64,000 nt of DNA from an uncultured virus (IMG/VR IMGVR_UViG_3300027816_000062). Taxonomy: Duplodnaviria > Heunggongvirae > Uroviricota > Caudoviricetes. The notes below the pieces were generated by a model. It saw nothing but the letters and a program-made list of their open reading frames with translations, was not told where the DNA came from and did not search any database. The stretch lies in the IMG/VR virus record IMGVR_UViG_3300027816_000062; one strand, given 5' to 3'. Shown in pieces: positions 1 through 64,000 of this stretch (within the stretch, counting starts at the first letter, position 1; every line of letters starts with the position of its first letter). Both the position numbers and the translations under genes were made by a program.

Positions 1-28
1 GAAATACAAAAGAAAAGGGATTTTTTAT

Positions 29-62
29 AATGATCGTGGCGCATAATCTCAGAAAGTTATAA
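29..62 (+). repeat. Dyad repeat A copy 1
   Basis: AATGATCGTGGCGCATAATCTCAGAAAGTTATAA; further copies at 621, 1416, 2418, 2783, 3548, 4083, 4686. Confidence 0.85.
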
Positions 63-67
63 AGAAA

Positions 68-84
68 GCCCCGTTTTCAGGGGC
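68..84 (-). terminator. Intrinsic terminator downstream of 104..565
   Basis: GCCCC-gttttca-GGGGC hairpin flanked by A/T runs. Confidence 0.65.
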
Positions 85-103
85 ATTTCTTTGAAGTCAG
101 TTA

Positions 104-565
104 TTAGAACCCAAAAGACGGGGTTTTCAGCAAGGTGGGCAGTTCTTGAATCGGCACCAACTTCACCTTCCCGTTGGTCTTTTGGTGGACCAAATCCGCC
201 CACTTTTCATCCAAGTGCGTGTTAGCGTTGTAAACGATGAGCCCGCCGTCGTAATTCCCGATAATGCTCATCAATCGGGCCACATTGTTCTTCACCATAG
301 ACCCGATGTAAAGTTGCTGGGTGGCGAAGATTTCAACGGCAATTTTCTTGCCGTTAGTCACCACTTCAAGGTCAATGGTGTGTTCAAATCCAGGCCGCTC
401 AACGACCGCTTGCGGAACAACCATACCCTTTCCAACGACGGCCTCGAAGGCCTGTTGGACAACAAGTTCGAGCTGAGAGTGCTCGTTGCTGGTGGAGCGG
501 AAAAGCTTTAGGGGCCAATTGTCGGGGATTTGAAGAAGGGCGACGATGGTTGCAATCTCAGTCAT
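104..565 (-). CDS. Hypothetical protein, PD-(D/E)XK/Mrr-like fold possible
   Basis: Own promoter (582-592) and GGAGAGG RBS; IDLEV...KIAVEIF and GGLIVY resemble a restriction-endonuclease-like core, with the catalytic Lys absent. Confidence 0.6.
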   Translation of the reverse strand: MTEIATIVALLQIPDNWPLKLFRSTSNEHSQLELVVQQAFEAVVGKGMVVPQAVVERPGFEHTIDLEVVTNGKKIAVEIFATQQLYIGSMVKNNVARLMSIIGNYDGGLIVYNANTHLDEKWADLVHQKTNGKVKLVPIQELPTLLKTPSFGF

Positions 566-620
566 GATTGTTTTCCTCTCCTTATATATCAGATTGGGCT
601 ACGAAAGAAAGAGGATTTTT

Positions 621-650
621 TATGACTTTCTGCGATTGTGTGACACAATT
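621..650 (-). repeat. Dyad repeat A copy 2 (inverted)
   Basis: Reverse complement AATTGTGTCACACAATCGCAGAAAGTCATA. Confidence 0.75.
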
Positions 651-667
651 CAATGCAAGCCAAATAT

Positions 668-882
668 AAACAAAATCCCTGGCCACGGAGCCTCATGCTC
701 ATGCGCGACCAGGGTGCCGTCAGTTTTTGGATAATCTCTATACTGTTTGCAACCAATATAGAACCACGTAATCGCGTCCTGAGACTGACCGTTGCATTTT
801 CACGCTCTGCAACTAGAGGGGAAGCGGATACTCTTTGGTGTGCAGTCCACTTCTCAGCACTAGCGAGGTTGAGGCCTCGTTC
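668..882 (-). ncRNA. Putative structured ncRNA 1 (~215 nt)
   Basis: Promoter 886-896 with no credible ORF; stems CGAGG/CCUCG, GAAGUGGA/UCCGCUUC, GUUGCA/UGCAAC, GUCAGU/ACUGAC, UCUAUAUUG/CAGUAUAGA; terminal CCCUGGUCGCG/CGUGGCCAGGG hairpin followed by a U-rich tail. Confidence 0.65.
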
Positions 883-970
883 TTCTTATATATCCGATTA
901 GGCCAATGTAAAAAGGGGATTGTTTATAAAAAAACCCCCGCATTTTCAAACACAATCGGATATATAAAAT

Positions 971-1369
971 ATGACCGAAGTCTTTGGACAGACCACAGTC
1001 GCCGAGGCACTGCACTCGTCAGTTCACGAAGTCGCAAATCTCATTCTTGACAAAGGTTACCAAATCTTTACAGCTGACTGCCGCCCCGACATTCACTTCG
1101 CATGGCCCAATCGTGACTTTTACTTCACTGACGGGAAGCGCGTTGGATATTGCCAGTATGACAATCTCAATGGACTTGTATTTTGTCAAGTGTTGAAGGG
1201 TCATGGGTTTGGGAATGTCTACGATTATAAAAGCCCCCTGAGCGATTTAGTAGAAAAGACCCTAAACGAAATGCATGAACGACAATATCAAGACTTTGCA
1301 GAGTTTTTGGAATACAGAAAGCAAATTGGTGTACTGTATGAAGTGAAGTCTTTTGAAGTGAAGTTGTAA
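971..1369 (+). CDS. Hypothetical protein (leaderless)
   Basis: ATG 3 nt after CGGATATATAA; terminator hairpin 1373-1395. Confidence 0.8.
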   Translation: MTEVFGQTTVAEALHSSVHEVANLILDKGYQIFTADCRPDIHFAWPNRDFYFTDGKRVGYCQYDNLNGLVFCQVLKGHGFGNVYDYKSPLSDLVEKTLNEMHERQYQDFAEFLEYRKQIGVLYEVKSFEVKL

Positions 1370-1372
1370 ATC

Positions 1373-1395
1373 TCAGGGGCAAAATAAGCCCTTGA
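1373..1395 (+). terminator. Terminator hairpin
   Basis: TCAGGGGC-aaaataa-GCCCTTGA followed by T-rich sequence. Confidence 0.6.
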
Positions 1396-1415
1396 TATTT
1401 ACTTTTATAACCAAA

Positions 1416-1452
1416 ATGATCGTGCCACACAATCGTAGAAAGTTATAAAAAA
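1416..1452 (+). repeat. Dyad repeat A copy 3 (between two convergent terminators)
   Basis: AATGATCGTGCCACACAATCGTAGAAAGTTATAAAAA; no adjacent promoter. Confidence 0.85.
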
Positions 1453-1472
1453 GACTAGGGCAAGCCCTAGTC
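1453..1472 (-). terminator. Terminator hairpin
   Basis: GACTAGGG-caag-CCCTAGTC preceded by an A-run (U-tract on the minus strand). Confidence 0.7.
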
Positions 1473-1655
1473 CAAATCCTCAAGAAGTTCAGCGTCGCCT
1501 TCATCCATCTCGTTGTCAGAATACCATCGAGAAAATGGGATACTGGCTTTGAAATCTTCCCATGCTTGCCCCAATTCATCTGCTGAATTTACAGAGAATG
1601 ATGCCGTATAAGCGGCACTACTGTCTTTATCACAAGCCCGAAAGATTCCAGTCAT
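1467..1655 (-). CDS. Small acidic hypothetical protein (leaderless)
   Basis: ATG 3 nt after promoter core 1659-1669; C-terminus DNEMDEGDAELLEDLD. Confidence 0.75.
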   Translation of the reverse strand: MTGIFRACDKDSSAAYTASFSVNSADELGQAWEDFKASIPFSRWYSDNEMDEGDAELLEDLD

Positions 1656-1695
1656 GCCTTATATATCCGATTGGGACAAAACAAACGGGGGATTT

Positions 1696-2091
1696 TTAGA
1701 TTTGACTCTCTCGAACAGGAATCCAGTTCTTTTGACGTTCAACTCTTTGGCCAAACTTACCAACCGTGGAAATCAACTCACGAAGTGAAGCGTATCCCTT
1801 CTCTCGCTCATTGCCCTCGACAATCCCGTAAAACAGGAAGTCATGAGCCTCGGACTGGCGGGCAGTCGAATCTTCGGGGTGAATCATCACACCATTTTCG
1901 TCCACGGGGCTGCCCTCGATTATAAACCATCGCCAAGTAGGAGCAACAAAGAACAGTTTCAAAACCACCATCGGATTCGGATTCGAGTCTTGAGAGTAGA
2001 GCGGAGGAAGAATGTCCAAAATCTCATCGGGGAGCAAGTGAGAAGCCTGCTTCATGAGTTCAGAGTAGGAAAGTTCAGCGGTGGTGGACAT
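1696..2091 (-). CDS. DUF2958-like protein
   Basis: LPPLYSQD...VVLKLF...WRWFIIEG...LFYGIVEG..EKGYASLREL pattern; own promoter and GAGG RBS. Confidence 0.75.
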   Translation of the reverse strand: MSTTAELSYSELMKQASHLLPDEILDILPPLYSQDSNPNPMVVLKLFFVAPTWRWFIIEGSPVDENGVMIHPEDSTARQSEAHDFLFYGIVEGNEREKGYASLRELISTVGKFGQRVERQKNWIPVRESQI

Positions 2092-2146
2092 TTTCTGTTA
2101 ACCTCTGTCTTATATATCCGATTAGAATACGAAAGAAAGGGGTTTT

Positions 2147-2371
2147 TTATAATGAGCTTGGCCTATACTCACGGACCACAGGTGCATCATAGACATCGTT
2201 GGAAATGTCACTCTGAAGGTCACCACAATCCATTATTTTGCTGCACTTATCAAAAAAAGATTTATCAATGCTTTCACCAAGAAGTTCAGCACACAAAGCC
2301 GCGACCTGAAAGTTGTATTCGCTCGGAACACCAGATTCAGCCATGAGCTTTAGGTTTCGCATTTTATCCAT
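2147..2371 (-). CDS. Hypothetical protein (leaderless)
   Basis: ATG 4 nt after variant promoter core 2376-2386. Confidence 0.7.
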   Translation of the reverse strand: MDKMRNLKLMAESGVPSEYNFQVAALCAELLGESIDKSFFDKCSKIMDCGDLQSDISNDVYDAPVVREYRPSSL

Positions 2372-2417
2372 ATTTTCATATATCCGATTAGAACACGAAA
2401 AACAAGGGTTTTTTTAT

Positions 2418-2453
2418 AATGATCGTGTCACACAATCGTAGAAAGCCATAAAG
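2418..2453 (+). repeat. Dyad repeat A copy 4
   Basis: AATGATCGTGTCACACAATCGTAGAAAGCCATAAAG. Confidence 0.85.
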
Positions 2454-2739
2454 AAAAAGACCCGTCCATCCATGACGGGCCTTTCTTCCTCTTCTTTTTG
2501 TACTTGTATTTTTTTATTCTGGATTTTTGATAGAGTGTGACTTGGGAAACCCAAACAAGATACAAATGAAAATGGTTAATTACTCCATCCTCATAATCTC
2601 TTGCATCTGATATACGCCCATCGTATACTTCGACACCGCTAAGTTTCAAGACAACGCGCCCGCCTTGCAAGGGACTCGAACCCAAGCTTCGATGTTAAAC
2701 GTTTCTCAGATTGTGAAACTTAATTCACTATCACACTCT
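2452..2739 (-). ncRNA. Putative structured ncRNA 2 (~210-nt folded core, A-rich tail and terminator) with T-loop motif
   Basis: Predicted 5' end (2739) coincides with a 9-bp closing helix (2731-2739 pairs with 2532-2540); 9-bp helix 2714-2722/2640-2648; GGGUUCGAGUCCC T-arm at 2671-2683; further hairpins; terminator 2459-2481. Confidence 0.75.
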
Positions 2740-2782
2740 TCTTTATATATCCGATTAGAGCCATGCAAAAAGGGGATTTTTT

Positions 2783-2820
2783 AATGATCGTGGCGCACAA
2801 TCGTAGAAAGTCATAAAAAA
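2783..2820 (+). repeat. Dyad repeat A copy 5
   Basis: AATGATCGTGGCGCACAATCGTAGAAAGTCATAAAAAA. Confidence 0.85.
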
Positions 2821-2847
2821 GACGGATGCTCATATTGAGCATCCAAT

Positions 2848-3048
2848 TTAGAGTCTGCGGTATACCGTTACCCCATTGCGATTATGAGACTTCATATAGC
2901 CTAGATTTTCCAGTTTTTCAAGTCTCTCAGCCAAAATCACATCATCAAAAGACACTTTAAGGGACAATTGATAGAGCGTTTTTCGCTCGTTGGTGCCACC
3001 GAATTGTCTCAGAATGGCATGGTCGTATGCGGTCAGATTCTTATCCAT
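2848..3048 (-). CDS. Small winged-helix-like DNA-binding protein
   Basis: LT..D..IL...TLYQLS...LAERLEKLENLGYM...VYRR is typical of wHTH; translationally coupled to the upstream gene (TAATG). Confidence 0.65.
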   Translation of the reverse strand: MDKNLTAYDHAILRQFGGTNERKTLYQLSLKVSFDDVILAERLEKLENLGYMKSHNRNGVTVYRRL

Positions 3049-3266
3049 TAGGACACTCGCTCAAGCCGAATCACACCCGCATCATCGAGTTGCATAAGTG
3101 CTGGGCAAACGACGTAAGACCTATTGCAGTAATAGCCGTCAGCAGGAAATGCAACACAATCCCCATGAACATCATGGTTTTGTTCGCGCCAAGGCATCAT
3201 ATCCATGCCTTTCAGAAGTTCCTTGATGGCTTGCTTGAGAATGTCATTTTCTTCTTGAACCGTCAT
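3048..3266 (-). CDS. Hypothetical protein (leaderless)
   Basis: ATG 3 nt after promoter core 3270-3280. Confidence 0.75.
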   Translation of the reverse strand: MTVQEENDILKQAIKELLKGMDMMPWREQNHDVHGDCVAFPADGYYCNRSYVVCPALMQLDDAGVIRLERVS

Positions 3267-3324
3267 ATCTTATATATCCGATTAGACCACGAAAGAAAGG
3301 GGATTTTTAATCAACGGCGTAAAC

Positions 3325-3504
3325 AGAAAAGTTTAGCCCCAACAAATAATTGTTGGGGCTAACGACATGCCTATCTTGTCTTGGTTTTTGAGTTTTCAGT
3401 TACACTTTCTTTCTCATGCTGGTAAGGTTCGTCCAGCTACTATAAGGGCTACAGGGCCTGGTCATCGAGCACAATCTGAGTCTCGCGCTTTCCTCAGTCT
3501 TGTT
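3325..3504 (-). ncRNA. Putative ncRNA 3 (~180 nt)
   Basis: Promoter 3508-3518 (its region is identical over ~50 bp to that of ncRNA 2); only a 21-codon ORF without RBS; hairpins AGCGCGA/UUGUGCU and GCUGG/CCAGC; A-rich tail; strong terminator 3333-3362. Confidence 0.55.
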
Positions 3505-3547
3505 ACTTTATATATCCGATTAGAGCCATGCAAAAAGGGGATTTTTT

Positions 3548-3583
3548 AATGATCGTGCCACATGATCACGGAAAGTCATAAAG
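3548..3583 (+). repeat. Dyad repeat A copy 6
   Basis: AATGATCGTGCCACATGATCACGGAAAGTCATAAAG. Confidence 0.75.
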
Positions 3584-3618
3584 AAAGACAGATAACTTGT
3601 ATCTGCCTTTCCAAGTTT

Positions 3619-4023
3619 TCAATCCCCGATGGAGTAGTATTGTTTGAACACCACTACTTGAATGTTCGCCATTATGCAGTGAACAGAAATGTCCCCGCCC
3701 TGCCATGCATTGCCAATGTCATAAAGAACATTTGCAAGTTCGGAGTTTTCAAGCCCAGCCGTGGTGAAGAGATTGTATCTGACCGCACTGTAAGACGCAT
3801 TGCCCCAGGCCTCTTCAACATTTTGGATTCGATTGAACGCATTGTCGCTTGAAATGTCAATCCAAAGCCGCTCTCCATTTGACAAATCGGCGATATAGTA
3901 TTCTCCCCGATTGGTTACAACCTTGCGAATGGCATGATTCAGAAAGTGTTCGCCCGACCGCGTGGGAAGGATTTTTTCAGGCTGAGTAGGATACTCGGCT
4001 GTGATTGTGGGGACTTTGATCAT
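3619..4023 (-). CDS. Hypothetical protein
   Basis: Own promoter 4042-4052 and AGGTGG RBS; hairpin at ~3586-3608 downstream. Confidence 0.75.
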   Translation of the reverse strand: MIKVPTITAEYPTQPEKILPTRSGEHFLNHAIRKVVTNRGEYYIADLSNGERLWIDISSDNAFNRIQNVEEAWGNASYSAVRYNLFTTAGLENSELANVLYDIGNAWQGGDISVHCIMANIQVVVFKQYYSIGD

Positions 4024-4082
4024 CTTGACTTTCCACCTAGTTTATATATCCGATTAGAATACAAAAGACAAGGGATTTTTTT

Positions 4083-4118
4083 AATGATCGTGCCACATAA
4101 AAACAGAAAGCCATAAAA
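4083..4118 (+). repeat. Dyad repeat A copy 7 (between divergent promoters)
   Basis: AATGATCGTGCCACATAAAAACAGAAAGCCATAAAA. Confidence 0.7.
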
Positions 4119-4165
4119 AATCCCCTTTCTGCATGGCTCCAATCGAATATATAAAGAGAGGAACA

Positions 4166-4648
4166 ATGACTACTGAACAAGTCGCCGCCGCCCTCGCCAC
4201 CAAGCGCAAGGGAACAATATTCACCCTTCGCGTTGCACGTCCCGCCAAACTTCGCGCTGGTTCGCGAGATATGGATATTGTCAAGGCTTCCGTTATGCAA
4301 GGCATGGCGAACACTGACTATGCCAGCCGTGGCCCCGTTCGCGAAGCCGTGGCCCTGGGAGAACGTGATGCCCCTGCCCTGCCCAAGCATATTGAAAAGA
4401 CATTCACGGAAAACGACGTGAAGTTTTGGAAAGGCCACAATGGCGAAATCTACTTGCCCGTTTGCCTTACGGGGAATCATGCCGAAGTCACCTGGCTTCA
4501 GGATGGCGAGGAAGTCAGCCTGGACGAAATCAAGGACCATCTGCTTGCTTCCGAATATGCAAGCCGCACCGATAAGGATGACCTTGCAGAACGCGGCCAA
4601 GTGCCCTTTATCGGCGTAAATGTCAAGCACATCGAATCGGTAAACTAA
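4166..4648 (+). CDS. Hypothetical protein
   Basis: Promoter 4144-4154, GAGG RBS, ATG at 4166; terminator AGGGG-cgcaag-CCCCT plus T-run at ~4666-4688. Confidence 0.8.
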   Translation: MTTEQVAAALATKRKGTIFTLRVARPAKLRAGSRDMDIVKASVMQGMANTDYASRGPVREAVALGERDAPALPKHIEKTFTENDVKFWKGHNGEIYLPVCLTGNHAEVTWLQDGEEVSLDEIKDHLLASEYASRTDKDDLAERGQVPFIGVNVKHIESVN

Positions 4649-4685
4649 GCCAGACCATAAAGACTAGGGGCGCAAGCCCCTTTCT

Positions 4686-4719
4686 TTATAACTTTCTATG
4701 ATTGTGTGCCACGATCATT
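4686..4719 (-). repeat. Dyad repeat A copy 8 (inverted)
   Basis: Reverse complement AATGATCGTGGCACACAATCATAGAAAGTTATAA. Confidence 0.85.
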
Positions 4720-4763
4720 ATAAAAATCCCCTTTCTTTTGTGTTCTAATCGGATATATAAAAC

Positions 4764-4871
4764 ATGAACAAAGGATTTACGCTCCCAGAACTTGTTTTCC
4801 TCATGCTTGGAGTTATTATCTTTGTCATCTTGACCCTTGCTGCTATTTACATCGGGATGCGAGTCTTTTGA
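4764..4871 (+). CDS. 35-aa prepilin-type (class III signal) mini-protein, not in ORF track
   Basis: MNKGFTLPELVFLMLGVIIFVILTLAAIYIGMRVF*; G|FTLxE motif plus hydrophobic helix; ATG 3 nt after promoter core; TGATG coupling to the next gene. Confidence 0.75.
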   Translation: MNKGFTLPELVFLMLGVIIFVILTLAAIYIGMRVF

Positions 4872-5197
4872 TGCCAGAAGTTATCAATGCAGAAAAATGG
4901 CTAAAGGCACCCAATAGACAGGGTAAATGGCTTTGCCTGACCGTGGGCTTCCAAAATTACGACCCACAAACAATCCGAGATTACGATGTCAATAATGAAC
5001 GTGATGGCGCAAGGGTGGTCAAAGCCGATTTCATCTACGTCCATTGGGCATATGACCAAAAGACCAAATCAAAGATTTTGCTCCAGGTGTATGCACCGTT
5101 CACTTCCCGATGCCCGTCTATGCCACTGCCCGAAGATACCGATGCGGTAAAGTATTTCTATATCGGGCCTTTTGAACTTCCTTTTGACCAGCGATAA
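4871..5197 (+). CDS. Hypothetical protein
   Basis: ATG overlaps the stop codon of the mini-pilin. Confidence 0.7.
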   Translation: MPEVINAEKWLKAPNRQGKWLCLTVGFQNYDPQTIRDYDVNNERDGARVVKADFIYVHWAYDQKTKSKILLQVYAPFTSRCPSMPLPEDTDAVKYFYIGPFELPFDQR

Positions 5198-5237
5198 AAA
5201 TCCCCTGTATTTTCAAACACAATCGGATATATAAGAT

Positions 5238-5408
5238 ATGCAGAACGTAGAAGGAACAAACACCTGGGTGGGCGAGACTGTGCCAATGCAGTTCGGACGC
5301 ATGGCTGATGAATGTGGCGAACCGATTGACCATACCGCTGTCACTATCGTTGTCCCCGATTGCCTTGAACACAAAAATGTTCGCATCACCATTGAAGTCA
5401 TTGAATGA
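5238..5408 (+). CDS. 56-aa hypothetical protein (leaderless), not in ORF track
   Basis: MQNVEGTNTWVGETVPMQFGRMADECGEPIDHTAVTIVVPDCLEHKNVRITIEVIE*; ATG 3 nt after promoter core 5224-5234. Confidence 0.7.
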   Translation: MQNVEGTNTWVGETVPMQFGRMADECGEPIDHTAVTIVVPDCLEHKNVRITIEVIE

Positions 5409-5519
5409 TGGGCAGGCAGTGACCACAATAAAAATCCCCCGTTTCTTATAAGGCAAAACCATATATAAGAGGAGGGGGCAAAAACCCCTACCCACATCCG
5501 ACCACCAAGACCCTGTACC

Positions 5520-5965
5520 ACGATCAACAACGATGATGATTATGATCGGGCACCCATGTGTCATGATCGCTGCTATAGTAGAGGGGGGGGTACTAAAACT
5601 TTTAGGTACCATAAGGAAGCGGTACGCCACCCCGTCATTTTTTCGATCATGCCAAAAAAATGGCCCCGATAGTTTCCCCGATCATAACTAATATTGTAGT
5701 TTACCCGATAGTTTTCTCGATCATAACCGATCAGAATCCACCCCGATAGTTTTCCCGATCATCTCGCCAGAGTAAGAAAAATAATTTGCGCTTACTTTGC
5801 CCCCTATGATTATTTTTGTGATAGCAGGGGGGGTGGTAAAATTTTCGAGTAAGGTATCCCCCACCATTTCGGGAATCTTTCTATATATGTATATAATTCT
5901 TTTCCCCGATCATAATTCTGATAGTGTATGGGGGGTATTGAAATTTTTCTTAAGGTATCCCTGGT
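5520..5965. repeat. Non-coding iterated-repeat block (origin/terminus/injection-signal candidate)
   Basis: 3x CCCGATAGTTTYYYCGATCAT (5664, 5704, 5741) plus a partial copy at ~5900; 3x G6-8-run...AAA-TTTT...AGGTA(T)CC (5583, 5827, 5930); 9 GATC between 5522 and 5911. Confidence 0.75.
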
Positions 5966-6133
5966 GGGGCCTTGAGTATACGTGAGGAGATTAGAGTGTT
6001 TATTCTCCTCATTTTTTGATGCGAATAACTACGCTATTCGCATCAAGATATTTTGGGCTTTTAAAATGGCTTGTCCATTTTAAAATTTGTTTGCGATAAA
6101 AATGGTTTTCTTTTCGTAGTATTGTTTGTAGTT

Positions 6134-6670
6134 ATGTTTAAAATAGAAAGTCATTTATCTAAGTTGGCCGAGCATTTTTCTCGGCGCGTTCACAGTGAGA
6201 CGGGCTGCACTTATGATGGTGTTGCTTATGACAAGCATTTGGATCATGTTTATGAAGTTTATTATAGATATTCTTATTTGCTTGATGATTCTGTTAAGAC
6301 TTTCGTAGAGTGTGGAATTTGGCTTCATGATGTGATGGAAGACTGTCGTATTTCTTACGAGGAGTTATCTATTATGTTTGGTGTTGAAGTTGCTGATTTG
6401 GTGTATGCGTTGACGAATGAGTTGGGTAAAACTCGATCTGATATTGTGAAGCGTACATATCCGAAAATCCGCGATCATGGTGATTTGGCTATTTTCGTAA
6501 AGCTTTGTGATCGTATTGCGAATACAGAGGCTTCTTTACGTGATGGTAATGAAAAGTACCGATCATTATATTTTCTTGAGTATTTTTATTTTAAGCAAGC
6601 TTTAAAGACTGATGCTTGGGATATCATGTGGCTACATTTGGATTCTTTGCATACGAGGCTTTGCGAATAA
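6134..6670 (+). CDS. HD-domain hydrolase, SpoT/Mesh1-like
   Basis: Y..HL..V, WLHDVMED, FG.EVADLV.ALT, VKLCDRIAN motifs. Confidence 0.8.
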   Translation: MFKIESHLSKLAEHFSRRVHSETGCTYDGVAYDKHLDHVYEVYYRYSYLLDDSVKTFVECGIWLHDVMEDCRISYEELSIMFGVEVADLVYALTNELGKTRSDIVKRTYPKIRDHGDLAIFVKLCDRIANTEASLRDGNEKYRSLYFLEYFYFKQALKTDAWDIMWLHLDSLHTRLCE

Positions 6671-6673
6671 TTT

Positions 6674-7219
6674 ATGCGTTATTTTTTTGACACTGAGTTT
6701 TTCGAAGACGGCAAGACTATTGATTTAATTTCCATTGGTGTTGTTGCTGAAGATGGCCGCACCTTTTACGCAATTTCTTCTGAATTTGATGTTGATCGTG
6801 TATTAGATGATCCGTGGATGCGCGATCATGTTTGGTCTTTTATCAAGGATGATTACGAGCATGGAAATACTTTAAGCCGCGAGGAAATAGCTGTTAAGTT
6901 TTTAGATTTCGTTGCTCCTCACCATCACTGGGATATTTTGCATATGAATATTCTGCCATTTGATTCCCCTTATGATTCGGAGTTATGGGGATATTACTGT
7001 GCTTATGATTGGGTGGCTGTTCGCCAACTATATGGCAAGATGATTAACGGTCCACGAGGATTACCTCATTATTGCAATGATATTATGCAATATCGCGGCA
7101 AGTTGGGTGAGATTGCTTTGCCTCGCATACCCGAAAAGGATCGGCATCATGCTTTAGCAGATGCTGAAGAAGTAAAGCTGATGTTCGAATATTTGCGTGA
7201 AATTGAGGCGAATAAATAA
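6674..7219 (+). CDS. 3'-5' exoribonuclease, Rv2179c/RNase AS-like (DEDDh)
   Basis: YFFDTEF...DLISIGVV.EDGR.FYA, AYDWV, HHALADA. Confidence 0.85.
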   Translation: MRYFFDTEFFEDGKTIDLISIGVVAEDGRTFYAISSEFDVDRVLDDPWMRDHVWSFIKDDYEHGNTLSREEIAVKFLDFVAPHHHWDILHMNILPFDSPYDSELWGYYCAYDWVAVRQLYGKMINGPRGLPHYCNDIMQYRGKLGEIALPRIPEKDRHHALADAEEVKLMFEYLREIEANK

Positions 7220-7239
7220 GTTAAAATCTTCAAGAGAAT

Positions 7240-7686
7240 TTATTTATTTCTCTTGAAGATTTTCTTCCACCACGGTTGTGGATCATCAATTTTTGGTTTT
7301 GTGTTTTGTATAGGATCGGGGAATTTTGGATGAAAGATTTGTCTTTCATTTTCGATCATTGTTGCGTTATTAATTTGGTTAATCGCCCAGTTTGCTTTTT
7401 GTATGAGAAAGTCTTCAACTTTTGTTTTTTCTCTTTTTCTCTTACCCATTTCATCGATCATTTTAAAGTATGCTTCTTCGGCTTCTTCTGGCGTTGCGTT
7501 TGGAGAAATTCCTAATACATAGAATGGATTTTCTATAACTTGTGCCAATCTTTTCATTACATCCGTGGATGCTGTTTTAATAGCAAGTTGTTTTGTAATT
7601 TCGTCGGCCAATTTATAAAGCCCCATTGAATCCGCGATTTGTGCGAGTTCACAGTATTCATTTATAGAATTCAATGGGTTCATCAT
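7240..7686 (-). CDS. Protein with shared helical N-terminal motif and degenerate J-domain-like segment
   Basis: LAQIADSMGLYKLADEI...TDVMKRLAQ then NPFYVLGISPNATPEEAEEAY; no HPD. Confidence 0.7.
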   Translation of the reverse strand: MMNPLNSINEYCELAQIADSMGLYKLADEITKQLAIKTASTDVMKRLAQVIENPFYVLGISPNATPEEAEEAYFKMIDEMGKRKREKTKVEDFLIQKANWAINQINNATMIENERQIFHPKFPDPIQNTKPKIDDPQPWWKKIFKRNK

Positions 7687-8207
7687 TACTGTCGATTTTG
7701 GAGCGCCTTTTGGCTAGCAATTTGTGCATCAAATGCGCTAAGTGTTTTGATACCAAATTCGAGTGATTGTTTGCTTGATTTCAGATGTTGTTCAAGCGCG
7801 GCTCTTGTTTCTGATACGTTCTTGCCTTTTCTTGTGATCGCGTCGAATGCCCAGCCAAGATATCTTTTAATAAGTTCATTTTCTGGAGTAGTGGCTTGTG
7901 CTGGTTGCTGTGCATTGGGATTTTGCATAAAGTTCTGCAAAGACTGAGGGGCTTGTACATTTGCTGGCAATGTGTATACGGGACTGGCTAGAGCAGGAGT
8001 TTGAGGAATATTCACCGATCTTAAATCAACTGGTGCCAATGGATTGTAGGAATTTTGCTGTGGCATTTGTTGTGTAAACGGCATGGGGCTAAATTGCGCC
8101 ACTCTTTTCATAACATCCGTGACTACATCTGCTTCTTTGGTCATATTTTGATTATCGAGATCAGATGCGATCCCTGCCAGAGTTTCGAGAATATCTTTGT
8201 TTTCCAT
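7686..8207 (-). CDS. Q/P-rich hypothetical protein with shared helical N-terminal motif
   Basis: LAGIASDLDNQNMTKEADVVTDVMKRVAQ. Confidence 0.75.
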   Translation of the reverse strand: MENKDILETLAGIASDLDNQNMTKEADVVTDVMKRVAQFSPMPFTQQMPQQNSYNPLAPVDLRSVNIPQTPALASPVYTLPANVQAPQSLQNFMQNPNAQQPAQATTPENELIKRYLGWAFDAITRKGKNVSETRAALEQHLKSSKQSLEFGIKTLSAFDAQIASQKALQNRQ

Positions 8208-8243
8208 TTTTATCACCGTGGAGAAGTTATTATATATTTTCTT

Positions 8244-9554
8244 TTATTGATTATGAATCCCTTCTTTATTTGGTCTTCCGATAGAATAATATTCATATCC
8301 GATTCGTTTCATTTCTTCTTCTTCGAACATATTTCTTCCGTCAAAAATCCGCGGATTTCTCATTTTCTGTTTAATTTCGCGCCATTTAATGTCTTTGAAT
8401 TCTTTCCATTCTGTAATGATCAGTATCGCGTCTGTGTTTTCGGCTAGTTCTTCGATAGTGTTAGTCCATTGCACATTCGTTAATATTTTTTCAGCATTAT
8501 GTTTGGCCACGGGATCATATACTTTAACGATGGCTCCTTCCTTGACAAGTTTTTGAATAATTGGAATTGACCTAGCGTCTCTCATATCATCAGTATCGGG
8601 TTTAAATGCAACTCCGAGCACTCCGATAATTTTGTCATTGACTCCATTGAGATTCGTTTGAATTTTTTGGATAAATTCTTTAGGCATTTGTTCATTAATT
8701 TCTTTAGTTGCTTTAAGCATTTTGAAATCATATCCGATTTGATCGGCGATATGGATAAGTGCGCTTGTATCTTTCCCGAAGCAGCTTCCACCCCATCCTA
8801 TTCCAGCCCCGAGGAATTTATCTCCGATTCTATGATCGAGTCCCATTCCTCTTGCCACTTCTTTTACATCGGCCCCGACTTGTTCGCATATTTGTGCAAT
8901 GGCGTTGATAAAGCTAATTTTCGTGGCGAGGAATGCGTTTGATGCATATTTAATCATTTCGGCGCTAATTGTATCTGTGAGGAAAACTTGTGTTTGTAGT
9001 TCTTGATATGCTTCGATCAATTTCTCCGCGGTTTTCCAGTTATCTGTTCCGATCACGATTCTATCTCCATTCATAGCGTCATGGATTGCGCATCCTTCTC
9101 TAAGGAATTCTGGATTACTTACGACATCGAATGTTGTTGGAAATTTTTGATATTTTTGAATAATTTCTTTGACTCTATGTGCTGTTCCAGGGGGTACTGT
9201 GGATTTATTCACCACGATGATATGTTCTCTCATGGACTCTCCGATTTCTTTCGCAACATTATCAATATATTGCAGATCGGGGCTGCCGTCTTCTTTTTCT
9301 GGAGTTCCCACGCACACAAAGACAATTTCGCCCCAGTTTGCGGCTTGTTCCACCGTGTTTCCGTAGAATATTTGTGCTTTAGCGTCTTCGATCATATCTT
9401 GGAGTTCTGGCTCATAGATAGGGCATTCTCCATTTTTGAGTTTTTTAATTTTTTCTGGATCACTATCTACGCACATAACATCGTGCCCGATGTTTGCCAT
9501 GATTGCTGTTTGCACGAGTCCCACATATCCTGCTCCGATCACGCTAATTCTCAT
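8244..9554 (-). CDS. ugd: UDP-glucose/GDP-mannose 6-dehydrogenase
   Basis: GAGYVG Rossmann motif, KSTVPPGT, SNPEFLREG, GGSCFGKD, AFKPDTDDMR. Confidence 0.95.
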   Translation of the reverse strand: MRISVIGAGYVGLVQTAIMANIGHDVMCVDSDPEKIKKLKNGECPIYEPELQDMIEDAKAQIFYGNTVEQAANWGEIVFVCVGTPEKEDGSPDLQYIDNVAKEIGESMREHIIVVNKSTVPPGTAHRVKEIIQKYQKFPTTFDVVSNPEFLREGCAIHDAMNGDRIVIGTDNWKTAEKLIEAYQELQTQVFLTDTISAEMIKYASNAFLATKISFINAIAQICEQVGADVKEVARGMGLDHRIGDKFLGAGIGWGGSCFGKDTSALIHIADQIGYDFKMLKATKEINEQMPKEFIQKIQTNLNGVNDKIIGVLGVAFKPDTDDMRDARSIPIIQKLVKEGAIVKVYDPVAKHNAEKILTNVQWTNTIEELAENTDAILIITEWKEFKDIKWREIKQKMRNPRIFDGRNMFEEEEMKRIGYEYYSIGRPNKEGIHNQ

Positions 9555-9617
9555 ATTTACTACTTATACCTTATAATTGCTTATTTTTCCTAATTGATTA
9601 TCGTATTACATTTAGTT

Positions 9618-9878
9618 ATGGACATGAAAACATTTATTAGTGAGTTGTCTGATGGCGAGGCTCTTTTTATTGATGGTTTTGACAATGCTTTATTGCACCC
9701 TTGTCATGTTTGGCATGGTTCCTCAGCAGTCACTGTTGCCGCGTATAGCCACAATCGTTTGATTGACATTTTATGTTCTCGTGATGGAATGTCAATCGAG
9801 GATGCTGAAGAGTACATTTCTTTCAACATCCTCGGTGCTTACATGGGGACTCACACCCCTGTTGTTTTATTTGATTGA
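9618..9878 (+). CDS. Hypothetical phage protein
   Basis: DGFDNA...AYS...DGMS.EDAEEY.SFNILGAYMG..TP pattern; fills the intergenic gap. Confidence 0.65.
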   Translation: MDMKTFISELSDGEALFIDGFDNALLHPCHVWHGSSAVTVAAYSHNRLIDILCSRDGMSIEDAEEYISFNILGAYMGTHTPVVLFD

Positions 9879-10006
9879 CTTATCGCTTCGAATTAAAGAT
9901 TTCTATTGTTTGATAGATTTTGCTTTCCCACATGGCCGCGATTAGGCTTGGGTTTATGATCGCGGCAGTGATCGCTCCGATCACTAGAAGAACATTGTGA
10001 TTTATT

Positions 10007-10693
10007 TTATTCTGTGTCATCTTCATAATCTTCCTCATAGTATGAGTTAATGTATTGCATCCACGGATCATTTTCGGGTGGATTCATTTCTTTCATAAGA
10101 AATGGTGCAACTTCTTGTGTAAGAAATTCAATAAAGTCTTCGACTTTGCTATCAATTTCCACCCATTCAATATTCCCCGTAAGTGCGGCGGTTCCGTTTC
10201 CAGAAAGTTCGAACTTATATGGTTTATACTGCATGATACCAAGTCTTGTGATCGGGAACAGATGCAAATCTCTGGGATCATTATTCATAAGCGCATATGC
10301 ATAAGCCTGCAGTTGTCTTGTATAGAACTGCATTTTCCCGCCTATATTATTGCTTGCTTTATAATCGATGACTCCAAATGTCCCGTCTTCAAATTGCAGA
10401 GCTGCATCAATTTTGCCTCTAATAATAAATTCGAATTGATCTTCGATCACGAGTGGTTTTGATTGCACCCATGCATCTGAGTGCACAATTTTCGCATTAG
10501 GCAGGAGTGGATCAAGTTCTTTTAGGTTTTTATTTTCGAGGCATCCTTTCATCACGCCATCGATATCGCCAACGACCTTTGGCATATTCATTCGCGGTCT
10601 TCTAATGCCATGTTTATATTTTTCATAAAATGCCCACGGTTCTTTTTCCCACAGGAATGTAAAATCTGACGGACTAAATACAATTTGTCTCAT
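10007..10693 (-). CDS. PD-(D/E)XK nuclease (RecB/Cas4-like)
   Basis: SPS, RGKIDA, VIDYK, QLQAYAYAL motifs. Confidence 0.85.
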   Translation of the reverse strand: MRQIVFSPSDFTFLWEKEPWAFYEKYKHGIRRPRMNMPKVVGDIDGVMKGCLENKNLKELDPLLPNAKIVHSDAWVQSKPLVIEDQFEFIIRGKIDAALQFEDGTFGVIDYKASNNIGGKMQFYTRQLQAYAYALMNNDPRDLHLFPITRLGIMQYKPYKFELSGNGTAALTGNIEWVEIDSKVEDFIEFLTQEVAPFLMKEMNPPENDPWMQYINSYYEEDYEDDTE

Positions 10694-10755
10694 GTTGTTT
10701 TATTTTAGATGGAGTTCATCTTTTATTTATTCGTGCAAATAGGGTTAGATTTTCA

Positions 10756-11439
10756 TTATTTTTCTTCGATTTTTGGTAATGGCAGTGATCCTCTTTTTTC
10801 AATTATGTTTTCATTTGGATTTAGTTTTTGTTCAGCTACGATCATAATATCATGTAGCCACCATATTTTGTGATGCACTCCTACTATTGTGTCTGTCACA
10901 TAGGGGTGGGTTTCTTTTTTAATTTGATATTGCGCCTTCATTGCGGCCAGGATGGATTTCATTTTGTCGTTACGTGCTTTTTCTGGAATTAGTTCCCATA
11001 TTGCATCGATTTGGCCGCACATCAGGCGCATCATAATGTCACAGCTTTGTGTAACGAGTTGAAGTTCTTCTTCATTAACTTCATGTGTTTTGATTTCATT
11101 TGGTGTGCTTTTAAGCATCATGGCTTGGTTTTTGAATCTCTTATTGAGTCCTGTTGCCATTTGTCCTTTTTTACTGATTTTAAGTATATTTAGGTATTTG
11201 CCTGGGGGCAATTGTGTGCAGAGTGTTTCTATGTTCATTAGTTCTAATCGTAGCGCCTGAATTGTTGCATCAAACTCTTGAGCCTCGACCTTGAGTCTTT
11301 TGATTTGTGCGGTTCTATTTTTTGCGATCAGATCGGCGACTTTGTTTAATTCTCCTCTTGCAATACATCGTGTTATTGCCATAGCTTCTGCTATGGTTTT
11401 GTATTGTATTCTATTCATGTGGAGTATATATTTTTTCAT
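10756..11439 (-). CDS. Hypothetical protein
   Basis: 227-aa ORF co-oriented with its neighbours. Confidence 0.7.
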   Translation of the reverse strand: MKKYILHMNRIQYKTIAEAMAITRCIARGELNKVADLIAKNRTAQIKRLKVEAQEFDATIQALRLELMNIETLCTQLPPGKYLNILKISKKGQMATGLNKRFKNQAMMLKSTPNEIKTHEVNEEELQLVTQSCDIMMRLMCGQIDAIWELIPEKARNDKMKSILAAMKAQYQIKKETHPYVTDTIVGVHHKIWWLHDIMIVAEQKLNPNENIIEKRGSLPLPKIEEK

Positions 11440-11527
11440 ATGATGTCGCAGCGTGTTTTTACAACCGAGGAGTTTTTAGGCCAGCCAAAAATGGCTGGCC
11501 TAAAAACGAACGAGGATGTATTTTGTT

Positions 11528-12154
11528 TTATTGATTTATTAAGTCTTTGTTAATCCAGTTTTGATATATTTCTGGATACTTGTTGTCTCGAAATTCTTGT
11601 ATACTATCATAATATTGATTTTTCTTATCATGGTAGATAATTATTGGTTCTTTTTCGCACGCCATAAGAAACCAATTGAGGATTAGTCTTCCAGTTCTTC
11701 CGTTGCCGTCCAGGAATGGATGTATGACTTCAAAGAGGTGGTGTGTATTCCACGCGGCTTCCACGGGGTCGATTTGATTATCTTGCGCTTGTTTAAGCCA
11801 CGTTTGTGACATTGGCACCCAGAGTTCTCTCATGAGCGACGGCACTAAATAATGTTCGGGCGCGAATTTCCCATTAATTTTTACATTATGATTTCTATAT
11901 GTCCCTCTTGCATTATTGAGTTCAAAAAAATCGACATTTTTCCCAAGTGTGGCATGTAGTGATCGTGGGATAATTTCTGTCACAACTTTGTTTTGTGTTT
12001 TGGCCAGTTCCATGGCTATTTCAAATGCATCTTTTTGATTGTCATAGAGTAATTCTCCTGGTTTGCTGCCAGGAATAAAATCTCCAAAGTAGCCATATTG
12101 TGGGTCAATTTTATTGCTTTCTATTACGAAAGCATCAATATCAAATTTGTTCAT
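11528..12154 (-). CDS. Fic/Doc family protein
   Basis: Canonical HPFLDGNGRTGR motif. Confidence 0.92.
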   Translation of the reverse strand: MNKFDIDAFVIESNKIDPQYGYFGDFIPGSKPGELLYDNQKDAFEIAMELAKTQNKVVTEIIPRSLHATLGKNVDFFELNNARGTYRNHNVKINGKFAPEHYLVPSLMRELWVPMSQTWLKQAQDNQIDPVEAAWNTHHLFEVIHPFLDGNGRTGRLILNWFLMACEKEPIIIYHDKKNQYYDSIQEFRDNKYPEIYQNWINKDLINQ

Positions 12155-12190
12155 TATAATTATATTACGTTTTATTTGCATCCAAAGTGC

Positions 12191-12775
12191 TCATTTCTGT
12201 TTGAAATTGTACTTTTTGATATTATTTTCCGTAATGTTAAAGATAATTATGGGTTTGATTTTTAGCATTGCGTCTTTGATTGCGTTTGCGGTCCCTCCCT
12301 TTTGTGTCCCCGACCACACTGCGATCACTGCGTCTGATTTTTCAATCATCCATTTATTTCTTTTATCCAGCCAGTTCACGGCCTCATAATATTGCCATTG
12401 TGGTGCATTTTCATTTAATTCAATGATTTCTTTTGCTTTAAATTTTTCATATTGTTTTTTATCTGGTTTATAGGCATGTATTTCATCTGCTTTTTGCACA
12501 ATGTTATTCCAGTCATTTTTTTCTTTATTAGGGAATTGTTTAGTTTGTCCTGGGAACGGTATTGCTACGATCAGTTGAATATCGGGGAATTCTTGTTTCA
12601 ATTCGATTACAATTTGCGCAGCGTACATATCAACTCCCATTGCCATCCCGCTAATGAATCGTCTATAATTCTTTTGATATGCTGCTCGAATTAATTTTTC
12701 AAGTGTTTTTTTAACTAGTTCTTCTTTACCTTGCAGTTCTTTTGGTCTATGTCCAGTGAAGCAAATAGTTTTCAT
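12191..12775 (-). CDS. SLOG/YspA (DUF1273-like) protein
   Basis: CFTGHRP, ISGMAMGVD, RNKWM, GGTANA motifs. Confidence 0.88.
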   Translation of the reverse strand: MKTICFTGHRPKELQGKEELVKKTLEKLIRAAYQKNYRRFISGMAMGVDMYAAQIVIELKQEFPDIQLIVAIPFPGQTKQFPNKEKNDWNNIVQKADEIHAYKPDKKQYEKFKAKEIIELNENAPQWQYYEAVNWLDKRNKWMIEKSDAVIAVWSGTQKGGTANAIKDAMLKIKPIIIFNITENNIKKYNFKQK

Positions 12776-12901
12776 ATTTATGTATTAGTTAATTATGATT
12801 TGAAATTCAGGATGTTGTTGTATAAATGTTTTTGTCTGTGCATGAGTCTAGATATTGCCCAGAACATTTCCAGTTATTCTGGACAGAGGTATAAAAACAA
12901 A

Positions 12902-13231
12902 ATGGATTCCAATAAATTTCAGATTTCTCCTCCCGATCCTAACGGTGCTGTTGATACAAGCGCGGCTCCAACGATCACTCCCGAGGAGTACAGAGAGATT
13001 ATTCTGATGCGTCAGCAGGTTTTAGAGATCAAGGCTCAAAAGAGTGATCTTCAAGATTATCTTAGCGCAGTTCAGGCTCGGCTTTCTGAGGCTAATGAAA
13101 AGATTACTAGTATTACAGAATCTTTGCAGTCCAAGGTTTCTGATATTGCAAAGCAGCATGGTATTACTGGGGAGTTTTCTATTTCTGAGACTGAGCCTCA
13201 CACGATCAATATAATTACAAACCAAGATTAA
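12902..13231 (+). CDS. Hypothetical coiled-coil protein
   Basis: GAGG RBS before ATG 12902; terminator ~13248-13291. Confidence 0.7.
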   Translation: MDSNKFQISPPDPNGAVDTSAAPTITPEEYREIILMRQQVLEIKAQKSDLQDYLSAVQARLSEANEKITSITESLQSKVSDIAKQHGITGEFSISETEPHTINIITNQD

Positions 13232-13290
13232 GGCATTGTTTTGGTTTCAATCTGCTTTCCGATTGTTTTCTATCGGCGGCAGATTTTTTT

Positions 13291-13351
13291 TGACTCGATG
13301 CGGCGATGTTCCCGCCCAAAAGGGGCGCGGAACTAGTGGAGCATCGAGTCA
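13291..13351. terminator. Long intergenic hairpin between convergent genes
   Basis: TGACTCGATGC...GCATCGAGTCA with an inner CGCCC-aaaa-GGGGCG stem. Confidence 0.55.
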
Positions 13352-13352
13352 T

Positions 13353-13871
13353 CTATTCTTTAAGGATTGGATAAAATTCTTTTTCAGACACGATGCCGAC
13401 AAAGCTTGATGTCATATCAACGGGAACATCCCATAGTTTCCCTTTTGCCGCTTGTTCTTTTGTGACATCAAGATATTCGCTAACTGATTCAATAAATTCA
13501 TCATCAAGTTTCCACATAATGGGTTTTAGGCCCATGTGGTCAAGTATTTGAAGCGTATACCAAAGCATTTGAATATTTGGGTCACTAGATTTAAAGTCGG
13601 CAGAAAAAACTTCTATTTCAGATGATGCAGCAGCGATCATAATTTCTTTGTTTTCTTTGGTCATCTTTTTAATTTCTGCCTCACGCTTAAGGGCTTGAGA
13701 TTTATTTGCTGCTTTTTCTTTCCATACTAGTTCGACTGGTCTTCTAGATTTGGTATACGCTGCCCCTTTTTTGCTTTGGTTATGTTCTTCGGTCCTTTTT
13801 TGCGGGTCTATTGCGATACCGCAATACAAGGAGTTATCTGCGCACCTAACTATATAAACCCACCATTCCAT
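13353..13871 (-). CDS. GIY-YIG nuclease (UPF0213-like) with C-terminal extension
   Basis: VYIVRCADNSLYCGI...HN..KGAAYTKSRRPV...ALKREAEIK. Confidence 0.88.
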   Translation of the reverse strand: MEWWVYIVRCADNSLYCGIAIDPQKRTEEHNQSKKGAAYTKSRRPVELVWKEKAANKSQALKREAEIKKMTKENKEIMIAAASSEIEVFSADFKSSDPNIQMLWYTLQILDHMGLKPIMWKLDDEFIESVSEYLDVTKEQAAKGKLWDVPVDMTSSFVGIVSEKEFYPILKE

Positions 13872-14055
13872 CTTGTTGTATTTTTCCTATTAATTTAATT
13901 ATTTAATTTTGTGCTCTTCGCACCGTAATGTCTAAATCAGTGTAATAGCTCGTTAAAACCTGCAAAGATTCTTTCAATTGATCGATTTCTTCATATGCGG
14001 CAAAGATTTTCTCATCTGATTTATTTTTGCAGTCAATAATTTCGACTTTTCTAAT

Positions 14056-14670
14056 CTAGGGTGTTGGTTGTTCATTATTTTCTTCTCCTTGTTTTTTTGC
14101 TTCTCTTTTTTCTATTTTGCGTTTTTCTGCTGCTTCTTGCTCGGCTCTGTATTGTTCTTTCGGGTGTCTAAATCTTTTTATAACAATTTCCACTCTTGCA
14201 TTTTCTTTATCAGGTGGTAGCATTGTGTGGCTGCCGTCATCTGTCCAATGAATCCACATATCGTTAGCTATAATGCCATGTTTTTCAATAATATCTCCGA
14301 TAGATTGTTGGTATCCAGTTACGTCTCCCATAACCCATGTATCAACCACGACTTTGAGGCATACGCTCACGCCAAAATCAAGTGGTTCTTTGCCTAGATT
14401 TTTCCAAACTTCTTCACAAAAAGGCTTGCAGTATTTTTCATAACGTTCGTATTGTTCTGATGGAAGAATTCTGGTAAATCCTCCCATTTTGACAACTCTT
14501 TGGTGTGTCTTTTTCGTTGCTGGTCTTCCTGGGATAGTAAATTCAAGAATTGTTTCTCCATCGGGGAGTAATTCTTCTGGAGTCACATTATGAAAAACAA
14601 ATTCTTTTTTGACAGCTGGTTTTGCAGTTTTATTTGCTTTCTTTGGAGATTTTTTGTTTGATTTAGGCAT
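14056..14670 (-). CDS. rusA: RusA-like Holliday junction resolvase
   Basis: FTIPGRPATKK, GD.....SIGD....GIIAND, ARVEIVI. Confidence 0.7.
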   Translation of the reverse strand: MPKSNKKSPKKANKTAKPAVKKEFVFHNVTPEELLPDGETILEFTIPGRPATKKTHQRVVKMGGFTRILPSEQYERYEKYCKPFCEEVWKNLGKEPLDFGVSVCLKVVVDTWVMGDVTGYQQSIGDIIEKHGIIANDMWIHWTDDGSHTMLPPDKENARVEIVIKRFRHPKEQYRAEQEAAEKRKIEKREAKKQGEENNEQPTP

Positions 14671-14724
14671 GATAATGGCTCATAAGTTATTTAAAACCTA
14701 TGAGCCATTATACAATAAAACTTA

Positions 14725-15582
14725 TTAAAGCGGTGTTGTGAATCTGGTATATGTTTCAAAGTCAATTTTTGCTTTTGTTATTTGATTAGCGTTCATTTGT
14801 CTTTCAACATTTTTTCTTATTTGTGTTTGCCCTAGTCCCAGGAATGTTGTTCCTATTTGCAACGATGTTGCGGCAGTTGTTGCAATTAACTGTCCTGGTT
14901 GTTGCAATCTAATATCGAGGTCGCTAAATTGTGCTGGTGTTGCCAGTGCTGTTACGCTTCCGCTGACGTGATATCCCTGTATGCCAAAATAAGGTGCTTG
15001 GCTACCAGTGTTAATTAAATAGTTTTCGCTAATAGTAAAGTTAATGTTTATGCTTCCTGTAAGAATTGCATAAGTTTGTGTTTCTTGTGAATCTTGTATT
15101 GTCAAGAATGTGTCATAAAATCTTGCTACTCGCGATATAAAATCTGGCGGCAAGACATCAACTGCATAGTGTGCATTAAACGCGCCTGGAATGCTTGACC
15201 AAAATTCTAGATCACATGTTACGCCTTCTTGTGCAATATTGATGGTCGCTTGCTTAAGTAGGTAGTTTTCGTTTCCCTGTGTTGTTGGGTCTCTTAAAAG
15301 ATTAAAAGAGTATTTAATTAAATCAAAGGCGTCTGTTGTGGTGTCAGATGTATTTGGATTAAGTTCAATAATTAGCGCTGGGGTTTTAATTCGGGTTATC
15401 CACTTAACTCCACCAACGTTCATAACGTGCGTTCCAATATCTCCTTGCATAAGGAGTTTGGGTTCTACTTCTTGTGCTTGGGTTTCGCTCCAGCTTTCAA
15501 ACAGCCTAATGAATCCCGCTCCATCGCGGAAATAATACCATGTTGAAATATATTCTGGCGGCAGGATGGGCATATTTTTCAC
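14725..15582 (-). CDS. Hypothetical protein (possibly structural, T/I-rich)
   Basis: 285-aa ORF; composition only. Confidence 0.65.
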   Translation of the reverse strand: MKNMPILPPEYISTWYYFRDGAGFIRLFESWSETQAQEVEPKLLMQGDIGTHVMNVGGVKWITRIKTPALIIELNPNTSDTTTDAFDLIKYSFNLLRDPTTQGNENYLLKQATINIAQEGVTCDLEFWSSIPGAFNAHYAVDVLPPDFISRVARFYDTFLTIQDSQETQTYAILTGSININFTISENYLINTGSQAPYFGIQGYHVSGSVTALATPAQFSDLDIRLQQPGQLIATTAATSLQIGTTFLGLGQTQIRKNVERQMNANQITKAKIDFETYTRFTTPL

Positions 15583-15661
15583 CGATTGTTTTGAAAATTA
15601 AGCTAGTAGCGCCGTCAATGCGAAGCCAACAATCAGTATATTTTTCCACAGCTTTGTGTTT

Positions 15662-18001
15662 TTACCCTGCGACGTAAGCCTTCCAATTAAAAGATGATGT
15701 TTTCTTTGCGATGTTTTGTCCGCCGAGGATAATTTTAATCTTATCTCTGAGTTCGCTCGGTGTTAATTCCAATGTCCCGTTTCTTGAAGCTTCAAGAAGT
15801 TTGTTTAAGGATTCTGATCGTCTTTGGTAGCTTATATCATTGTTGATTTTTGATTGGAACTGATTATATATTTCTCCCGCTGGGGATTCATTAAGGTTGT
15901 TGTATTGTCTTCTAATCGTGGCGATTTCTCTTCGCACATCTCTGACTTCTTGGCTTTCTCCTTGCTCTTGATAAAGCGCTTGATATTTTTCCTGAAGTGC
16001 TTTCATTGAGTCAAAAAGTTGATTTCGGTGTTGAATATAAGACCAAAGTGTTTCTCGATTATATCTATTGTCATCTGAAAATGTTACAGATGGCAAGAAG
16101 GCGTATTTCATCTTTAAATCTGTAAATGCAGACAATATATATGCTTCTATTGGATCAACGGGTTTAATTTGTGGAGCTTGATTGCTATCATTCACATAGT
16201 TTCTTGATTGACAATCTGGCTTTGTGCATCCTGATTGGAGATGGGCGATCATTGTGTGCATAGCGACTGCGCACGTTTTGTCATTTGCTGGGCATTTTTC
16301 CGAATTGTAAACAATGCCAAGTGCATCAAGCTGAGACATAAGCTTTCTTCTTGATGCTTCGAAAAGATCGTTTCTGCTTAAATGAAGTGCTTTGTTTCCA
16401 GTAATTTCAGCGACTGCTGTCTCCACCATTTTTTTCCATTCAGTTCTTAGTTTATATTTTTGTCCGACGGTTGTTTTAACGCCGCCTCGGAGTTCAACAT
16501 CCTGGCCGTCTTGGTTTGTGGTTGCAACAGACCCGTCAGGCATCGTCCACACTTCTCCTTCAGGGATTTCTAATTCTTTAGACGAGTCGAATCCAAAATA
16601 CTCACCAACAAAAACCACTTGTCTTTCAACAACGGGATGTCCTTCTTCATCCATGCCTACGAGGACATCACACGGAATTAAAAAGTCCACGACAAATACC
16701 TGCGAGTTTGTAGGGCACCCCTGTGGCACTGGTATTTCCAAGGGATATGACACTGCTTGCAAGCCAAATTCTTGTCTTAAAACCCCTACGATCAGTTTTT
16801 CTTGTGCTGATCTAAAATTTAAGCCCATGCTTTTATAATCAGGATCGGGTATGGCTTGTTGTTTGTATATGTTTTCTATCAAATGTTCATATCCGATTTC
16901 AGTCAGCAAAGATGCAAAAACTTGTTTTGATCTTCCGCAATAAGAACTCCACACCCAAAACAAAACTTTTTCAGGGTATGTATTAAAATCATCCATGCGC
17001 GATCCATCATTAAAAATGAGTCCAAGCCCATTTCCATCCATGAATCCTTCAAGAATATCTTTAAGCCTTTGTATATTTTCGGGATTGTTAAAAATCTCTG
17101 CAGTGTTGGCTTCTTTACCATCTTTAACAAAATAATCAGATGGTTTTCGCGGGAACTTTTCTTCTGAAAACCCAAGTTCTTTTAATACTGCGCCTTTGCT
17201 AAAGGGTTGCGGTGTTGGCCAAAGATTTCTTGCTTCTTGGCTTGTGTCAATGCCGCTCCATATAACACCCAAATTAGTTTTGTTTTTGTTGTTAATATCT
17301 ACATTGATTGATTTTATGATATTAAATACTGTTTTTTGATCTTCTGGGTTTGGAACTTTTTCGGTAAAGCCACCATGCCCCACATTATCATATGACTTGA
17401 TGCTTTCTGTCCACAAAAGATGTATGAATTCTACATCATCAATTTGATACTGTGATTGGAGTTGATTTCTTGCCGCAAGAATTCTTGTCCTAATTTGATT
17501 CAGCGCGTTGTCTCGGTCTTGCTGAATAAACTTGCGAACTTGCTCAAGATGTTCTGGCTTCTGAACACTCTTGAGCGCTTGAATATGTGATTCGTTTTTT
17601 CTTTGTGGCGGCAGAAATGATGCCAATTGAGGCACGTACTGTTGTTGAAATATTTCAACTGCTCTTGCGATAATTTCACCAACATCTCCATTGAAAGCTT
17701 CAAGAACATCAGCGGCTGCTTGCTGCTCTTTTATTAATAATTCAAATTGCTTTCTTTGATCTCTGACTTCTTCTGGCAGGCTATACAATATGCTCGTTGG
17801 CATATTGGGCATTACGATGGAATAAATTTGTTCAATTGTATATTTTCCTGTCGCAGCTAAATCGGCAATTTGCTGCTGAAGAAAAAGTTTTTTCTGTTCA
17901 GGCGTTTCCCCAGGCACATTGGACCAAGTAATGGCTTCTGCTATTACTTGCCTTCTGTGGTTATAGGATTTATTTTCAGCCCGAAACATTGAATGCCCCA
18001 T
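15662..18001 (-). CDS. Large hypothetical protein with central PD-(D/E)XK-like segment
   Basis: 779 aa; FRSAQE...VVDFLI...FVGEYFG resembles Vsr/homing-endonuclease-like cores. Confidence 0.7.
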   Translation of the reverse strand: MGHSMFRAENKSYNHRRQVIAEAITWSNVPGETPEQKKLFLQQQIADLAATGKYTIEQIYSIVMPNMPTSILYSLPEEVRDQRKQFELLIKEQQAAADVLEAFNGDVGEIIARAVEIFQQQYVPQLASFLPPQRKNESHIQALKSVQKPEHLEQVRKFIQQDRDNALNQIRTRILAARNQLQSQYQIDDVEFIHLLWTESIKSYDNVGHGGFTEKVPNPEDQKTVFNIIKSINVDINNKNKTNLGVIWSGIDTSQEARNLWPTPQPFSKGAVLKELGFSEEKFPRKPSDYFVKDGKEANTAEIFNNPENIQRLKDILEGFMDGNGLGLIFNDGSRMDDFNTYPEKVLFWVWSSYCGRSKQVFASLLTEIGYEHLIENIYKQQAIPDPDYKSMGLNFRSAQEKLIVGVLRQEFGLQAVSYPLEIPVPQGCPTNSQVFVVDFLIPCDVLVGMDEEGHPVVERQVVFVGEYFGFDSSKELEIPEGEVWTMPDGSVATTNQDGQDVELRGGVKTTVGQKYKLRTEWKKMVETAVAEITGNKALHLSRNDLFEASRRKLMSQLDALGIVYNSEKCPANDKTCAVAMHTMIAHLQSGCTKPDCQSRNYVNDSNQAPQIKPVDPIEAYILSAFTDLKMKYAFLPSVTFSDDNRYNRETLWSYIQHRNQLFDSMKALQEKYQALYQEQGESQEVRDVRREIATIRRQYNNLNESPAGEIYNQFQSKINNDISYQRRSESLNKLLEASRNGTLELTPSELRDKIKIILGGQNIAKKTSSFNWKAYVAG

Positions 18002-18052
18002 TTTATGTTACATTGTTTTGGGCTGAAAACCTGTTGTGTGTTTGAGAGATTC

Positions 18053-18646
18053 TTACACTGATCGGGCAAACTCAGCAACTATTTCGAAAGACTCCACTAG
18101 AGTGTTCCAATTTTTTCCATTCCAGGCTGCCGAAGAGTCATCGTCTTTGTGATTCAGTTCGTGAAGAATTTTTGATCGCAGGGCACATACTGATATGTTG
18201 AAAAAGTGTGCGTCTGCGAGGAACTCTGGGCCGAGCTTTTCTACATGAAAATTATTATTTTTTCGACCTGTGCCATAAACTTCTCGGAAAAGAATTAGCC
18301 CAAGCAGTGCATAATTGGCCAAATCGATTAGAGTGTCTGTGACTTTTTCATCATCCACTTCAAACTTTCCACGATTGATAAAGCTCGTGATGCGCTGTTT
18401 TTTGTCGCTCATGCGCAGAAGCACGGCCTTCCAAGCAGGAATTCCCAGGTGTTCGGAACCGCGCAGGTTGCCCATCGGCTTTCCGTTAGAGGCATAGTCC
18501 TGGTCTTTTGCCTCGTATGTTTTGAGCATATCTTCCGTTATTTTGTTTGCCAATGCAGAAAACTGGGAGTCTGGCGTTCCGTAAAAAGAAGAAACATGAT
18601 TACAAAGTTCTTGCAATAAGGAGTCGAATTCTGGGTTTCTTGACAT
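18053..18646 (-). CDS. DUF1599/Nmad1-like (nucleotide-modification-associated) protein
   Basis: KDQDYA...N....LG...AVLLRMSDK..RI...EKVTDTLIDLANYALL. Confidence 0.75.
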   Translation of the reverse strand: MSRNPEFDSLLQELCNHVSSFYGTPDSQFSALANKITEDMLKTYEAKDQDYASNGKPMGNLRGSEHLGIPAWKAVLLRMSDKKQRITSFINRGKFEVDDEKVTDTLIDLANYALLGLILFREVYGTGRKNNNFHVEKLGPEFLADAHFFNISVCALRSKILHELNHKDDDSSAAWNGKNWNTLVESFEIVAEFARSV

Positions 18647-18774
18647 AATGTTACCTTTTCAGCTTTCGCTGATTATTTTTTTTGTTACAATTTTATTGTC
18701 TAATTTTAAGGCCTTTTTTCAAAGAAACAAGAAATTAATCTTTGATGCACAATGAATGTGCCATCAAAGAGGTT

Positions 18775-19617
18775 ATGATGAAAACACTCGTTCGCCTCAG
18801 TCTAGCAGTGTTGCTAGCATGTTTTATTCCTGTGCTGGGGTATTCGTCCACTCCAAGGGGTGTTATTTATTTTCTTAACGTTCCAGAAACTATTAAAAAG
18901 CCTGGTGTTTTAATGAGCCAAAAAATCAATCCCTTGGAACGATCAAGGATTTTTTGGCATTATAAAAATGCCACGGGGCGAAGCCAGCTGTTTGAATTGT
19001 CGGCTGATGGCATTGCCAAGCATTACAGGGCTGGATTTCATGTTTCTTCTGTTCCAGCAAACGCGGGAACAGAAGGCATGATGAATTTTCAACGATTTCT
19101 GCCATCAATCACTGGACAAAGAATTAGTATAAAAGCCTGGGTGCCGTCAGGGTATACAATTTCAGGAGTTGCCGAAGGTGTATGGGACAAGGCGTCCAAT
19201 CTTGTGGCAAAATTGGGCGCTGGCCCCGAAGTTGACGGCATTGCGAAGATTATTAGTCAACATCTTTTTTTGGAAGAAAAAATTATTTTTAGCGCCGCGC
19301 AACAAGGTGTGTTTAGAGTGGGCGAAAGCAGGCCAGGGCACATACCTGGTAATTATGGTTCCACGATAAGACTTTGGGCCAGATATTATGGTCCAATACG
19401 AAAAAAGGCCAGGATATCTTTTAGCCCTCGTGGCGGAAATGCTGTTTTAATTTACAGACTTGACGGCAGGCTTGTGCGCACGTCGAAGGCCAGGGCCAAA
19501 TCAGATTATTTTCTTTTTTACAAATGGCTCAATCCAGATGAATCTTTTTATATTGATGTGTACCCGATAGGTGGCTTTAATTATCCATTAGAACTTCGCG
19601 TTCGTGTGGCCAATTAA
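18775..19617 (+). CDS. Secreted hypothetical protein
   Basis: N-terminal signal peptide MKTLVRLSLAVLLACFIPVLGYS. Confidence 0.7.
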   Translation: MMKTLVRLSLAVLLACFIPVLGYSSTPRGVIYFLNVPETIKKPGVLMSQKINPLERSRIFWHYKNATGRSQLFELSADGIAKHYRAGFHVSSVPANAGTEGMMNFQRFLPSITGQRISIKAWVPSGYTISGVAEGVWDKASNLVAKLGAGPEVDGIAKIISQHLFLEEKIIFSAAQQGVFRVGESRPGHIPGNYGSTIRLWARYYGPIRKKARISFSPRGGNAVLIYRLDGRLVRTSKARAKSDYFLFYKWLNPDESFYIDVYPIGGFNYPLELRVRVAN

Positions 19618-19652
19618 ATTTTGTATAAATTACAAACCACTGGTGCAAAAAC

Positions 19653-20534
19653 ATGAGCTATAACCTGAATCGCGGCAAAGAACTGTTCGAAAACAAAATT
19701 AATGAAATTTCTTGTCTCATTAATGATGAAAATAAAGACAAATTTTATTTTCTTGCTAATCATTTTAGCTCCAACGTGGGTGTAATGCAAGAAGGCAGTC
19801 TGGGTGGCGAATCCTTTACCCCTTCTTACTCTAGGCTTGCCACAAGTATAGCAGGTGCTGCACAATCTGGGATAGCTGACGAAGCTGCCCTTATAGAAGA
19901 TGTCATGAGCAAATATTCCTCTGGCGGATGCGAGCATTATGATGTAAAGCGTACAAAAACCGTTAGCACACAACTGCAAATTGAAAATCAAATCGTCAAC
20001 AACGCTGCTCACGAGGAATTATCAGAGCATGGTGTTCAAAAGAAAACCTGGACAGAAGTTGTTATTGTCCGCGATGAAAACGGGGATATAATTTATGATG
20101 AAAACGGAGTTGTGAAAACAGACGTTATTGAAGTTTCAAATACCACGACTGTTTACACCATTGATGACGATGGTAATACAATCGAAGAAGAAATTTTGCT
20201 TGATGACATTGATTTGATGGAAGACTTTGATGAATCTGATATGACCACCGAAGGATTGCGATCCGCAGGTTTAATTGCCAGCGATCATGACACTCTCACT
20301 GGACACGACGCGGTTCGGACGGGCATTAAGGAAAGATTGCCTCTTGGGCAAATTGTAGCTGACGAAAATATTGGATGGAAAATTATTTGTCCATTTACAG
20401 GCAGCTCCGATGTTTACCAAATTAGAACTGACACATACGCAAGTTACTTAACCGATCAGCCTTTTAGAATTGACTTGTCCTTGGCTGATAACTTAAGTTC
20501 AGAAAACCCCTCTGATGACATTATATTGGAGTGA
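19653..20534 (+). CDS. Acidic hypothetical protein
   Basis: 293-aa ORF. Confidence 0.75.
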   Translation: MSYNLNRGKELFENKINEISCLINDENKDKFYFLANHFSSNVGVMQEGSLGGESFTPSYSRLATSIAGAAQSGIADEAALIEDVMSKYSSGGCEHYDVKRTKTVSTQLQIENQIVNNAAHEELSEHGVQKKTWTEVVIVRDENGDIIYDENGVVKTDVIEVSNTTTVYTIDDDGNTIEEEILLDDIDLMEDFDESDMTTEGLRSAGLIASDHDTLTGHDAVRTGIKERLPLGQIVADENIGWKIICPFTGSSDVYQIRTDTYASYLTDQPFRIDLSLADNLSSENPSDDIILE

Positions 20535-20566
20535 ACTGCCCCGCCCACAAGGGGCAGAGCTTACCC
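20533..20566. mobile_element. Possible IS200/IS605-type end hairpin remnant
   Basis: GAACTGCCCCGCCCACAAGGGGCAGAGCTT resembles the subterminal hairpin of IS200/IS605 elements; no transposase nearby. Confidence 0.3.
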
Positions 20567-20646
20567 TTTCACTCCTATAAGGCCCAATCCAAGAAATTTT
20601 CATTTAGATGGCATCGTATAATAACTGAGGTAAAAAAAATACTTTA

Positions 20647-21189
20647 ATGAAAAACACGATGTGGCTAATTGGAGTTGGCCTTTTAATTTTTTCGGCACTA
20701 ATTGGATTCGCCTTGCATACAAGCTATAACAATAAGTATAACACGTTGGAATCTGAAGCTCGCGCAAGGCAAGAAGTCAGCAAGGTGACATTTGACAACA
20801 CTTGGAAGATTATTTCTTCTCAAGCCAAGGTCGCCGAGCGCGACCGAGAGTCATTCCAATCTACTTATGTATCAATTATGAATGCCAGAAGCCAATCAGA
20901 AGGTGATTTGTTAATGAAGTGGAGTCAGGAGGCTCAGGTTCCCATCACTCCCGATCTCTACAAGACTCTTCAGCAATCCATTGAAAGTCAGCGAAACACA
21001 TTCACAACTGCTCAAAAGCAATTGATTGATATTCGCCGCGAAGCTGAAACAATGAAGCGCAATTTCCCTGGCAGTGTGTTTTTGAGTAGTCGAAAGGACA
21101 TTCAAATTCAGGTTGTAACAAGTGATGTAACTGATGCCGCGTTTGCATCTGGTCAAGAAAATCAAGTTGACCCATTTCTGTCTAATTAA
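20647..21189 (+). CDS. Membrane-anchored LemA-like protein
   Basis: N-terminal TM helix, coiled helices, IESQRNTF...FPGSVFL. Confidence 0.7.
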   Translation: MKNTMWLIGVGLLIFSALIGFALHTSYNNKYNTLESEARARQEVSKVTFDNTWKIISSQAKVAERDRESFQSTYVSIMNARSQSEGDLLMKWSQEAQVPITPDLYKTLQQSIESQRNTFTTAQKQLIDIRREAETMKRNFPGSVFLSSRKDIQIQVVTSDVTDAAFASGQENQVDPFLSN

Positions 21190-21195
21190 AATTTA

Positions 21196-22362
21196 ATGAT
21201 TATTTGGTTTGCTCTTATAATTCCTGTGCTTACTGTATTTGCAATGGCGTACATGTGGCGGCACAAAATCACATGGGCTGAAATGTTTTTGCCAATAGGT
21301 GTGAGCATTTTGCTTATCGGATGCAGTAAGTTTTTTTCTGAGATGTATCAGACTCGTGACATTGAGTATTGGAATAGCTATATTGTTCGCGCAACTTATT
21401 ATGAAGATTGGAATGAGAAAGTAAACTGTAGACATCCCAAATACAGGACAGAGACACGTACTCAAACGTACACAGATTCTTCTGGCCGAATAAGAACGCG
21501 AACTTACACGGAGCAGGTTTTTGATGGCTATATGCATGCATATGACGTTGATTACCACCCGCCTCGATGGATTGCTTATACGAACATTGATGAAGAGATT
21601 TCTATTTCATCCCAAGCTTGGTCAAAGTATGCTGAAATCTTTGGTAATCAAAGTTTCAGAGAATTAAATAGAAACTTTTTCACCAAAGATGGGAACGCCC
21701 ATGATACATTCTGGGACAACAAGTTTGAAACACTACAGCATGTTGTAACAAAGCACAGTTATGAAAACAGAGTTCAGGCGTCTAATTCTATTTTTAATTA
21801 TCGCGACTTAACTAAAGAGGAAAAATCACTTGTTTATGATTACCCTCGGGGTGGATATTTTGACACTCCTTCTGTGTTGCCAGTAGGATGGTCGGGGTCC
21901 AATCACATTGACAAAATGAACGCGCTTATTGGCAGTGATGAAGAAATAAGAGTGTGGATTTTAATTTTCCGCGATCAAAATCGAGAAGTGGCCAAACTAC
22001 AAGAGGCTCACTGGAAGGGTGGCAATAAAAATGAATTAGTAATTTGTGTTGGTGTCACAGGTCAGAATGATGTTCAGTGGGCTGAGGTTTTTAGTTGGAC
22101 AAAGAAAGAAGATTTAAAAATAAGCATTAGAGACTACATTCAAGATCAAAAGCAGTTAAACTTGATTACATTGCGCCCTTGGCTTACTTCTGAAATACAG
22201 TCCAAGTGGGAACGCAGAGATTTTCAGGAGTTTAGCTATCTGGAGGTTTCCCCGCCAAGTTGGTTTATTATTTTGGTTTACATCTTAACTCTAATTGCAA
22301 GCATTGGCTCTGCAGTTTATGTTATCAAAAATGAAATAAACCCACAAAACGACGAAGAATAA
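21196..22362 (+). CDS. Membrane protein (two N-terminal and one C-terminal TM helices)
   Basis: Hydrophobic segments; WKGGNKNEL motif; paired with the upstream LemA-like gene. Confidence 0.75.
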   Translation: MIIWFALIIPVLTVFAMAYMWRHKITWAEMFLPIGVSILLIGCSKFFSEMYQTRDIEYWNSYIVRATYYEDWNEKVNCRHPKYRTETRTQTYTDSSGRIRTRTYTEQVFDGYMHAYDVDYHPPRWIAYTNIDEEISISSQAWSKYAEIFGNQSFRELNRNFFTKDGNAHDTFWDNKFETLQHVVTKHSYENRVQASNSIFNYRDLTKEEKSLVYDYPRGGYFDTPSVLPVGWSGSNHIDKMNALIGSDEEIRVWILIFRDQNREVAKLQEAHWKGGNKNELVICVGVTGQNDVQWAEVFSWTKKEDLKISIRDYIQDQKQLNLITLRPWLTSEIQSKWERRDFQEFSYLEVSPPSWFIILVYILTLIASIGSAVYVIKNEINPQNDEE

Positions 22363-22363
22363 A

Positions 22364-22675
22364 TTATTCTTCTTCGTCGTTTTCATCTTCTTCATCGTCT
22401 TCTATATCTTCGTCGTCTTCAAACGCGGCTGCATAAATTGGAGAATTATGTTGGTATAGAAAATCGATTTTTTCTTCGATTTCGCCAAGTCTGTCACTAA
22501 TGCTTTTGAGGATGTCCTTGATTTCCAAGCTGTTTCGACTTGATGAGGCGAGTGTTCCTGCCGCGATTTCAACAACATCATTGAGAGTTGCTTTGTTTTC
22601 CTCGGCGGCTTGAATAATTTCATTAAGTCTTGATGGCCTCATGGATTTGCTTGGATTTGTTTCTACCTGCTTCAT
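22364..22675 (-). CDS. Hypothetical protein with acidic tail
   Basis: ORF in a minus-strand cluster. Confidence 0.7.
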   Translation of the reverse strand: MKQVETNPSKSMRPSRLNEIIQAAEENKATLNDVVEIAAGTLASSSRNSLEIKDILKSISDRLGEIEEKIDFLYQHNSPIYAAAFEDDEDIEDDEEDENDEEE

Positions 22676-22688
22676 AGTTTGCTTCCGT

Positions 22689-23084
22689 TTAAAGATCGGG
22701 TCCGATGCTCACTTGGAAATCGCCCAATTGTTGTGTTATTGTATTGTTATTATTGTTTGTTTCAGATAAATTCTGTTGTGCTTGTTGTTGCTCAAGTACA
22801 TATTGCCCTTGATCCATGTTATTGTCGCCATCGTTGTTAATTTGTTGACTTGGCACCTGATCGCCCATTGATTCCTCAATCTGCTTTAGCCTTTCGTTTA
22901 GTTGATTGACGCTAAACATAAGAGTTTGAACTTGTTTTTGCAATGGATTCGCCATGAGTTGCGCCAATTTTACGTTTAATTGGTCGGCCTGATCGGCAAA
23001 ATTGGGATATCCAAGGTGATCAAACCGTTTTGCTATTTTTACTAAATCACGATTAATCCGAATAAAGTTTCTCATTGTTTTCAT
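22689..23084 (-). CDS. Q/N-rich hypothetical protein with shared helical N-terminal motif
   Basis: LVKIAKRFDHLGYPNFADQADQLNVKLAQ. Confidence 0.75.
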   Translation of the reverse strand: MKTMRNFIRINRDLVKIAKRFDHLGYPNFADQADQLNVKLAQLMANPLQKQVQTLMFSVNQLNERLKQIEESMGDQVPSQQINNDGDNNMDQGQYVLEQQQAQQNLSETNNNNNTITQQLGDFQVSIGPDL

Positions 23085-23326
23085 CTGCCCCGAATAGAAA
23101 TTCTAGGAAAACCTGAGCCGTTGTCGTCCGAGGGCGCATTGCCAACCAAAGAAATAATTTGATCAATTTTTAATCTAGCCTCTTGGGTTTCATCAGCATC
23201 AACAACAATGTCCGTGATTTTTGCTCTTAATTCATAAAGCTCTGAAAGCAGCATTTGTTGATCCAGTCGAATAAACACCATGTGATTATTTTCCATTATC
23301 CTAAACCTGTGCCCTGTATAATTCAA
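23081..23326 (-). CDS. Hypothetical protein
   Basis: ATGA overlap with the downstream gene; start uncertain. Confidence 0.6.
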   Translation of the reverse strand: MNYTGHRFRIMENNHMVFIRLDQQMLLSELYELRAKITDIVVDADETQEARLKIDQIISLVGNAPSDDNGSGFPRISIRGR

Positions 23327-23328
23327 AT

Positions 23329-23853
23329 ATGTCGCTGAAAATTAAGCCTGGGGCGATACAAAAACTTCCAGAAAACAGATTTGTTTCTTGTTTATTGATG
23401 AGTGACTGCATAAGCCCAGGTAAATTCTTTGTTAATAAGGATGTTCTTAGAAAGTCGGTCATTGTTGGCGGCGAATGTCCTGTTTATTACAACGAAGCCA
23501 TAGCTGGGTTGTTAAATAGTTTGGTTTTTGGTTTTAAAGACAACTGTCTTTATGGCTATGGAACTCTTCGGGACATTGATGAAGACATTGAAAATTCAAT
23601 AGTGCTTCCAGAATTTGATATTGTTGGTGTAGAATGTATTGTTTGCAAAAGGCTATTTAACAACGTTTCTGAAATTCCGTGTGGTTGCATTGGTTTGTCT
23701 CCGTGTTTAATTTTGCCCAAGGTTTGTATTCGTGGTGTGCATATTTACTCCGAATGGAACGAAGAAATACCCAGGTCTGGAATGATAAGTGAACACCTGT
23801 TGAGGCAGTTTCCTGTTGTTGTGGATTATATTCAAATCGTTGATCCTATTTAA
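23329..23853 (+). CDS. Cys-rich hypothetical protein
   Basis: CIVC...CGC; first gene of the plus-strand replication cluster. Confidence 0.6.
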   Translation: MSLKIKPGAIQKLPENRFVSCLLMSDCISPGKFFVNKDVLRKSVIVGGECPVYYNEAIAGLLNSLVFGFKDNCLYGYGTLRDIDEDIENSIVLPEFDIVGVECIVCKRLFNNVSEIPCGCIGLSPCLILPKVCIRGVHIYSEWNEEIPRSGMISEHLLRQFPVVVDYIQIVDPI

Positions 23854-23867
23854 GACGCCATTAAATT

Positions 23868-25052
23868 ATGAAAAAAACTACAAAAAAAGAAGTTACTGAA
23901 GCAAGTGAATCACGGTATATTACCCGTGTTCACATTGAAAATTTTCAGGACCATACTGATACTGTTATCAATCTTGAAAAGGGCATAAATCTGATAACTG
24001 GAAGTTCAGACGCGGGCAAATCAGCGGCCTTAAGAGCCATTAATTTTGTGCTTCATAATCAGCCCCGAGGCGATGCGTTTGTCCAGCTGGGATCAAATGA
24101 AACCAGGGTGGCGATAGAGTTTTCTGATGGAACAGTGGCTCAGAGAATCAAGGGCAAAAGTCGAAACGCAATTGTTATTAATAATCCCAAGTGGGCCGAG
24201 CCAATAGCAAAAGATAATTTTGGCAACGAATACCCAGAAGACGTTATTAAAGCCTTGGGCAATCCGCCAGTAGACAAGGAGCAGGGGCCTATATCATATG
24301 CCGATCAGATGTCTCCATTATTCCTTGTAAGCCTTAGTTCCACAGAGCTTCCAAGATGTCTTTCGAGACTAACTGGCATTGACGATTTTGAAGAAGCTGC
24401 AAAAATATTAAGCTCACAATCAAAAGACGCTGCAAAGCGAGCAAAAGAGAATGAAATAAGAATTAACCGCATTAATGAAGAACTTGATGATTACAAGAAT
24501 ATAGAAAACCAGATTTGTCAAATTGAATTTATTGATCGATTGGCCACACAGGTTTCTTCTTCTATGTCGGGCATCTCTGAGGCACAAGCGTTAATTTCTC
24601 AAAACGAGTTAATTATGAGCCAGGGCAAAACGGCATTCTTGGCTTTGCAGGCGGCAAAAAATGTTCATGACATTGGAAAAGAATTTAGTCCAATTGAAGA
24701 AAAAATTGACAATTTAAACACTGGGCTTAGTCTTCTGAAAACACTGGAGTCTATTGAAGAGGACGCAACTGAGCACAAAATTCGTATTGAAGAATTTAGC
24801 GCTATTTTAGATCACAAAAAAGAATTTGACAGTCTGGAAAAACAGATTAGCAGCATTTCATTGGGGCATGAAATGCTGAAAGAAAATGAAGATTTGCTTC
24901 AAAATGAGCAGAATTTAAATAATGAAATTAGAATTTGGACTCAAGAAATGAATTCAGCTAACAAAGAATATTCAGAATTGATTAAGGAAATGATGAGTCT
25001 AGGCGCATGGTGCGAGGCTTGTTCGCGCCCATTAGTCTTGGAGGATAAATAA
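23868..25052 (+). CDS. sbcC: SbcC/Rad50-like ATPase, N-terminal half
   Basis: IENFQ, Walker A GSSDAGKS, Q-loop, coiled coil ending in Zn-hook CEAC. Confidence 0.88.
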   Translation: MKKTTKKEVTEASESRYITRVHIENFQDHTDTVINLEKGINLITGSSDAGKSAALRAINFVLHNQPRGDAFVQLGSNETRVAIEFSDGTVAQRIKGKSRNAIVINNPKWAEPIAKDNFGNEYPEDVIKALGNPPVDKEQGPISYADQMSPLFLVSLSSTELPRCLSRLTGIDDFEEAAKILSSQSKDAAKRAKENEIRINRINEELDDYKNIENQICQIEFIDRLATQVSSSMSGISEAQALISQNELIMSQGKTAFLALQAAKNVHDIGKEFSPIEEKIDNLNTGLSLLKTLESIEEDATEHKIRIEEFSAILDHKKEFDSLEKQISSISLGHEMLKENEDLLQNEQNLNNEIRIWTQEMNSANKEYSELIKEMMSLGAWCEACSRPLVLEDK

Positions 25053-26018
25053 ATGGGATTAAAAGTGCTTTTTATGGGAGATAATCATTGTGATAGTTTG
25101 CAGCCTCCCTGGAGAACAGATAACTATTGCTTAACAACTTCTCAGGAACTTCTTGAGTCTCTTGAGATTGCTCGGGACAATTCATGCGATGCATTTGTTT
25201 TATTGGGTGATGTATTTAACAGAGCAGAAGTTGGCGGTGAATGCCGCAATTTGGTATTAAAAACGTTAAAGAAGGGCAACAATGGCGATGGTTGGCCATT
25301 CCCCATTTATGTTGTCGTCGGGAACCATGACATCGCACATGACCCATCTAATCTTGGAAAATCGGCTTTAGGCACTATGATTGATGCTGATTTGCTGATT
25401 AAAACAGACTATGATGATGATTTAGGTATTGCATTTGGCCACTTTGTTCCTCATAACACAAAGTTAATTAAAGAGGGAGAGTTGATGAAAGAGCCCGCTT
25501 TGATCTGGGCCGTACATGCCTCGGTTACAACACGGAGCATTCATGGTGATTTCGTTTTATTTGAAGACGTGCCGCTTGCAAAGAAAACGAAATTGCTAAT
25601 TGCGGGACACGTTCATTTTCCAATGGATCAAGTGCGCAAAGATGGCAAGCGTTTTATTAATCCTGGTAATGTTGGTAGGTATGATGCCACAAAAGACAAT
25701 ATCAATCGGGAGATTAATGTTTTATTAGTTGATTACGAACGGGATGGTTCACGTATAGACACACAGCTTATACCACTTAAAACATGCCTTCCAGGGAAAG
25801 ACATTTTCAAAATCGATAAAATACAGAAAAAGAAAGACAAAAAAGCAGAAGAAATGCAATTTATCAAGCAAACTGGTAAGCTTTCTGGTTGGGTAAATGT
25901 TTCATCTGGTGATAAATATGTCACTTTGCGCCAATCGGGCAAAATTAAAAAACTTGATGTTCGAGTTGTTGACAAGGCCGTGGAAACATTGCGTGAAGTT
26001 AATGACAAGCGAAAATAA
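25053..26018 (+). CDS. sbcD: SbcD/Mre11-like metallophosphoesterase nuclease
   Basis: GDNH, LGDVF, GNHD, GHVH, NPG motifs. Confidence 0.88.
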   Translation: MGLKVLFMGDNHCDSLQPPWRTDNYCLTTSQELLESLEIARDNSCDAFVLLGDVFNRAEVGGECRNLVLKTLKKGNNGDGWPFPIYVVVGNHDIAHDPSNLGKSALGTMIDADLLIKTDYDDDLGIAFGHFVPHNTKLIKEGELMKEPALIWAVHASVTTRSIHGDFVLFEDVPLAKKTKLLIAGHVHFPMDQVRKDGKRFINPGNVGRYDATKDNINREINVLLVDYERDGSRIDTQLIPLKTCLPGKDIFKIDKIQKKKDKKAEEMQFIKQTGKLSGWVNVSSGDKYVTLRQSGKIKKLDVRVVDKAVETLREVNDKRK

Positions 26019-26031
26019 ATGACACAAATAT

Positions 26032-26045
26032 ACTAATATAAAAAA
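26032..26045 (+). promoter_or_regulatory. Second promoter-like motif ACTAATATAAAAA
   Basis: Identical 13-mer at 26032, 38153 and 48867 upstream of genes; variants at 12776-12789(-) and 46036. Confidence 0.55.
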
Positions 26046-26046
26046 C

Positions 26047-26325
26047 ATGAACGACAGCAAAATCAAAGATATTATCAATCGCAGCGAGGCTTTAAAACAA
26101 AAGTTTGCCTCTGCTGAGACAGAAATAAAGATTCGAACGCGGCAATTAGACGAACTTACCCCTAAGAAAAAAGATATTGACCGAAGGTGTAAGGAAAATT
26201 TTGGATGTAAAATTTCTGAATTGCCTAGCAAGCTTGAGGAAATTACTAAGCAAATAGAATCGGATATTGCAATAATTGAATCAAAACTAGAGGAAGCAAA
26301 TCAATCCGAAGAGCAAGGTGATTAA
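26047..26325 (+). CDS. Small coiled-coil protein
   Basis: 92 aa, TAATG-coupled to the SbcC C-terminal half. Confidence 0.75.
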   Translation: MNDSKIKDIINRSEALKQKFASAETEIKIRTRQLDELTPKKKDIDRRCKENFGCKISELPSKLEEITKQIESDIAIIESKLEEANQSEEQGD

Positions 26326-27074
26326 TGGATATTGAAAATATCATTGACAAGTGGGCAAAATTAGAGCCCAAAATAAACCGACTTCGCGGGCAAATTGCTG
26401 AACGCAAGGGGGCTAGAGATCAGCTTTTGAAAAACAAGCAAAATGAAGAAAAAAATCAAATTTCTTTAAAAGAAGATCAGTTGTTAGCAGAACAAGCAAG
26501 CCTGTTTTTGCAATCAGAAATTGTAGAGCGAAGACAAAAGGCCACAGAAGCCATAGAATCTATTGGAACTTCTTCATTGCGAATGATTTATGGCGATGAT
26601 TATGCTCTTGTATTCAACACTTTTGACGAAAAGAGAGAAAAAGGCGAAAAGGGCGGATTTAAAATGGAAATTCAAATTAAATCCGATTTGAAAAATCAGC
26701 CATTAATTACAGGATTGATGGGTGAACGGGGCGGAGGCGTTATAGAGGTTACTGCTTTTGGGCTACGCATTGCTGCTTTGGACTGGATGGATTATGACGG
26801 ACCATTAGTTCTTGACGAGGCATGGAAATCTATGTCTGCCGATTCAAAGATTGAGTCAGTTGCTGAATTTTTGAAGTTTTATTCCAAGCACAAAGACCGC
26901 CAAATTATATTTGCCACTCACAGGGCCGATGTTTTTGGTAAATATGCTGATAATATCATAAGAATCTCCAAAGATAATGGGGTCGCGTCCGTTAGGCAGA
27001 TGGAATATGATGAAATTATGCAAGAAGCCGCGCAACTTGCGGCCTCGACAGAAGAAATTGAGGATGATTTATGA
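26325..27074 (+). CDS. sbcC: SbcC/Rad50-like ATPase, C-terminal half
   Basis: Coiled coil, signature-like ERGGG, Walker B LVLDE, H-loop IIFATH. Confidence 0.85.
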   Translation: MDIENIIDKWAKLEPKINRLRGQIAERKGARDQLLKNKQNEEKNQISLKEDQLLAEQASLFLQSEIVERRQKATEAIESIGTSSLRMIYGDDYALVFNTFDEKREKGEKGGFKMEIQIKSDLKNQPLITGLMGERGGGVIEVTAFGLRIAALDWMDYDGPLVLDEAWKSMSADSKIESVAEFLKFYSKHKDRQIIFATHRADVFGKYADNIIRISKDNGVASVRQMEYDEIMQEAAQLAASTEEIEDDL

Positions 27075-27958
27075 AATCTAAAAGAGTGAACAAGGATGAC
27101 GTTGCTGCCGCGATTATTGAGAGGATCATGAGCCAGCCTGTCCCTGCAGAGGGGCAGCTAATGAATCCCCTCAATGCCGAAAAGAAAAACAGAAAATCTT
27201 CTCAAGTTACAATATCCGACATAGACGCAGACAATCTGTCCCAGGACGTAAAGTCTTGGACTGTTCGAACATTTGTTGATTATTTTTCTAAAAAATGGCA
27301 AAAAGAAACGGGCGGAAACTACAAAAAAACCTATACATCTGACCAAATTGTGTTTCAGGATATAGGCAAATTTATGGCAAGTAATGGTCTTGAAAAAAAC
27401 GAATGGACTAAAAAGTTTATTGACTGGTGTTTTAAGAAAAGATCAGACATAACTAAGAAGTCTGGGCACTTTATGCCTCAAACCATTAGAAATTATTTGA
27501 ATCAGTTTTATCAAGATGTTGTTATGCCCATGGTTGAAGACGACAAGATTGACCGAACATATGTTGAGACTCCGATACTTGATGAGATCAAACAAGCCGA
27601 CGCCGACGGCAAGGCTAGTGAGATATTCTTGAGATTTGGCATTCCTATTGCTGCTACTTATTTTGTTGTTTATCGAGGATTTAAAGAGCCAGTTGTAGAA
27701 AAGGGCCTCACCAAGATGATAGATTCTCTTTGTAAAGGGACTCCAGAAGAAAGAGAAAAACTATCGCTTATGTTCCGAAGATCAATAATCCGATCACCAT
27801 ACCCGAAGTGGTTTGTGTTTCTAAATTGGAGAGAAATGTACAAATCCCAGTCTAGTTCATTCGTGGATGAAAATTGGTGGAGAGACTTAGATTACAGAGG
27901 ACAAGAGCTGCCAGAATATCTTAAGTTAAGGCCCGATGATAACGAAAACAATGAATAA
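27071..27958 (+). CDS. Hypothetical protein (replication cluster)
   Basis: 295-aa ORF with ATGA overlap. Confidence 0.75.
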   Translation: MKSKRVNKDDVAAAIIERIMSQPVPAEGQLMNPLNAEKKNRKSSQVTISDIDADNLSQDVKSWTVRTFVDYFSKKWQKETGGNYKKTYTSDQIVFQDIGKFMASNGLEKNEWTKKFIDWCFKKRSDITKKSGHFMPQTIRNYLNQFYQDVVMPMVEDDKIDRTYVETPILDEIKQADADGKASEIFLRFGIPIAATYFVVYRGFKEPVVEKGLTKMIDSLCKGTPEEREKLSLMFRRSIIRSPYPKWFVFLNWREMYKSQSSSFVDENWWRDLDYRGQELPEYLKLRPDDNENNE

Positions 27959-29627
27959 TAACTTTACCGCACATCGCAATGCCATGAGAGAGTTTGATTG
28001 GCAAATACGTTCAAAAAGGCCACTTCTTTACATCATAAGCCACGAGGAGAAGCGTGTTCTAAACGCCATATCAACAGTTTGTGAGCGTGATGATAGGCGA
28101 TGGAAATTGGCCACGTGGGATATCGCATCGGGGCTGCAGTCAAATTATGAAGATATTTTACCCAAAGATGATCTCGCGATGGATCAACTGGATATTTTAC
28201 AATGGTTTGAAGATCAGGCCATGCCAACAAATGATTTCTTAGTGCTTGTGCTTAAAGATTATCATAGATTTCTAGGAGTGGATGGCCAGGTTGGGCAAGT
28301 TGAAAGCAAAGTTATTAGAGCCTTAAGAAACATTAGTCAAGAATCTGCCACAAAACAGAAAGCTATCGTAATATTGTCGCCGTCTCTGCATATCCCTCAA
28401 GAAATAGAAAAAATAGTTAATGTGATCGACTGGCCTTTGCCAGAGACTGAACATATTAATGATCTTGTCTGTTCTATTCTTTCTGCGGCAGACAATCGTC
28501 AAGATTTAAGAGATAAGTTTCAAGCGTCGGGATACAGTGATCAAGAAATGGAAGAAATAGTGCGAGCTTTTCAGGGCCTCACTATAGACGAAGTTGAGAT
28601 GCTAATGTATTACAGCATGCTCACAACAGAAAAACTTGACCCTTCGCTTCTTGCATCACATAAAAGAGATATAATACGCAAAGCTGGTATTCTAGACTGG
28701 ATTGAAATTCAATCGGGGATGGACAGCGTGGGTGGTTTGGTTGCTTTGAAAGATTGGCTAAAAAAAAGACAGGGTGCATTTTCAAAAGAAGCCATAGCCT
28801 ATGGTTTGCCAGCTGACCCCAAGGGTGTTCTTTTGGTTGGTGTTCAGGGGGCTGGTAAATCACTTTGTGCCCAGGCAATTGCATCTTACTGGCGACTTCC
28901 GTTATTAAGGCTGGATATGGGCAAGGTATTCAGCGGTATTGTTGGGTCATCAGAAGAAAACATCCGATCAGTTATTGCCATAGCCGAAAGCGTAAGTCCT
29001 TGTATTTTGTGGGCAGACGAGATTGATAAAGGTCTTTCTGGATCAGCAAGTTCAAATCAAACTGATGGCGGGACGGCAAGTCGTGTCTTTGGATCGCTTC
29101 TGACGTGGATGCAGGAAAAAAAGAAGCCTGTTTTTGTTGTTGCAACAGCCAATGACGTGTCTCAGCTTCCGCCCGAGCTATTAAGAAAGGGAAGGTTTGA
29201 TGAAATATTTTTTGTTGATCTTCCTACTGAACAAGACAGAAAAGATATTTTTAAAATTCACATCCTTAAGCGTGATCGCGATCCGCAATTGTTTGATATA
29301 AAGGCTTTGGCTGCAGAGTCGCAGTCTTTCACAGGTGCGGAAATCGAGGCGGCAATTATTAGCGCCATGTATGAAGCATTCGACGATAGTGCAAGGGAGT
29401 TTACCACTGCTGACATTCTTAAGTCTCTTCAGGAAACTGTTCCACTTGCAGTGACAATGAAGGAAAAGATCGAGATTTTAAGAACATGGGCCAAAACAAG
29501 AGCAAGAAGTGCAAACTACATTAAGCCGATAATAGAGAGCGCGGAGATTACGCAAGCAAGACAAGACATTATGAAAGATATTGAAAACAAAATCCAATCT
29601 GATGACGTAGAAGAAGAGTATCTATGA
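27951..29627 (+). CDS. AAA+ ATPase, Ycf46-like
   Basis: [25 protein letters not shown]...[13 protein letters not shown]. Confidence 0.9.
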
Positions 29628-30451
29628 GCAAAGACTCCGATGAAAACATTTTTTTAAAAAGCATGAATCTTAATGCTGATGATCTAAGGGCAAAAGATCA
29701 GGCCAGAAGAATGCGAGAAGACATTGGCTGCAGCGATTGCAATTACCTTGGTTATGTCCTTACCAGCAATGGTTCAGGGGCTTTGTGCAAGTGCATGAAG
29801 AAAAAAACGTATCATAAGTTGTTTGATGAAGCTGCGATACCCAGGATTTGGTGGGAAAAAACTCTTGATGATTGGGACACTCGCCAAGACTCGAAGGGAT
29901 ATGATCTTGGCTCTCAACAAAATGTTAGCAAGAAAATCAAAAGACTTTTCGCCTTCTATGCCAAAAACTTAAAGAATATTGCTGCGGGATTCCCCCCGTC
30001 AATTACGCACAGCAGTGGTATTAAAGACAAATTACACTCTCTGGTTTTGGAAGGAGGAAACGGGAGTGGAAAAACATTCCTAATTGCAGTAATGCTTCAA
30101 GATGCTTTAAAAATGGGGCTTACAGCACATTTTATTGAGTGGAGCGATTTAATTGATGCCTGTCGATCCTTCCAAAAAGAAGACGAACTAAATCACTTGC
30201 GTGATGTTTTTGAAAAATATGATTTGGTGGCCATTGATAACACCGTCCCTTATGACAACCTTCCAAATCATTGTTTTGTACAATTAGACAGATTTTTTAG
30301 AGCTAGGCTTAACTCTGGCAAACCAACTCTTATCGGGGCAGAACCTGGATGGGAAAATACTAATGCTGGCTCGGGATGGCGAGCTTTAACATCAAATTGT
30401 CTTGTGGTGCATTTGCCACGAACAGACCAACGAACAAATTCGAGAATGTAA
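29624..30451 (+). CDS. DnaC/IstB-like helicase loader
   Basis: CxxC...CxC Zn site, Walker A GGNGSGKT, LVAIDN; directly upstream of DnaB. Confidence 0.78.
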   Translation: MSKDSDENIFLKSMNLNADDLRAKDQARRMREDIGCSDCNYLGYVLTSNGSGALCKCMKKKTYHKLFDEAAIPRIWWEKTLDDWDTRQDSKGYDLGSQQNVSKKIKRLFAFYAKNLKNIAAGFPPSITHSSGIKDKLHSLVLEGGNGSGKTFLIAVMLQDALKMGLTAHFIEWSDLIDACRSFQKEDELNHLRDVFEKYDLVAIDNTVPYDNLPNHCFVQLDRFFRARLNSGKPTLIGAEPGWENTNAGSGWRALTSNCLVVHLPRTDQRTNSRM

Positions 30452-30452
30452 A

Positions 30453-32021
30453 ATGAACTTAAGCCAACAAGATATTGAAATTGCAATTTTGGCACATATT
30501 ACTCGCAATCCGAAGGCAATGGACAAAATTGAAGCGAGAAAAATCACAGAGGATCACTTTGTTTTTGTAGAAGATGGTGCTAAAAACTCATACACCAAGG
30601 CTCTTTTTATTTTGGCTAGAAATTATTGGCGCGATTCAGGGGGGTCATTGTTAACGCAAAATGTTCTTGAAGCCAAGATGATTGAAAGCTCGATGAAAGA
30701 CAAGTCGCGAGAAAAATTCCTGACTTTATGGGCAAATATTGATGACTTTGATGTAGACGACAATGATCTGTATGAATTTATTAGTCAATTAAAAAACAGG
30801 CATTGTTTAAGAATTATCAATAATCTATTCAAAGAAGGCGCAACTACACTAACTGAAGACGGAATACCCGAAACACTTCAAGTAATTCAGAAGCATGTTG
30901 ATGCCGTTCATGAGCAAATTAATGAAATTGGCGGAGATATTGAAAGATTGGATATTTCAAATTCTCATGATTATTTTCAAGAGGAGTATCAAAAGCGCAT
31001 CGATAAACCAGAGCTTTTCAGGGGCATCCCTTGCGGCTTAGATGAAATAGACTCCAAGACATTCGGCTGGCTACCAGGCCAAATTATTGTATTTTTGGCT
31101 CCTAGCTCGGGCGGGAAATCAGTCATGCTTTTAAACTCGGCGCTTCATGCTCATGCTCAAGGCAAGAATGTTTTATATTTCAGCTTTGAAATGAACTCTT
31201 GGCTGTGTCTTTTGCGCCATTTATCTCTTCAGTTTAAAATTCCTTATGCACAGCTAAAAGACGTGACATGCACCCCAGAGCAAATGAAACAAATATCTGA
31301 TGGCTTATCACAAATGTCGTCAAATGGTGCATATTTTGAATATGATGTCAACATGGAAGACCCTACCCCAGAATATATTGATAGCCGAATTAGAGAACTG
31401 ACGGCTACCAAGGGCAAGCCAGACATCTTAATTGTAGACTACATTGGAAATATGACTGTTAGAAATCCTCAGTCGAACTCAAAAGATTGGGAAAATCAAT
31501 CAAAGGCGGTTGAGCAGCTGTTTGTTATGAGCAAAAGATACTCCATACCAACATTAACAGCCCAGCAAATTAACAGAGACACAATTCGTGATGCAAGAAA
31601 ACAAAAAGAAAACAATAAATTCATGAGTTATGACCAAGCCGCGGCGAGCGGTGGCCAAAAGTTGCTGCACCTTTGTACCTATGCTATCGCCATGGAGCCT
31701 TACAAAGAAGAAGGCGTATGCGTGTTCCATCCTGTGAAAATGCGAGACGCTTGGTTCCACCCATTTCCAGCACTGTTAAAGCGCGAATATAATGAAATTT
31801 CATCAATGGATGATGGTGAAAAAGAAGAGTGGATGAATCTGCATCGCATGAGCGCAGGGGGTGGTTCAACGAGTGACAAAGCTGATAACAATAAGATTCA
31901 TACGGTTAGAAATGAAGTTCGCAGAGCCAATGACGATGATGATGGCGGAGATGAAGGCTGGGTTGTTGAAGAAACAACATCCGATGAGAACCTTGATCTT
32001 GGGGATTGGTCACTAGGGTAA
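30453..32021 (+). CDS. dnaB: DnaB-like replicative helicase
   Basis: APSSGGKS, FSFEM, IVDYI, TAQQINR. Confidence 0.9.
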   Translation: MNLSQQDIEIAILAHITRNPKAMDKIEARKITEDHFVFVEDGAKNSYTKALFILARNYWRDSGGSLLTQNVLEAKMIESSMKDKSREKFLTLWANIDDFDVDDNDLYEFISQLKNRHCLRIINNLFKEGATTLTEDGIPETLQVIQKHVDAVHEQINEIGGDIERLDISNSHDYFQEEYQKRIDKPELFRGIPCGLDEIDSKTFGWLPGQIIVFLAPSSGGKSVMLLNSALHAHAQGKNVLYFSFEMNSWLCLLRHLSLQFKIPYAQLKDVTCTPEQMKQISDGLSQMSSNGAYFEYDVNMEDPTPEYIDSRIRELTATKGKPDILIVDYIGNMTVRNPQSNSKDWENQSKAVEQLFVMSKRYSIPTLTAQQINRDTIRDARKQKENNKFMSYDQAAASGGQKLLHLCTYAIAMEPYKEEGVCVFHPVKMRDAWFHPFPALLKREYNEISSMDDGEKEEWMNLHRMSAGGGSTSDKADNNKIHTVRNEVRRANDDDDGGDEGWVVEETTSDENLDLGDWSLG

Positions 32022-32022
32022 T

Positions 32023-32697
32023 ATGAACAATTCAGACAATTCGCGATCATTGCTTCAGTCCTTGTCTGATGTTAAATCCAAGGGCAGGATAAGCAGTCAG
32101 GTTATTGATGAAATGCTTGCAGTTGCAGACATAAAAGAAATCTTGGAACAAGAGTATGATCTTTACTTTGACCCCAGCACAAATGGCTGGTGGAATACTA
32201 ATTGCCCAATGCCTGGCCACGATGATAAGTCCCCAAGTTTTGGTGTGCATCCTGAAAGCGGAATGTATAACTGTTTTGGATGCATGGAAAAAGGCACTTT
32301 GCTGACATTTATTCAGAAAGTTGAGGGCCTAAGTTTCCCTGAGGCCGTGCAAAGGTTGTCGCAGATAACTGGGGTGAACATGGATGAAGCCCATGGCGAG
32401 CTTCACAGGACGGTCAGGGGCATTAATGAAGCAATTGAAGACTACTTAAACCGAACTGCACAAACTGATCTTCCAGGCGGAATGACAGAGGCTGCTTTTA
32501 TGCGGGCAGTTGCTTCGCGCATAAAAGCGTTTGAGTTCAAAGCAGGATGTACCAATCAAGCCTATGATTTTTCAGAAGAAGTTTACAAAAACTTGGATGA
32601 TATGATGTATGCTCAAGATTATAAAGGACTAAACAAACTTTGGCACGAGCTTGGAAAAAAAACGCGATTTGCACTAAAACTAACAAAAAAGGAATAA
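32023..32697 (+). CDS. Primase zinc-binding (CHC2) subunit
   Basis: CPMPGHDDKSPSF...YNCFGC...EGLSFPEAV; no TOPRIM domain. Confidence 0.85.
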   Translation: MNNSDNSRSLLQSLSDVKSKGRISSQVIDEMLAVADIKEILEQEYDLYFDPSTNGWWNTNCPMPGHDDKSPSFGVHPESGMYNCFGCMEKGTLLTFIQKVEGLSFPEAVQRLSQITGVNMDEAHGELHRTVRGINEAIEDYLNRTAQTDLPGGMTEAAFMRAVASRIKAFEFKAGCTNQAYDFSEEVYKNLDDMMYAQDYKGLNKLWHELGKKTRFALKLTKKE

Positions 32698-32701
32698 TGA
32701 T

Positions 32702-32986
32702 ATGATTGACGATCTTTATAATATGAATGAAACACCATCGCGAGGCGACATCGCAGAGAAGTTAAATGAATCGACACAAACATCACCAGAAGAAGTTACA
32801 ATTCAAGTTGTGTTGTCTGGTGTTGGGGCGGCAAGATATAATTTTGTCAAAAGCCTGTTGATGATTTCTTTGGGTATGTCTGAGCGTGATGCGGATGCGT
32901 ATATTTGCAGAGTAGGAGCAGAAACAGAAATTAGCAAACTTGCTGAGCTGTGGAATAAAAAAGAAAACTCTAATGAAGGGCGCTGA
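32702..32986 (+). CDS. Hypothetical protein
   Basis: ORF in operon. Confidence 0.65.
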   Translation: MIDDLYNMNETPSRGDIAEKLNESTQTSPEEVTIQVVLSGVGAARYNFVKSLLMISLGMSERDADAYICRVGAETEISKLAELWNKKENSNEGR

Positions 32987-33953
32987 AGTCATAGTATATC
33001 CCGAAATAGCAGCGAAAGCTTTAAAAATTGGCGAAGCTGATCTTTACGTCATGTGGCTGTTATTAAGAGCCATGAGCGCTCGCGGTGATGGTCGGGGCAT
33101 CATCACCGTTGATGATATCAAGAATACTTGTGAAAAGGTTTTCGGAGTTACGCAAAAGTGGGCATACTCAAAAATCAATGACGGCATAGGTAAGTATTGG
33201 CGTGCTCCCGACGGTAAAAAGGGCTCCAGAACGGTTGGCTTAATGGGGCAAAGGTTGGTTCACGATCACCTTAAACCAGAAATGACACGATCAGAGCCAT
33301 TTGTTATTCCCGCGAGCTTATTCAAAGCGAGTGAAGGCTTGAATTTTAAAAAGATAAAGCAATTACTGATTGCCCTTATTGCAAGTCGCTTTGTTGACAA
33401 TAGGCCAGTAACTATCGACCAGATTGTAGAGCATACGGGGCTTTCTGAGTCAACAATCAGAAATGCCCTTAAAGAATGTGCGCTAATTACAAAAGTTGCC
33501 AATTATGAAATTGTTCATAAGGCAAGTACCCACATAGAGGCCAAGGCCGTGCAACGAGCGTTATGTGTTCAAAGCAAGAAATTTCGCCTTGCTCAACAAA
33601 ATGGAACCTGGATTGTTGCCAAGCAGATGGGCAATACTTATAGGGTTCCCGAAACGAATCGACTTCCATTGCGTATAAGGCCAAAGGAACTAAAGAACTT
33701 CGACAAAGACAATGTTTCTTTATATGGAAAAAAGCGCTTTTATAACAAAAAATCTAAATCAAAACACAATGGAATTTATTGTGTAGACCACACTTATGTA
33801 AGTGACCAAAAAGCAGCGCTATGGACAACAAAGGTTATTGAGTCTACAAAACTACCTCGAAGTCATGCTGGAAAATGGTGCAGGCTGATTAAATTCAGTG
33901 CTCGTGGGAAAAATCCATTAAACACGAGTGTCAAGACGCAAAATAATGACTAA
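32973..33953 (+). CDS. Basic HTH-containing protein
   Basis: TIDQIVEHTGLSESTIRNAL HTH. Confidence 0.65.
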   Translation: MKGAEVIVYPEIAAKALKIGEADLYVMWLLLRAMSARGDGRGIITVDDIKNTCEKVFGVTQKWAYSKINDGIGKYWRAPDGKKGSRTVGLMGQRLVHDHLKPEMTRSEPFVIPASLFKASEGLNFKKIKQLLIALIASRFVDNRPVTIDQIVEHTGLSESTIRNALKECALITKVANYEIVHKASTHIEAKAVQRALCVQSKKFRLAQQNGTWIVAKQMGNTYRVPETNRLPLRIRPKELKNFDKDNVSLYGKKRFYNKKSKSKHNGIYCVDHTYVSDQKAALWTTKVIESTKLPRSHAGKWCRLIKFSARGKNPLNTSVKTQNND

Positions 33954-34028
33954 AATAAATTAAGAGTTATTTTCACACATAACTCAAACCAGATGAATGA
34001 CTGCCGACGCGGCGTCTGGATATTAACC

Positions 34029-37000
34029 ATGTGTAATCAATGCAATAATATTAATCACAAGCAGGATTTTGTTCACCTGCACGCCCATACTCACTTTTCT
34101 GTACAGGATGCCCTGCCGTCGCCAACAAAATATGCTTTAAAGGCGAGAGAGATGGGTTTTCCCGCTGCTGCCATTACCGACCATGGCAAAATGGGCGGGG
34201 TTATCGAGTTTGTTGACGCATGTCGCGCTCCACATGAAAAATTCGCCCCGATTAAGCCACTGATCGGATGCGAGGTATACACATGTGAAGATAGATTTGA
34301 TAAATCCAAGGATGAAAATGGCGGGCGAAGAAAGCTTAATCACCTGACCCTCATTGCCCAAAATGAAGTCGGTTACAAAAATCTACTGAGAATGACCGCA
34401 ATCGGGGCCGATCCAGATGCATTTCATTATAGCCCGCGAATTGATTGGGAAGTACTAAAGGCTCACAGCGAGGGCGTCATTGCCCTTTCGGGATGTCTTG
34501 CGAGCGAACTTTCTCAAGCGCTATTAAAAGAAGATAGAGATTCAGCCAGTGAAATTGTGAAGAGATTTAAAGACGTATATGGCGAAAGATATTATATTGA
34601 ACTTCAGTATCATGGAATTCCAGAGCAAAAACACAATTTGCCATTGCTCTGTGAAATGGCCAGGAAATATGATGTTCCTATGGTTGCGTCAAACGATGTT
34701 CACTACATCAACAATGATGATTGGCAGTTACATGATGTTCTGATACAAATGCGAGACATTCGCGAAGACAAAGGAAGTGAAAAAAAGAACGGAAAGAAAG
34801 AAGCCTACGGGACGCATCAATTTTGGCTTAAATCAGAGCCTGAAATGCGCAGGATTTTCGAATCCAATGTTCCTGAGTCGATTACAAATACTGTGGCCCT
34901 GGCCGAAAGTGTCGAAGACTTTCTCAAGTTAGATGTCCCGCACTTGCTTCCCCCTGCCAATGTGCCCATGAATGATGAGCGGTTCTTAGGATTTTGGAAG
35001 TCTCACTTACCTCACCATAAGCCCAATGAAGCTTATCTAGCTTTTTTGACATTCGAGGGCATGAAGCGTCGGGAGCATGACCAAAATAAAGAATATGTGA
35101 AAAGAGCCAAGTATGAGCTTACTCAAATTTGGAACATGGGTGTCACCGACTACTTTTTAATTCAAAGAGAAATGGTTGAGTTTATGAAATCTCAAAACAT
35201 TTATTTTGGAATTCGTGGATCAGGCGTGGGCTCGTTGGTGAATTATTATCTTGAAGTTTGTTCAGTTGATCCAATAAGATGGAACTTGATGTTTGAGCGA
35301 TTTTTAAACCCTGGCAGAGGCAATCAATACAAAATAAATTACGATGTTTTGCCAACATCAGAGTGGAAACAAACAAGTTTGGCCGAACAGGATCAACAAG
35401 AAGCTGTTAAAAGATTGCGAAAGAATGCAAAAGAATTCCTGGCACAAAACCCTGATCTTGAGGATCGTGCTCCTGATATTTCTCGTGAGATTTGGGTTTT
35501 GGAAAACCAGGGGCTTGCTACATATTTGTGTGACCTTTCGGATCGAGGAATAACGTCTAAGACAAATGACAGCCATCTATGGACTGCATATATAATGGGG
35601 ATTACTCCCGAAAAACCTGATGGTGACATGATCGTTAAAAAAGTCGCCACCCTGCCTGACGTAGACACTGATATTGATGGTTCGCGCCGAGAAGAAGTAA
35701 TCGACTGGGCAAAAGATAGATTTGGCCATGATCGCGTTGCACAAATCGGCACATGGGGGACTTATGCCGCCAAGGCCTCTGTTGTTGGCTCTCTTAAGAC
35801 GAGCACTAAATTCAAAGAAAGGTTTCGTGACTCAACTCATGCCATGGCGCTAAGAGTTTCAGGTTCTATTCCCAAAAGACCAGGTATCACTATCGATGAA
35901 GCCATTATGGAATCTGAGGATTTTGCCTATTATTATGGAACTTGGAAATCAGAAATTGACATTGCAAAACAGCTTGTCGGGACAATATCCAACCTCGGAG
36001 TTCATGCTGGCGGCGTTTTGGTTGCAAGCGAGCCCATTTGTGATCACAGTCCGATAGAAAACTCCAAGGGAACGCTTTGTTCTGGTTACGATATGAAATC
36101 AGTTGAGCGAGTTGGCCTAGTTAAGTATGATTATCTTGGGCTTGCAACATATGAACAAATATCCATCGCCTTGGGACTGATTAAAAACAGACATGGAATA
36201 GACATCATTTTAGACGAAATACCACTTGAAGACCCGAAAGTGTTTAAGAATATCTATGCAAAGGGCAAAACTAGCACAGTGTTTCAGTTCGCGTCCAAGG
36301 GAATGCAAGAAGCCCTAAGAATGGTTGAGGCATCTAATACAGAAGATTTAATTGCTGTGGCCGCTCTTTATCGTCCAGGGCCAATGGAATATATTCCTCA
36401 GTATGCAGAAGGAAAGAAAAAGCCAGAAGAAGTTCGCTATGCCCATCCGTTAATTAAGAAGAATTTGTCCGTTACTTACGGCATTATGGTATATCAAGAA
36501 CAGGCTATGTTTTTGGCAAGAGACATGGCTGGATTTGACTGGAACGAAGTTGACAAACTGCGAAAGGCAATATCAAAGAAAAGTGGCAAAGACTTTGATG
36601 AAGCCTGCAATCTATTTAGAGAAAAGTCAATTAAACGCGGGATACCTGCAGCTGCGGTAAACGAAGTTTTGGGACTGATGTCTAAGTTTGGTGGCTATGC
36701 CTTTAATCGATCACATGCATGTTCTTACGCAATTTTGTCTTATTGGACCGCATGGCTTAGATATTATTATCCTTCAGAGTGGATCGCTGCTTGTATTCAA
36801 GTAGACCGAGATGACGCTGACAAGATGGCTATTTTTTCTCGCGAGTGCAGAAACGAAGGTATTAATCTTTGTGCCGCAAATGTTAATGAGTCAGGGCTGA
36901 ATACAACAGTAAACAAAAAAGGGGACATTATGCTGCCGCTTACCTCTATAAAAGGCGTGGGGCAAAAAGCCAGCGACATTATCGCGCATCAGCCTTTTGA

Positions 37001-37337
37001 TTCTTTGAGAGATATGTGCTGGAGAACTAAAGCAAATCGCAAAATGGTTCAGTCTATGGCCGAAGGCGATGCACTTTATGTTTTCCCTGAAATCAACGGA
37101 AATTCCGTGGATGAAATTATGGAAATTTGGGATGATTTGGTTAAAGAAAGAGTCTCAGAAGAGAAGCGCATAGAAAAAGAAAAGAAAATGCGCTATAAAG
37201 TTGATTCGCCAATTCAACAATCCCATAGCACAGCGCCTAACACGAGGGCTACAAGAGCCTCTCGGCCTGCGCCGTCAAAGAAGAAGATCAAGGGGTCTAT
37301 GAATCGTGTATTTTCGGATGAATTTTTTGGAGATTAA
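34029..37337 (+). CDS. dnaE: DNA polymerase III alpha subunit
   Basis: FVHLHAHT PHP domain, RGSGVGSLV, FERFLNP, PDVDTD, HAGG, KYDYLGL, YAFNRSH. Confidence 0.95.
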   Translation: MCNQCNNINHKQDFVHLHAHTHFSVQDALPSPTKYALKAREMGFPAAAITDHGKMGGVIEFVDACRAPHEKFAPIKPLIGCEVYTCEDRFDKSKDENGGRRKLNHLTLIAQNEVGYKNLLRMTAIGADPDAFHYSPRIDWEVLKAHSEGVIALSGCLASELSQALLKEDRDSASEIVKRFKDVYGERYYIELQYHGIPEQKHNLPLLCEMARKYDVPMVASNDVHYINNDDWQLHDVLIQMRDIREDKGSEKKNGKKEAYGTHQFWLKSEPEMRRIFESNVPESITNTVALAESVEDFLKLDVPHLLPPANVPMNDERFLGFWKSHLPHHKPNEAYLAFLTFEGMKRREHDQNKEYVKRAKYELTQIWNMGVTDYFLIQREMVEFMKSQNIYFGIRGSGVGSLVNYYLEVCSVDPIRWNLMFERFLNPGRGNQYKINYDVLPTSEWKQTSLAEQDQQEAVKRLRKNAKEFLAQNPDLEDRAPDISREIWVLENQGLATYLCDLSDRGITSKTNDSHLWTAYIMGITPEKPDGDMIVKKVATLPDVDTDIDGSRREEVIDWAKDRFGHDRVAQIGTWGTYAAKASVVGSLKTSTKFKERFRDSTHAMALRVSGSIPKRPGITIDEAIMESEDFAYYYGTWKSEIDIAKQLVGTISNLGVHAGGVLVASEPICDHSPIENSKGTLCSGYDMKSVERVGLVKYDYLGLATYEQISIALGLIKNRHGIDIILDEIPLEDPKVFKNIYAKGKTSTVFQFASKGMQEALRMVEASNTEDLIAVAALYRPGPMEYIPQYAEGKKKPEEVRYAHPLIKKNLSVTYGIMVYQEQAMFLARDMAGFDWNEVDKLRKAISKKSGKDFDEACNLFREKSIKRGIPAAAVNEVLGLMSKFGGYAFNRSHACSYAILSYWTAWLRYYYPSEWIAACIQVDRDDADKMAIFSRECRNEGINLCAANVNESGLNTTVNKKGDIMLPLTSIKGVGQKASDIIAHQPFDSLRDMCWRTKANRKMVQSMAEGDALYVFPEINGNSVDEIMEIWDDLVKERVSEEKRIEKEKKMRYKVDSPIQQSHSTAPNTRATRASRPAPSKKKIKGSMNRVFSDEFFGD

Positions 37338-37339
37338 TA

Positions 37340-38059
37340 ATGGAAAATAAAGAAACAAATAATGATCACGGCGGAATGTCTGAGCATGGCATGGCAGGTA
37401 CTATATGGGACATTGTCGATCTTGATTATGAAATTACAGAAAGACACAAAGGCCCTTCAATTGAATCTTTTAAGAGTGATTACAAAGATTATGTTGATGC
37501 TATCAAATCTCTTCGGCAATACAACGAAAGCGCAATTAGAACCGAAATTGAAAATTGGGACCTTACGATTTCGGAAGAAAGTCTTTTTGATTTTCAATTA
37601 GCACAGTCATATTATGCGAAGTTAATATCATACAGAATAAGAATTACATATCTCCAAGATATAGTTAATCAGCACTATGAATTGCTTTCAGAATCTGTAA
37701 AAAGCTTAAAAACTATGGCTGTTAAGCTTTCGACTGGGGCCAAGCACGACAAAGAAGCCACCGCAACAAATATTATTCAGCCATTGGCCAAGGCCCTTGC
37801 TAATGCAACTAGATTTAAGGCCAGCCTAGACGGTGTTTACAGAAATATCGATTTCGTTTCATGGCAGATGGAAAAATTACTAAGAGAAAAACAATCTATC
37901 TCCAGAATAAATAACGAACATGTGAGAGAGGGCATGAGCCATTCTTACACATCATTAAATGAAGAAAGAGAATCGCCTGAAAACAATTCTCAATTTACAC
38001 AATTCAGTGGTGGCAAAAAAACAAAAACTGTTGTGAAAACTCGTTCAAAATCCTCTTAA
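37340..38059 (+). CDS. Hypothetical helical protein
   Basis: ORF after dnaE with GGAG RBS; hairpin 38047-38082 downstream. Confidence 0.7.
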   Translation: MENKETNNDHGGMSEHGMAGTIWDIVDLDYEITERHKGPSIESFKSDYKDYVDAIKSLRQYNESAIRTEIENWDLTISEESLFDFQLAQSYYAKLISYRIRITYLQDIVNQHYELLSESVKSLKTMAVKLSTGAKHDKEATATNIIQPLAKALANATRFKASLDGVYRNIDFVSWQMEKLLREKQSISRINNEHVREGMSHSYTSLNEERESPENNSQFTQFSGGKKTKTVVKTRSKSS

Positions 38060-38250
38060 TACATGATGCTTTAAGAGGATTTGACTTTCTTTTAGCAGAA
38101 TATAAAATATGTGAGCGGACGCAAAAAAAATGTGTAAATTCACAAATGTCACACTAATATAAAAACAGAGAGTGAAGCAAAAGCCAGCAGGCCATATTAA
38201 TTGGCACTAAGAGCTTAAGTACAACTTTCACACAAAGGAGAAAAACCAAA

Positions 38251-39240
38251 ATGGCAAGACGTGTTACGCCAAAAACGTACAAAGAACAACAAACATCGCA
38301 GTCAAGTGGCCGAAGCTACCCTAAGTTTTCGGACATTATTGTTAACCTTTCGGTTACAAATCTTGAGGTTGGAGAAGACAAGTCGGTACGACTTCGACTT
38401 GTCGGGCTTCCTATTACTTACAAGGAATATAACGACAAAAAGTGGGTCCCTGGACAAAAGGGCAAAACAGAACGTGTTCCTTTCCCTGACGCTCATCTTA
38501 ATAAGTCTTTGACTAGAATTGGGCATGATGATGAATCGCAATGTCCGTGGAAGGCCGAGGGTTATATTGCTTCGGCAAAGTATGCACAAAATGTGCTTGA
38601 GTATGATGCTGAAAATAAGACCTGGGTTCCAAAGATTCTCAACAAGGGGGCATCAATTTTTGATAAGTTCCAGCAATGGACCGATGGTCGCCTTGAGGAA
38701 TACGAAGACCTCGACGAAGACGAAGCAGAGGATTTTATTACTCACCTTGGTGTAAGAATGTCGCCATGTGTTCGTATTAAGGCTTTGAAGAAGGGCGAAA
38801 AGGCACATGAAGTCGAGTACACAGTCACGGTTGAGTCAAAGCCCACCCCAATGACTGACGAGATGATTGAAATCCTCCGCAGTGCTGGAGAGCCTTCGGC
38901 GGAGCAAGCGGCAAAGATTCTTGCAGTCTATAAGCAAGATCAAGAAGATGACCCCACAATGCCCGAATGGGAAGACTTTTTTGCGCTTGGGCATGATCTC
39001 GACCGAATCTTTAAGTTCACGCAAAAGAAGGACGAAGATTCGTCTGAGCCCGAAAAATCCACTTCTGAAGCTTCACTTGATTTGTCTACTGATGACAATG
39101 ACGATGATGATGAGGAAGAGGAAGTCGCAAAGCCAGTCGCAAAGGCCAAGACATCCGCCAAGACTAAGGCAAAGGTGTCTGAACCAGAGCCCAACCCGTT
39201 TGATGACGAAGACGACGACGATTTGGACTGGACCAAATAA
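38251..39240 (+). CDS. Single-stranded DNA-binding protein (gp32-like)
   Basis: Strong AAGGAG RBS, very acidic C-terminal tail ending DDDDLDWTK, located just before recA. Confidence 0.65.
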   Translation: MARRVTPKTYKEQQTSQSSGRSYPKFSDIIVNLSVTNLEVGEDKSVRLRLVGLPITYKEYNDKKWVPGQKGKTERVPFPDAHLNKSLTRIGHDDESQCPWKAEGYIASAKYAQNVLEYDAENKTWVPKILNKGASIFDKFQQWTDGRLEEYEDLDEDEAEDFITHLGVRMSPCVRIKALKKGEKAHEVEYTVTVESKPTPMTDEMIEILRSAGEPSAEQAAKILAVYKQDQEDDPTMPEWEDFFALGHDLDRIFKFTQKKDEDSSEPEKSTSEASLDLSTDDNDDDDEEEEVAKPVAKAKTSAKTKAKVSEPEPNPFDDEDDDDLDWTK

Positions 39241-39319
39241 CATTTACTCTGAGGTTGTGTAAAAATTGCACAACCTCAGAGTAACTCTACGTAAAAGGAA
39301 TTTAATTACAAGAAATATC

Positions 39320-40564
39320 ATGGCTAAAAAAACAGACAAAAATCCTGAAAATGAATCGGAAAGCAAAATATTAGAATTTGAGAAAACAATTTTAAAACAA
39401 AAGTTAAAGGCACTTGGTGTCAGCGAAAAATGTGTAAAAACTGGGCGGACTGATAATGTCGCCTTCTGGCCAACTGGTGTTTTTGAGATTGATTCAATCC
39501 TGGGCGAAGGAGGCGGTATTCCAGAGGGCAGCCTCGTAGAGTTTTGTGGAGAATCTCAATCGGGAAAGACATGGCTTCTTTACAAGCTGATTGCAGAAGC
39601 ACAAGCAAAGGGAAAGAAATGCGCATTCTTTAATATTGAAAACTCATATTTTCCTCCTCGGGCAGTGGCCTGTGGTGTAGATATAGATAATCTTACTTTA
39701 GTTGAAAATATTGAGACCGCAGAGCAATATGGCGAAGTCTTAAAGCTAATGGTTGAAAGTGGGTTATATACCATTATTGGCGTAGACTCCATTACAGCAA
39801 TGATACCACAAGATGAAATTGCAAAATCACTAGAGCAAGTACAAACCATTGGCCTTCATGCACGTTTTGTAAAACGTCTTACAAGATCGCTGGTAGCCTT
39901 AACAGCTAAGTCGGGTACCATCTGTGTATTAATTAACCAGCTTTATATGGGACAAGGCAAGATGCCAGGAACCATGTCGCTAGGCGCTTCTGGCGGAAAT
40001 GCAATGAATTATTTCACTCATATTCGCCTTTGGATTAACAAAATTAATGGTGCGGCTGGAAAAATTGTAAAAAAAGATGCTGATGGTAATGAAATTATTG
40101 TTGGCGGAAAATCTCGGGCCTTACTGATGAAAACACGCTATGGAACGCCCAACGTTCATGCAGATTTTAAAATTATGTTTGTGGATGAAAAAACCAATAT
40201 GGTGGATGAGTTCATTTACAGAGCAAAATCAAAGCCAGGGGAATACATTAAAGAGTCTCGAAAAAAGTTTTCTTATATTGTCTCTGAGACAGGCGAAGTG
40301 GTGGAATCCAAAGACCCAATTGAATTCATTAAAAAGCTTCAAGAAGTGCCTGCTCCCGAAAAACGCACCAGGGGCGACAATTCTACAACTGCTTTTGAAT
40401 ACATTTGCGGTAGGCTTAAAATCAGTGGAAAGCCGCTTGACGACCTGATCGAGTCATTGAATAATTCGGCGGATAATGATTTTGACGACAATGATGATGA
40501 TGAAATTGAAAACAGCAATGAAATGAGCTTCGAAGATGCTGCTTCGATTATGTTCGAAGATTAA
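39320..40564 (+). CDS. recA: RecA/UvsX-like recombinase
   Basis: PTG...D..LG.GGIPEG, GESQSGKT, VDSITAM, INQL, GG.A. Confidence 0.92.
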   Translation: MAKKTDKNPENESESKILEFEKTILKQKLKALGVSEKCVKTGRTDNVAFWPTGVFEIDSILGEGGGIPEGSLVEFCGESQSGKTWLLYKLIAEAQAKGKKCAFFNIENSYFPPRAVACGVDIDNLTLVENIETAEQYGEVLKLMVESGLYTIIGVDSITAMIPQDEIAKSLEQVQTIGLHARFVKRLTRSLVALTAKSGTICVLINQLYMGQGKMPGTMSLGASGGNAMNYFTHIRLWINKINGAAGKIVKKDADGNEIIVGGKSRALLMKTRYGTPNVHADFKIMFVDEKTNMVDEFIYRAKSKPGEYIKESRKKFSYIVSETGEVVESKDPIEFIKKLQEVPAPEKRTRGDNSTTAFEYICGRLKISGKPLDDLIESLNNSADNDFDDNDDDEIENSNEMSFEDAASIMFED

Positions 40565-40586
40565 TTAATTAATCATAAAATTAAAT

Positions 40587-40631
40587 AAAAACACAAGGCA
40601 TAATGTTTATCAAAGCATGCCTTGTGTTTTT
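40587..40631. terminator. Bidirectional terminator-like inverted repeat
   Basis: AAAAACACAAGGCAT...ATGCCTTGTGTTTTT. Confidence 0.65.
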
Positions 40632-40715
40632 ATTGTTTGAAATCCACTAAAATAAATCATAAGTTTTGGGCATTGTCATATTTTACAAATCATAACTGGA
40701 GCATAAGAATATTAA

Positions 40716-41522
40716 ATGGAAAGAAATCGTGAAGATGTTATCGTTGATGTTAATAAAACTATGCTTTCTGGCGAGGCAATGGCCTTGCAATTTAACAAAA
40801 ATCTCCTGAATAATAGCGGAGCGTTAGATTATGTTTTATCCCGCGGTATAAAAATGCATCAAATAGAGTCTGGTGCCGTCGGTTTTTGCCCGCCGTATTC
40901 TAGTCACTGGTTTCCGCTTCTAAAAGGAAGAATTACAGTACCCATAAGAGATGTTCATGGAAGGGTAATTGCCTTTGCGGGAAGACAATATGAGGGGATG
41001 CAAAGCCTTACTGAAAACGCACTTTGGGAAAAATACGGTGACAAACCCGCAAAGGCAGAGGAAAGAATTAAAAAGTGGCAAAAAAGCAAATGGATTAATG
41101 AAACATATCCCAAAAATCGTCATCTTTATGGATTATATGAAGCTCGCAATTTCGTAAGAGAAATGGGATATATTGTTCTTGTTGAGGGGTATTTTGACGT
41201 CCTTGTGCAATCGTCAAGGCACCTTCCCAATACTGCTGCGCTTTGTGGCGTAGCCCTATCAGAATATCATTGTGCATTAATTTCTCGCTATACTCAAAAT
41301 GTTGTTCTCATATTGGACGGGGATGATGCAGGCCATAAGGCGCTTGGAAAAATGATGCCCAAAATAGAAGAGGCGGATTTGCAGCCCTATATTGTTAAGT
41401 TGCCCAATGGTTACGATCCAGATAATTTTGTAATCAAATATGGCGGCAAGAATTTAAAAAGAATTTGCGATAAGTTAATTGCTGAGCAACAGAAAGAAAT
41501 TCAAATAAATGTGAGAGATTAA
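40716..41522 (+). CDS. dnaG: DNA primase catalytic (TOPRIM) subunit
   Basis: RITVPIRD..GRVIAFAGR, VEGYFDV, LDGDDAG, DPD; lacks the N-terminal Zn finger. Confidence 0.9.
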   Translation: MERNREDVIVDVNKTMLSGEAMALQFNKNLLNNSGALDYVLSRGIKMHQIESGAVGFCPPYSSHWFPLLKGRITVPIRDVHGRVIAFAGRQYEGMQSLTENALWEKYGDKPAKAEERIKKWQKSKWINETYPKNRHLYGLYEARNFVREMGYIVLVEGYFDVLVQSSRHLPNTAALCGVALSEYHCALISRYTQNVVLILDGDDAGHKALGKMMPKIEEADLQPYIVKLPNGYDPDNFVIKYGGKNLKRICDKLIAEQQKEIQINVRD

Positions 41523-41525
41523 ATT

Positions 41526-41981
41526 ATGAGACCGTCTTGGGATTGTTATTTTATGGAAATGGCTATTTTGGCTAGAAAAAGGTCTACTTGTTCTAGCCGC
41601 AAAGTTGGTGCAGTCTTGGTGAAAGACAGGCATGTAATTTCCACTGGTTACAACGGATCGCCGCCTGGCATGCTGCATTGCGATGACCCTGGCATTGGTT
41701 GCTTGTTACAAGATGGTAGATGCGTTAGAACAATTCATGCCGAGCAAAATGCCCTTCTGCAAGCGGCAAGAAAAGGCGTCAGTACGCTTGGGGCGACGGT
41801 CTACACCACGCATCGACCCTGCGATGTTTGTTCCAAATTGTTGGCGGGAGCGGGAATTAGTCGTGTTGTTTATATAAATGGCACCATTGATGGTTGGGGA
41901 AAAGAAATTTTTGATGCATCTAATATTCAGGCAGATAAATTTTCATGCAACGAATGTGATTTTTTACTTTTTGAAGATTAA
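41526..41981 (+). CDS. dCMP deaminase (ComEB-like)
   Basis: RSTC..RKVGA, TGYNG, HAEQNA, PCDVC. Confidence 0.92.
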   Translation: MRPSWDCYFMEMAILARKRSTCSSRKVGAVLVKDRHVISTGYNGSPPGMLHCDDPGIGCLLQDGRCVRTIHAEQNALLQAARKGVSTLGATVYTTHRPCDVCSKLLAGAGISRVVYINGTIDGWGKEIFDASNIQADKFSCNECDFLLFED

Positions 41982-42001
41982 ATAAACGAAATTAAAGTAA
42001 C

Positions 42002-43801
42002 ATGATTGAAACTGTTTGGGAAATTAAAAAGGCTAAACGCCAAATTGTAGATGAAATTGCCGATCATATGGAGTTGCCCATATCTGTGGCGTCTTTATTT
42101 GTGGCAAGAGGATTGGATACTCAAGACAAGATTGAAGATTTTACAAAAATAGGCACAAAATATTTGCACAATCCCTATATGCTTCCAGATATTAAGCCCG
42201 TATTATCAAGGCTTCATAAGGCCCTAGATAATAACGAAAAAATATTTGTTTGGGGAGACTATGATGTTGATGGCATTACTGCAACAAGTGTTGTTGTTAC
42301 GACACTTAGAAAGCTCGGGGCCAATCTTGCATATAAAGTGCCTCACAGAATGGAGGATGGGTACGATATTAAAACACCATCGGTAGATCAGGCTATTCAA
42401 GCTGGTGCTGATTTGCTTTTTTCTGTTGACTGTGGTATTGTTGCATTCGAAGCGGCCAATTACGCCAAAGAAAAAGGCTTGGACCTAATCATAACCGATC
42501 ACCACCACCCATCAAGCGACGGCAAAATTCCTGATTGCATCGGGGTTGTAAACCCAAACAGAGATGACCCTGAATATCCAGGAGAGCATTTTGCTTCATA
42601 CGCAAAATCAGATTTCCAAAGATATCCTTTTGATAGCCTGGCAGGTGTAGGCATTGCATTTAAGGTGATGTTAGCCCTCGCTCACGAACGGGGCATCCCA
42701 ATGCGAGAAATGATGGATGAACTCATTGAGTACGTGGCATTAGGTACGGTTGCAGACGTTGCTCCCATGATTGATGAAAATCGAACCTTGGTGCATCTTG
42801 GGTGTATGCGACTCACTAACACAGACAAGGTTGGTTTATCAGAGCTTCTTAAAGTAGCAGGTGTTAAAAACGTGACCACCACGAGTATTGGGTTCAATCT
42901 TGGCCCAAGAATTAATGCCATTGGGCGCTTGGATGATGCTGGCCTTGCACTTGATCTTTTGCTTGAAAAGAACGAAAGCCGAGCAAAGGCTTTGGCCATT
43001 CAGCTCGACACTGCAAATAAGCGCAGGCAACAACAACAAGAGCAAGTTACACAAGAAGCCATTGCAATGGTTGAAAGTGAATACGATATAGAAAACACGC
43101 ATATATTAGTTGTTGGAGCAAAGGGTTGGCACCCTGGGCTCATTGGTCTTGTTGCAGGCAAGCTTGCAGAAAAATACGGAAAACCAGCGCTTGTGTGTTC
43201 AATTAAAGAAGATGGATACGCCAAGGGAAGCTGCAGATCAACGCGACATTTTAATATTCTTGAGGCTCTTAAATCACCGCAGGCATGGTCACTCTTTAAG
43301 AAAAGAAATGATGGTTCAGTAGTTTGCGGAGGACATGCTTTTGCAGCTGGTTTTGAATTGCATTCTGATAATTTAAAACCCATGAGCAAGGCCTTAAATG
43401 ATTATGCCAAAGATATTATTGGGGACGTAAAAAATCAAAGAGTAATAGATATTGATGCTAAAATACAACCTGGCGAGATAAGTGTTCAAACACATGACGC
43501 AATGATGAGGCTTGCTCCTTTCGGGGCCGAAAACCCCCAGCCTGTTTTTATCGCAAAAAATATGATAATTATGTCATCCAAAACAATTACCGACGGCAAG
43601 CATTTAAAGCTCAAACTTAAGGGTAAAAACAGTACAAACTGGGTGGAAGCAAATGCCTGGAGAAGAGGTCATGAAGCTGACAAATTCTGTGAAGGTGCAG
43701 TGGTAGATGTAGTGTTTACAATGTCTGTCGAAGAATATGCTGGACGGACTTCTTTGGCCATGACTATTGAAGACATGCGTCTATCAGAGGCGGCTTCATA
43801 A
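42002..43801 (+). CDS. recJ: RecJ ssDNA exonuclease
   Basis: GDYDVDG, TDHH, GTVADV, GPRINAIGRL, GGHAFAAG. Confidence 0.95.
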   Translation: MIETVWEIKKAKRQIVDEIADHMELPISVASLFVARGLDTQDKIEDFTKIGTKYLHNPYMLPDIKPVLSRLHKALDNNEKIFVWGDYDVDGITATSVVVTTLRKLGANLAYKVPHRMEDGYDIKTPSVDQAIQAGADLLFSVDCGIVAFEAANYAKEKGLDLIITDHHHPSSDGKIPDCIGVVNPNRDDPEYPGEHFASYAKSDFQRYPFDSLAGVGIAFKVMLALAHERGIPMREMMDELIEYVALGTVADVAPMIDENRTLVHLGCMRLTNTDKVGLSELLKVAGVKNVTTTSIGFNLGPRINAIGRLDDAGLALDLLLEKNESRAKALAIQLDTANKRRQQQQEQVTQEAIAMVESEYDIENTHILVVGAKGWHPGLIGLVAGKLAEKYGKPALVCSIKEDGYAKGSCRSTRHFNILEALKSPQAWSLFKKRNDGSVVCGGHAFAAGFELHSDNLKPMSKALNDYAKDIIGDVKNQRVIDIDAKIQPGEISVQTHDAMMRLAPFGAENPQPVFIAKNMIIMSSKTITDGKHLKLKLKGKNSTNWVEANAWRRGHEADKFCEGAVVDVVFTMSVEEYAGRTSLAMTIEDMRLSEAAS

Positions 43802-44014
43802 TAATTATTCTTTAAAGACAAAATAATCATAAAAAAAGCATGTCTTCTGACCTATAATTATTTATGTGATTTCAAACAATATGCAATCACATAAATAATT
43901 ATCGTGGTAGATTAAACAATCACAATCAACAGACACGCACAGATTTTTTTATAATCTACAAGATGTCAAGCGTATTTATATCAACATAAACCACGGCTTT
44001 GTAATAAAAAGCCT

Positions 44015-45022
44015 ATGTCAAATATTATACCGAAAAACAAATCAAATATTTCTAAATCTGGCAAAAATCAGGCTAGGCAAAAGGAAATTTTGCATTTTCA
44101 AGAGCGCCTTGAAAATGCAATCCTTAATTATCAACAGGCTTTGTCAGATAACAACTCTGTTTCAATAGAAAAATTTTATGCTCTAATTTGCGAATTATAT
44201 CCTCCGCAAAAACATATAGCAGAATGGTACAGTAAATATTATTTCCTATATGATACTGCTGAGGACTTTAATCAAGAATACGAAATGATTTTTTGCAAAG
44301 TGATTTCGAAATGGAAGCCACGAAATGAGAGGCGCGTAAGTCGTCACGAAGGCTCTGGCGAGTTTAAAAATTACTTTATGGGTGCTTTGCAAAACCACTA
44401 CACAAATCTTGTTAAGGCGAGTAGCGCAGGAAAAAGAAATATGGGCTGCAAATGTCCCATTTGTAATATATGGGTTAGCCCTCTTTCAAATCACCTGAGA
44501 CAACATCATGTGGAACTTTTGTGGGAACAGCTGCTAAGTTTCGGGTATGATATTAATACTTTGACAGCCTGCCCATTTTGTAAATCTCACAAAGTTCCAA
44601 GACAAATTTTATGCGATCACCAAGAAGAAGGTGCATGTGATGTCTGCAAGTTTAAGGCAGAAAATGACGCGCTTCGTAAACACATGTTGTCTAAGCACTC
44701 GACGTATTTATTTCAAAGATTTAGTGAGCTTTATCCCAATCACAACACCATGAAACCAAAAGAGGTTAGTGTGTGGGTATCGGACGAAGATGAAAATGGT
44801 GATGAAAACTGCTACTATGATTTAACGCCAGAAGAAAATAAAATCAACATTCTGATGAACCTAAATTTAACAGACATTGAGCAGTCTATATTAACTATGG
44901 CTCTAAGCGGAAACAGTGTAATTACATATAAGTCCCATCTTTATAAATGTAGTGAAGAGGATTTTAACATTGCTTTAAACAGCCTTCGTGACAAAATGTC
45001 ACTAGCTGGTATAGAAGGGTAA
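44015..45022 (+). CDS. Sigma-factor-like protein with inserted zinc fingers
   Basis: EDF.QE...W......FKNYFMGALQNHYTNL (region 2-like); CPIC..HLRQHH and CPFC...HMLSKH; LTDIEQSIL...LRDKM (region 4-like). Confidence 0.55.
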   Translation: MSNIIPKNKSNISKSGKNQARQKEILHFQERLENAILNYQQALSDNNSVSIEKFYALICELYPPQKHIAEWYSKYYFLYDTAEDFNQEYEMIFCKVISKWKPRNERRVSRHEGSGEFKNYFMGALQNHYTNLVKASSAGKRNMGCKCPICNIWVSPLSNHLRQHHVELLWEQLLSFGYDINTLTACPFCKSHKVPRQILCDHQEEGACDVCKFKAENDALRKHMLSKHSTYLFQRFSELYPNHNTMKPKEVSVWVSDEDENGDENCYYDLTPEENKINILMNLNLTDIEQSILTMALSGNSVITYKSHLYKCSEEDFNIALNSLRDKMSLAGIEG

Positions 45023-45025
45023 AAA

Positions 45026-45385
45026 ATGAGCGAAAATAACACAGAAACAAAAAATAAACAATTAGACCCACAAACACTGAGGGCGCGTGGAGGCGATCCA
45101 AACAACCCAGACCCAAGTCGCAGACCCACCGATCCTGTTGGGCTTTCGCGAAGCATTATGCATGTTTTAGAGGATCATGAATATGTTAGGATTAATTCTG
45201 TTGGTCCCGTCGCTTTGAATTCTGTCATGGCTGCTTTTCGCATAGCCTCAAGAGAAATAGAGAGCCGCACAACAGGGGCTGTATTGGTAATACGCCAATC
45301 AGAGTATCCCGCGACTATTGATGGCAAGCAAACAAAGGGAGTTTGTACTAGAATTTTTGCGATACCGATTAAATATGCCCAATAA
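45026..45385 (+). CDS. spoVS: SpoVS family protein
   Basis: P..LSRSI..VL......INSVGPVALN.V.AA.RIA matches the SpoVS pattern. Confidence 0.7.
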   Translation: MSENNTETKNKQLDPQTLRARGGDPNNPDPSRRPTDPVGLSRSIMHVLEDHEYVRINSVGPVALNSVMAAFRIASREIESRTTGAVLVIRQSEYPATIDGKQTKGVCTRIFAIPIKYAQ

Positions 45386-45401
45386 ACAAGGAATAAATTA
45401 C

Positions 45402-45908
45402 ATGTTTAAATCCCCATTTTCTCGCAGCCTATCTGAAAGGCAACAGTGGTTAAACAAAGTGTTGCTTGAGGGCGAAAATCCATTTAAAATGGACGAAAAT
45501 TCTTCTCAAAATTCAAAGGCCACAGATGATAAAAACATGAATAATATTTTCAACGCAAACAACTCATGGAGTGATCTTATTCAAAAAGCCAAACAACAAA
45601 ATGGGCCTGTAATCGTAAGAGACAATCAGATTTTAGTCGAAGGCAACGACCAAGCATCTGCGATTGCAATGGTGGGATTGAAAAAATGTCTTACTGGCCT
45701 TAAAACAGATATTGAAAATATAAGTGAATCAGAACTTCATGATTTGGTTTTGCGCCAGATTTCACAAAATAGAACAGCACGCAAGTCTTTGATGCTTACT
45801 TTAAGATTTTTAAGAGACTTAGATGCAGAAGCTTTTTTGGAAAACGAACATGAAATTAGGAGTCAGTCAGCCCTTCTGGCTCAAATAAAGGCTTTTAATC
45901 AGCAATAA
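45402..45908 (+). CDS. Hypothetical protein
   Basis: AGGA RBS before ATG 45402. Confidence 0.7.
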   Translation: MFKSPFSRSLSERQQWLNKVLLEGENPFKMDENSSQNSKATDDKNMNNIFNANNSWSDLIQKAKQQNGPVIVRDNQILVEGNDQASAIAMVGLKKCLTGLKTDIENISESELHDLVLRQISQNRTARKSLMLTLRFLRDLDAEAFLENEHEIRSQSALLAQIKAFNQQ

Positions 45909-46128
45909 GGCATAAATATAACTAAATATATGCGACACGATATACATTAAAAAACAAGATATTTTCAAGCAATGTCTCATTTTGATGAAAGTGTCGTTTT
46001 TATTTTTTTATCCGTGAATTGTTGACCAAAACCACACTAATTATATAACAGAAATAAGTTGTTTAAGGCAAAGCGGGCTGCCACTAATCAACTTGAAAAA
46101 AACAACACAAATTTTAAGGAGAATAACA

Positions 46129-48810
46129 TTGACATCACATATTTTTACACCAGTCGCACTAAAGCACGAGGCAAGATGGACCTATTCCGAGGCATATGAC
46201 TCAAGCTTGGCATATTTTAATGGTGACGAATTGGCAGCTTCAACTTTTGTTAGTAAGTATGCCCTCAAAGACCCCAGAAATTCAAGTACGCCTTTCGCAG
46301 AAACTAATCCATCTCACATGCACAAAAGATTAGCAACGGAAATAGCCGTCAAAGACGTTAATTTTCAATGTGGCACCAATTATTGCAGCCTTGAGGAAAT
46401 GACCCCTGAGCACAAATCTGTGTGGGAATCAAAATATCAAGAATATTTTGATGCATTTGATAATTTTAAATTTATCGTGCCTCAGGGAAGCCCAATGTAT
46501 GGAATAGGAAACCCATTTGTGAGAGTTTCTATTTCAAATTGTGTTGTTACTCAGTCGCCACAGGACAGCGTATCGGGAATTCTTGACACCTGCAAAGATC
46601 ATGCCAATTTATTTAAGCGACGAGCTGGTGTTGGTACGGACTTGTCCACTCTTAGACCAGCTGGAACAGCAGTGTCAAATAGCGCTGGCACATCAACAGG
46701 TGCATGGAGCTTTGCTGACTTGTTCTCAAGTGTTTGCAGAAAGATCGGTCAAAATGGTCGGCGTGGAGCCCTTATGCTAACAATGAATGTTAAGCACCCA
46801 GATATTGACAGATTTACTGTAATGAAACATGACCTTACTGCGGTTACGGGGGCCAATGTTTCAATTATGCTGGAAGACGATTTTATGGTGGCTGTTGAAA
46901 ATGACCAAGAATGGATGACAAAATGGCCTGTTGAAACTGTCGAAGAACTTGGAATTGTTGAATGTGATGTTGATGATCTTCTTTCAAAAGGCGGTGAGTG
47001 GGTAGAAGTTCCTGCTGACATAAATAATCCAATTGACTCAAAGATATGGCATTCTAATGATTTGTCAGAAAAGCGTGTGCTACGAATTTTTAAGGCACAG
47101 GATTTATGGAAGTTAATCAATACTAGCGCCTGCACCACCGCTGAGCCTGGGCTTATATTCTGGGGCAACTATACCAGAAACTTGCCTGCGCACAGATATC
47201 CTGCATTTAAGACTATTTGCGTTAATCCATGTTCAGAAATTGGTCTTTCAGCTTTTGACTCCTGCCGCCTAACATCTTTGAATCTTAAGAACTTTGTGGT
47301 GCATCCATACACCAAGGATGCGTATTTTGACTACAATCTTTTTGAAAAGATAACACGATTAGGCATGAGAGTCATGGATAATATTGTTGAAATTGAAATT
47401 GACTATCTCAATAATATTATAAATGCAGTAGATGACCAGGATGAAAAAATTGTTTTTGAAAAGCTTCGAAACGCTGCTGTCCTTGGAAGAAGAACGGGAT
47501 TAGGCGTACATGCTTTGGCTGATGCTTTATCGGCATTAAACATCAGATATGACAGCGACGAATCCATAGAAGCGCTTCATAAAATATTTGCCTGCTTCCG
47601 AAATACGTCTTATGACGAATCCGTGAACCTGGCTATCGAACGCGGGGCGTTCGGGGCATTTGATTGGGAATTAGAAAAAGACTGTGAATTTATCACCAGA
47701 ATGCCTCAAGAACTTCAGGAAAAGATTCAAAAACATGGTCGCAGAAACATCAGCATCCTTACCGTTGCACCCACAGGGTCTGTAAGTATTGTTTCTCAAA
47801 CAAGCTCTGGCATTGAACCTGTCTTCAAGTATTTCTATATGAGAAGAAAGAAAATTAATCCTAGTGACCCAAATGCAAAAATTGATTTTGTTGATCAAAA
47901 TGGCGACAAATGGGAAGAATTTATGGTTTTCCACCCCGCCCTTGCAGACTATTTTGCCATTGATTTAGAGGCAAAGCAAAAGTGGGAATCTATTCAGGCA
48001 GAAAAACCGAAAGGCGAGTGGGCGGCTGAATTAAATAAAATTCTACCGAGCTTTTTTGTTCAGGCGGAAGATGTCTTGGGAGAGCGGCGAGTAGAGGTCC
48101 AGGGTGTTATACAAATGTATATTGACCATGGTATTAGCTCAACTATCAACTTGCCTAAGGGCACAACCGCTGACCACGTGGCAAATCTTTATTTCAAGAG
48201 TTGGCAACATGGCCTAAAGGGCGTGACCGTTTATGTTGATGGTAGCCGAACTGGTGTTCTTGTGTCCGCAGACGCAACAAGCAAAACAAAAAATGCCACT
48301 TCAATTGTGGAAACAGAAGCGCCAAAGAGACCCAAATCACTTCCTTGCAAAATTCATCATGCTAGTATCGAGGGTCAAAAATGGACTGTTTTGGTTGGCT
48401 TGCTTGAAGGAAAGCCTTATGAGGTTTTTGGAGGCCTGTCCCACAATATTGAACTTCCGAAGAAGCTTTCTGAAGGATATTTAATTAAAAATAAATGCCC
48501 CAAGGCAGACGCCAATGGCAGAAGATCATGTTATGATCTTGTTATCGGAGAAGATGGCGATGATCAGCTGGTCATTAGAGACATAGCTATGTCATTCAAC
48601 GATAATAATTATGCCTGGGCCACTAGAATGCTTTCTACAAGCCTTAGACATGGCACACCTTTGAGATTTGTAGTTGATCAGCTGCGTCGCGACAAAGCAT
48701 CTGGATTGACAAGTTTTTCAAAGGTCATGGCAAGAGTTTTGTCAACTTATGTCATCGATGAAGAAACTGGGTTGCATGTTGATTATTGTAAAACTGGCAA
48801 CTGCGAGTAA
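46129..48810 (+). CDS. nrdJ: Class II (adenosylcobalamin) ribonucleotide reductase
   Basis: SNC, GRRGALM, NPCSE, RRTGLG, APTGSVS, SSTINLP, PKRP..L C-terminal domain; no beta subunit adjacent. Confidence 0.9.
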   Translation: MTSHIFTPVALKHEARWTYSEAYDSSLAYFNGDELAASTFVSKYALKDPRNSSTPFAETNPSHMHKRLATEIAVKDVNFQCGTNYCSLEEMTPEHKSVWESKYQEYFDAFDNFKFIVPQGSPMYGIGNPFVRVSISNCVVTQSPQDSVSGILDTCKDHANLFKRRAGVGTDLSTLRPAGTAVSNSAGTSTGAWSFADLFSSVCRKIGQNGRRGALMLTMNVKHPDIDRFTVMKHDLTAVTGANVSIMLEDDFMVAVENDQEWMTKWPVETVEELGIVECDVDDLLSKGGEWVEVPADINNPIDSKIWHSNDLSEKRVLRIFKAQDLWKLINTSACTTAEPGLIFWGNYTRNLPAHRYPAFKTICVNPCSEIGLSAFDSCRLTSLNLKNFVVHPYTKDAYFDYNLFEKITRLGMRVMDNIVEIEIDYLNNIINAVDDQDEKIVFEKLRNAAVLGRRTGLGVHALADALSALNIRYDSDESIEALHKIFACFRNTSYDESVNLAIERGAFGAFDWELEKDCEFITRMPQELQEKIQKHGRRNISILTVAPTGSVSIVSQTSSGIEPVFKYFYMRRKKINPSDPNAKIDFVDQNGDKWEEFMVFHPALADYFAIDLEAKQKWESIQAEKPKGEWAAELNKILPSFFVQAEDVLGERRVEVQGVIQMYIDHGISSTINLPKGTTADHVANLYFKSWQHGLKGVTVYVDGSRTGVLVSADATSKTKNATSIVETEAPKRPKSLPCKIHHASIEGQKWTVLVGLLEGKPYEVFGGLSHNIELPKKLSEGYLIKNKCPKADANGRRSCYDLVIGEDGDDQLVIRDIAMSFNDNNYAWATRMLSTSLRHGTPLRFVVDQLRRDKASGLTSFSKVMARVLSTYVIDEETGLHVDYCKTGNCE

Positions 48811-48813
48811 ACC

Positions 48814-48864
48814 TTTTACACAAAAAAACCAGGCCGTAAAAAGCCTGGCTTTTTTGTGTAAAAA
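48814..48864. terminator. Terminator-like inverted repeat after nrdJ
   Basis: TTTTACACAAAAAA.CCAGGC...GCCTGG.TTTTTTGTGTAAAA. Confidence 0.7.
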
Positions 48865-48893
48865 TAACTAATATAAAAAGGGGAAATATTGAT

Positions 48894-49385
48894 ATGAAAT
48901 CACGAACTGTATCAAACTTTAAAAAAGAAAATCACAAACCTGGTCCGCCAGAAGTGAAGAGTTCCAGCCCTGAACCAAATTATCAAGAAAGGCTTCTTTA
49001 TATCAAAGACGCCCATGTGGTGGAAGACGAGGGAACAGAAGAAGACCCAATTGTAAAAAAAACATTATGGCTGCTTCTGCAAGATTCTGAAACAAATGCC
49101 ATTATGCGCTGCCCGCTGACGCTTGAGGATGTGCAGTCTATAACAGGTATGAGCCGCAATTTATTGGGCAGAGAGCTTTATAAATTTGCAGATGAACTCA
49201 AAATGAGGGACCATCCTGTGAAATTAATTGTTGATCTAAACCAGTCAACTTTTGACACAAATATGATATTAGCAAAAAAGCCCGCAAAATCATCAAAAAG
49301 CCAACGAGAAATTCGTCAAAAAACAAAGTTCAGTTTTGACCCCAAAAAAGCACAAGAAATACAAAAAAGAGTTAATCATGAGTAA
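48894..49385 (+). CDS. Hypothetical protein
   Basis: Downstream of the ACTAATATAAAAA motif. Confidence 0.7.
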   Translation: MKSRTVSNFKKENHKPGPPEVKSSSPEPNYQERLLYIKDAHVVEDEGTEEDPIVKKTLWLLLQDSETNAIMRCPLTLEDVQSITGMSRNLLGRELYKFADELKMRDHPVKLIVDLNQSTFDTNMILAKKPAKSSKSQREIRQKTKFSFDPKKAQEIQKRVNHE

Positions 49386-49869
49386 AAATACCATTCAAGT
49401 AAGAGCATTTCGCGACGGAGCTTCGATCCCCGAAAAGTCCACGGCCTTAGCGGCGGGCTATGACATTCGAGCATGGACAGCGCCTGTTGCTGGCGGTTCC
49501 CGACGCGAAGTAATTGCCATTAGTCCAGGTTCTAGTGCCATTATTAAAACGGGCCTGAATTTAAGCATTCCTGAGGGCTACGAAGTTCAAATTCGGCCCC
49601 GATCAGGCCTTGCTGCCAAAAAATCAATTGGAGTTTTAAATTCCCCTGGAACAATTGATGCAGATTACGATGGCGAAGGAGAAAATTTTGAAGTAGGAAT
49701 TATCTTATTTAACCACGGGGATACACAGTTTGAAGTCAATCACGGTGATCGAATTGCCCAAATGGTGGTTTGTAAGTTGCCAGAAATAGAACTTGTAGAG
49801 GTTACTGACGAAAATCATCAAAGAAAAGAAAGCCAGAGAGAAGGCGGCTTTGGACACACGGGCGTTTAA
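49378..49869 (+). CDS. dut: Trimeric dUTPase
   Basis: AGYD, RPRSGLA, GTIDADY, GDRIAQ, R.GGFGHTG. Confidence 0.95.
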   Translation: MSKNTIQVRAFRDGASIPEKSTALAAGYDIRAWTAPVAGGSRREVIAISPGSSAIIKTGLNLSIPEGYEVQIRPRSGLAAKKSIGVLNSPGTIDADYDGEGENFEVGIILFNHGDTQFEVNHGDRIAQMVVCKLPEIELVEVTDENHQRKESQREGGFGHTGV

Positions 49870-50010
49870 TCGACACAAATAGATGAATTAATTATTTTTC
49901 TAGACTGCGGCGGAGTGCTAAACGATCATCAACAAAATGATAACGGTAATCACGGATTTGCATTGGACGATTATGATCTGTCTGTTAAGTTGACCGAATC
50001 TTATAAGTAA
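49870..50010 (+). pseudogene. Remnant of HAD-family protein
   Basis: IIFLDCGGVLN...ALDD in 46 codons with no start codon; HAD motifs I and IV are joined, consistent with an internal deletion. Confidence 0.5.
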
Positions 50011-50048
50011 AAACAATTTGAAACATACAACAAGATAGTTATTATGTT

Positions 50049-51782
50049 TCAAATTGTTTTTACCGCAGCAATTGAAGATGCGACTCTAATTGATTGATCA
50101 ATAAAGTCGGCTGATTTAAAGTCACCATTTTCCTCAAAAAACACTGCAAGGCGATTCATATCATCGAGAACTTTTGCAATGCGTATGCAAATATTTTCCG
50201 AGGAGCTAACAGTTTGCATACCTTCGTCTTTTTGTTTTGTGAAGTATGGATAAGACGCATTTTCTCGAACAACAAGGCTTTTGTCTGATTTTCCAGATTT
50301 CCAATTTTGAAGCTCAATGTCCATGATTTTTTTTCTTTCTTCTTCTGGGGCATTGTTGTGCAAAAATCCAAATGTGTTATCATCGCGCCTTAAAGACATT
50401 AATGTTCCATTATTGTATCCTAAATTATTATAGGCGTTGTCACGTATTTTTTGTGCTTCCTCATCGCTGATTTTGTCCCAGGGCTTGTCTCCAAATTGTT
50501 CTTTTTTTATTTGGTTGTACTGAAAGTGCCGCAACAATTCATCCACACCAAAAAGCACACTTCTCCATTCTTTCGTATCGAGTCGAGATGCCCTGGCAAT
50601 AATTTGATCACGTGTTGTTGCTTTGATTCCAGCTTCATCAAGTTTGTTTTTAAGCGTTATTAAGAAATCTTGCTGAAGCATGTTAATATTAACAAGTTTC
50701 TTTGTGCCTGCTTCTTTATTGCTTCGGCCCGCAACATCTGCGTGCAGTTTAGCCTCAAGCATTGACTCGTACATTATCTCCATTATTTTTCTTGCAGTTT
50801 GGGGGTCTGTAATTTCATATGCGCGTCTGAAAATAATATGCAACGGTAAGCGACCGTTTTGCTCGACCTGATATTGCTTCAGCTTATAAATGGGCAAGAA
50901 AGCGTTTTCGGCTACCCATTGCCCTGATCCTTGAAAATATCTTGCTCGATTATTAGCCTTTGTAACAACTTCATCTATGTCAGCGGTGTCTCGGCTGATT
51001 AATTGGCCCTTTCTTCTGCGCATAAGGCTTGCTGGTACTGGACCCAAAGATTTTTGTCCAGATTGCTGGGCCAAATCTGGATTATTGGGTTTTTGTTTGC
51101 TTTCAATTTGATTCCTTAAATTAATATCTTCTTCCCATTGTTTGAGATTTTCTAATTCTTCAAATTGAGATCGATTCATATTGGGATTAGATTCAATTTC
51201 TTTAATCTTGAACTGAATCGTTCTTAAAAGAGCCACATAATCCACATATTGATCTTGCGCCATATAGTCAATATGTGGGGGCATTTTGGTATTTTCATCT
51301 GAAACAAACTTTGGGTGCGGGTTGACTAGTTCGTCATAAGATAAATGATTGTCGAGCGCATCTTTCGGAGCTAAGTTTTTTTGTTTGTATTGAAATACGG
51401 CTGATTTAGCTGATAGTTTAGCTCTGTTTAAAAGCCAGTTGTAAGGAGATGACACTCCTGATTCGTTGCGTATATCATAAGTTTCCAGGCTAGACTCAAT
51501 GCCTCTTTTCCACATATAATACATGACCTTTGATGACAAATCTTCGGCAGAATGTTTCTCTATTTCAGGATGCACCGTATTAATATATTTTAACGCCGTC
51601 TCTTCAAGAAGTTGCAAAAAACCTGGCAAATTCTTGATTTTTTGCAAAATTTCTCCTGACCGAGGGCTTTCTGTTTTGTAGCGAAAAACCAGATCATTTA
51701 ATGCTGACTTCAGGGATGATTCCTGGGCATTTTTGATAAATTTTAAAAAATTCACCGCATATTTTGGAAGCGCCTGGCGCAT
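50049..51782 (-). CDS. Large hypothetical protein with shared helical motif at C-terminus
   Basis: RLAVFFEENGDFKSADFIDQSIRVAS; N-terminal AEDL...ETYD...PYNWLLNRAK weakly sigma region 2-like. Confidence 0.75.
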   Translation of the reverse strand: MRQALPKYAVNFLKFIKNAQESSLKSALNDLVFRYKTESPRSGEILQKIKNLPGFLQLLEETALKYINTVHPEIEKHSAEDLSSKVMYYMWKRGIESSLETYDIRNESGVSSPYNWLLNRAKLSAKSAVFQYKQKNLAPKDALDNHLSYDELVNPHPKFVSDENTKMPPHIDYMAQDQYVDYVALLRTIQFKIKEIESNPNMNRSQFEELENLKQWEEDINLRNQIESKQKPNNPDLAQQSGQKSLGPVPASLMRRRKGQLISRDTADIDEVVTKANNRARYFQGSGQWVAENAFLPIYKLKQYQVEQNGRLPLHIIFRRAYEITDPQTARKIMEIMYESMLEAKLHADVAGRSNKEAGTKKLVNINMLQQDFLITLKNKLDEAGIKATTRDQIIARASRLDTKEWRSVLFGVDELLRHFQYNQIKKEQFGDKPWDKISDEEAQKIRDNAYNNLGYNNGTLMSLRRDDNTFGFLHNNAPEEERKKIMDIELQNWKSGKSDKSLVVRENASYPYFTKQKDEGMQTVSSSENICIRIAKVLDDMNRLAVFFEENGDFKSADFIDQSIRVASSIAAVKTI

Positions 51783-51908
51783 TGTATAATGCATATGTGT
51801 ATATTTGCAATTTAAATTAATTAGCACCTTTTTGCAAATTTTGCTTTTGATCACAAGTGCATTTTTGGCATTTTTTCACTATAAAATCAATGGGAGAAAA
51901 CAAAACAT

Positions 51909-52415
51909 ATGCCCAAAGACATTACTTATGTACAATCTCTGGAACTTTACGAGATTGCTTTGAAATTAAAAGAACGATATTACCTTCATCTAGGTCACGT
52001 AGACTTGGATATTATTTATTTTGCCGAAAAACTTGGAGACAAGCCTAAGAAAGGCAAGATTGCTGAATTAAGCGGAATTTCTAATCCATGGGTAAAAGCC
52101 TTGCTTGCGAAAAATCAAAACGACAATAAGCTTTACTGCATGAGTGTTTGGTCTGCTGAATGGCTTGAGGTCACGCCAGCCAAGAAAGAATGGATGGTCT
52201 TTAAGATGCTGTGCTCTGTGCACCCTCAGAACGACGGAAAGCTCAACAAGCCAGACATTTCCGACTTTGGTTATATTCAAGAGTTCTTTATGAACGCTGG
52301 TGTTGGTCCTTATTGGGAATCTCAAGATGATTTGCCCTCGCTTTTGGGAACTGACCCGCTGGCCATTCCCCCTCCGCCTGACGACACGGATGAGGGCAGC
52401 ACACTCGGAGAATAA
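51909..52415 (+). CDS. Phage metallopeptidase-like protein lacking HExxH
   Basis: W......KEWMVFKMLCSV...KPDI.DF pattern. Confidence 0.55.
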   Translation: MPKDITYVQSLELYEIALKLKERYYLHLGHVDLDIIYFAEKLGDKPKKGKIAELSGISNPWVKALLAKNQNDNKLYCMSVWSAEWLEVTPAKKEWMVFKMLCSVHPQNDGKLNKPDISDFGYIQEFFMNAGVGPYWESQDDLPSLLGTDPLAIPPPPDDTDEGSTLGE

Positions 52416-52465
52416 ATAAAATATCTGCCCGCCTCAAATAATGTAATTTTTGGGGCGGGATATCA

Positions 52466-53206
52466 ATGTATAAACTTATGTCAAATTCAGCATATACTCA
52501 GTCAATAACAGAGCTTTTTGCAAAATTATACAAACCAAGATCGGAAGTTGTTCCTTTTAACAGGAGTGACTTGGAGACGATATGCCAAAAATATAATGTT
52601 AAAAACATAGGAGATGTTTTGTATAGTTTTCGCAGCCGTCAGCAATTACCAAGTAGCATTAGAAGAACTGCAAAAAGAGGATTTCACTGGGTTATTGAAT
52701 TTAAGGGCAAGGGGAAATACCAATTTTCTCAATGGCCTGTTGCTTATATTAAGCCACAAATACTTGAGCCAACACTAATAAAAGATTGCACGCCCAAAAT
52801 GATTAGCCAGTGTCTTGCGGATGATGAACAAGGCATGCTAACAAGAATGCGACACAATAATATACTGAGAAATTTTCTTGATCTTGATATTTATCATCTT
52901 CAAAGCCATCTTAGAACATTTGTTCCTGGCGTTGGGCAAGTTGAAATTGATGATGTTTATGTTGGTGTTGATCAGCAAAGTAAACAATTTATCATTCCTA
53001 TTCAGGCCAAGTCATCTCATGATTTAATATCTGCGACACAATGTTCACAAGATATATTGTATTGCGAGTATTTTCATCCAAATTACAAATGTCGCTCGGT
53101 TGCAATAAAATCTATAGGAAATGAAACCTTGGCAGTTTTTGAATTAAAAGCAAAAGCCCCTGGCCATATTTGCATTGTAAATGAGCGTCATTTTCAATTT
53201 ATTTAA
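52466..53206 (+). CDS. Restriction-endonuclease-like PD-(D/E)XK protein
   Basis: DEQ..L..., GQVEIDDVYVG...IPIQAKS. Confidence 0.7.
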   Translation: MYKLMSNSAYTQSITELFAKLYKPRSEVVPFNRSDLETICQKYNVKNIGDVLYSFRSRQQLPSSIRRTAKRGFHWVIEFKGKGKYQFSQWPVAYIKPQILEPTLIKDCTPKMISQCLADDEQGMLTRMRHNNILRNFLDLDIYHLQSHLRTFVPGVGQVEIDDVYVGVDQQSKQFIIPIQAKSSHDLISATQCSQDILYCEYFHPNYKCRSVAIKSIGNETLAVFELKAKAPGHICIVNERHFQFI

Positions 53207-53242
53207 AACTTTTTTATTAAACAAAACGTATAAATAAATACG

Positions 53243-53818
53243 TTGTCTTTAATAAGGCAAGGAAGGAACGAAATAAACAACAACAATAATAATCGCAAAT
53301 CGCGGCGAGAGCCGCCTCCGAACATTAATGAGCGTCTTCTCCGATTTGGAGAAATCAGAGTCATTAATGCAGATGGTGATCAAATAGGTATAATGACGTC
53401 AAGAAAGGCGCTAGACTTGGCCTTGGAAGATGGCCTTGACTTGATTTTAATTGCTGAGTCTGCAAAGCCTCCTGTATGCAAAATTGCCGATTATGGTAAG
53501 CATAAATACATTGAGGCGAAGCGCAAGAAAACAAGCAACAGTAAAAAACCTCAAGAAACCAAGAGTCTTAAAATTAGCCCGAGAATTTCTGATCACGATT
53601 TAGGTATTACGGCTAAAAAAGCCTCTAACTTTTTGGAGCATGGAGATAAAGTTAGACTAATGTGTTTATTCAAGGCCCGTGAGCTTTCGCACCCAGCGCT
53701 TGGAAAAGAAAGACTGGCAAAGCTTATTGATTGTCTTTCCAGCTCTGCAATACCCGAGGGTGAGCCTTTGTTGGAAGGCAAAGTAATGGCCGTGGTTTTG
53801 CGGCCCAAAGATAATTAA
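53243..53818 (+). CDS. infC: Translation initiation factor IF-3
   Basis: INE.....IRVI..DG.QIGI, LDLI.I...AKPPVCKI.DYGK.KY, HD...K, GDKV; start codon uncertain. Confidence 0.95.
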   Translation: MSLIRQGRNEINNNNNNRKSRREPPPNINERLLRFGEIRVINADGDQIGIMTSRKALDLALEDGLDLILIAESAKPPVCKIADYGKHKYIEAKRKKTSNSKKPQETKSLKISPRISDHDLGITAKKASNFLEHGDKVRLMCLFKARELSHPALGKERLAKLIDCLSSSAIPEGEPLLEGKVMAVVLRPKDN

Positions 53819-53833
53819 CGCACTCCAAAGCAC

Positions 53834-53875
53834 ACACAAAAAACATCATCTGTAAAAAGATGATGTTTTTTGTGT
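53834..53875. terminator. Terminator-like inverted repeat
   Basis: ACACAAAAAACATCATCT...AGATGATGTTTTTTGTGT. Confidence 0.7.
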
Positions 53876-53941
53876 TCAGATGATGCAGAATGCACGAAAA
53901 ACTATAAATGAGTATTTCTTCAGCGGAGAAAAAATCACATT

Positions 53942-55030
53942 ATGAGCCTTTATAATAAATACAGACCCTATCATTTTTCTGACGTGGCACAGGAGCATGT
54001 CTCTCGTGTGCTCAAGGCGCAAATTGCCACTGGAAACCACGTCAGTACTTATCTTTTTTCAGGTCCTCCAGGAACTGGTAAAACCACCCTTGCCAGAATT
54101 ATGGCAATGGCTTTAATGTGTGAAAAAAGAATCGACGGCGAAAGCGAACCTGACCCAAGCAGCAAGTCTTCACAAATGATTCGAGAAGATCGCCATCGCG
54201 ATGTTATTGAGGTTAACTGTGCAACAAATGGCGGTGTTAATGAGATGCGAGAGCTAATTGCCGAAAAGATGCGCATTCAGCCATCAATGGGGAATTATCG
54301 TGTGTTTATTTTGGACGAAGCACACATGCTTTCTACGGCTGCGCAAAACTCATTACTGAAAATCATGGAGGAACCGCCAAAGCATGTAGTTTTCTTTTTG
54401 TGCACAACTGATCCTCATAAAGTTTTGCCAGCAATACGCTCTCGCTGTCAGCATCATATGTTAAATCGCGTCTCTAACACAGATTGCAAGGAGATTTTGC
54501 AAAAAGTTGTAAAAGAAGAATCGATGACCGCTGAAAATGCGGCCTTGGATGTTATCATTGATGCATCTCAGGGTAGCGTTCGGACTGCATTAGTCATCCT
54601 AGAGCAAGTATCGCTAATCGGCGTGACAGAAGACAATGTCCGCGCTGTATTAGGACGTGGCCCAAAGGGGTTGGCAATTGATCTTTTAAAATCAATTGGT
54701 AATTCAAACCATGGAGAAGCTTTTAGAATAATTAAATCTGCTCATGCTGAGGGTCGTGACTTAGGCGCACTTTTGGAGGACGCGAGTAGAATTTTAATGA
54801 CTATGGCTGAATACAGGTTGCTCAAGGTTGACAAATCGGAACGAGACCCAGAGATTGCTGAAATGATTTCTGTTTTTCGAGGCCCTCAGATAGTGGAAAT
54901 CACCAATCAACTTTTAGAAATCGCTAATAAGATACGGCAAAATGTGGCAGCAGATTTGGTAGTTCAATCAGGCTTGCTGCGGATTATTGATAGGTTTGCA
55001 AAGATTAAGGAAGCGCAAGCGGTAGTTTAA
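53942..55030 (+). CDS. dnaX: Clamp loader gamma/tau subunit (gamma-length)
   Basis: LYNKYRP..F, GPPGTGKTT, DEAHML, LLK..EEPP, SRC. Confidence 0.93.
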   Translation: MSLYNKYRPYHFSDVAQEHVSRVLKAQIATGNHVSTYLFSGPPGTGKTTLARIMAMALMCEKRIDGESEPDPSSKSSQMIREDRHRDVIEVNCATNGGVNEMRELIAEKMRIQPSMGNYRVFILDEAHMLSTAAQNSLLKIMEEPPKHVVFFLCTTDPHKVLPAIRSRCQHHMLNRVSNTDCKEILQKVVKEESMTAENAALDVIIDASQGSVRTALVILEQVSLIGVTEDNVRAVLGRGPKGLAIDLLKSIGNSNHGEAFRIIKSAHAEGRDLGALLEDASRILMTMAEYRLLKVDKSERDPEIAEMISVFRGPQIVEITNQLLEIANKIRQNVAADLVVQSGLLRIIDRFAKIKEAQAVV

Positions 55031-55104
55031 CTCCTCTGAGGCTTCAAACGACCAGGCAAACATTAATTTGCCACAGGGAGGTTTAAAAGCCGTGAGGAGC
55101 AAAA

Positions 55105-55797
55105 TTGGGACAAGACCTATATATATTACAACTAGTTAGAAGGGCCAAAACTGGAGATGAGCGAGCTTTTTCTAGGCTCCTGGATGAAATAGAGCCAGAC
55201 CTTAAAAAGGTCGCTCATCAATATTTTATTCAAGGACAAGACAAAGAAGATGTTCTTCAAGAACTAAGAATTGCAGTCTATAAGGCCGTGGGTTCCTATG
55301 ATGAATCCCAAAACACTACGTTTAAAAGCTTTTGCATCAATCTTGTGTGTAAAAGGCATATATCCACGGCAATACATTCTGCACTAAGACACAAAAACAA
55401 AACTCTCAACAATGCAGTATCTCTTGATGCTCCAGTGATAATGGGTGATGATGGAAATATGCAATCTCTATCCGAGTTCATTCCTGACAGAGACAATCCT
55501 TTGGAAGAAGACCTTGGTGATCGAAATATATTAGACGATTTGATATCCAGAGAGGAGCTTGAGGACAACCGCAAGCTTCTTGCGCCAAGGCTTACATCAT
55601 TAGAGGGCAGGATTTTTGAGCAATATGGCCACAGCTCTTCGTATAAGGATATTGCAGAGGCATTGGGAATAGAACCCAAATGTGTTGACAATGCTCTTAT
55701 GAGGATACGCAAAAAAGCCAGTGAAGTTTTTGACCAAACAGACCCAGGCAGCAATGTCAAAGATAGCGGCCCCAAAAAAAGAAGAAAACGAATTTAA
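55105..55797 (+). CDS. RNA polymerase sigma factor, SigH-like
   Basis: YFIQG.DKED.LQE, TAI..A.R.K...LN..VSLD, SY.DIA..L....K.VDNAL.RIRKK. Confidence 0.88.
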   Translation: MGQDLYILQLVRRAKTGDERAFSRLLDEIEPDLKKVAHQYFIQGQDKEDVLQELRIAVYKAVGSYDESQNTTFKSFCINLVCKRHISTAIHSALRHKNKTLNNAVSLDAPVIMGDDGNMQSLSEFIPDRDNPLEEDLGDRNILDDLISREELEDNRKLLAPRLTSLEGRIFEQYGHSSSYKDIAEALGIEPKCVDNALMRIRKKASEVFDQTDPGSNVKDSGPKKRRKRI

Positions 55798-55889
55798 AAC
55801 CGTTTCATATTCGCGCAAAATTAACTAAGAAAGATAAATAGCTATGTCAAAGTACATCAAGCTATTTATCTTTTGAATTTAGAGGCAAT

Positions 55890-57056
55890 ATGAAATTTAC
55901 CCTTACACGATCTACTGCTTTAACAGTGTTAAAGCAAGCACTAAAAACTTGCAATACTAAGGCAAAGGGGCAGGCTGATTCTGAGTTCCTTTTTAAGCCA
56001 GATGACAATGCCTTGTTGGTTACATCACTTAATGAAACATCGGAGCAAAATATTGTTTTACAGTGCAGCGACCTAGAATTTGAACAGGGAGAGAGCTTCT
56101 CCGTGTCGGGGCAGGCTCTTGTAGAATTTCTGCAACAATTCCCCGAAGAAGAGGTAAAGTGTCTTTACAACCCTGATGACTCATCGTTTGTTATAGGAAG
56201 TAAGAAAACTAGATTTGCATTTCCTACTGGTTCGGGATCAGATTTTGTTCCCTTTAATTTTCAGTCTCATGGTAAGGCAATTGAGCTGCCCAGCAGCTCG
56301 TTAAGAGAGGTTTTGAAATCGACCGCCTTCGCTGCATCTCACGACTATACACAAGCTCCATTAACGGCGGTGCATTTAAAAATTGCCGATGATGAAATCG
56401 TTGCCGAGGCCTGCGACACATTGCGCATAAGCAGGCATGTCACGCAAGTAAGCAGCTTGTCGGACGAAGCCGAATTGCTTCTTCCTTATGAAACAGCAGA
56501 AAATTTAGTTTCTCTTATTGAAGACGTGGGCGACATTACCATACAGCCTGGCCAACGTCATGTAAGATTTGCATGGGGCGACACAACATTCACGTCAACT
56601 TTGGAAAACACCATTGGGAAACCATATCCTGAGCTTTCCAAATTTATGCAAGGCAAAGAAATTGGAAGAGTCAAAATCAGTAAGGGGAACCTTTCCACAT
56701 CACTAAAGCTGGCAGGTTTAGTAGCAAAAGATTCCTATGTTAATGTTGTTATTAAGCCGCTAGATAAGGATGGTCTGGGCGGAGGGCTTGTTATATCAGC
56801 CAATGAGCAAGCTGGCATGAGCCTGGATACATTAATTGTTCAAGAGCAATCTGGCGAAGCAGAGGTAAATGTGGCGCATAGATTTTTCTCTAAGGCTGTA
56901 GATTTTGTTAACAATCCCTGGGTGATTATTTCTTTCAGAGAATTAAAAGAAAACACCATCGCCTTGGTGTTGGTAGACGGTGGGTTTGAGCACCTGATAT
57001 TCCCAGTCACCCCAAATGCAACCCCAGATGTTGAAGATGAAGAATCAGAAGATTAA
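55890..57056 (+). CDS. dnaN: DNA polymerase III beta sliding clamp
   Basis: 388 aa; TAFAAS.D....LTAV, ACDT.RIS, G.PYP motifs. Confidence 0.85.
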   Translation: MKFTLTRSTALTVLKQALKTCNTKAKGQADSEFLFKPDDNALLVTSLNETSEQNIVLQCSDLEFEQGESFSVSGQALVEFLQQFPEEEVKCLYNPDDSSFVIGSKKTRFAFPTGSGSDFVPFNFQSHGKAIELPSSSLREVLKSTAFAASHDYTQAPLTAVHLKIADDEIVAEACDTLRISRHVTQVSSLSDEAELLLPYETAENLVSLIEDVGDITIQPGQRHVRFAWGDTTFTSTLENTIGKPYPELSKFMQGKEIGRVKISKGNLSTSLKLAGLVAKDSYVNVVIKPLDKDGLGGGLVISANEQAGMSLDTLIVQEQSGEAEVNVAHRFFSKAVDFVNNPWVIISFRELKENTIALVLVDGGFEHLIFPVTPNATPDVEDEESED

Positions 57057-58164
57057 CAGCCATAATAAGCAATGGGAAAAAGTTTATGTTGTATGTGGCG
57101 ATCCTCTATTAAGTAGATTATTTATTCAGGGCATACAAGAAGACTTGAATACGCCATCAAAAAGAACATTTGACAAGGGAGATTCACCTAAGTCCATTGT
57201 TAATGCACTTAAAGCTTTTGTAATGTTTGATACGCCAGATATGGTGGTGATTTACGACCCAAGCGCAGAGCAGATGCGAACTATTGAATCTTTTTTGGAC
57301 GCGGAAGTTATGACAGCTTCCGCGTTGGTAATTGCCACATTGGGGGATTTGCCAGATGGAAGGTCCAAATTTATTCAAAAAGCAGAAAAACAAAAAAGAG
57401 TATTTTTTATGTCGCCGATTGAATACAAGGACACAAAAAGTCTTAAATCACATTTGCTTGAATGGGCGGAAGATGCACAAGTGTCCTTTGATAAAGACGC
57501 AATTAATTGGATATTATCGAATGCTCCTGCATGTGTGGGAAAGATCAAATCACCCAGTGGCAAAAAAGATTGCGAAGTTTATGATTTGCAATCTATTGAA
57601 AATGAATTAGAAAAAATTAAAGTAATCAATAGCCTGGGAAATTACAAAATATGTGTTGCTGATCTTGAAAAGTATGTAAGATTTGATTATTACATTGATA
57701 TTTGGAGTTTTATTAATGTGGCAATTTCAAATGGCTCAAATGCAGGCGATGCATTAAAAATGATCCAGATTATTGCCAATAGTCAGGGCACTCAAGCTGC
57801 CTTGATCCTATTGGCATCTCAAATAGAATTTTTACTTTGCATTAAGTCATTGCAAAATAGAAATATTCAAAAAGCCGAGGCAATAGCAGAATTCATGTCC
57901 ATGGATTCCTATTTAGGTCGTTATCTTTTGCCCGATTGGACAGAAATTAACGAAATACCAACTTTACCCAAGCCGAATGCATGGCGCATTCGCAAGGCCA
58001 TTGAATCGCCGATTCCCTCGACCGAGCGATTATCTTTATTGTATCAATCAGTATTATCGGCCATTCGTGATTTAAGATCGGGGCTGGATGAAAGAATTGT
58101 TCTTCCGTATCTTGCTCTTTGCCTGGGCGGGCATAATTCCTATATCACACCCCTTAAACAATAG
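57037..58164 (+). CDS. holA: Clamp loader delta subunit-like
   Basis: VYVVCGD, D.R.KF, IENELEKI, IWSF; adjacent to dnaN and dnaX. Confidence 0.7.
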   Translation: MKNQKINSHNKQWEKVYVVCGDPLLSRLFIQGIQEDLNTPSKRTFDKGDSPKSIVNALKAFVMFDTPDMVVIYDPSAEQMRTIESFLDAEVMTASALVIATLGDLPDGRSKFIQKAEKQKRVFFMSPIEYKDTKSLKSHLLEWAEDAQVSFDKDAINWILSNAPACVGKIKSPSGKKDCEVYDLQSIENELEKIKVINSLGNYKICVADLEKYVRFDYYIDIWSFINVAISNGSNAGDALKMIQIIANSQGTQAALILLASQIEFLLCIKSLQNRNIQKAEAIAEFMSMDSYLGRYLLPDWTEINEIPTLPKPNAWRIRKAIESPIPSTERLSLLYQSVLSAIRDLRSGLDERIVLPYLALCLGGHNSYITPLKQ

Positions 58165-58224
58165 GTTCAAATCTTAGATTTGAAGAATTATATTGAGGAA
58201 TTAATAAGTTTCGGAGGTAGTTTT

Positions 58225-58815
58225 GTGGAAGCCCATTATCAATATATTAATGATTTAGTAACAAAATCACAAAATGGGGACACAAATGCTTTGTCAGATA
58301 TTGCAGAATTTTATAGCCCGCTCATATCTGCATCTATCCAAAGATGTATTCTTAGAGAACCCAGGCTTTTGAGATTCAAAGAAGATGTTGAAGCAGAAGT
58401 TTTTTTAATCCTTAAAAAGCTTGTAGAGAATTACGATCCCAATTTGTCTTATTTTTCTTATTATATATCCACTCGTTTAGATTATGCAATTATCAATCAG
58501 TGTAGGCAAACAATCCTGGGCCTTAAATCTAATTCTCGATTCTGTGAGGAAGTTTCTTTTTCTGATATATCAGAAGATTTAGATATTGTCAACCATGATG
58601 ATCCTTTTGGTAAAATTCATGTTGCGCAGGCAATTCAAGGGGCGATTGATAAATTGAATCCTCGACAAAAAGAAGCAATAGAAGCTTACTTTTTTGACAA
58701 CTTAACTCAGCAAGAAGCCGCGAAAAAACTTGGCATTACACAAGCTTCGTTTTGTAAAAGGCTTCAGCGAGGCCTGAACAGCATGAGAGAATTATTATCC
58801 GAAGATTTTATTTAA
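58225..58815 (+). CDS. Sigma-70 family sigma factor
   Basis: YDP..SYFSYY region 2; L.PRQKE.I...FF..LTQQEAA..LGITQ region 4; GGAGG RBS before GTG. Confidence 0.88.
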   Translation: MEAHYQYINDLVTKSQNGDTNALSDIAEFYSPLISASIQRCILREPRLLRFKEDVEAEVFLILKKLVENYDPNLSYFSYYISTRLDYAIINQCRQTILGLKSNSRFCEEVSFSDISEDLDIVNHDDPFGKIHVAQAIQGAIDKLNPRQKEAIEAYFFDNLTQQEAAKKLGITQASFCKRLQRGLNSMRELLSEDFI

Positions 58816-58992
58816 CAAAAGGAATATTTTTCACAATTTAATCCAACTATATTTCTATGCCGCATATTTTTATGGCAAATTTTGTCATAAAAATATATTA
58901 ACATATGTTTTAGCAGGATTTTGCTCAATCAATATGAAAATATATTATGCGGAGTATTTGAGGGACAATCCTTCGCCAAGGAGATTCAAGAC

Positions 58993-59718
58993 GTGTTTGC
59001 CGCCAAAGATGCTGATATCATCTACAACTGGAAAAATGAACTTCGCCAAACCAATAAAGGTGAAAAGACCGTAGCTGCACAAAGCGCATTAGATTTGCAA
59101 AGACGAGGCTTTAGCGCAGCGGAGGCCATAGAATTGCTAGCTGCCGACAAGTTTGGGCTCGATGTTGCCGAAAGCGCAGTTTATGAAATTTATGGCAAAG
59201 AGCAGCGGGAAGCTAGAAAAAACATTGTAAAAACCGCGATGGTCGTGCCAACATCTTATAATGACGTTGCTCCCATCATTGAGGAAACACTTTCGAGACT
59301 TTCTCCGAAAGAATTTGTCCATAAATTGGCTAGAAGCGAAATGCCAATTTTAAGAGTGTCTTCAAAAAACATCGAATCTTGGTACAGGCTCGCCACGGCT
59401 GCTAAGGAATACGGCGGGCATGCTATGACCGTGTTGCATTCAGAACTTCGGCCCTGGGTTGAAGAAACTATGCTTAAATCAGTTCTTATCGCAGAAAAAG
59501 AAAACTCAAGTATTCAGAGGCTTTCTTCTGACAGAAAACAATTTAGAGTTGCCATGCAAAAAGAATCAGCAGATGTGGACTTGGACATGGGCGTTTCCAC
59601 GGGAACAAGATTCCAGAAAGGCAATTTTTCTGACTTTGGCCTAGCTGATGAATTTATGATCCAGGCTGCTGATCATTCATCGCCTTATGAGCGCTTAAAA
59701 CGCGCACTTAGCATGTAA
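58993..59718 (+). CDS. Hypothetical protein
   Basis: AAGGAG RBS before GTG 58993. Confidence 0.75.
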   Translation: MFAAKDADIIYNWKNELRQTNKGEKTVAAQSALDLQRRGFSAAEAIELLAADKFGLDVAESAVYEIYGKEQREARKNIVKTAMVVPTSYNDVAPIIEETLSRLSPKEFVHKLARSEMPILRVSSKNIESWYRLATAAKEYGGHAMTVLHSELRPWVEETMLKSVLIAEKENSSIQRLSSDRKQFRVAMQKESADVDLDMGVSTGTRFQKGNFSDFGLADEFMIQAADHSSPYERLKRALSM

Positions 59719-59843
59719 ATAAAAGTATCATAATCAAACTCTGTTTCTGATTTTCAGATTAAAACAGAGTTTGATTATTTTTTTTTAGACATGCTTTTTA
59801 AATTGTATAAAAAGCAATAGTTTAATAAGGAGACGGCAGCGAT

Positions 59844-60587
59844 TTGAGCGATAATGATCAGGAAAACTTTGACAGTCAAGAAATTATTGACGATCAAAGT
59901 AAAATAATAGATGTTTTAGACCTAGAAGATAAACAATCATTATCTATGCCCGAGGTGTCTGATGAAGAACTTAGGTTATTCAGAGACTTAAAAGATGGGG
60001 AGAAGCCAATTATACCTATCCCAAAGGAATACCCCCTTTCTATTCACTATCCCCAATTTACTGAAAAAAGATGCGCAATTTGCTCTAGTCCATTCAGGGA
60101 CCTTGCAGAACACGTATACATACACAATGCAAAAAAACCACAAGAAGTTATAAAGTTCTTTGAAAGACATTTTAATGCAAAGCTTAATTGGACACAGGTC
60201 CAAAATCACATGGAAAGCCACTGCAATTTAAGAAACATTGCAGTTAAAGGCCTTGAAACATATCGCAACCGTGAAGAAGACGTTGCTGAATGGATGGGCA
60301 GAGAGTATTATTTAGTAATGTTGGCGCTTTTAAGTGAACTTGACTCTGTTGCTGGTATCGATTGTTCAAAAAATCCCGAGCTTAAACTAAAAAGAGCCAG
60401 CATGGTAGAAAGACTGACAACAAAAATCAGGGAGCTTAAGAAAGACATGGATGATGTTATGGGAGCATTTAACATCTTTGAAATTTTGCTGAATTTGCAC
60501 AATCAAATGGAAAGTGAATTTGATAAAAAAATGATTCGAGACGTAACCAGCGAATTAAGAAAGAAACTTCAAGAAAGACAAGGATAA
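59844..60587 (+). CDS. Hypothetical protein, terminase small subunit candidate
   Basis: CAIC...H...H plus helical C-terminus; immediately upstream of terL. Confidence 0.5.
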   Translation: MSDNDQENFDSQEIIDDQSKIIDVLDLEDKQSLSMPEVSDEELRLFRDLKDGEKPIIPIPKEYPLSIHYPQFTEKRCAICSSPFRDLAEHVYIHNAKKPQEVIKFFERHFNAKLNWTQVQNHMESHCNLRNIAVKGLETYRNREEDVAEWMGREYYLVMLALLSELDSVAGIDCSKNPELKLKRASMVERLTTKIRELKKDMDDVMGAFNIFEILLNLHNQMESEFDKKMIRDVTSELRKKLQERQG

Positions 60588-60591
60588 CCAA

Positions 60592-63500
60592 ATGAAAAAA
60601 GGCAGGCCGTCAAAGCCCGAATATTTAAAGCAAGATAAAAAAACATCTCTAATGCAGCAACTAGCGGCGCTAGAAGATAGTTTTAAAAATCAAGGATATG
60701 AGGGCGAATATGATGATGAAATTATGCCCAGTGTTCGGGCCGAAGTGATGCCTCCGCCAACGCCAGAAAAAACTAATTATAATCCTGATCAAATCGTAGA
60801 TATTGTTACATTTATGGAGCATCCTTATTTTTGTAACCTTAAGCCATATCCGTGGCAAAGGCTTATATTAAAGTGTTTTTATATGGGCCAAGAAGGCAAT
60901 ACAAATTTAGAAATTCAGGATGTTGACCAAGATGTTCGGGAATCTGGAACTTGTGATGGATGTGTTTGGAAATATGTCCGTAACGATGAAGAAAAAGTTT
61001 ACAAAGGCAGAAAAGATGGGAAGCAATTAAGAAATATATTTTCTGTTGTTAACTCTCCGTGTTTAACATGTGAACGATTTGATGACACCTTGCGAGAAGA
61101 TAGGTACGTTGCAGCAAGGCACGAGGCAACAAACCCAGACGATTCCAGAAAGATTGACAATCTTATTAAGAGGCCCATATCTGATAATTATGAGACAGAA
61201 TATGATCTTTTGCATGCATCTGAATTTGACCCATTGCTAAGAAAGCAAGTTTTAGACAAATGCACAAATCGTTATAAGTTTCAAGAATTGATTCTTGTTT
61301 TAGGCAGAAGATCGGGCAAGGCCTTGGCCTTAGATACTCCTGTGCTCACTACTAAAGGATGGAAGACTATGGGCACATTGCAAGTCGGCGATTACGTGTT
61401 TGGCGACGATGGATTTCCCACACGCATCATTGCGGCCACAGAACCTATGGAAGGGCGAATATGCTACAGGATGAGATTCTCCAATGGAGACACAATCGTG
61501 GCCGATGAACAACATCAGTGGCGTGTCGTAAGCAAGCGCGAGCGCAAAAATCAGCCACGCGCTCGGATTCCTCGCGAGCTGCGCCAAGAAATCAAAACAA
61601 CCAAAGAAATAGCTCAAACGCTTTTACATGGACGTTCCCGCACAATAGTGGATTGCAAAACGGGGAAATCTCGCATTATGGGCGCAGAGAGGAATTGGTC
61701 CGTGGAATTAGCTTCACCTTTGCAAATGCCAGAGGCCGATCTACCTATTGCTCCCTACCTAATGGGAGCTTGGTTAGGAGACGGCTGTTCAACACACGGT
61801 CATATAACTAGCAACACAATCGAAGTAATAGATCGCATTCGTGAAACAACTTCCTATAATCCATGGAAGCAAGCTTGCAATCCGTTTGGTTACTGCATCG
61901 GTAAGGACGCAAACGAAGTTTCTTTCAAGGAAAGGCTTCGAGATTTGGGGCTGCTTGGCAAGGGTCGAAAACACATACCTACCGCATATCTTCTTGCTTC
62001 AGAACATCAGCGATTAGAGTTGTTGCGCGGATTGGTGGATACAGATGGTCACGTTTGCGCAAGATCGGGCCGTATCGAGATAACAACTGTTTATGACGAT
62101 CTTGCACGAGGCATTCACTCGCTTGTGTGCTCACTTGGGCAGAAAGCCACCATTTTAACGGGTGATGCTACGCTTAATGGCAAGTTTGTTTCCAAAAAAT
62201 ACCGCATCTGTTTTACGCCTAGAAATGGATTATTGCCAGCCACACTGTCATACAAGCGGGATCGCGTTAGTCATGCTAAAAAGTCTGATGTCGGTCGTAT
62301 ATTCATTGAAAAGGTTGAAAAATTGGCGGAATCAGTGCCTGTCCGCTGCATTCAAGTAGATAATGCAAGTAATATGTTCCTGGCTGGCAAAAGTCTAGTG
62401 CCGACGCACAACAGCTTTCTTGTCTCTGTGATGGCTCTTTACGAGTTGTACCGACTGCTTGCAATGGGTCACCCCCAGGCTCGATACGGCTTGATGGAGT
62501 TTGATGAAATAGTCTTGCTTAATGTGGCCCGAAACGAAGAGCAGGCCAAAAAAGCCATCTTTTCCAAAATCAAACAAACGGTTCTGGCTTCGCCATTTTT
62601 CCAGCCCTATGTTGGAAAAGACACAGAGCTGGAAATGCGATTCTTTACCGATCATGACAAAAAAGAAAATGAACGTCGGGCCGAAAATGGAATTAATTTA
62701 TTTTCTGGTTCATTAGTACTTAGATGTGGCTCTTCTAATGCCTCTGGATTGGTGGGATTAACTTGTTGGTCAATCATCATGGACGAGGTTGCAGCCATGG
62801 CAGGAGATAATCCTGATTCTGGCCTAGACTATGCACTATATGATGATTTAAAGCCCTCGGGCGCTACCTTTGGTAAAGATTTCAAAATGATGATGCTATC
62901 CAACCCAAAGGGTCCGATAGGGTTGCTTTACGATCTGCATGAAAATCGCCAAGATGATCCGACAACACTTGTAATGCGGCTTGCAACCTGGTTGACAAAC
63001 CCCAGCATCGACCAAGAGTGGCTTGAAGAACAAAAGCGCAAAGACCCCACTGAGTTCCAGATGCAATTTGGTGCAGAATTTGGGGCTGCATCAAGTGATC
63101 CGATGTTCACAGTGGATCAAGTGAATGGCATGTGGGCTATGACCTCAACAACGCCACGGGCCGAACATGGCCAGCCGCTTATTGAATATTACGCTCACCT
63201 TGATCCAGCGAGAACAAGCGACTATTATGCATTAGTGGTCTCTCACGCTGAACAAATTTATCCAATTCAAATCGGGCCAGATAATAAGCCATTAAAGCGA
63301 GTTGTTATTGATCATATACATTTTTGGAATCCCCGCACAAAGAATCAGCCTGTCTCTGAAAAAGAAGTGGAAGATTATTTGATAGAATTGCATCAAAAAT
63401 TTAAGTTTAAGCAAGTAAGTTTTGACCAATGGCATAGTCAATCATCAATCATTAGACTAAAGAGCATGGGCATTAATGCCGTTGAAAGACAATTTAATCA

Positions 63501-63816
63501 AGAATACAAAGGAAAAATTTATTCTGAATTAATGCAATTAATCAGAGAACAAAGAATAGATATTTATGGAATTTCTGGTGGCACCTATCAAGATGCCAAG
63601 GGCGTGGTTCAAGACCTTAACGAAATTGCTGAGGCTAAAATTCAATTTACATTTTTGCAAAAAGTTTGGAAAGGCAAAAGATTTGAGATCAAAGCACTGT
63701 CTGGATACAAAGACGACATATGTGATGCTGTTGCGGCAGCGGCATATGAATGTTTGACGGCAAGGGTGCTAAGCAGTTTTCCAAAATCGAGAGTGGCCAG
63801 AACTGGCGCTAGATAA
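60592..63816 (+). CDS. terL: Terminase large subunit (intein-containing)
   Basis: PWQ, Walker A GRRSGK|S, IIMDE, SNPKG, FGAEF, HLDPA, FDQW, DDICDAV. Confidence 0.92.
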   Translation: MKKGRPSKPEYLKQDKKTSLMQQLAALEDSFKNQGYEGEYDDEIMPSVRAEVMPPPTPEKTNYNPDQIVDIVTFMEHPYFCNLKPYPWQRLILKCFYMGQEGNTNLEIQDVDQDVRESGTCDGCVWKYVRNDEEKVYKGRKDGKQLRNIFSVVNSPCLTCERFDDTLREDRYVAARHEATNPDDSRKIDNLIKRPISDNYETEYDLLHASEFDPLLRKQVLDKCTNRYKFQELILVLGRRSGKALALDTPVLTTKGWKTMGTLQVGDYVFGDDGFPTRIIAATEPMEGRICYRMRFSNGDTIVADEQHQWRVVSKRERKNQPRARIPRELRQEIKTTKEIAQTLLHGRSRTIVDCKTGKSRIMGAERNWSVELASPLQMPEADLPIAPYLMGAWLGDGCSTHGHITSNTIEVIDRIRETTSYNPWKQACNPFGYCIGKDANEVSFKERLRDLGLLGKGRKHIPTAYLLASEHQRLELLRGLVDTDGHVCARSGRIEITTVYDDLARGIHSLVCSLGQKATILTGDATLNGKFVSKKYRICFTPRNGLLPATLSYKRDRVSHAKKSDVGRIFIEKVEKLAESVPVRCIQVDNASNMFLAGKSLVPTHNSFLVSVMALYELYRLLAMGHPQARYGLMEFDEIVLLNVARNEEQAKKAIFSKIKQTVLASPFFQPYVGKDTELEMRFFTDHDKKENERRAENGINLFSGSLVLRCGSSNASGLVGLTCWSIIMDEVAAMAGDNPDSGLDYALYDDLKPSGATFGKDFKMMMLSNPKGPIGLLYDLHENRQDDPTTLVMRLATWLTNPSIDQEWLEEQKRKDPTEFQMQFGAEFGAASSDPMFTVDQVNGMWAMTSTTPRAEHGQPLIEYYAHLDPARTSDYYALVVSHAEQIYPIQIGPDNKPLKRVVIDHIHFWNPRTKNQPVSEKEVEDYLIELHQKFKFKQVSFDQWHSQSSIIRLKSMGINAVERQFNQEYKGKIYSELMQLIREQRIDIYGISGGTYQDAKGVVQDLNEIAEAKIQFTFLQKVWKGKRFEIKALSGYKDDICDAVAAAAYECLTARVLSSFPKSRVARTGAR
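61321..62412 (+). mobile_element. Class 3 intein with LAGLIDADG homing endonuclease (364 aa)
   Basis: Starts ALALDTPV, ends VPTHN|S; ADEQHQW, VRCIQV, PTHN (W-C-T triplet); LMGAWLGDG and LLRGLVDTDG. Confidence 0.9.
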
Positions 63817-63901
63817 TTTGTGTAATTTTGTTGTCAAGGATATTTTAGCGATCAGGTAGAATATCCTAATTAAATTTGTTCTAAACAAAGGGAGATGCTT
63901 T

Positions 63902-64000
63902 ATGTCAACAAACAAGTCTAGTCAAGGCCCAATGGAACGCCAATCACAATATGGTGGGGTTGGCGGAGGGCAATCTCCTTTTGCGCCTGGGGGCTCGCCG
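63902..64000 (+). CDS. Start of next ORF (partial)
   Basis: GGGAG RBS, MSTNKSSQGPMERQSQYGG... open to the window end. Confidence 0.5.
   Translation, partial: MSTNKSSQGPMERQSQYGGVGGGQSPFAPGGSP

Follow-up and report, generated by a model that had tools for sequence, protein, structure and literature searches.

The first 5.5 kb of the window (the whole stretch of 64,000 nucleotides that was analysed, IMG/VR record IMGVR_UViG_3300027816_000062) repeat one motif in front of a series of small units, which raises the question what kind of array this is and which factor reads it. A preliminary description regarded it as a swappable immediate-early array for counter-defence and takeover. According to our analysis, the array forms the right end of a block of ~62 kb in the 379-kb genome of an uncultured freshwater jumbo phage. 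To the full reading, in which this block is a probable terminal repeat, its units are leaderless with private promoters and show a turnover like that of PeSL elements, and a phage sigma factor likely reads them, we assign a probability of about 0.6. As judged from the sequences of one gene family, the host is likely a member of the Fimbriimonadales (Armatimonadota).

With a two-box weight matrix, 14 promoter copies were detected in the window between 582 and 5468, and one more is truncated by the window start. The counts given before (14 complete and one partial copy) were thereby borne out, but the literal consensus with AAAWCCCC fits only eight of these copies; corrected, the motif reads AAAAATCCCYT-N15-ATCGGATATATAAR. 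Genome-wide the matrix had 62 matches, 60 of them within 1.9-59.8 kb of the phage assembly G000, and none on three shuffled genomes. A search with an 11-mer, allowing at most one mismatch, gave 14 matches in the window (13 inside the array) vs 0.71 expected. The array was described as spanning 5.5 kb; promoter copies continue leftwards in G000 for another ~54 kb, and contig L109, left of the G000 start, carries three further strong ones. Both strands are used at 45.9-59 kb of G000 (12 plus, 18 minus), whereas all 30 copies in the remainder are on the plus strand. The shape is like that of the sigma70 family, with an A-tract (-42 to -38), CCCC (-36 to -33) and GATATAT (-12 to -6); the CCC of the -35 box is nearly invariant. 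Near-identical promoter pairs, as reported earlier, were found again: 2743-2792 equals 3508-3557 exactly (52 bp are identical between the copies at 2742 and 3507 if the flank is included), and 931-967 differs from 5198-5234 at 3 of 37 positions.

The position of the start codon relative to the motif is fixed. It lies at offset +3, the predicted +1 of a leaderless transcript, in 35 of the 60 copies, and any other offset occurs at most four times. A purine is found at the predicted start site in 58 of 60 copies, including 23 of the 25 without a start codon there. Both counts support the earlier view of the repeat as a promoter. Units led by a Shine-Dalgarno (SD) sequence are the minority in the block. 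The features of the array are as follows.

1..25, minus: partial promoter copy (-35/UP half), -10 box just left of the window
30..62, plus: 33-bp joint core, then terminator hairpin 65-85
104..565, minus: 153-aa ORF, SD-led, without family
581..620, minus: promoter copy (weight matrix)
620..652, minus: degenerate 33-bp joint core (core repeat)
677..882, minus: ORF-less unit, strong terminator 677-714; folding z -1.7, within the range of coding controls
885..924, minus: promoter copy (weight matrix)
929..968, plus: promoter copy (weight matrix), back to back with 885-924
971..1369, plus: 132-aa leaderless ORF, without family
1416..1448, plus: 33-bp joint core between two convergent terminators
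1467..1655, minus: 62-aa acidic leaderless ORF
1658..1697, minus: promoter copy (weight matrix)
1696..2091, minus: 131-aa ORF, SD-led, without family
2109..2148, minus: promoter copy (weight matrix)
2147..2371, minus: 74-aa ORF, begins 1 nt past the predicted start site
2375..2414, minus: promoter copy (weight matrix)
2419..2451, plus: 33-bp joint core, terminator on one side, promoter on the other
2532..2739, minus: candidate 208-nt structured RNA, multi-branch fold, z -4.95
2742..2781, minus: promoter copy (weight matrix)
2784..2816, plus: 33-bp joint core
2848..3266, minus: two-gene unit, 72-aa leaderless ORF 3048-3266 and 66-aa ORF 2848-3048
3269..3308, minus: promoter copy (weight matrix)
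3334..3504, minus: ORF-less unit, z +0.1, its terminator the sole structure
3507..3546, minus: promoter copy (weight matrix)
3549..3581, plus: 33-bp joint core
3619..4023, minus: 134-aa ORF, SD-led, without family
4041..4080, minus: promoter copy (weight matrix)
4084..4116, plus: 33-bp joint core flanked by divergent promoters
4116..4155, plus: promoter copy (weight matrix)
4166..4648, plus: 160-aa ORF whose conserved family is unnamed (19 homologues, 39-58%)
4686..4718, minus: 33-bp joint core, terminator on one side, promoter on the other
4722..4761, plus: promoter copy (weight matrix)
4764..5197, plus: 35-aa leaderless prepilin-like peptide (weak match, ComGD, E 0.013) and 108-aa ORF
5196..5235, plus: promoter copy (weight matrix)
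5238..5408, plus: 56-aa leaderless ORF
5430..5469, plus: last promoter copy, weak (score 15.2)

Ten units contain ORFs of 35-160 aa and three are ORF-less, so that proteins and RNAs do not alternate as described before. That most units end in a hairpin terminator holds for about 9-10 of 14, where a hairpin plus T-run follows, but units 2110, 2376 and 4760 read into the next promoter; the first match of the terminator scan for units 582 and 2743 was an internal hairpin, and the sequence was inspected besides. The proposed counter-defence function is unsupported, as every cargo protein in the window stays below the curated family cut-offs; the 66-aa ORF 2848-3048 shows a weak winged-helix match (HTH_27, E 9e-4) below cut-off. 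In the block, ORFs have a median of 115 aa vs 243 aa outside, and 15 tRNAs are present. Among 98 block proteins scanned, ArdC, PARP, Macro, GmrSD-N, RlaP and GP88 were identified, the majority being without family.

The 33-bp core is a second repeat, with 27 copies in G000 and eight in the window; 20 of the 27 lie at 45.9-59 kb, where promoters occur on both strands. A joint consists of hairpin, conserved core and promoter, and non-adjacent joints have 43-52 identical bases in common. Neither this core nor the fixed start-codon position had been noticed in the preliminary description.

Comparison with relatives supports the suggestion of swappable units of the PeSL type. G154, a 31%-complete fragment, is collinear with the phage over the genome core and has about 26 homologous joints, and just three cargo families are common to both; the array design is the same and the cargo mostly different. 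G155 and G156 differ in one unit, which has been exchanged and turned round, with a promoter at one limit and a joint at the other. This exchange is of the expected kind, with cargo changing at the repeats; a second swap in this pair breaks at a start codon. These breakpoints concern units of the relatives, as no close relative covers the units of the window. The family of the 160-aa ORF sits at the same array end in G154-G156. In contigs of 2017 and 2019 the array was unchanged, with no rearranged joint apart from repeat cross-matches, and in the 95% variant L129 three units keep their order, the single break being an IS605-type insertion. An integron cassette array was rejected, as the cores lie in both orientations and the units have their own promoters; no tyrosine recombinase was found among the proteins scanned from G000, from which ~42 kb of the genome are absent.

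PeSL elements of T4-type phages (PMC2839356, PMC4122927) are likewise dozens of composite terminator-promoter repeats ahead of small ORFans in a variable region, with an AT-rich upstream tract and cargo turnover at or near the repeats. They differ in ending in SD plus ATG, whereas 35 of 60 copies are leaderless here, and in promoters that match sigma70; the block promoter is of a non-sigmaA type and that of G154-G156 is sigmaA-type. Here, moreover, a separate core outlasts the promoter sequence across relatives, the units occupy both strands, and the replication genes set the phage apart from the T4 type (its polymerase is DnaE-type). Excised mini-circles belong to PeSL; the present array was read from contig sequences, in which rare variants are lost.

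By analogy with PeSL, we infer that in the course of evolution units have been replaced and inverted by recombination between joints. A separate promoter copy would serve each small gene or group of tRNAs. In most units the transcript would start with the A or G of the start codon itself, otherwise with a short SD leader, and terminators joined to the core would insulate the units. The most likely reader would be a phage-encoded sigma acting with the core RNA polymerase of the host, rather than plain host sigmaA.

Judged by its sequence, the promoter departs from the sigmaA type, to which host leaderless starts and the arrays of relatives conform. It lacks T-12 and T-7 of the sigmaA -10 box, whereas host-lineage DNA has a TAnnnT peak at -12 (37 and 47 vs ~10-15). 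The arrays of relatives contain 19, 7 and 4 extended sigmaA leaderless sites, the 59.8-kb block 0; ATATA at -11 precedes 43 of 655 starts in the phage vs 1/182, 0/206 and 0/81 in the comparison sets. Since the promoter is unlike one read by the main host sigma, the phage may supply its own factor. The missing sigmaA -10 also renders the label 'immediate-early' doubtful; it would be possible only with a reader that enters with the virion or with a host factor not yet recognised. The candidate readers in the window are:

50049..51854, minus: 601-aa protein, N-terminal part with a cryptic sigma region-2 fold, candidate promoter reader
55105..55797, plus: SigH-like phage sigma factor, rival reader
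58180..58815, plus: ECF-like phage sigma factor, rival reader

Together with a FliA-like gene, the latter two make three ordinary phage sigma genes, with region 2 intact in all and region 4 in at least two. One of them, made after infection, may read the block as delayed-early or middle genes, and we hold this tentatively as a possible solution. A two-box promoter requires sigma-4, and middle genes of SPO1 switch to phage sigmas (PMC13401047). However, G154 has orthologues of two of the three (43%, 51%) and sigmaA-type array promoters, terminal-repeat genes of phage K are the earliest (PMC11598898), and in the genome-wide search almost no promoter copy precedes replication genes.

It seems unlikely that the reader is a host holoenzyme, either sigmaA with a short discriminator or an activator at the CCCC/A-tract, or a sigmaI-like alternative sigma. 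If shifted by two bases, the motif can be aligned loosely with sigmaA promoters, so activator-aided sigmaA is possible from the sequence. Host-family sigmaA promoters can read CCC-TTG...ATCGGA-TACAAT (L273, L274), a likeness that the search forces, and outside the block the phage has variants in which TATAAT stands four bases ahead of the ATG. In the sigmaA register, however, the -7 T is a purine and the transcription start would fall within the start codon, and there is no peak at this register among the leaderless genes of the host. Across 151 host-family genomes no regulon of the promoter was found, with 0-3 loose matches each. Bacillales sigmaI recognises ACCCCC--AA N15 CGAA----T (PMC4711584), similar in the C-run at -35 and CGRA----T at -10; the phage promoter has a T-tract instead of AA after the C-run, a spacing shorter by 1-2 nt and an invariant ATATA core.

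Equally unlikely, in our opinion, is a cryptic sigma (the 601-aa protein, an 802-aa protein or both) that is delivered by the virion with the DNA and makes the block immediate-early. In the structural model, the N-terminal part of the 601-aa protein carries the sigma region-2 fold: it superimposes on SigC with Z 9.0 (rmsd 2.1 Å, 88 of 89 residues), a moderate value for a helical domain, and the top 29 rows of the comparison are all sigma chains. Foldseek E-values were not significant; the nearest named Atlas clusters are Sigma70_r2. Residues 211-601 are modelled with a mean pLDDT of 58, structural matches there span the final helices only and no sigma-4 is recognised, yet the -35 CCC hardly varies. 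The 802-aa gene (G000:122314-124722) lies in the head-gene block, and its profile aligns weakly with phage sigmas (E 0.002, probability 13%). Both proteins end in a helical motif common to several phage proteins (six others for the 601-aa protein), whose role as a packaging tag would be conjecture. Both genes are missing from the syntenic sites of G154 (81-bp and 44-bp gaps), which has a sigmaA-type array, and are present in the closer relative G001; this hints at a virion-delivered sigma. The correlation concerns one fragmentary relative, and G001 lacks the array region.

The minimal sigma gp55 of T4 is synthesised in the cell and acts late. Phage-specific promoters and a phage factor are known from gp55 and the virion RNA polymerases of phiKZ/AR9 (PMC7824862, PMC13282480), and the 601-aa fold is, like gp55, centred on sigma-2 (7d7d_F, Z 7.7). 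The virion polymerases are whole enzymes, whereas no RNA polymerase subunit was found among 199 phage proteins scanned. It is rather improbable that a jumbo phage without RNA polymerase injects a head-packed sigma-like protein, which would turn the host core polymerase from the first minute to private promoters and so drive a ~62-kb terminal repeat of exchangeable units for proteins and RNAs. If true, the sigmaA arrays of relatives would mean a lineage-specific promoter switch that freed early transcription from the host sigma.

The position of the array at a genome end is suggested by contig depth and by one further feature.

5575..5950, no strand: non-coding boundary with three G-run motifs and three 24-bp direct repeats

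The weak promoter at 5468 points into these repeats, and the arrays of G154-G156 end in similar G-run repeats; the boundary is the probable end of a terminal repeat. On the left, the block ends beyond G000. Five block contigs have mean depths of 22.6 and 33.2 in two runs, vs 12.3 and 16.8 for the contig leaving the block. The ratios of 1.84 and 1.98 imply a step at ~4.1-6.0 kb of the window; they are per-contig means, not copy numbers, and both runs may be source samples. In two raw-read runs the phage was barely present, and no RNA run contained the stretch. The block is probably a long direct terminal repeat, and the doubled depth is in favour of the terminal module of SPO1 type that had been proposed.

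Two co-occurring phages or strains with an identical block could mimic the doubling, since sister strains exist (L129, 95%; L157, 94%). These are left-edge variant contigs, and bases 100-1255 of G000 differ from L110 at 84 sites. We consider this explanation distinctly unlikely: two runs, from different years and different studies, both give a ratio near 2, alternative letters in the array contigs are confined to repeat cross-matches, and the step lies near a boundary motif conserved in relatives.

In the Xanthomonas jumbo phage XacN1, a ~66-kb direct terminal repeat with tRNAs and small ORFs was found by 2x coverage in a collapsed assembly (PMC5852040). The present block is similarly rich in tRNAs and small ORFs at ~2x depth; host and lineage differ, and the repeat is predicted here from contig depth only. 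The word 'promoter' is absent from the main text of that paper. The takeover module of SPO1 and the tre genes of phage K (PMC13401047, PMC11598898, PMC9241854) also combine small unknown genes, many promoters and a terminal repeat. Their repeats are far shorter (SPO1 13 kb, PMC5852040) and SPO1 relies on host sigmaA for its early promoters; takeover function and timing are putative here.

The preliminary description further reported three units without credible ORF that fold extensively, and saw structured RNAs as regular effectors alongside proteins in a swappable takeover array. The three ORF-less units were confirmed, each with a full promoter, a purine at +1 and a terminator, and more occur elsewhere in the block. 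However, only one folds beyond the controls (35 coding units, z -2.65 to +1.64): with terminators removed, z is -4.2 for unit 2743, -1.7 for unit 886 and +0.1 for unit 3508. Rfam 15 covariance models at gathering score gave no match for candidate RNAs and, in the block, only tRNAs and one group I intron. Neither the relatives G154-G156 and G001 nor other parts of G000 contain homologues, and hence there is no covariation; the units could also be emptied cassettes with a decayed gene. We therefore give RNA as a regular second cargo little credence. Neither would RNA in such arrays be novel, as the terminal repeat of phage K already has three putative small RNAs (PMC9241854). The unit 2532-2739 probably makes a structured RNA, its predicted 5' end being paired with its own 3' end in the model. 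A 17-mer resembling the T-arm of a tRNA lies inside it.

The window lies at positions 54306-118305 of a 378,848-base virus record (G000), with genes for terminase, for a DnaE-type polymerase and for sigma factors. Near-identical DNA was found chiefly in freshwater runs. The repeated feature is real and larger than first reported; the promoter switch and the candidate cryptic sigmas are the part worth testing. The 11-mer CGGATATATAA occurs 14 times in the window with at most one mismatch (0.71 expected), and a two-box weight matrix placed 14 promoter copies at window 582-5468 and one more truncated by the window start. Thus, the 14 complete copies and one partial copy of the preliminary description were borne out, and the identities quoted there for near-identical promoter pairs are correct; its literal consensus matches eight of the 14 copies and not the others. 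The genome-wide count was 62, of which 60 lie at G000 1.9-59.8 kb, and none was found in three shuffled genomes. A longer contig of the same phage (L109) has three further strong copies left of the G000 start, and a 420,993-base contig bears the same protein cluster. Hence, G000 is considered incomplete and the block to span about 62 kb; the repeat described earlier as a 5.5-kb array is genuine, but its extent was underestimated.

In 35 of the 60 copies an ATG or GTG begins three bases after TATATAA, with at most four copies at any other offset; a purine occupies this position in 23 of the 25 others. With this base taken as +1, the upstream half of the logo comprises an A-tract (-42 to -38), T-37, CCC at -36 to -34 (95-100%) and then C/T. 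The downstream half follows after a 15-base spacer and reads G-13 G-12 A-11 T-10 A-9 T-8 A-7 T-6, positions -11 to -7 being conserved at 98-100%. Judged from this pattern, the repeat is of sigma70-family promoter shape, and we infer transcription into leaderless messages; four window units have an SD leader instead. No RNA run was among those listed for this DNA. The exact motif gave no matches in viral contigs and the relaxed motif 36, all single. In metagenome contigs no promoter clusters were found beyond the studied phage and its variants.

Contig mean depths point to a long terminal repeat, to which we give a probability of about 0.7. At G000 47-67 kb, five contigs within the block averaged depths of 22.6 and 33.2 in two contig runs, compared with 12.3 and 16.8 for the contig leaving the block (ratios 1.84 and 1.98); these are contig means, not copy numbers, both runs are possibly source samples, and two of the five contigs were assigned to 16-37 kb by hand via repeat cross-matches. 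The implied depth step falls at window ~4.1-6.0 kb. Left-edge variants at 94-95% exist, a caveat on the twofold depth, and in the raw-read runs X21 and X22 the phage was nearly absent (depth in 4/30 and 2/30 bins). Immediately past the last promoter the DNA is non-coding and contains G-runs and repeats of 24 bases; the arrays of three relatives end in similar G-run repeats. The 65,875-bp repeat of phage XacN1 was identified through the same 2x signal and includes tRNAs (PMC5852040), as does the studied block. Early timing is described for the repeat genes of phage K (PMC11598898), and sigmaA as the reader of SPO1 early promoters (PMC13401047). A terminal repeat of ~62 kb, as inferred here, would rank among the longest reported.

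Two CUA-anticodon tRNAs of the amber suppressor type adjoin a tmRNA at G000:294691-294858 (L167:16691-16858 in the numbering of locus L167); XacN1 likewise has CUA-anticodon tRNAs. An alternative genetic code was rejected and code 11 retained, because coding density without TAG changes only from 0.908 to 0.918. The terminase large subunit (window 60592-63816) has a LAGLIDADG-type insertion, a probable intein.

A 33-base core was found in 27 copies in G000, eight of them within the window. Typically, a terminator hairpin flanks it on one side and a promoter on the other; between divergent genes promoters stand on both sides. Twenty cores lie within 45.9-59 kb, a region of mixed promoter strands (12 plus, 18 minus), and the 30 promoters of the initial 45.9 kb have one and the same direction. 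Non-adjacent joints have 43-52 identical bases in common, which is what recent exchange would produce. The joints are the composite described for PeSLs in PMC2839356 and PMC4122927, save that the promoter is of another type and the SD is absent; to this extent the PeSL likeness proposed earlier holds. The block resembles a PeSL-rich variable region set in a terminal repeat of the SPO1/K/XacN1 type, and the array as such is another PeSL-like, leaderless accessory block. No match to the core was found in viral contigs. A dif/Xer or sigma54 site was rejected by eye against the consensus sequences, since the XerD arm is lacking and the spacing is wrong.

The 160-aa protein of window 4166-4648 has 19 homologues (39-58%), and its alignment led to three viral records. 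One of these relatives, G154, is 112 kb long; it is collinear with G000 at 61-150 kb and carries at the equivalent place an array with ~26 homologous joint cores in mixed orientation; just three cargo families are common to both phages, in the same order. The other two, G155 and G156, are ~88-91% alike and keep gene order across 8 kb. Between them one unit is replaced and inverted: its promoter-leader of 71 bases points the other way at 86% identity, its cargo is 19% alike and the right breakpoint lies at a joint. A second swap has its breakpoint at a start codon. Within the studied phage the array is the same in contigs of 2017 and of 2019, where those joints that were listed are repeat cross-matches. 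Of the 22 listed runs, dated 2017-2025, 20 contain 98-99% of the array words; all are marked as possible sources. Three units are still in order in a 95% variant strain, in which an insertion judged by eye as IS605-type is the sole break. As relatives differ in cargo while same-phage contigs and the variant stay stable, comparison of these sequences moderately supports swapping as an evolutionary process, not shown as an active mechanism. The swappable units proposed before are thus upheld as cargo turnover with one break at a joint, but not as rapid shuffling or as breakage at joints throughout. The IS605-type element (L129:1-298, variant contig) lies directly upstream of an array promoter. 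G154 has three paralogues of the 160-aa protein, two of them divergently transcribed at the array edge (L309:4628-5887 and 10001-10477, a piece of G154).

The relatives offer the natural comparison, as they retain array position, marker gene, joint core and boundary motif, but have sigmaA promoters; in the studied phage all 60 promoters are rewritten to a new consensus, on whose novelty published supplementary promoter tables could bear. Extended -10 sigmaA leaderless sites number 19, 7 and 4 in the relatives' arrays and 0 in the 59.8-kb block. ATATA at -11 precedes 43 of 655 candidate starts here versus 1/182, 0/206 and 0/81 in the relatives. The sigmaI consensus used in comparison is that given in PMC4711584.

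Three ordinary phage sigmas are encoded, two of them with G154 orthologues, and one of them is tentatively put first as the promoter reader, short of even odds. Rather unlikely is a cryptic sigma delivered with the virion, for which there are two candidates. In the 601-aa protein (window 50049-51854) the model of the N-terminus, with pLDDT near 85 for residues 20-130, matched sigma region 2 with Z 9.0 and rmsd 2.1 Å over 88 residues, the top 29 rows all being sigma chains; Foldseek alone was not significant, and Atlas features agree with sigma region 2. Neither sigma-4 nor another known fold was recognised in the low-confidence model of residues 211-601. The 802-aa protein (G000:122314-124722) has weak sigma profile support (E 0.002), and a pattern scan found no relatives of it. 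Both genes are missing from the syntenic G154 sites and present in the closer relative G001. No clear late-promoter motif was found ahead of them. Both proteins have a terminal helical motif common to other phage proteins, possibly a head-packaging tag. This motif of ~25 residues was seen near protein ends at window 7686-8216 and G000 15307, 104354, 121545, 251088, 332733 and 348033, and relatives have runs of genes beginning with it. Passages of two reviews (PMC7824862, PMC13282480) name phage sigmas as well as virion polymerases but no packaged sigma, and a non-exhaustive literature search found no description of one. If the reader were packaged, it would be a third route to start phage transcription, besides host sigmaA and virion polymerases.

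Reading by a host holoenzyme is doubtful to the same degree as by a virion-delivered sigma. The host is probably one of the Armatimonadota, judging from one gene family, since the best matches of a prepilin-like gene lie in Fimbriimonadales (64% over 286 aa). To our knowledge, phages of Armatimonadota are scarcely described; a non-exhaustive search found no paper joining Armatimonadetes, huge phage and sigma factor. Host-lineage DNA (two genomes, 400 kb each) has leaderless starts with TAnnnT at -12 (37 and 47 vs roughly 10-15). ATATA shows no peak at -11 in this DNA. The two-mismatch promoter pattern occurs in 38 of 151 host-family genomes at 0-3 each; as these sparse matches are mainly coding DNA or ordinary sigmaA promoters, no host regulon was seen among them. 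A reader of some other kind is improbable. No RNA polymerase subunit was found among 199 proteins scanned, a set without ten boundary-spanning ORFs, ORFs >1,500 aa, part of the window genes and the missing ~42 kb. The comparison with the relatives narrows the search to a small group of candidate sigmas and a precise promoter, so a new sigma-promoter pair can be tested directly in vitro.

Ten of the 14 window units have ORFs of 35-160 aa. Twelve window cargo proteins gave no match at the curated Pfam/NCBIfam cut-off and none in PHROGs. In the rest of the block and the left flank 14 of 98 proteins have Pfam matches, including ArdC, PARP, Macro, GmrSD-N, RlaP and GP88; the block also contains 15 tRNAs and one group I intron. 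The three window units without ORF all seem stable with their terminators included. With terminators removed, against 35 coding units as controls (z -2.65 to +1.64), they gave:

677-882, unit 886: z -1.7
2532-2739, unit 2743: z -4.2
3334-3504, unit 3508: z +0.1

The extensive folding claimed for all three therefore applies to unit 2743, the others lying within the controls. This unit is, by modelled folding, the sole good structured-RNA candidate among them (z -4.95, one of 200 shuffles equally good), its predicted first base beginning a helix with the last. It has no Rfam match and no homologue in four relatives or the rest of G000. Its internal 85-aa frame gave only a self-match and two weak repeat-protein matches, none credible; a decayed gene is not supported. 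Its T-arm 17-mer is common to 39 viral loci, and a tRNA or known RNA was rejected (best extension among these loci E 0.0035 over 75 nt). Because one unit folds beyond the controls, without Rfam match, homologue or credible ORF relative, RNA cargo is possible, neither regular nor demonstrated; the RNA-effector reading of the array is weak, and RNA effectors as its cargo were not confirmed. Small RNAs were already reported for the phage K terminal repeat (PMC9241854).

Further loci were observed:

L002:421-624, plus strand: group I intron match, apparently inside a tRNA gene; the 172-aa ORF after it has no Pfam match
L002:4727-5340, plus strand: ~610-nt ORF-less promoter-driven stretch between tRNA genes, z -4.7 with terminators kept, no Rfam match; location like that of GOLLD/ROOL or phage K long RNAs
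L002:12163-13443 and 14683-15264: a WGR-PARP gene and a Macro-domain gene within the promoter block, an ADP-ribose writer and eraser
L003:8394-8475, plus strand: tRNA-like ORF-less unit beginning precisely at the predicted +1, called by neither ARAGORN nor Rfam
L003:10961-11110, plus strand, and L003:13040-13221, minus strand: promoter-driven leaders or units with a hairpin at +1 and no early ORF
Window 4764-4871, plus strand: 35-aa leaderless peptide resembling an isolated prepilin N-terminus (ComGD, E 0.013)

This peptide might block pilus assembly in the host or play a part in superinfection exclusion. Two full Armatimonadota-type prepilin-like phage genes lie at L167:14303-15178 and 15256-16017.

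Follow-up and report, generated by a model that had tools for sequence, protein, structure and literature searches.

Anti-defence proteins are sought in the early arrays of lytic phages, and gene callers pass over those of their cassettes that are free of open reading frames (ORFs). Functional RNAs in such ORF-free slots, if they exist, would be a class of phage effectors that is currently overlooked. Among described arrays, the promoter-early stem-loop (PeSL) cassettes of T4-type phages consist of repeated terminator/promoter elements flanking ORFan genes (PMC2839356, PMC4122927). In Kayvirus (phage K), PMC11598898 describes the abundant, ORF-free lncRNA1 and lncRNA2 as well as early units of small genes with a suggested part in host takeover. 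The known phage small RNAs covered in PMC12197685 use antisense pairing or RNA-binding proteins such as Hfq. A precedent for action through shape is pseudo-ToxI of phage PhiTE, an RNA mimic by which a phage neutralises a host defence protein (PMC3594212).

In this study, we analyse positions 668-882, minus strand, of a 64,000-nucleotide stretch of virus DNA (the window, to which positions refer unless a contig is named). Its sequence suggests that this segment is probably a functional non-coding RNA gene of no described family. As in PeSL arrays, a repeated promoter and a terminator stem-loop flank single cargo units in a variable region. In contrast to PeSL cassettes, the cargo is here an RNA and not an ORF, an operator-like palindrome is added, and the promoter is mostly leaderless and away from the sigma-70 consensus, so that the element at 886-925 is not a strong sigma-70-like early promoter. 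With Kayvirus the locus shares early small-gene units and an ORF-free phage region giving an RNA (here predicted). The Kayvirus lncRNAs, however, are about 530 nt long, lie upstream of tRNA genes, are conserved in the genus and were observed by RNA-seq, whereas ours is a predicted 215-nt orphan. Unlike pseudo-ToxI, it contains no tandem repeats, and no likeness to a host antitoxin was found in it. We describe a PeSL-like leaderless array of a huge freshwater phage that carries a probable RNA cargo of no described family. If this is true, a repeated promoter would be a simple route to such RNAs with exact 5' ends. The RNA is at present one orphan with modest comparative support, and its value is that of a well-bounded candidate for testing.

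Genomic context of the locus

The window comprises bases 62,001-126,000 of a virus record 135,991 bases long. Around the RNA, 6,079 bases are 100% identical to a segment of the 378,848-base record G001, a 379-kb phage, and the region is present in 20 sequencing runs, all of DNA and labelled as freshwater or fungus metagenomes. The phage encodes its own DNA polymerase III alpha, a sigma-70-like factor and ribonucleotide reductase. It also encodes IF3, tRNAs and tmRNA; translation genes of this kind are typical of huge phages (PMC7162821). IF3 lies at window 53243-53818, the tmRNA at L423 6065-6422 and a group I intron at L002 8116-8319, in a phage whose early genes are leaderless. Related terminases were found on at least 171 viral stretches, and the best matches of the terminase among isolates show 25-27% identity, none of them being T4. 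Core genes use Shine-Dalgarno (SD) motifs, with GGAG at 29 of 168 starts as compared to 5.2 expected. For both ORFs that adjoin the RNA, a protein relative search returned relatives only from the same phage, and the protein clusters include at least one 18.8-kb contig of another strain on which both genes are present.

The promoter and its cassette array

The first-pass annotation had placed a promoter pointing into 668-882, and this promoter is borne out by the core AATCGGATATATAA on the minus strand with its upstream AATCCCC box (Table 1). The window has 13 copies of the core where 0.21 would be expected, and the phage contig has 54 copies of the motif AAAATCCC..ATCGGATATATAA. Most of these copies (47 of 54) open an ORF of at least 30 aa, 39 leaderless and 8 leadered; the other seven, including the one at 899-886, are ORF-free. 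A sigma-70 scan made no call at 886-925, where the motif is AATCCCC..ATCGGATATATAA. Since the start codon of most leaderless cassettes sits exactly 4 nt past the promoter core, cassette geometry predicts that transcription of the RNA starts at 882. On its other side the RNA cassette is bounded by the operator-like repeat (649-616), followed by the promoter of the next cassette. Imperfect palindromes stand between terminator and promoter in many cassettes (window 29-69, 616-649, 1415-1455, 2418-2458 and others) and are candidate operators or recombination sites.

Table 1. Features in and around the predicted RNA (window positions)
Feature	Position	Strand	Details
Repeated phage promoter	886..925	-	AATCCCC box 921-915; core AATCGGATATATAA 899-886
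P1, 5' hairpin	864..879	-	879-875 with 868-864; loop CCUCAA; pair probability 0.84
Four-way junction	714..860	-	MFE; closed by P2 (860-856/718-714)
P3, P4 within the four-way junction	853-846/828-821; 813-808/796-791	-	MFE
Arm P5	719..789	-	789-784/724-719; 4x4 internal loop; pair probabilities 0.90-0.95
P5 three-way junction	hairpins 776-765 and 763-736	-	loop GUUGCAAA in hairpin 763-736
3' hairpin and U-rich tract	660..714	-	11-bp stem 714-704/687-677; cap 700-688; probability 0.99
Operator-like imperfect palindrome	616..649	.	repeat families D5/D9; opens next cassette; outer bound of RNA
Next cassette	104..595	-	own promoter core 595-582; 153-aa ORF 565-104

Coding potential

A 19-codon ORF had been given as the only ATG-initiated frame of the segment. 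This ORF exists (ATG at 797), but the ATGs at 702 and 696 open a frame as well. Both belong to a 98-codon stop-free frame (885-589) that lacks a start at its 5' end and continues through the next promoter, in register with the leaderless position. At that position the RNA cassette has no start codon, its only ATGs being the three named. Neither the 98-codon frame nor an 82-aa ORF on the plus strand matched Pfam or PHROG. Codon-usage scores of the open frames of the RNA range from -0.05 to -0.07, as compared to 0.001 to 0.204 for the 10 array ORFs tested, so that none of the three candidate frames reaches even the lowest array ORF.

It is quite improbable that the transcript is a structured mRNA for the 19-codon peptide, resembling a type I toxin message with its start hidden in P4. 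The ATG does lie inside a stem, pairing between the two ends of the RNA has a probability of 0.45, and the ORF region is the same in a second allele (described below), which does not contradict this idea. The ORF, however, has no clear SD sequence and a codon score of -0.073, and its peptide is not strongly hydrophobic. Moreover, the second allele gains a 5' AUG whose 21-codon frame is dead in the reference allele (examined by hand), so the two alleles have no 5' peptide in common.

Predicted secondary structure

For 668-882, the minus strand has a folding energy of -76.5 kcal/mol and a z of -3.25, matched by 1 of 200 shuffles. On the plus strand z is -1.14, and 25 of 200 shuffles do as well. 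All helices named in the first-pass annotation were recovered, most with pair probabilities of 0.84-1.0, GUUGCA/UGCAAC being weaker at 0.42. Several details did not survive. Almost the whole length had been said to pair; the paired fraction of 0.60 equals the mean of 100 shuffles. G-U pairs were thought to favour the minus strand, yet the minimum free energy (MFE) fold of either strand has 8 of them. The proposed long-range CUGAGA/UCUCAG pairing has pair probabilities of 0.003-0.008 and would cost 3.4 kcal/mol to force; with a probability below 0.01, and with CUGAGA destroyed in the second allele, it was rejected. The three RNAs for which the motif CUGAG(A/G)A had been reported do carry it within 40 nt of the 5' end, but the other four ORF-free cassettes lack it. 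Its chance is 0.005-0.009 for three given sequences and 0.23 for any three of seven; this latter value, and the change of its first two bases in the second allele, led us to reject it as a shared motif. Kissing between the 5' and 3' loops (4 bp) is no more than an idea, as it was equalled or beaten by 61 of 300 shuffles.

The 3' hairpin with its U-rich tract is likely the terminator and would put the 3' end at about 668-660. A terminator scan made no call for it, presumably because the length of the loop region exceeds the limit of the scan. This terminator-like hairpin supplies much of the folding score. The z-score depends on the boundaries, being -0.98 for 720-882 and -2.38 for 714-882, and it is -1.72 for a 215-nt window moved 3' to end in the operator-like element. 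Outside the terminator, 714-860 has a z of -2.84, and arm P5 alone (719-789, bounds picked from the fold) one of -3.33. P2, which closes the four-way junction, has a pair probability of only 0.16; its rival is the centroid helix 864-860/816-812. Over the first 200 nt, three of the seven ORF-free cassettes have a z of -2.5 or lower, against two of the 47 coding ones (20 shuffles each). Among 15 cassette ends tested, two from coding cassettes reach z -3.28 and -3.12 through their terminators. Folding by itself is thus no proof of an RNA gene, since the paired fraction is at shuffle level, z varies with the boundaries and coding cassettes score as well.

A second allele

We compared alleles over 1-3600, where two contig sets covered the region and two raw-read runs gave nothing. 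A contig from run X19 (depth 7.55 of 22) carries a second allele over 800-980. Across the 5' 53 nt (882-830) it differs from the reference by 13 substitutions and two 1-nt deletions. Five of the changes fall in P1-P3 and pairing is kept in all five: 879 and 864 change together from C-G to U-A, a compensatory change in P1 that leaves the loop the same; 849 and 856 turn G-U into G-C; and 857 turns C-G into U-G. Among random sets of five transitions in 23 paired places, with apical P3 (844-830) excluded, pairing was kept in 3.4% of 33,649 cases, and pairing plus a two-sided change in 2.1%; P2 had been picked over the alternative fold after the variant was seen. The changes at 857 and 856 are compatible with P2, whereas the one at 861 breaks the rival helix. 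Two changes, including 861, are at positions unpaired in the MFE fold. The remaining six substitutions and both deletions lie in apical P3 and break a predicted 3-bp extension. Arm P5 does not vary between the two alleles.

The long frames do not survive in this allele, because it is two bases shorter overall and has gained a stop at codon 3. By hand count, 3 of 13 changes fall on third positions in either long frame of the RNA, against 5 of 6 in the ORF 971-1369. The promoter core is identical in the two alleles, and spacer bases differ. As to the recombinational gain, loss or swapping of cargo that characterises PeSL cassettes, contig joints in this comparison fall at repeats and may be assembly effects. 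The variant gives modest support, structure-keeping and frame-breaking, from two alleles and for the 5' quarter of the RNA.

These data also bear on whether the locus is an empty cassette, i.e. a promoter and a terminator around decayed cargo, whose RNA has no function. Such a remnant would explain why so much of the folding signal comes from the 3' hairpin, why the paired fraction equals that of shuffles, why the 98-codon stop-free frame starts in register with the leaderless position and why GenBank phages, viral and metagenome contigs and 21 other phage records yielded no homologue. We consider it unlikely: the core-helix changes in the variant all preserve pairing and the promoter core is kept, the sub-domains outside the terminator fold well, and the long frame matches nothing in Pfam or PHROG, scores as non-coding and meets a stop at codon 3 in the variant. 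The first-pass reading of a promoter-driven, non-coding structured RNA thus remains the best one, carried by cassette geometry, codon scores and the variant and without the shared motif, the long-range pairing and the near-complete pairing that had been part of it.

Homologues and RNA families

Rfam 15 gave no match in the window at the gathering threshold, and the 24 matches that it gave at E <= 10 all lie outside the RNA. A blastn search of GenBank phages returned 11 records with one 32-nt chance match. In viral contigs, a gapped pattern hit 102 loci, of which only L021 is a true match, identical to the RNA; a promoter pattern hit 20 loci, all from one record; and three further patterns hit at least 149 loci, 3 of them self, the best of 100 scored reaching 14 bits. 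A pattern search of metagenome contigs found 13 loci (four identical copies and nine unrelated), and a search of genome contigs nothing relevant to the RNA. A single-sequence covariance model recovered only the RNA itself among 22 phage records, mostly fragments (0 of 21 others), and had no match in 398 kb from four relatives; a one-sequence model is insensitive, so these blanks do not prove absence. In the literature covered we found no description of the RNA. PMC10690425, on viral candidate RNAs, may list it; a motif search in the part of its supplements that was covered found nothing.

In the distant relative G003 there is a separate leaderless array with 44 promoter copies, whose promoter contains TATAAT. 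Two of its cassettes are ORF-free and folded from promoter to terminator (L258 22-410, z -3.28, and 2164-2325, z -3.24); their sequences are unrelated to our RNA and gave no Rfam match. Their presence suggests that cassettes with RNA cargo are a recurrent feature of this phage group.

It is very improbable that the RNA serves a phage enzyme (TnpB/Cas12f, reverse transcriptase or Ro60) as guide or template, or that it is a small ribozyme. G001 does encode three TnpB/Cas12f-like proteins, and helix P4 is reminiscent of Cas12f repeat ends. The TnpB genes, however, have ordinary element ends of their own, none resembling the RNA, and no guide target was found in the genome. Reverse transcriptase (PF00078), which a retron or DGR template RNA would need as its cognate enzyme, and TROVE (PF05731) were each found in 0 of 4 records and neither in G001. 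The sequence lacks the T-loop of the tRNA-like domain of a Y RNA or YrlA, though a Ro60 partner could come from the host. The Rfam search at E <= 10 included ribozymes and gave no match. By eye, the RNA did not fit the hammerhead, HDV, hairpin, twister or pistol cores or the TPP riboswitch. No CRISPR-spaced repeats were found.

Three TnpB/Cas12f-like genes lie on L237, L239 and L241 of G001. Two have typical element-end hairpins, and the one on L241 is divergent.

Possible role of the RNA

Transcription from 882 to the 3' hairpin would yield an untranslated, branched RNA of about 215 nt, presumably early in infection by analogy with PeSL and terminal-repeat arrays. The RNA would then be one interchangeable 'gene' of a host-takeover array. 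We tentatively propose that this early, PeSL-like cassette cargo may act through its shape, presenting itself to a host RNA-binding protein as a decoy or ligand, and we give this mechanism about half the confidence given to a functional non-coding RNA. The RNA might sequester a defence nuclease or toxin, or a translation regulator, in parallel to the role thought for the small ORFan proteins of such arrays. The decoy role is drawn from context and the exclusion of other roles. Shape-based action fits best with a branched fold, conserved helices and a free apical loop among early ORFan cassettes. Phage-genome matches of at least 12 nt to the RNA number 9 as compared to 3-10 in shuffles, which favours shape over antisense, and no long antisense pairing within the phage genome was seen.

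Antisense action seeded from a loop is rather unlikely, in either of two forms: 755-747 would repress the start of the next gene, or CCUC would mask SD sites of host or phage and so favour leaderless messages. For the first form, the sole 9-nt perfect complement among 215 phage start regions is the adjacent downstream gene (555-547, codons 4-7), the duplex reaches -17.4 kcal/mol when extended, and a further segment of the RNA, 790-779, also pairs with this target. The nearest Atlas structures of its 153-aa product include PD-(D/E)XK and restriction-type nucleases (TM 0.64-0.74), but the AlphaFold model is poor (pLDDT 52) and its PDB search ambiguous. Against this form, the loop target was found only after several other ideas, and the adjacent gene ranks 32 of 215 with opening cost, 190 by cofolding gain and 16 by raw duplex. 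Two other array RNAs match 10 and 6 start regions at 9 nt or more, so such matches are common.

The second form is consistent with the CCUC at 874, which is predicted to be unpaired (0.96-0.99) and is the same in the variant. It recalls two small RNAs with unpaired, pyrimidine-rich loops able to pair with SD-like sequences: RsaE of S. aureus, which works via C-rich unpaired motifs (PMC2790875), and cuckoo (PMC4615179). Nevertheless, the motif is UCCC in RsaE and CCUC here; cuckoo RNAs need 2-4 adjacent hairpins each with CCUCCUCCC, whereas the loop motif here is only CCUC, in one of six MFE loops. The pairing energy of the CCUC loop with SD-like 8-mers is -6.5 to -7.1 kcal/mol, which makes weak seeds, and core genes of the phage itself use SD motifs.

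Returning to a folded RNA acting on the host, a wider generalisation can be drawn, which we regard as doubtful: huge lake phages may load their swappable early arrays with RNA effectors too, and this RNA would represent a new folded anti-host class, delivered as a plug-in cassette, either as a decoy for a defence or translation protein or as an antitoxin restraining the neighbouring nuclease-fold gene.

Other cassettes and repeats of the array

The window has two further ORF-free cassettes on the minus strand. That at 2525-2739 (z -4.28, 9-bp terminal stem) contains a T-loop arm (GGUUCGAGUCC), a closed acceptor-like stem and a D-loop-like hairpin in permuted order; we take these tRNA-like parts to be reminiscent of YrlA-type tRNA mimics. 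It had no Rfam score, and Ro60 was not found in G001. The other, at 3320-3504, has a z of -3.14, largely from its terminator hairpin. Paralogy of our RNA with other ORF-free cassettes was rejected, as the best partner, the RNA starting at 2739, was equalled by 31 of 500 shuffles. On the plus strand of L004, a degenerate tRNA-like sequence at 4089-4170 stands under a promoter and was detected by neither ARAGORN nor Rfam. At 6657-6775 of the same strand, a structured, GC-rich leader (z only -1.08) separates a cassette promoter from an ORF led by an SD.

The word TGCA occurs six times in window 540-882, as often as in 0.9% of 343-nt windows, partly due to the RNA helices. A word similar to that of the operator-like palindrome occurs about 76 times in G003, and G005 has a different, perfect palindrome.
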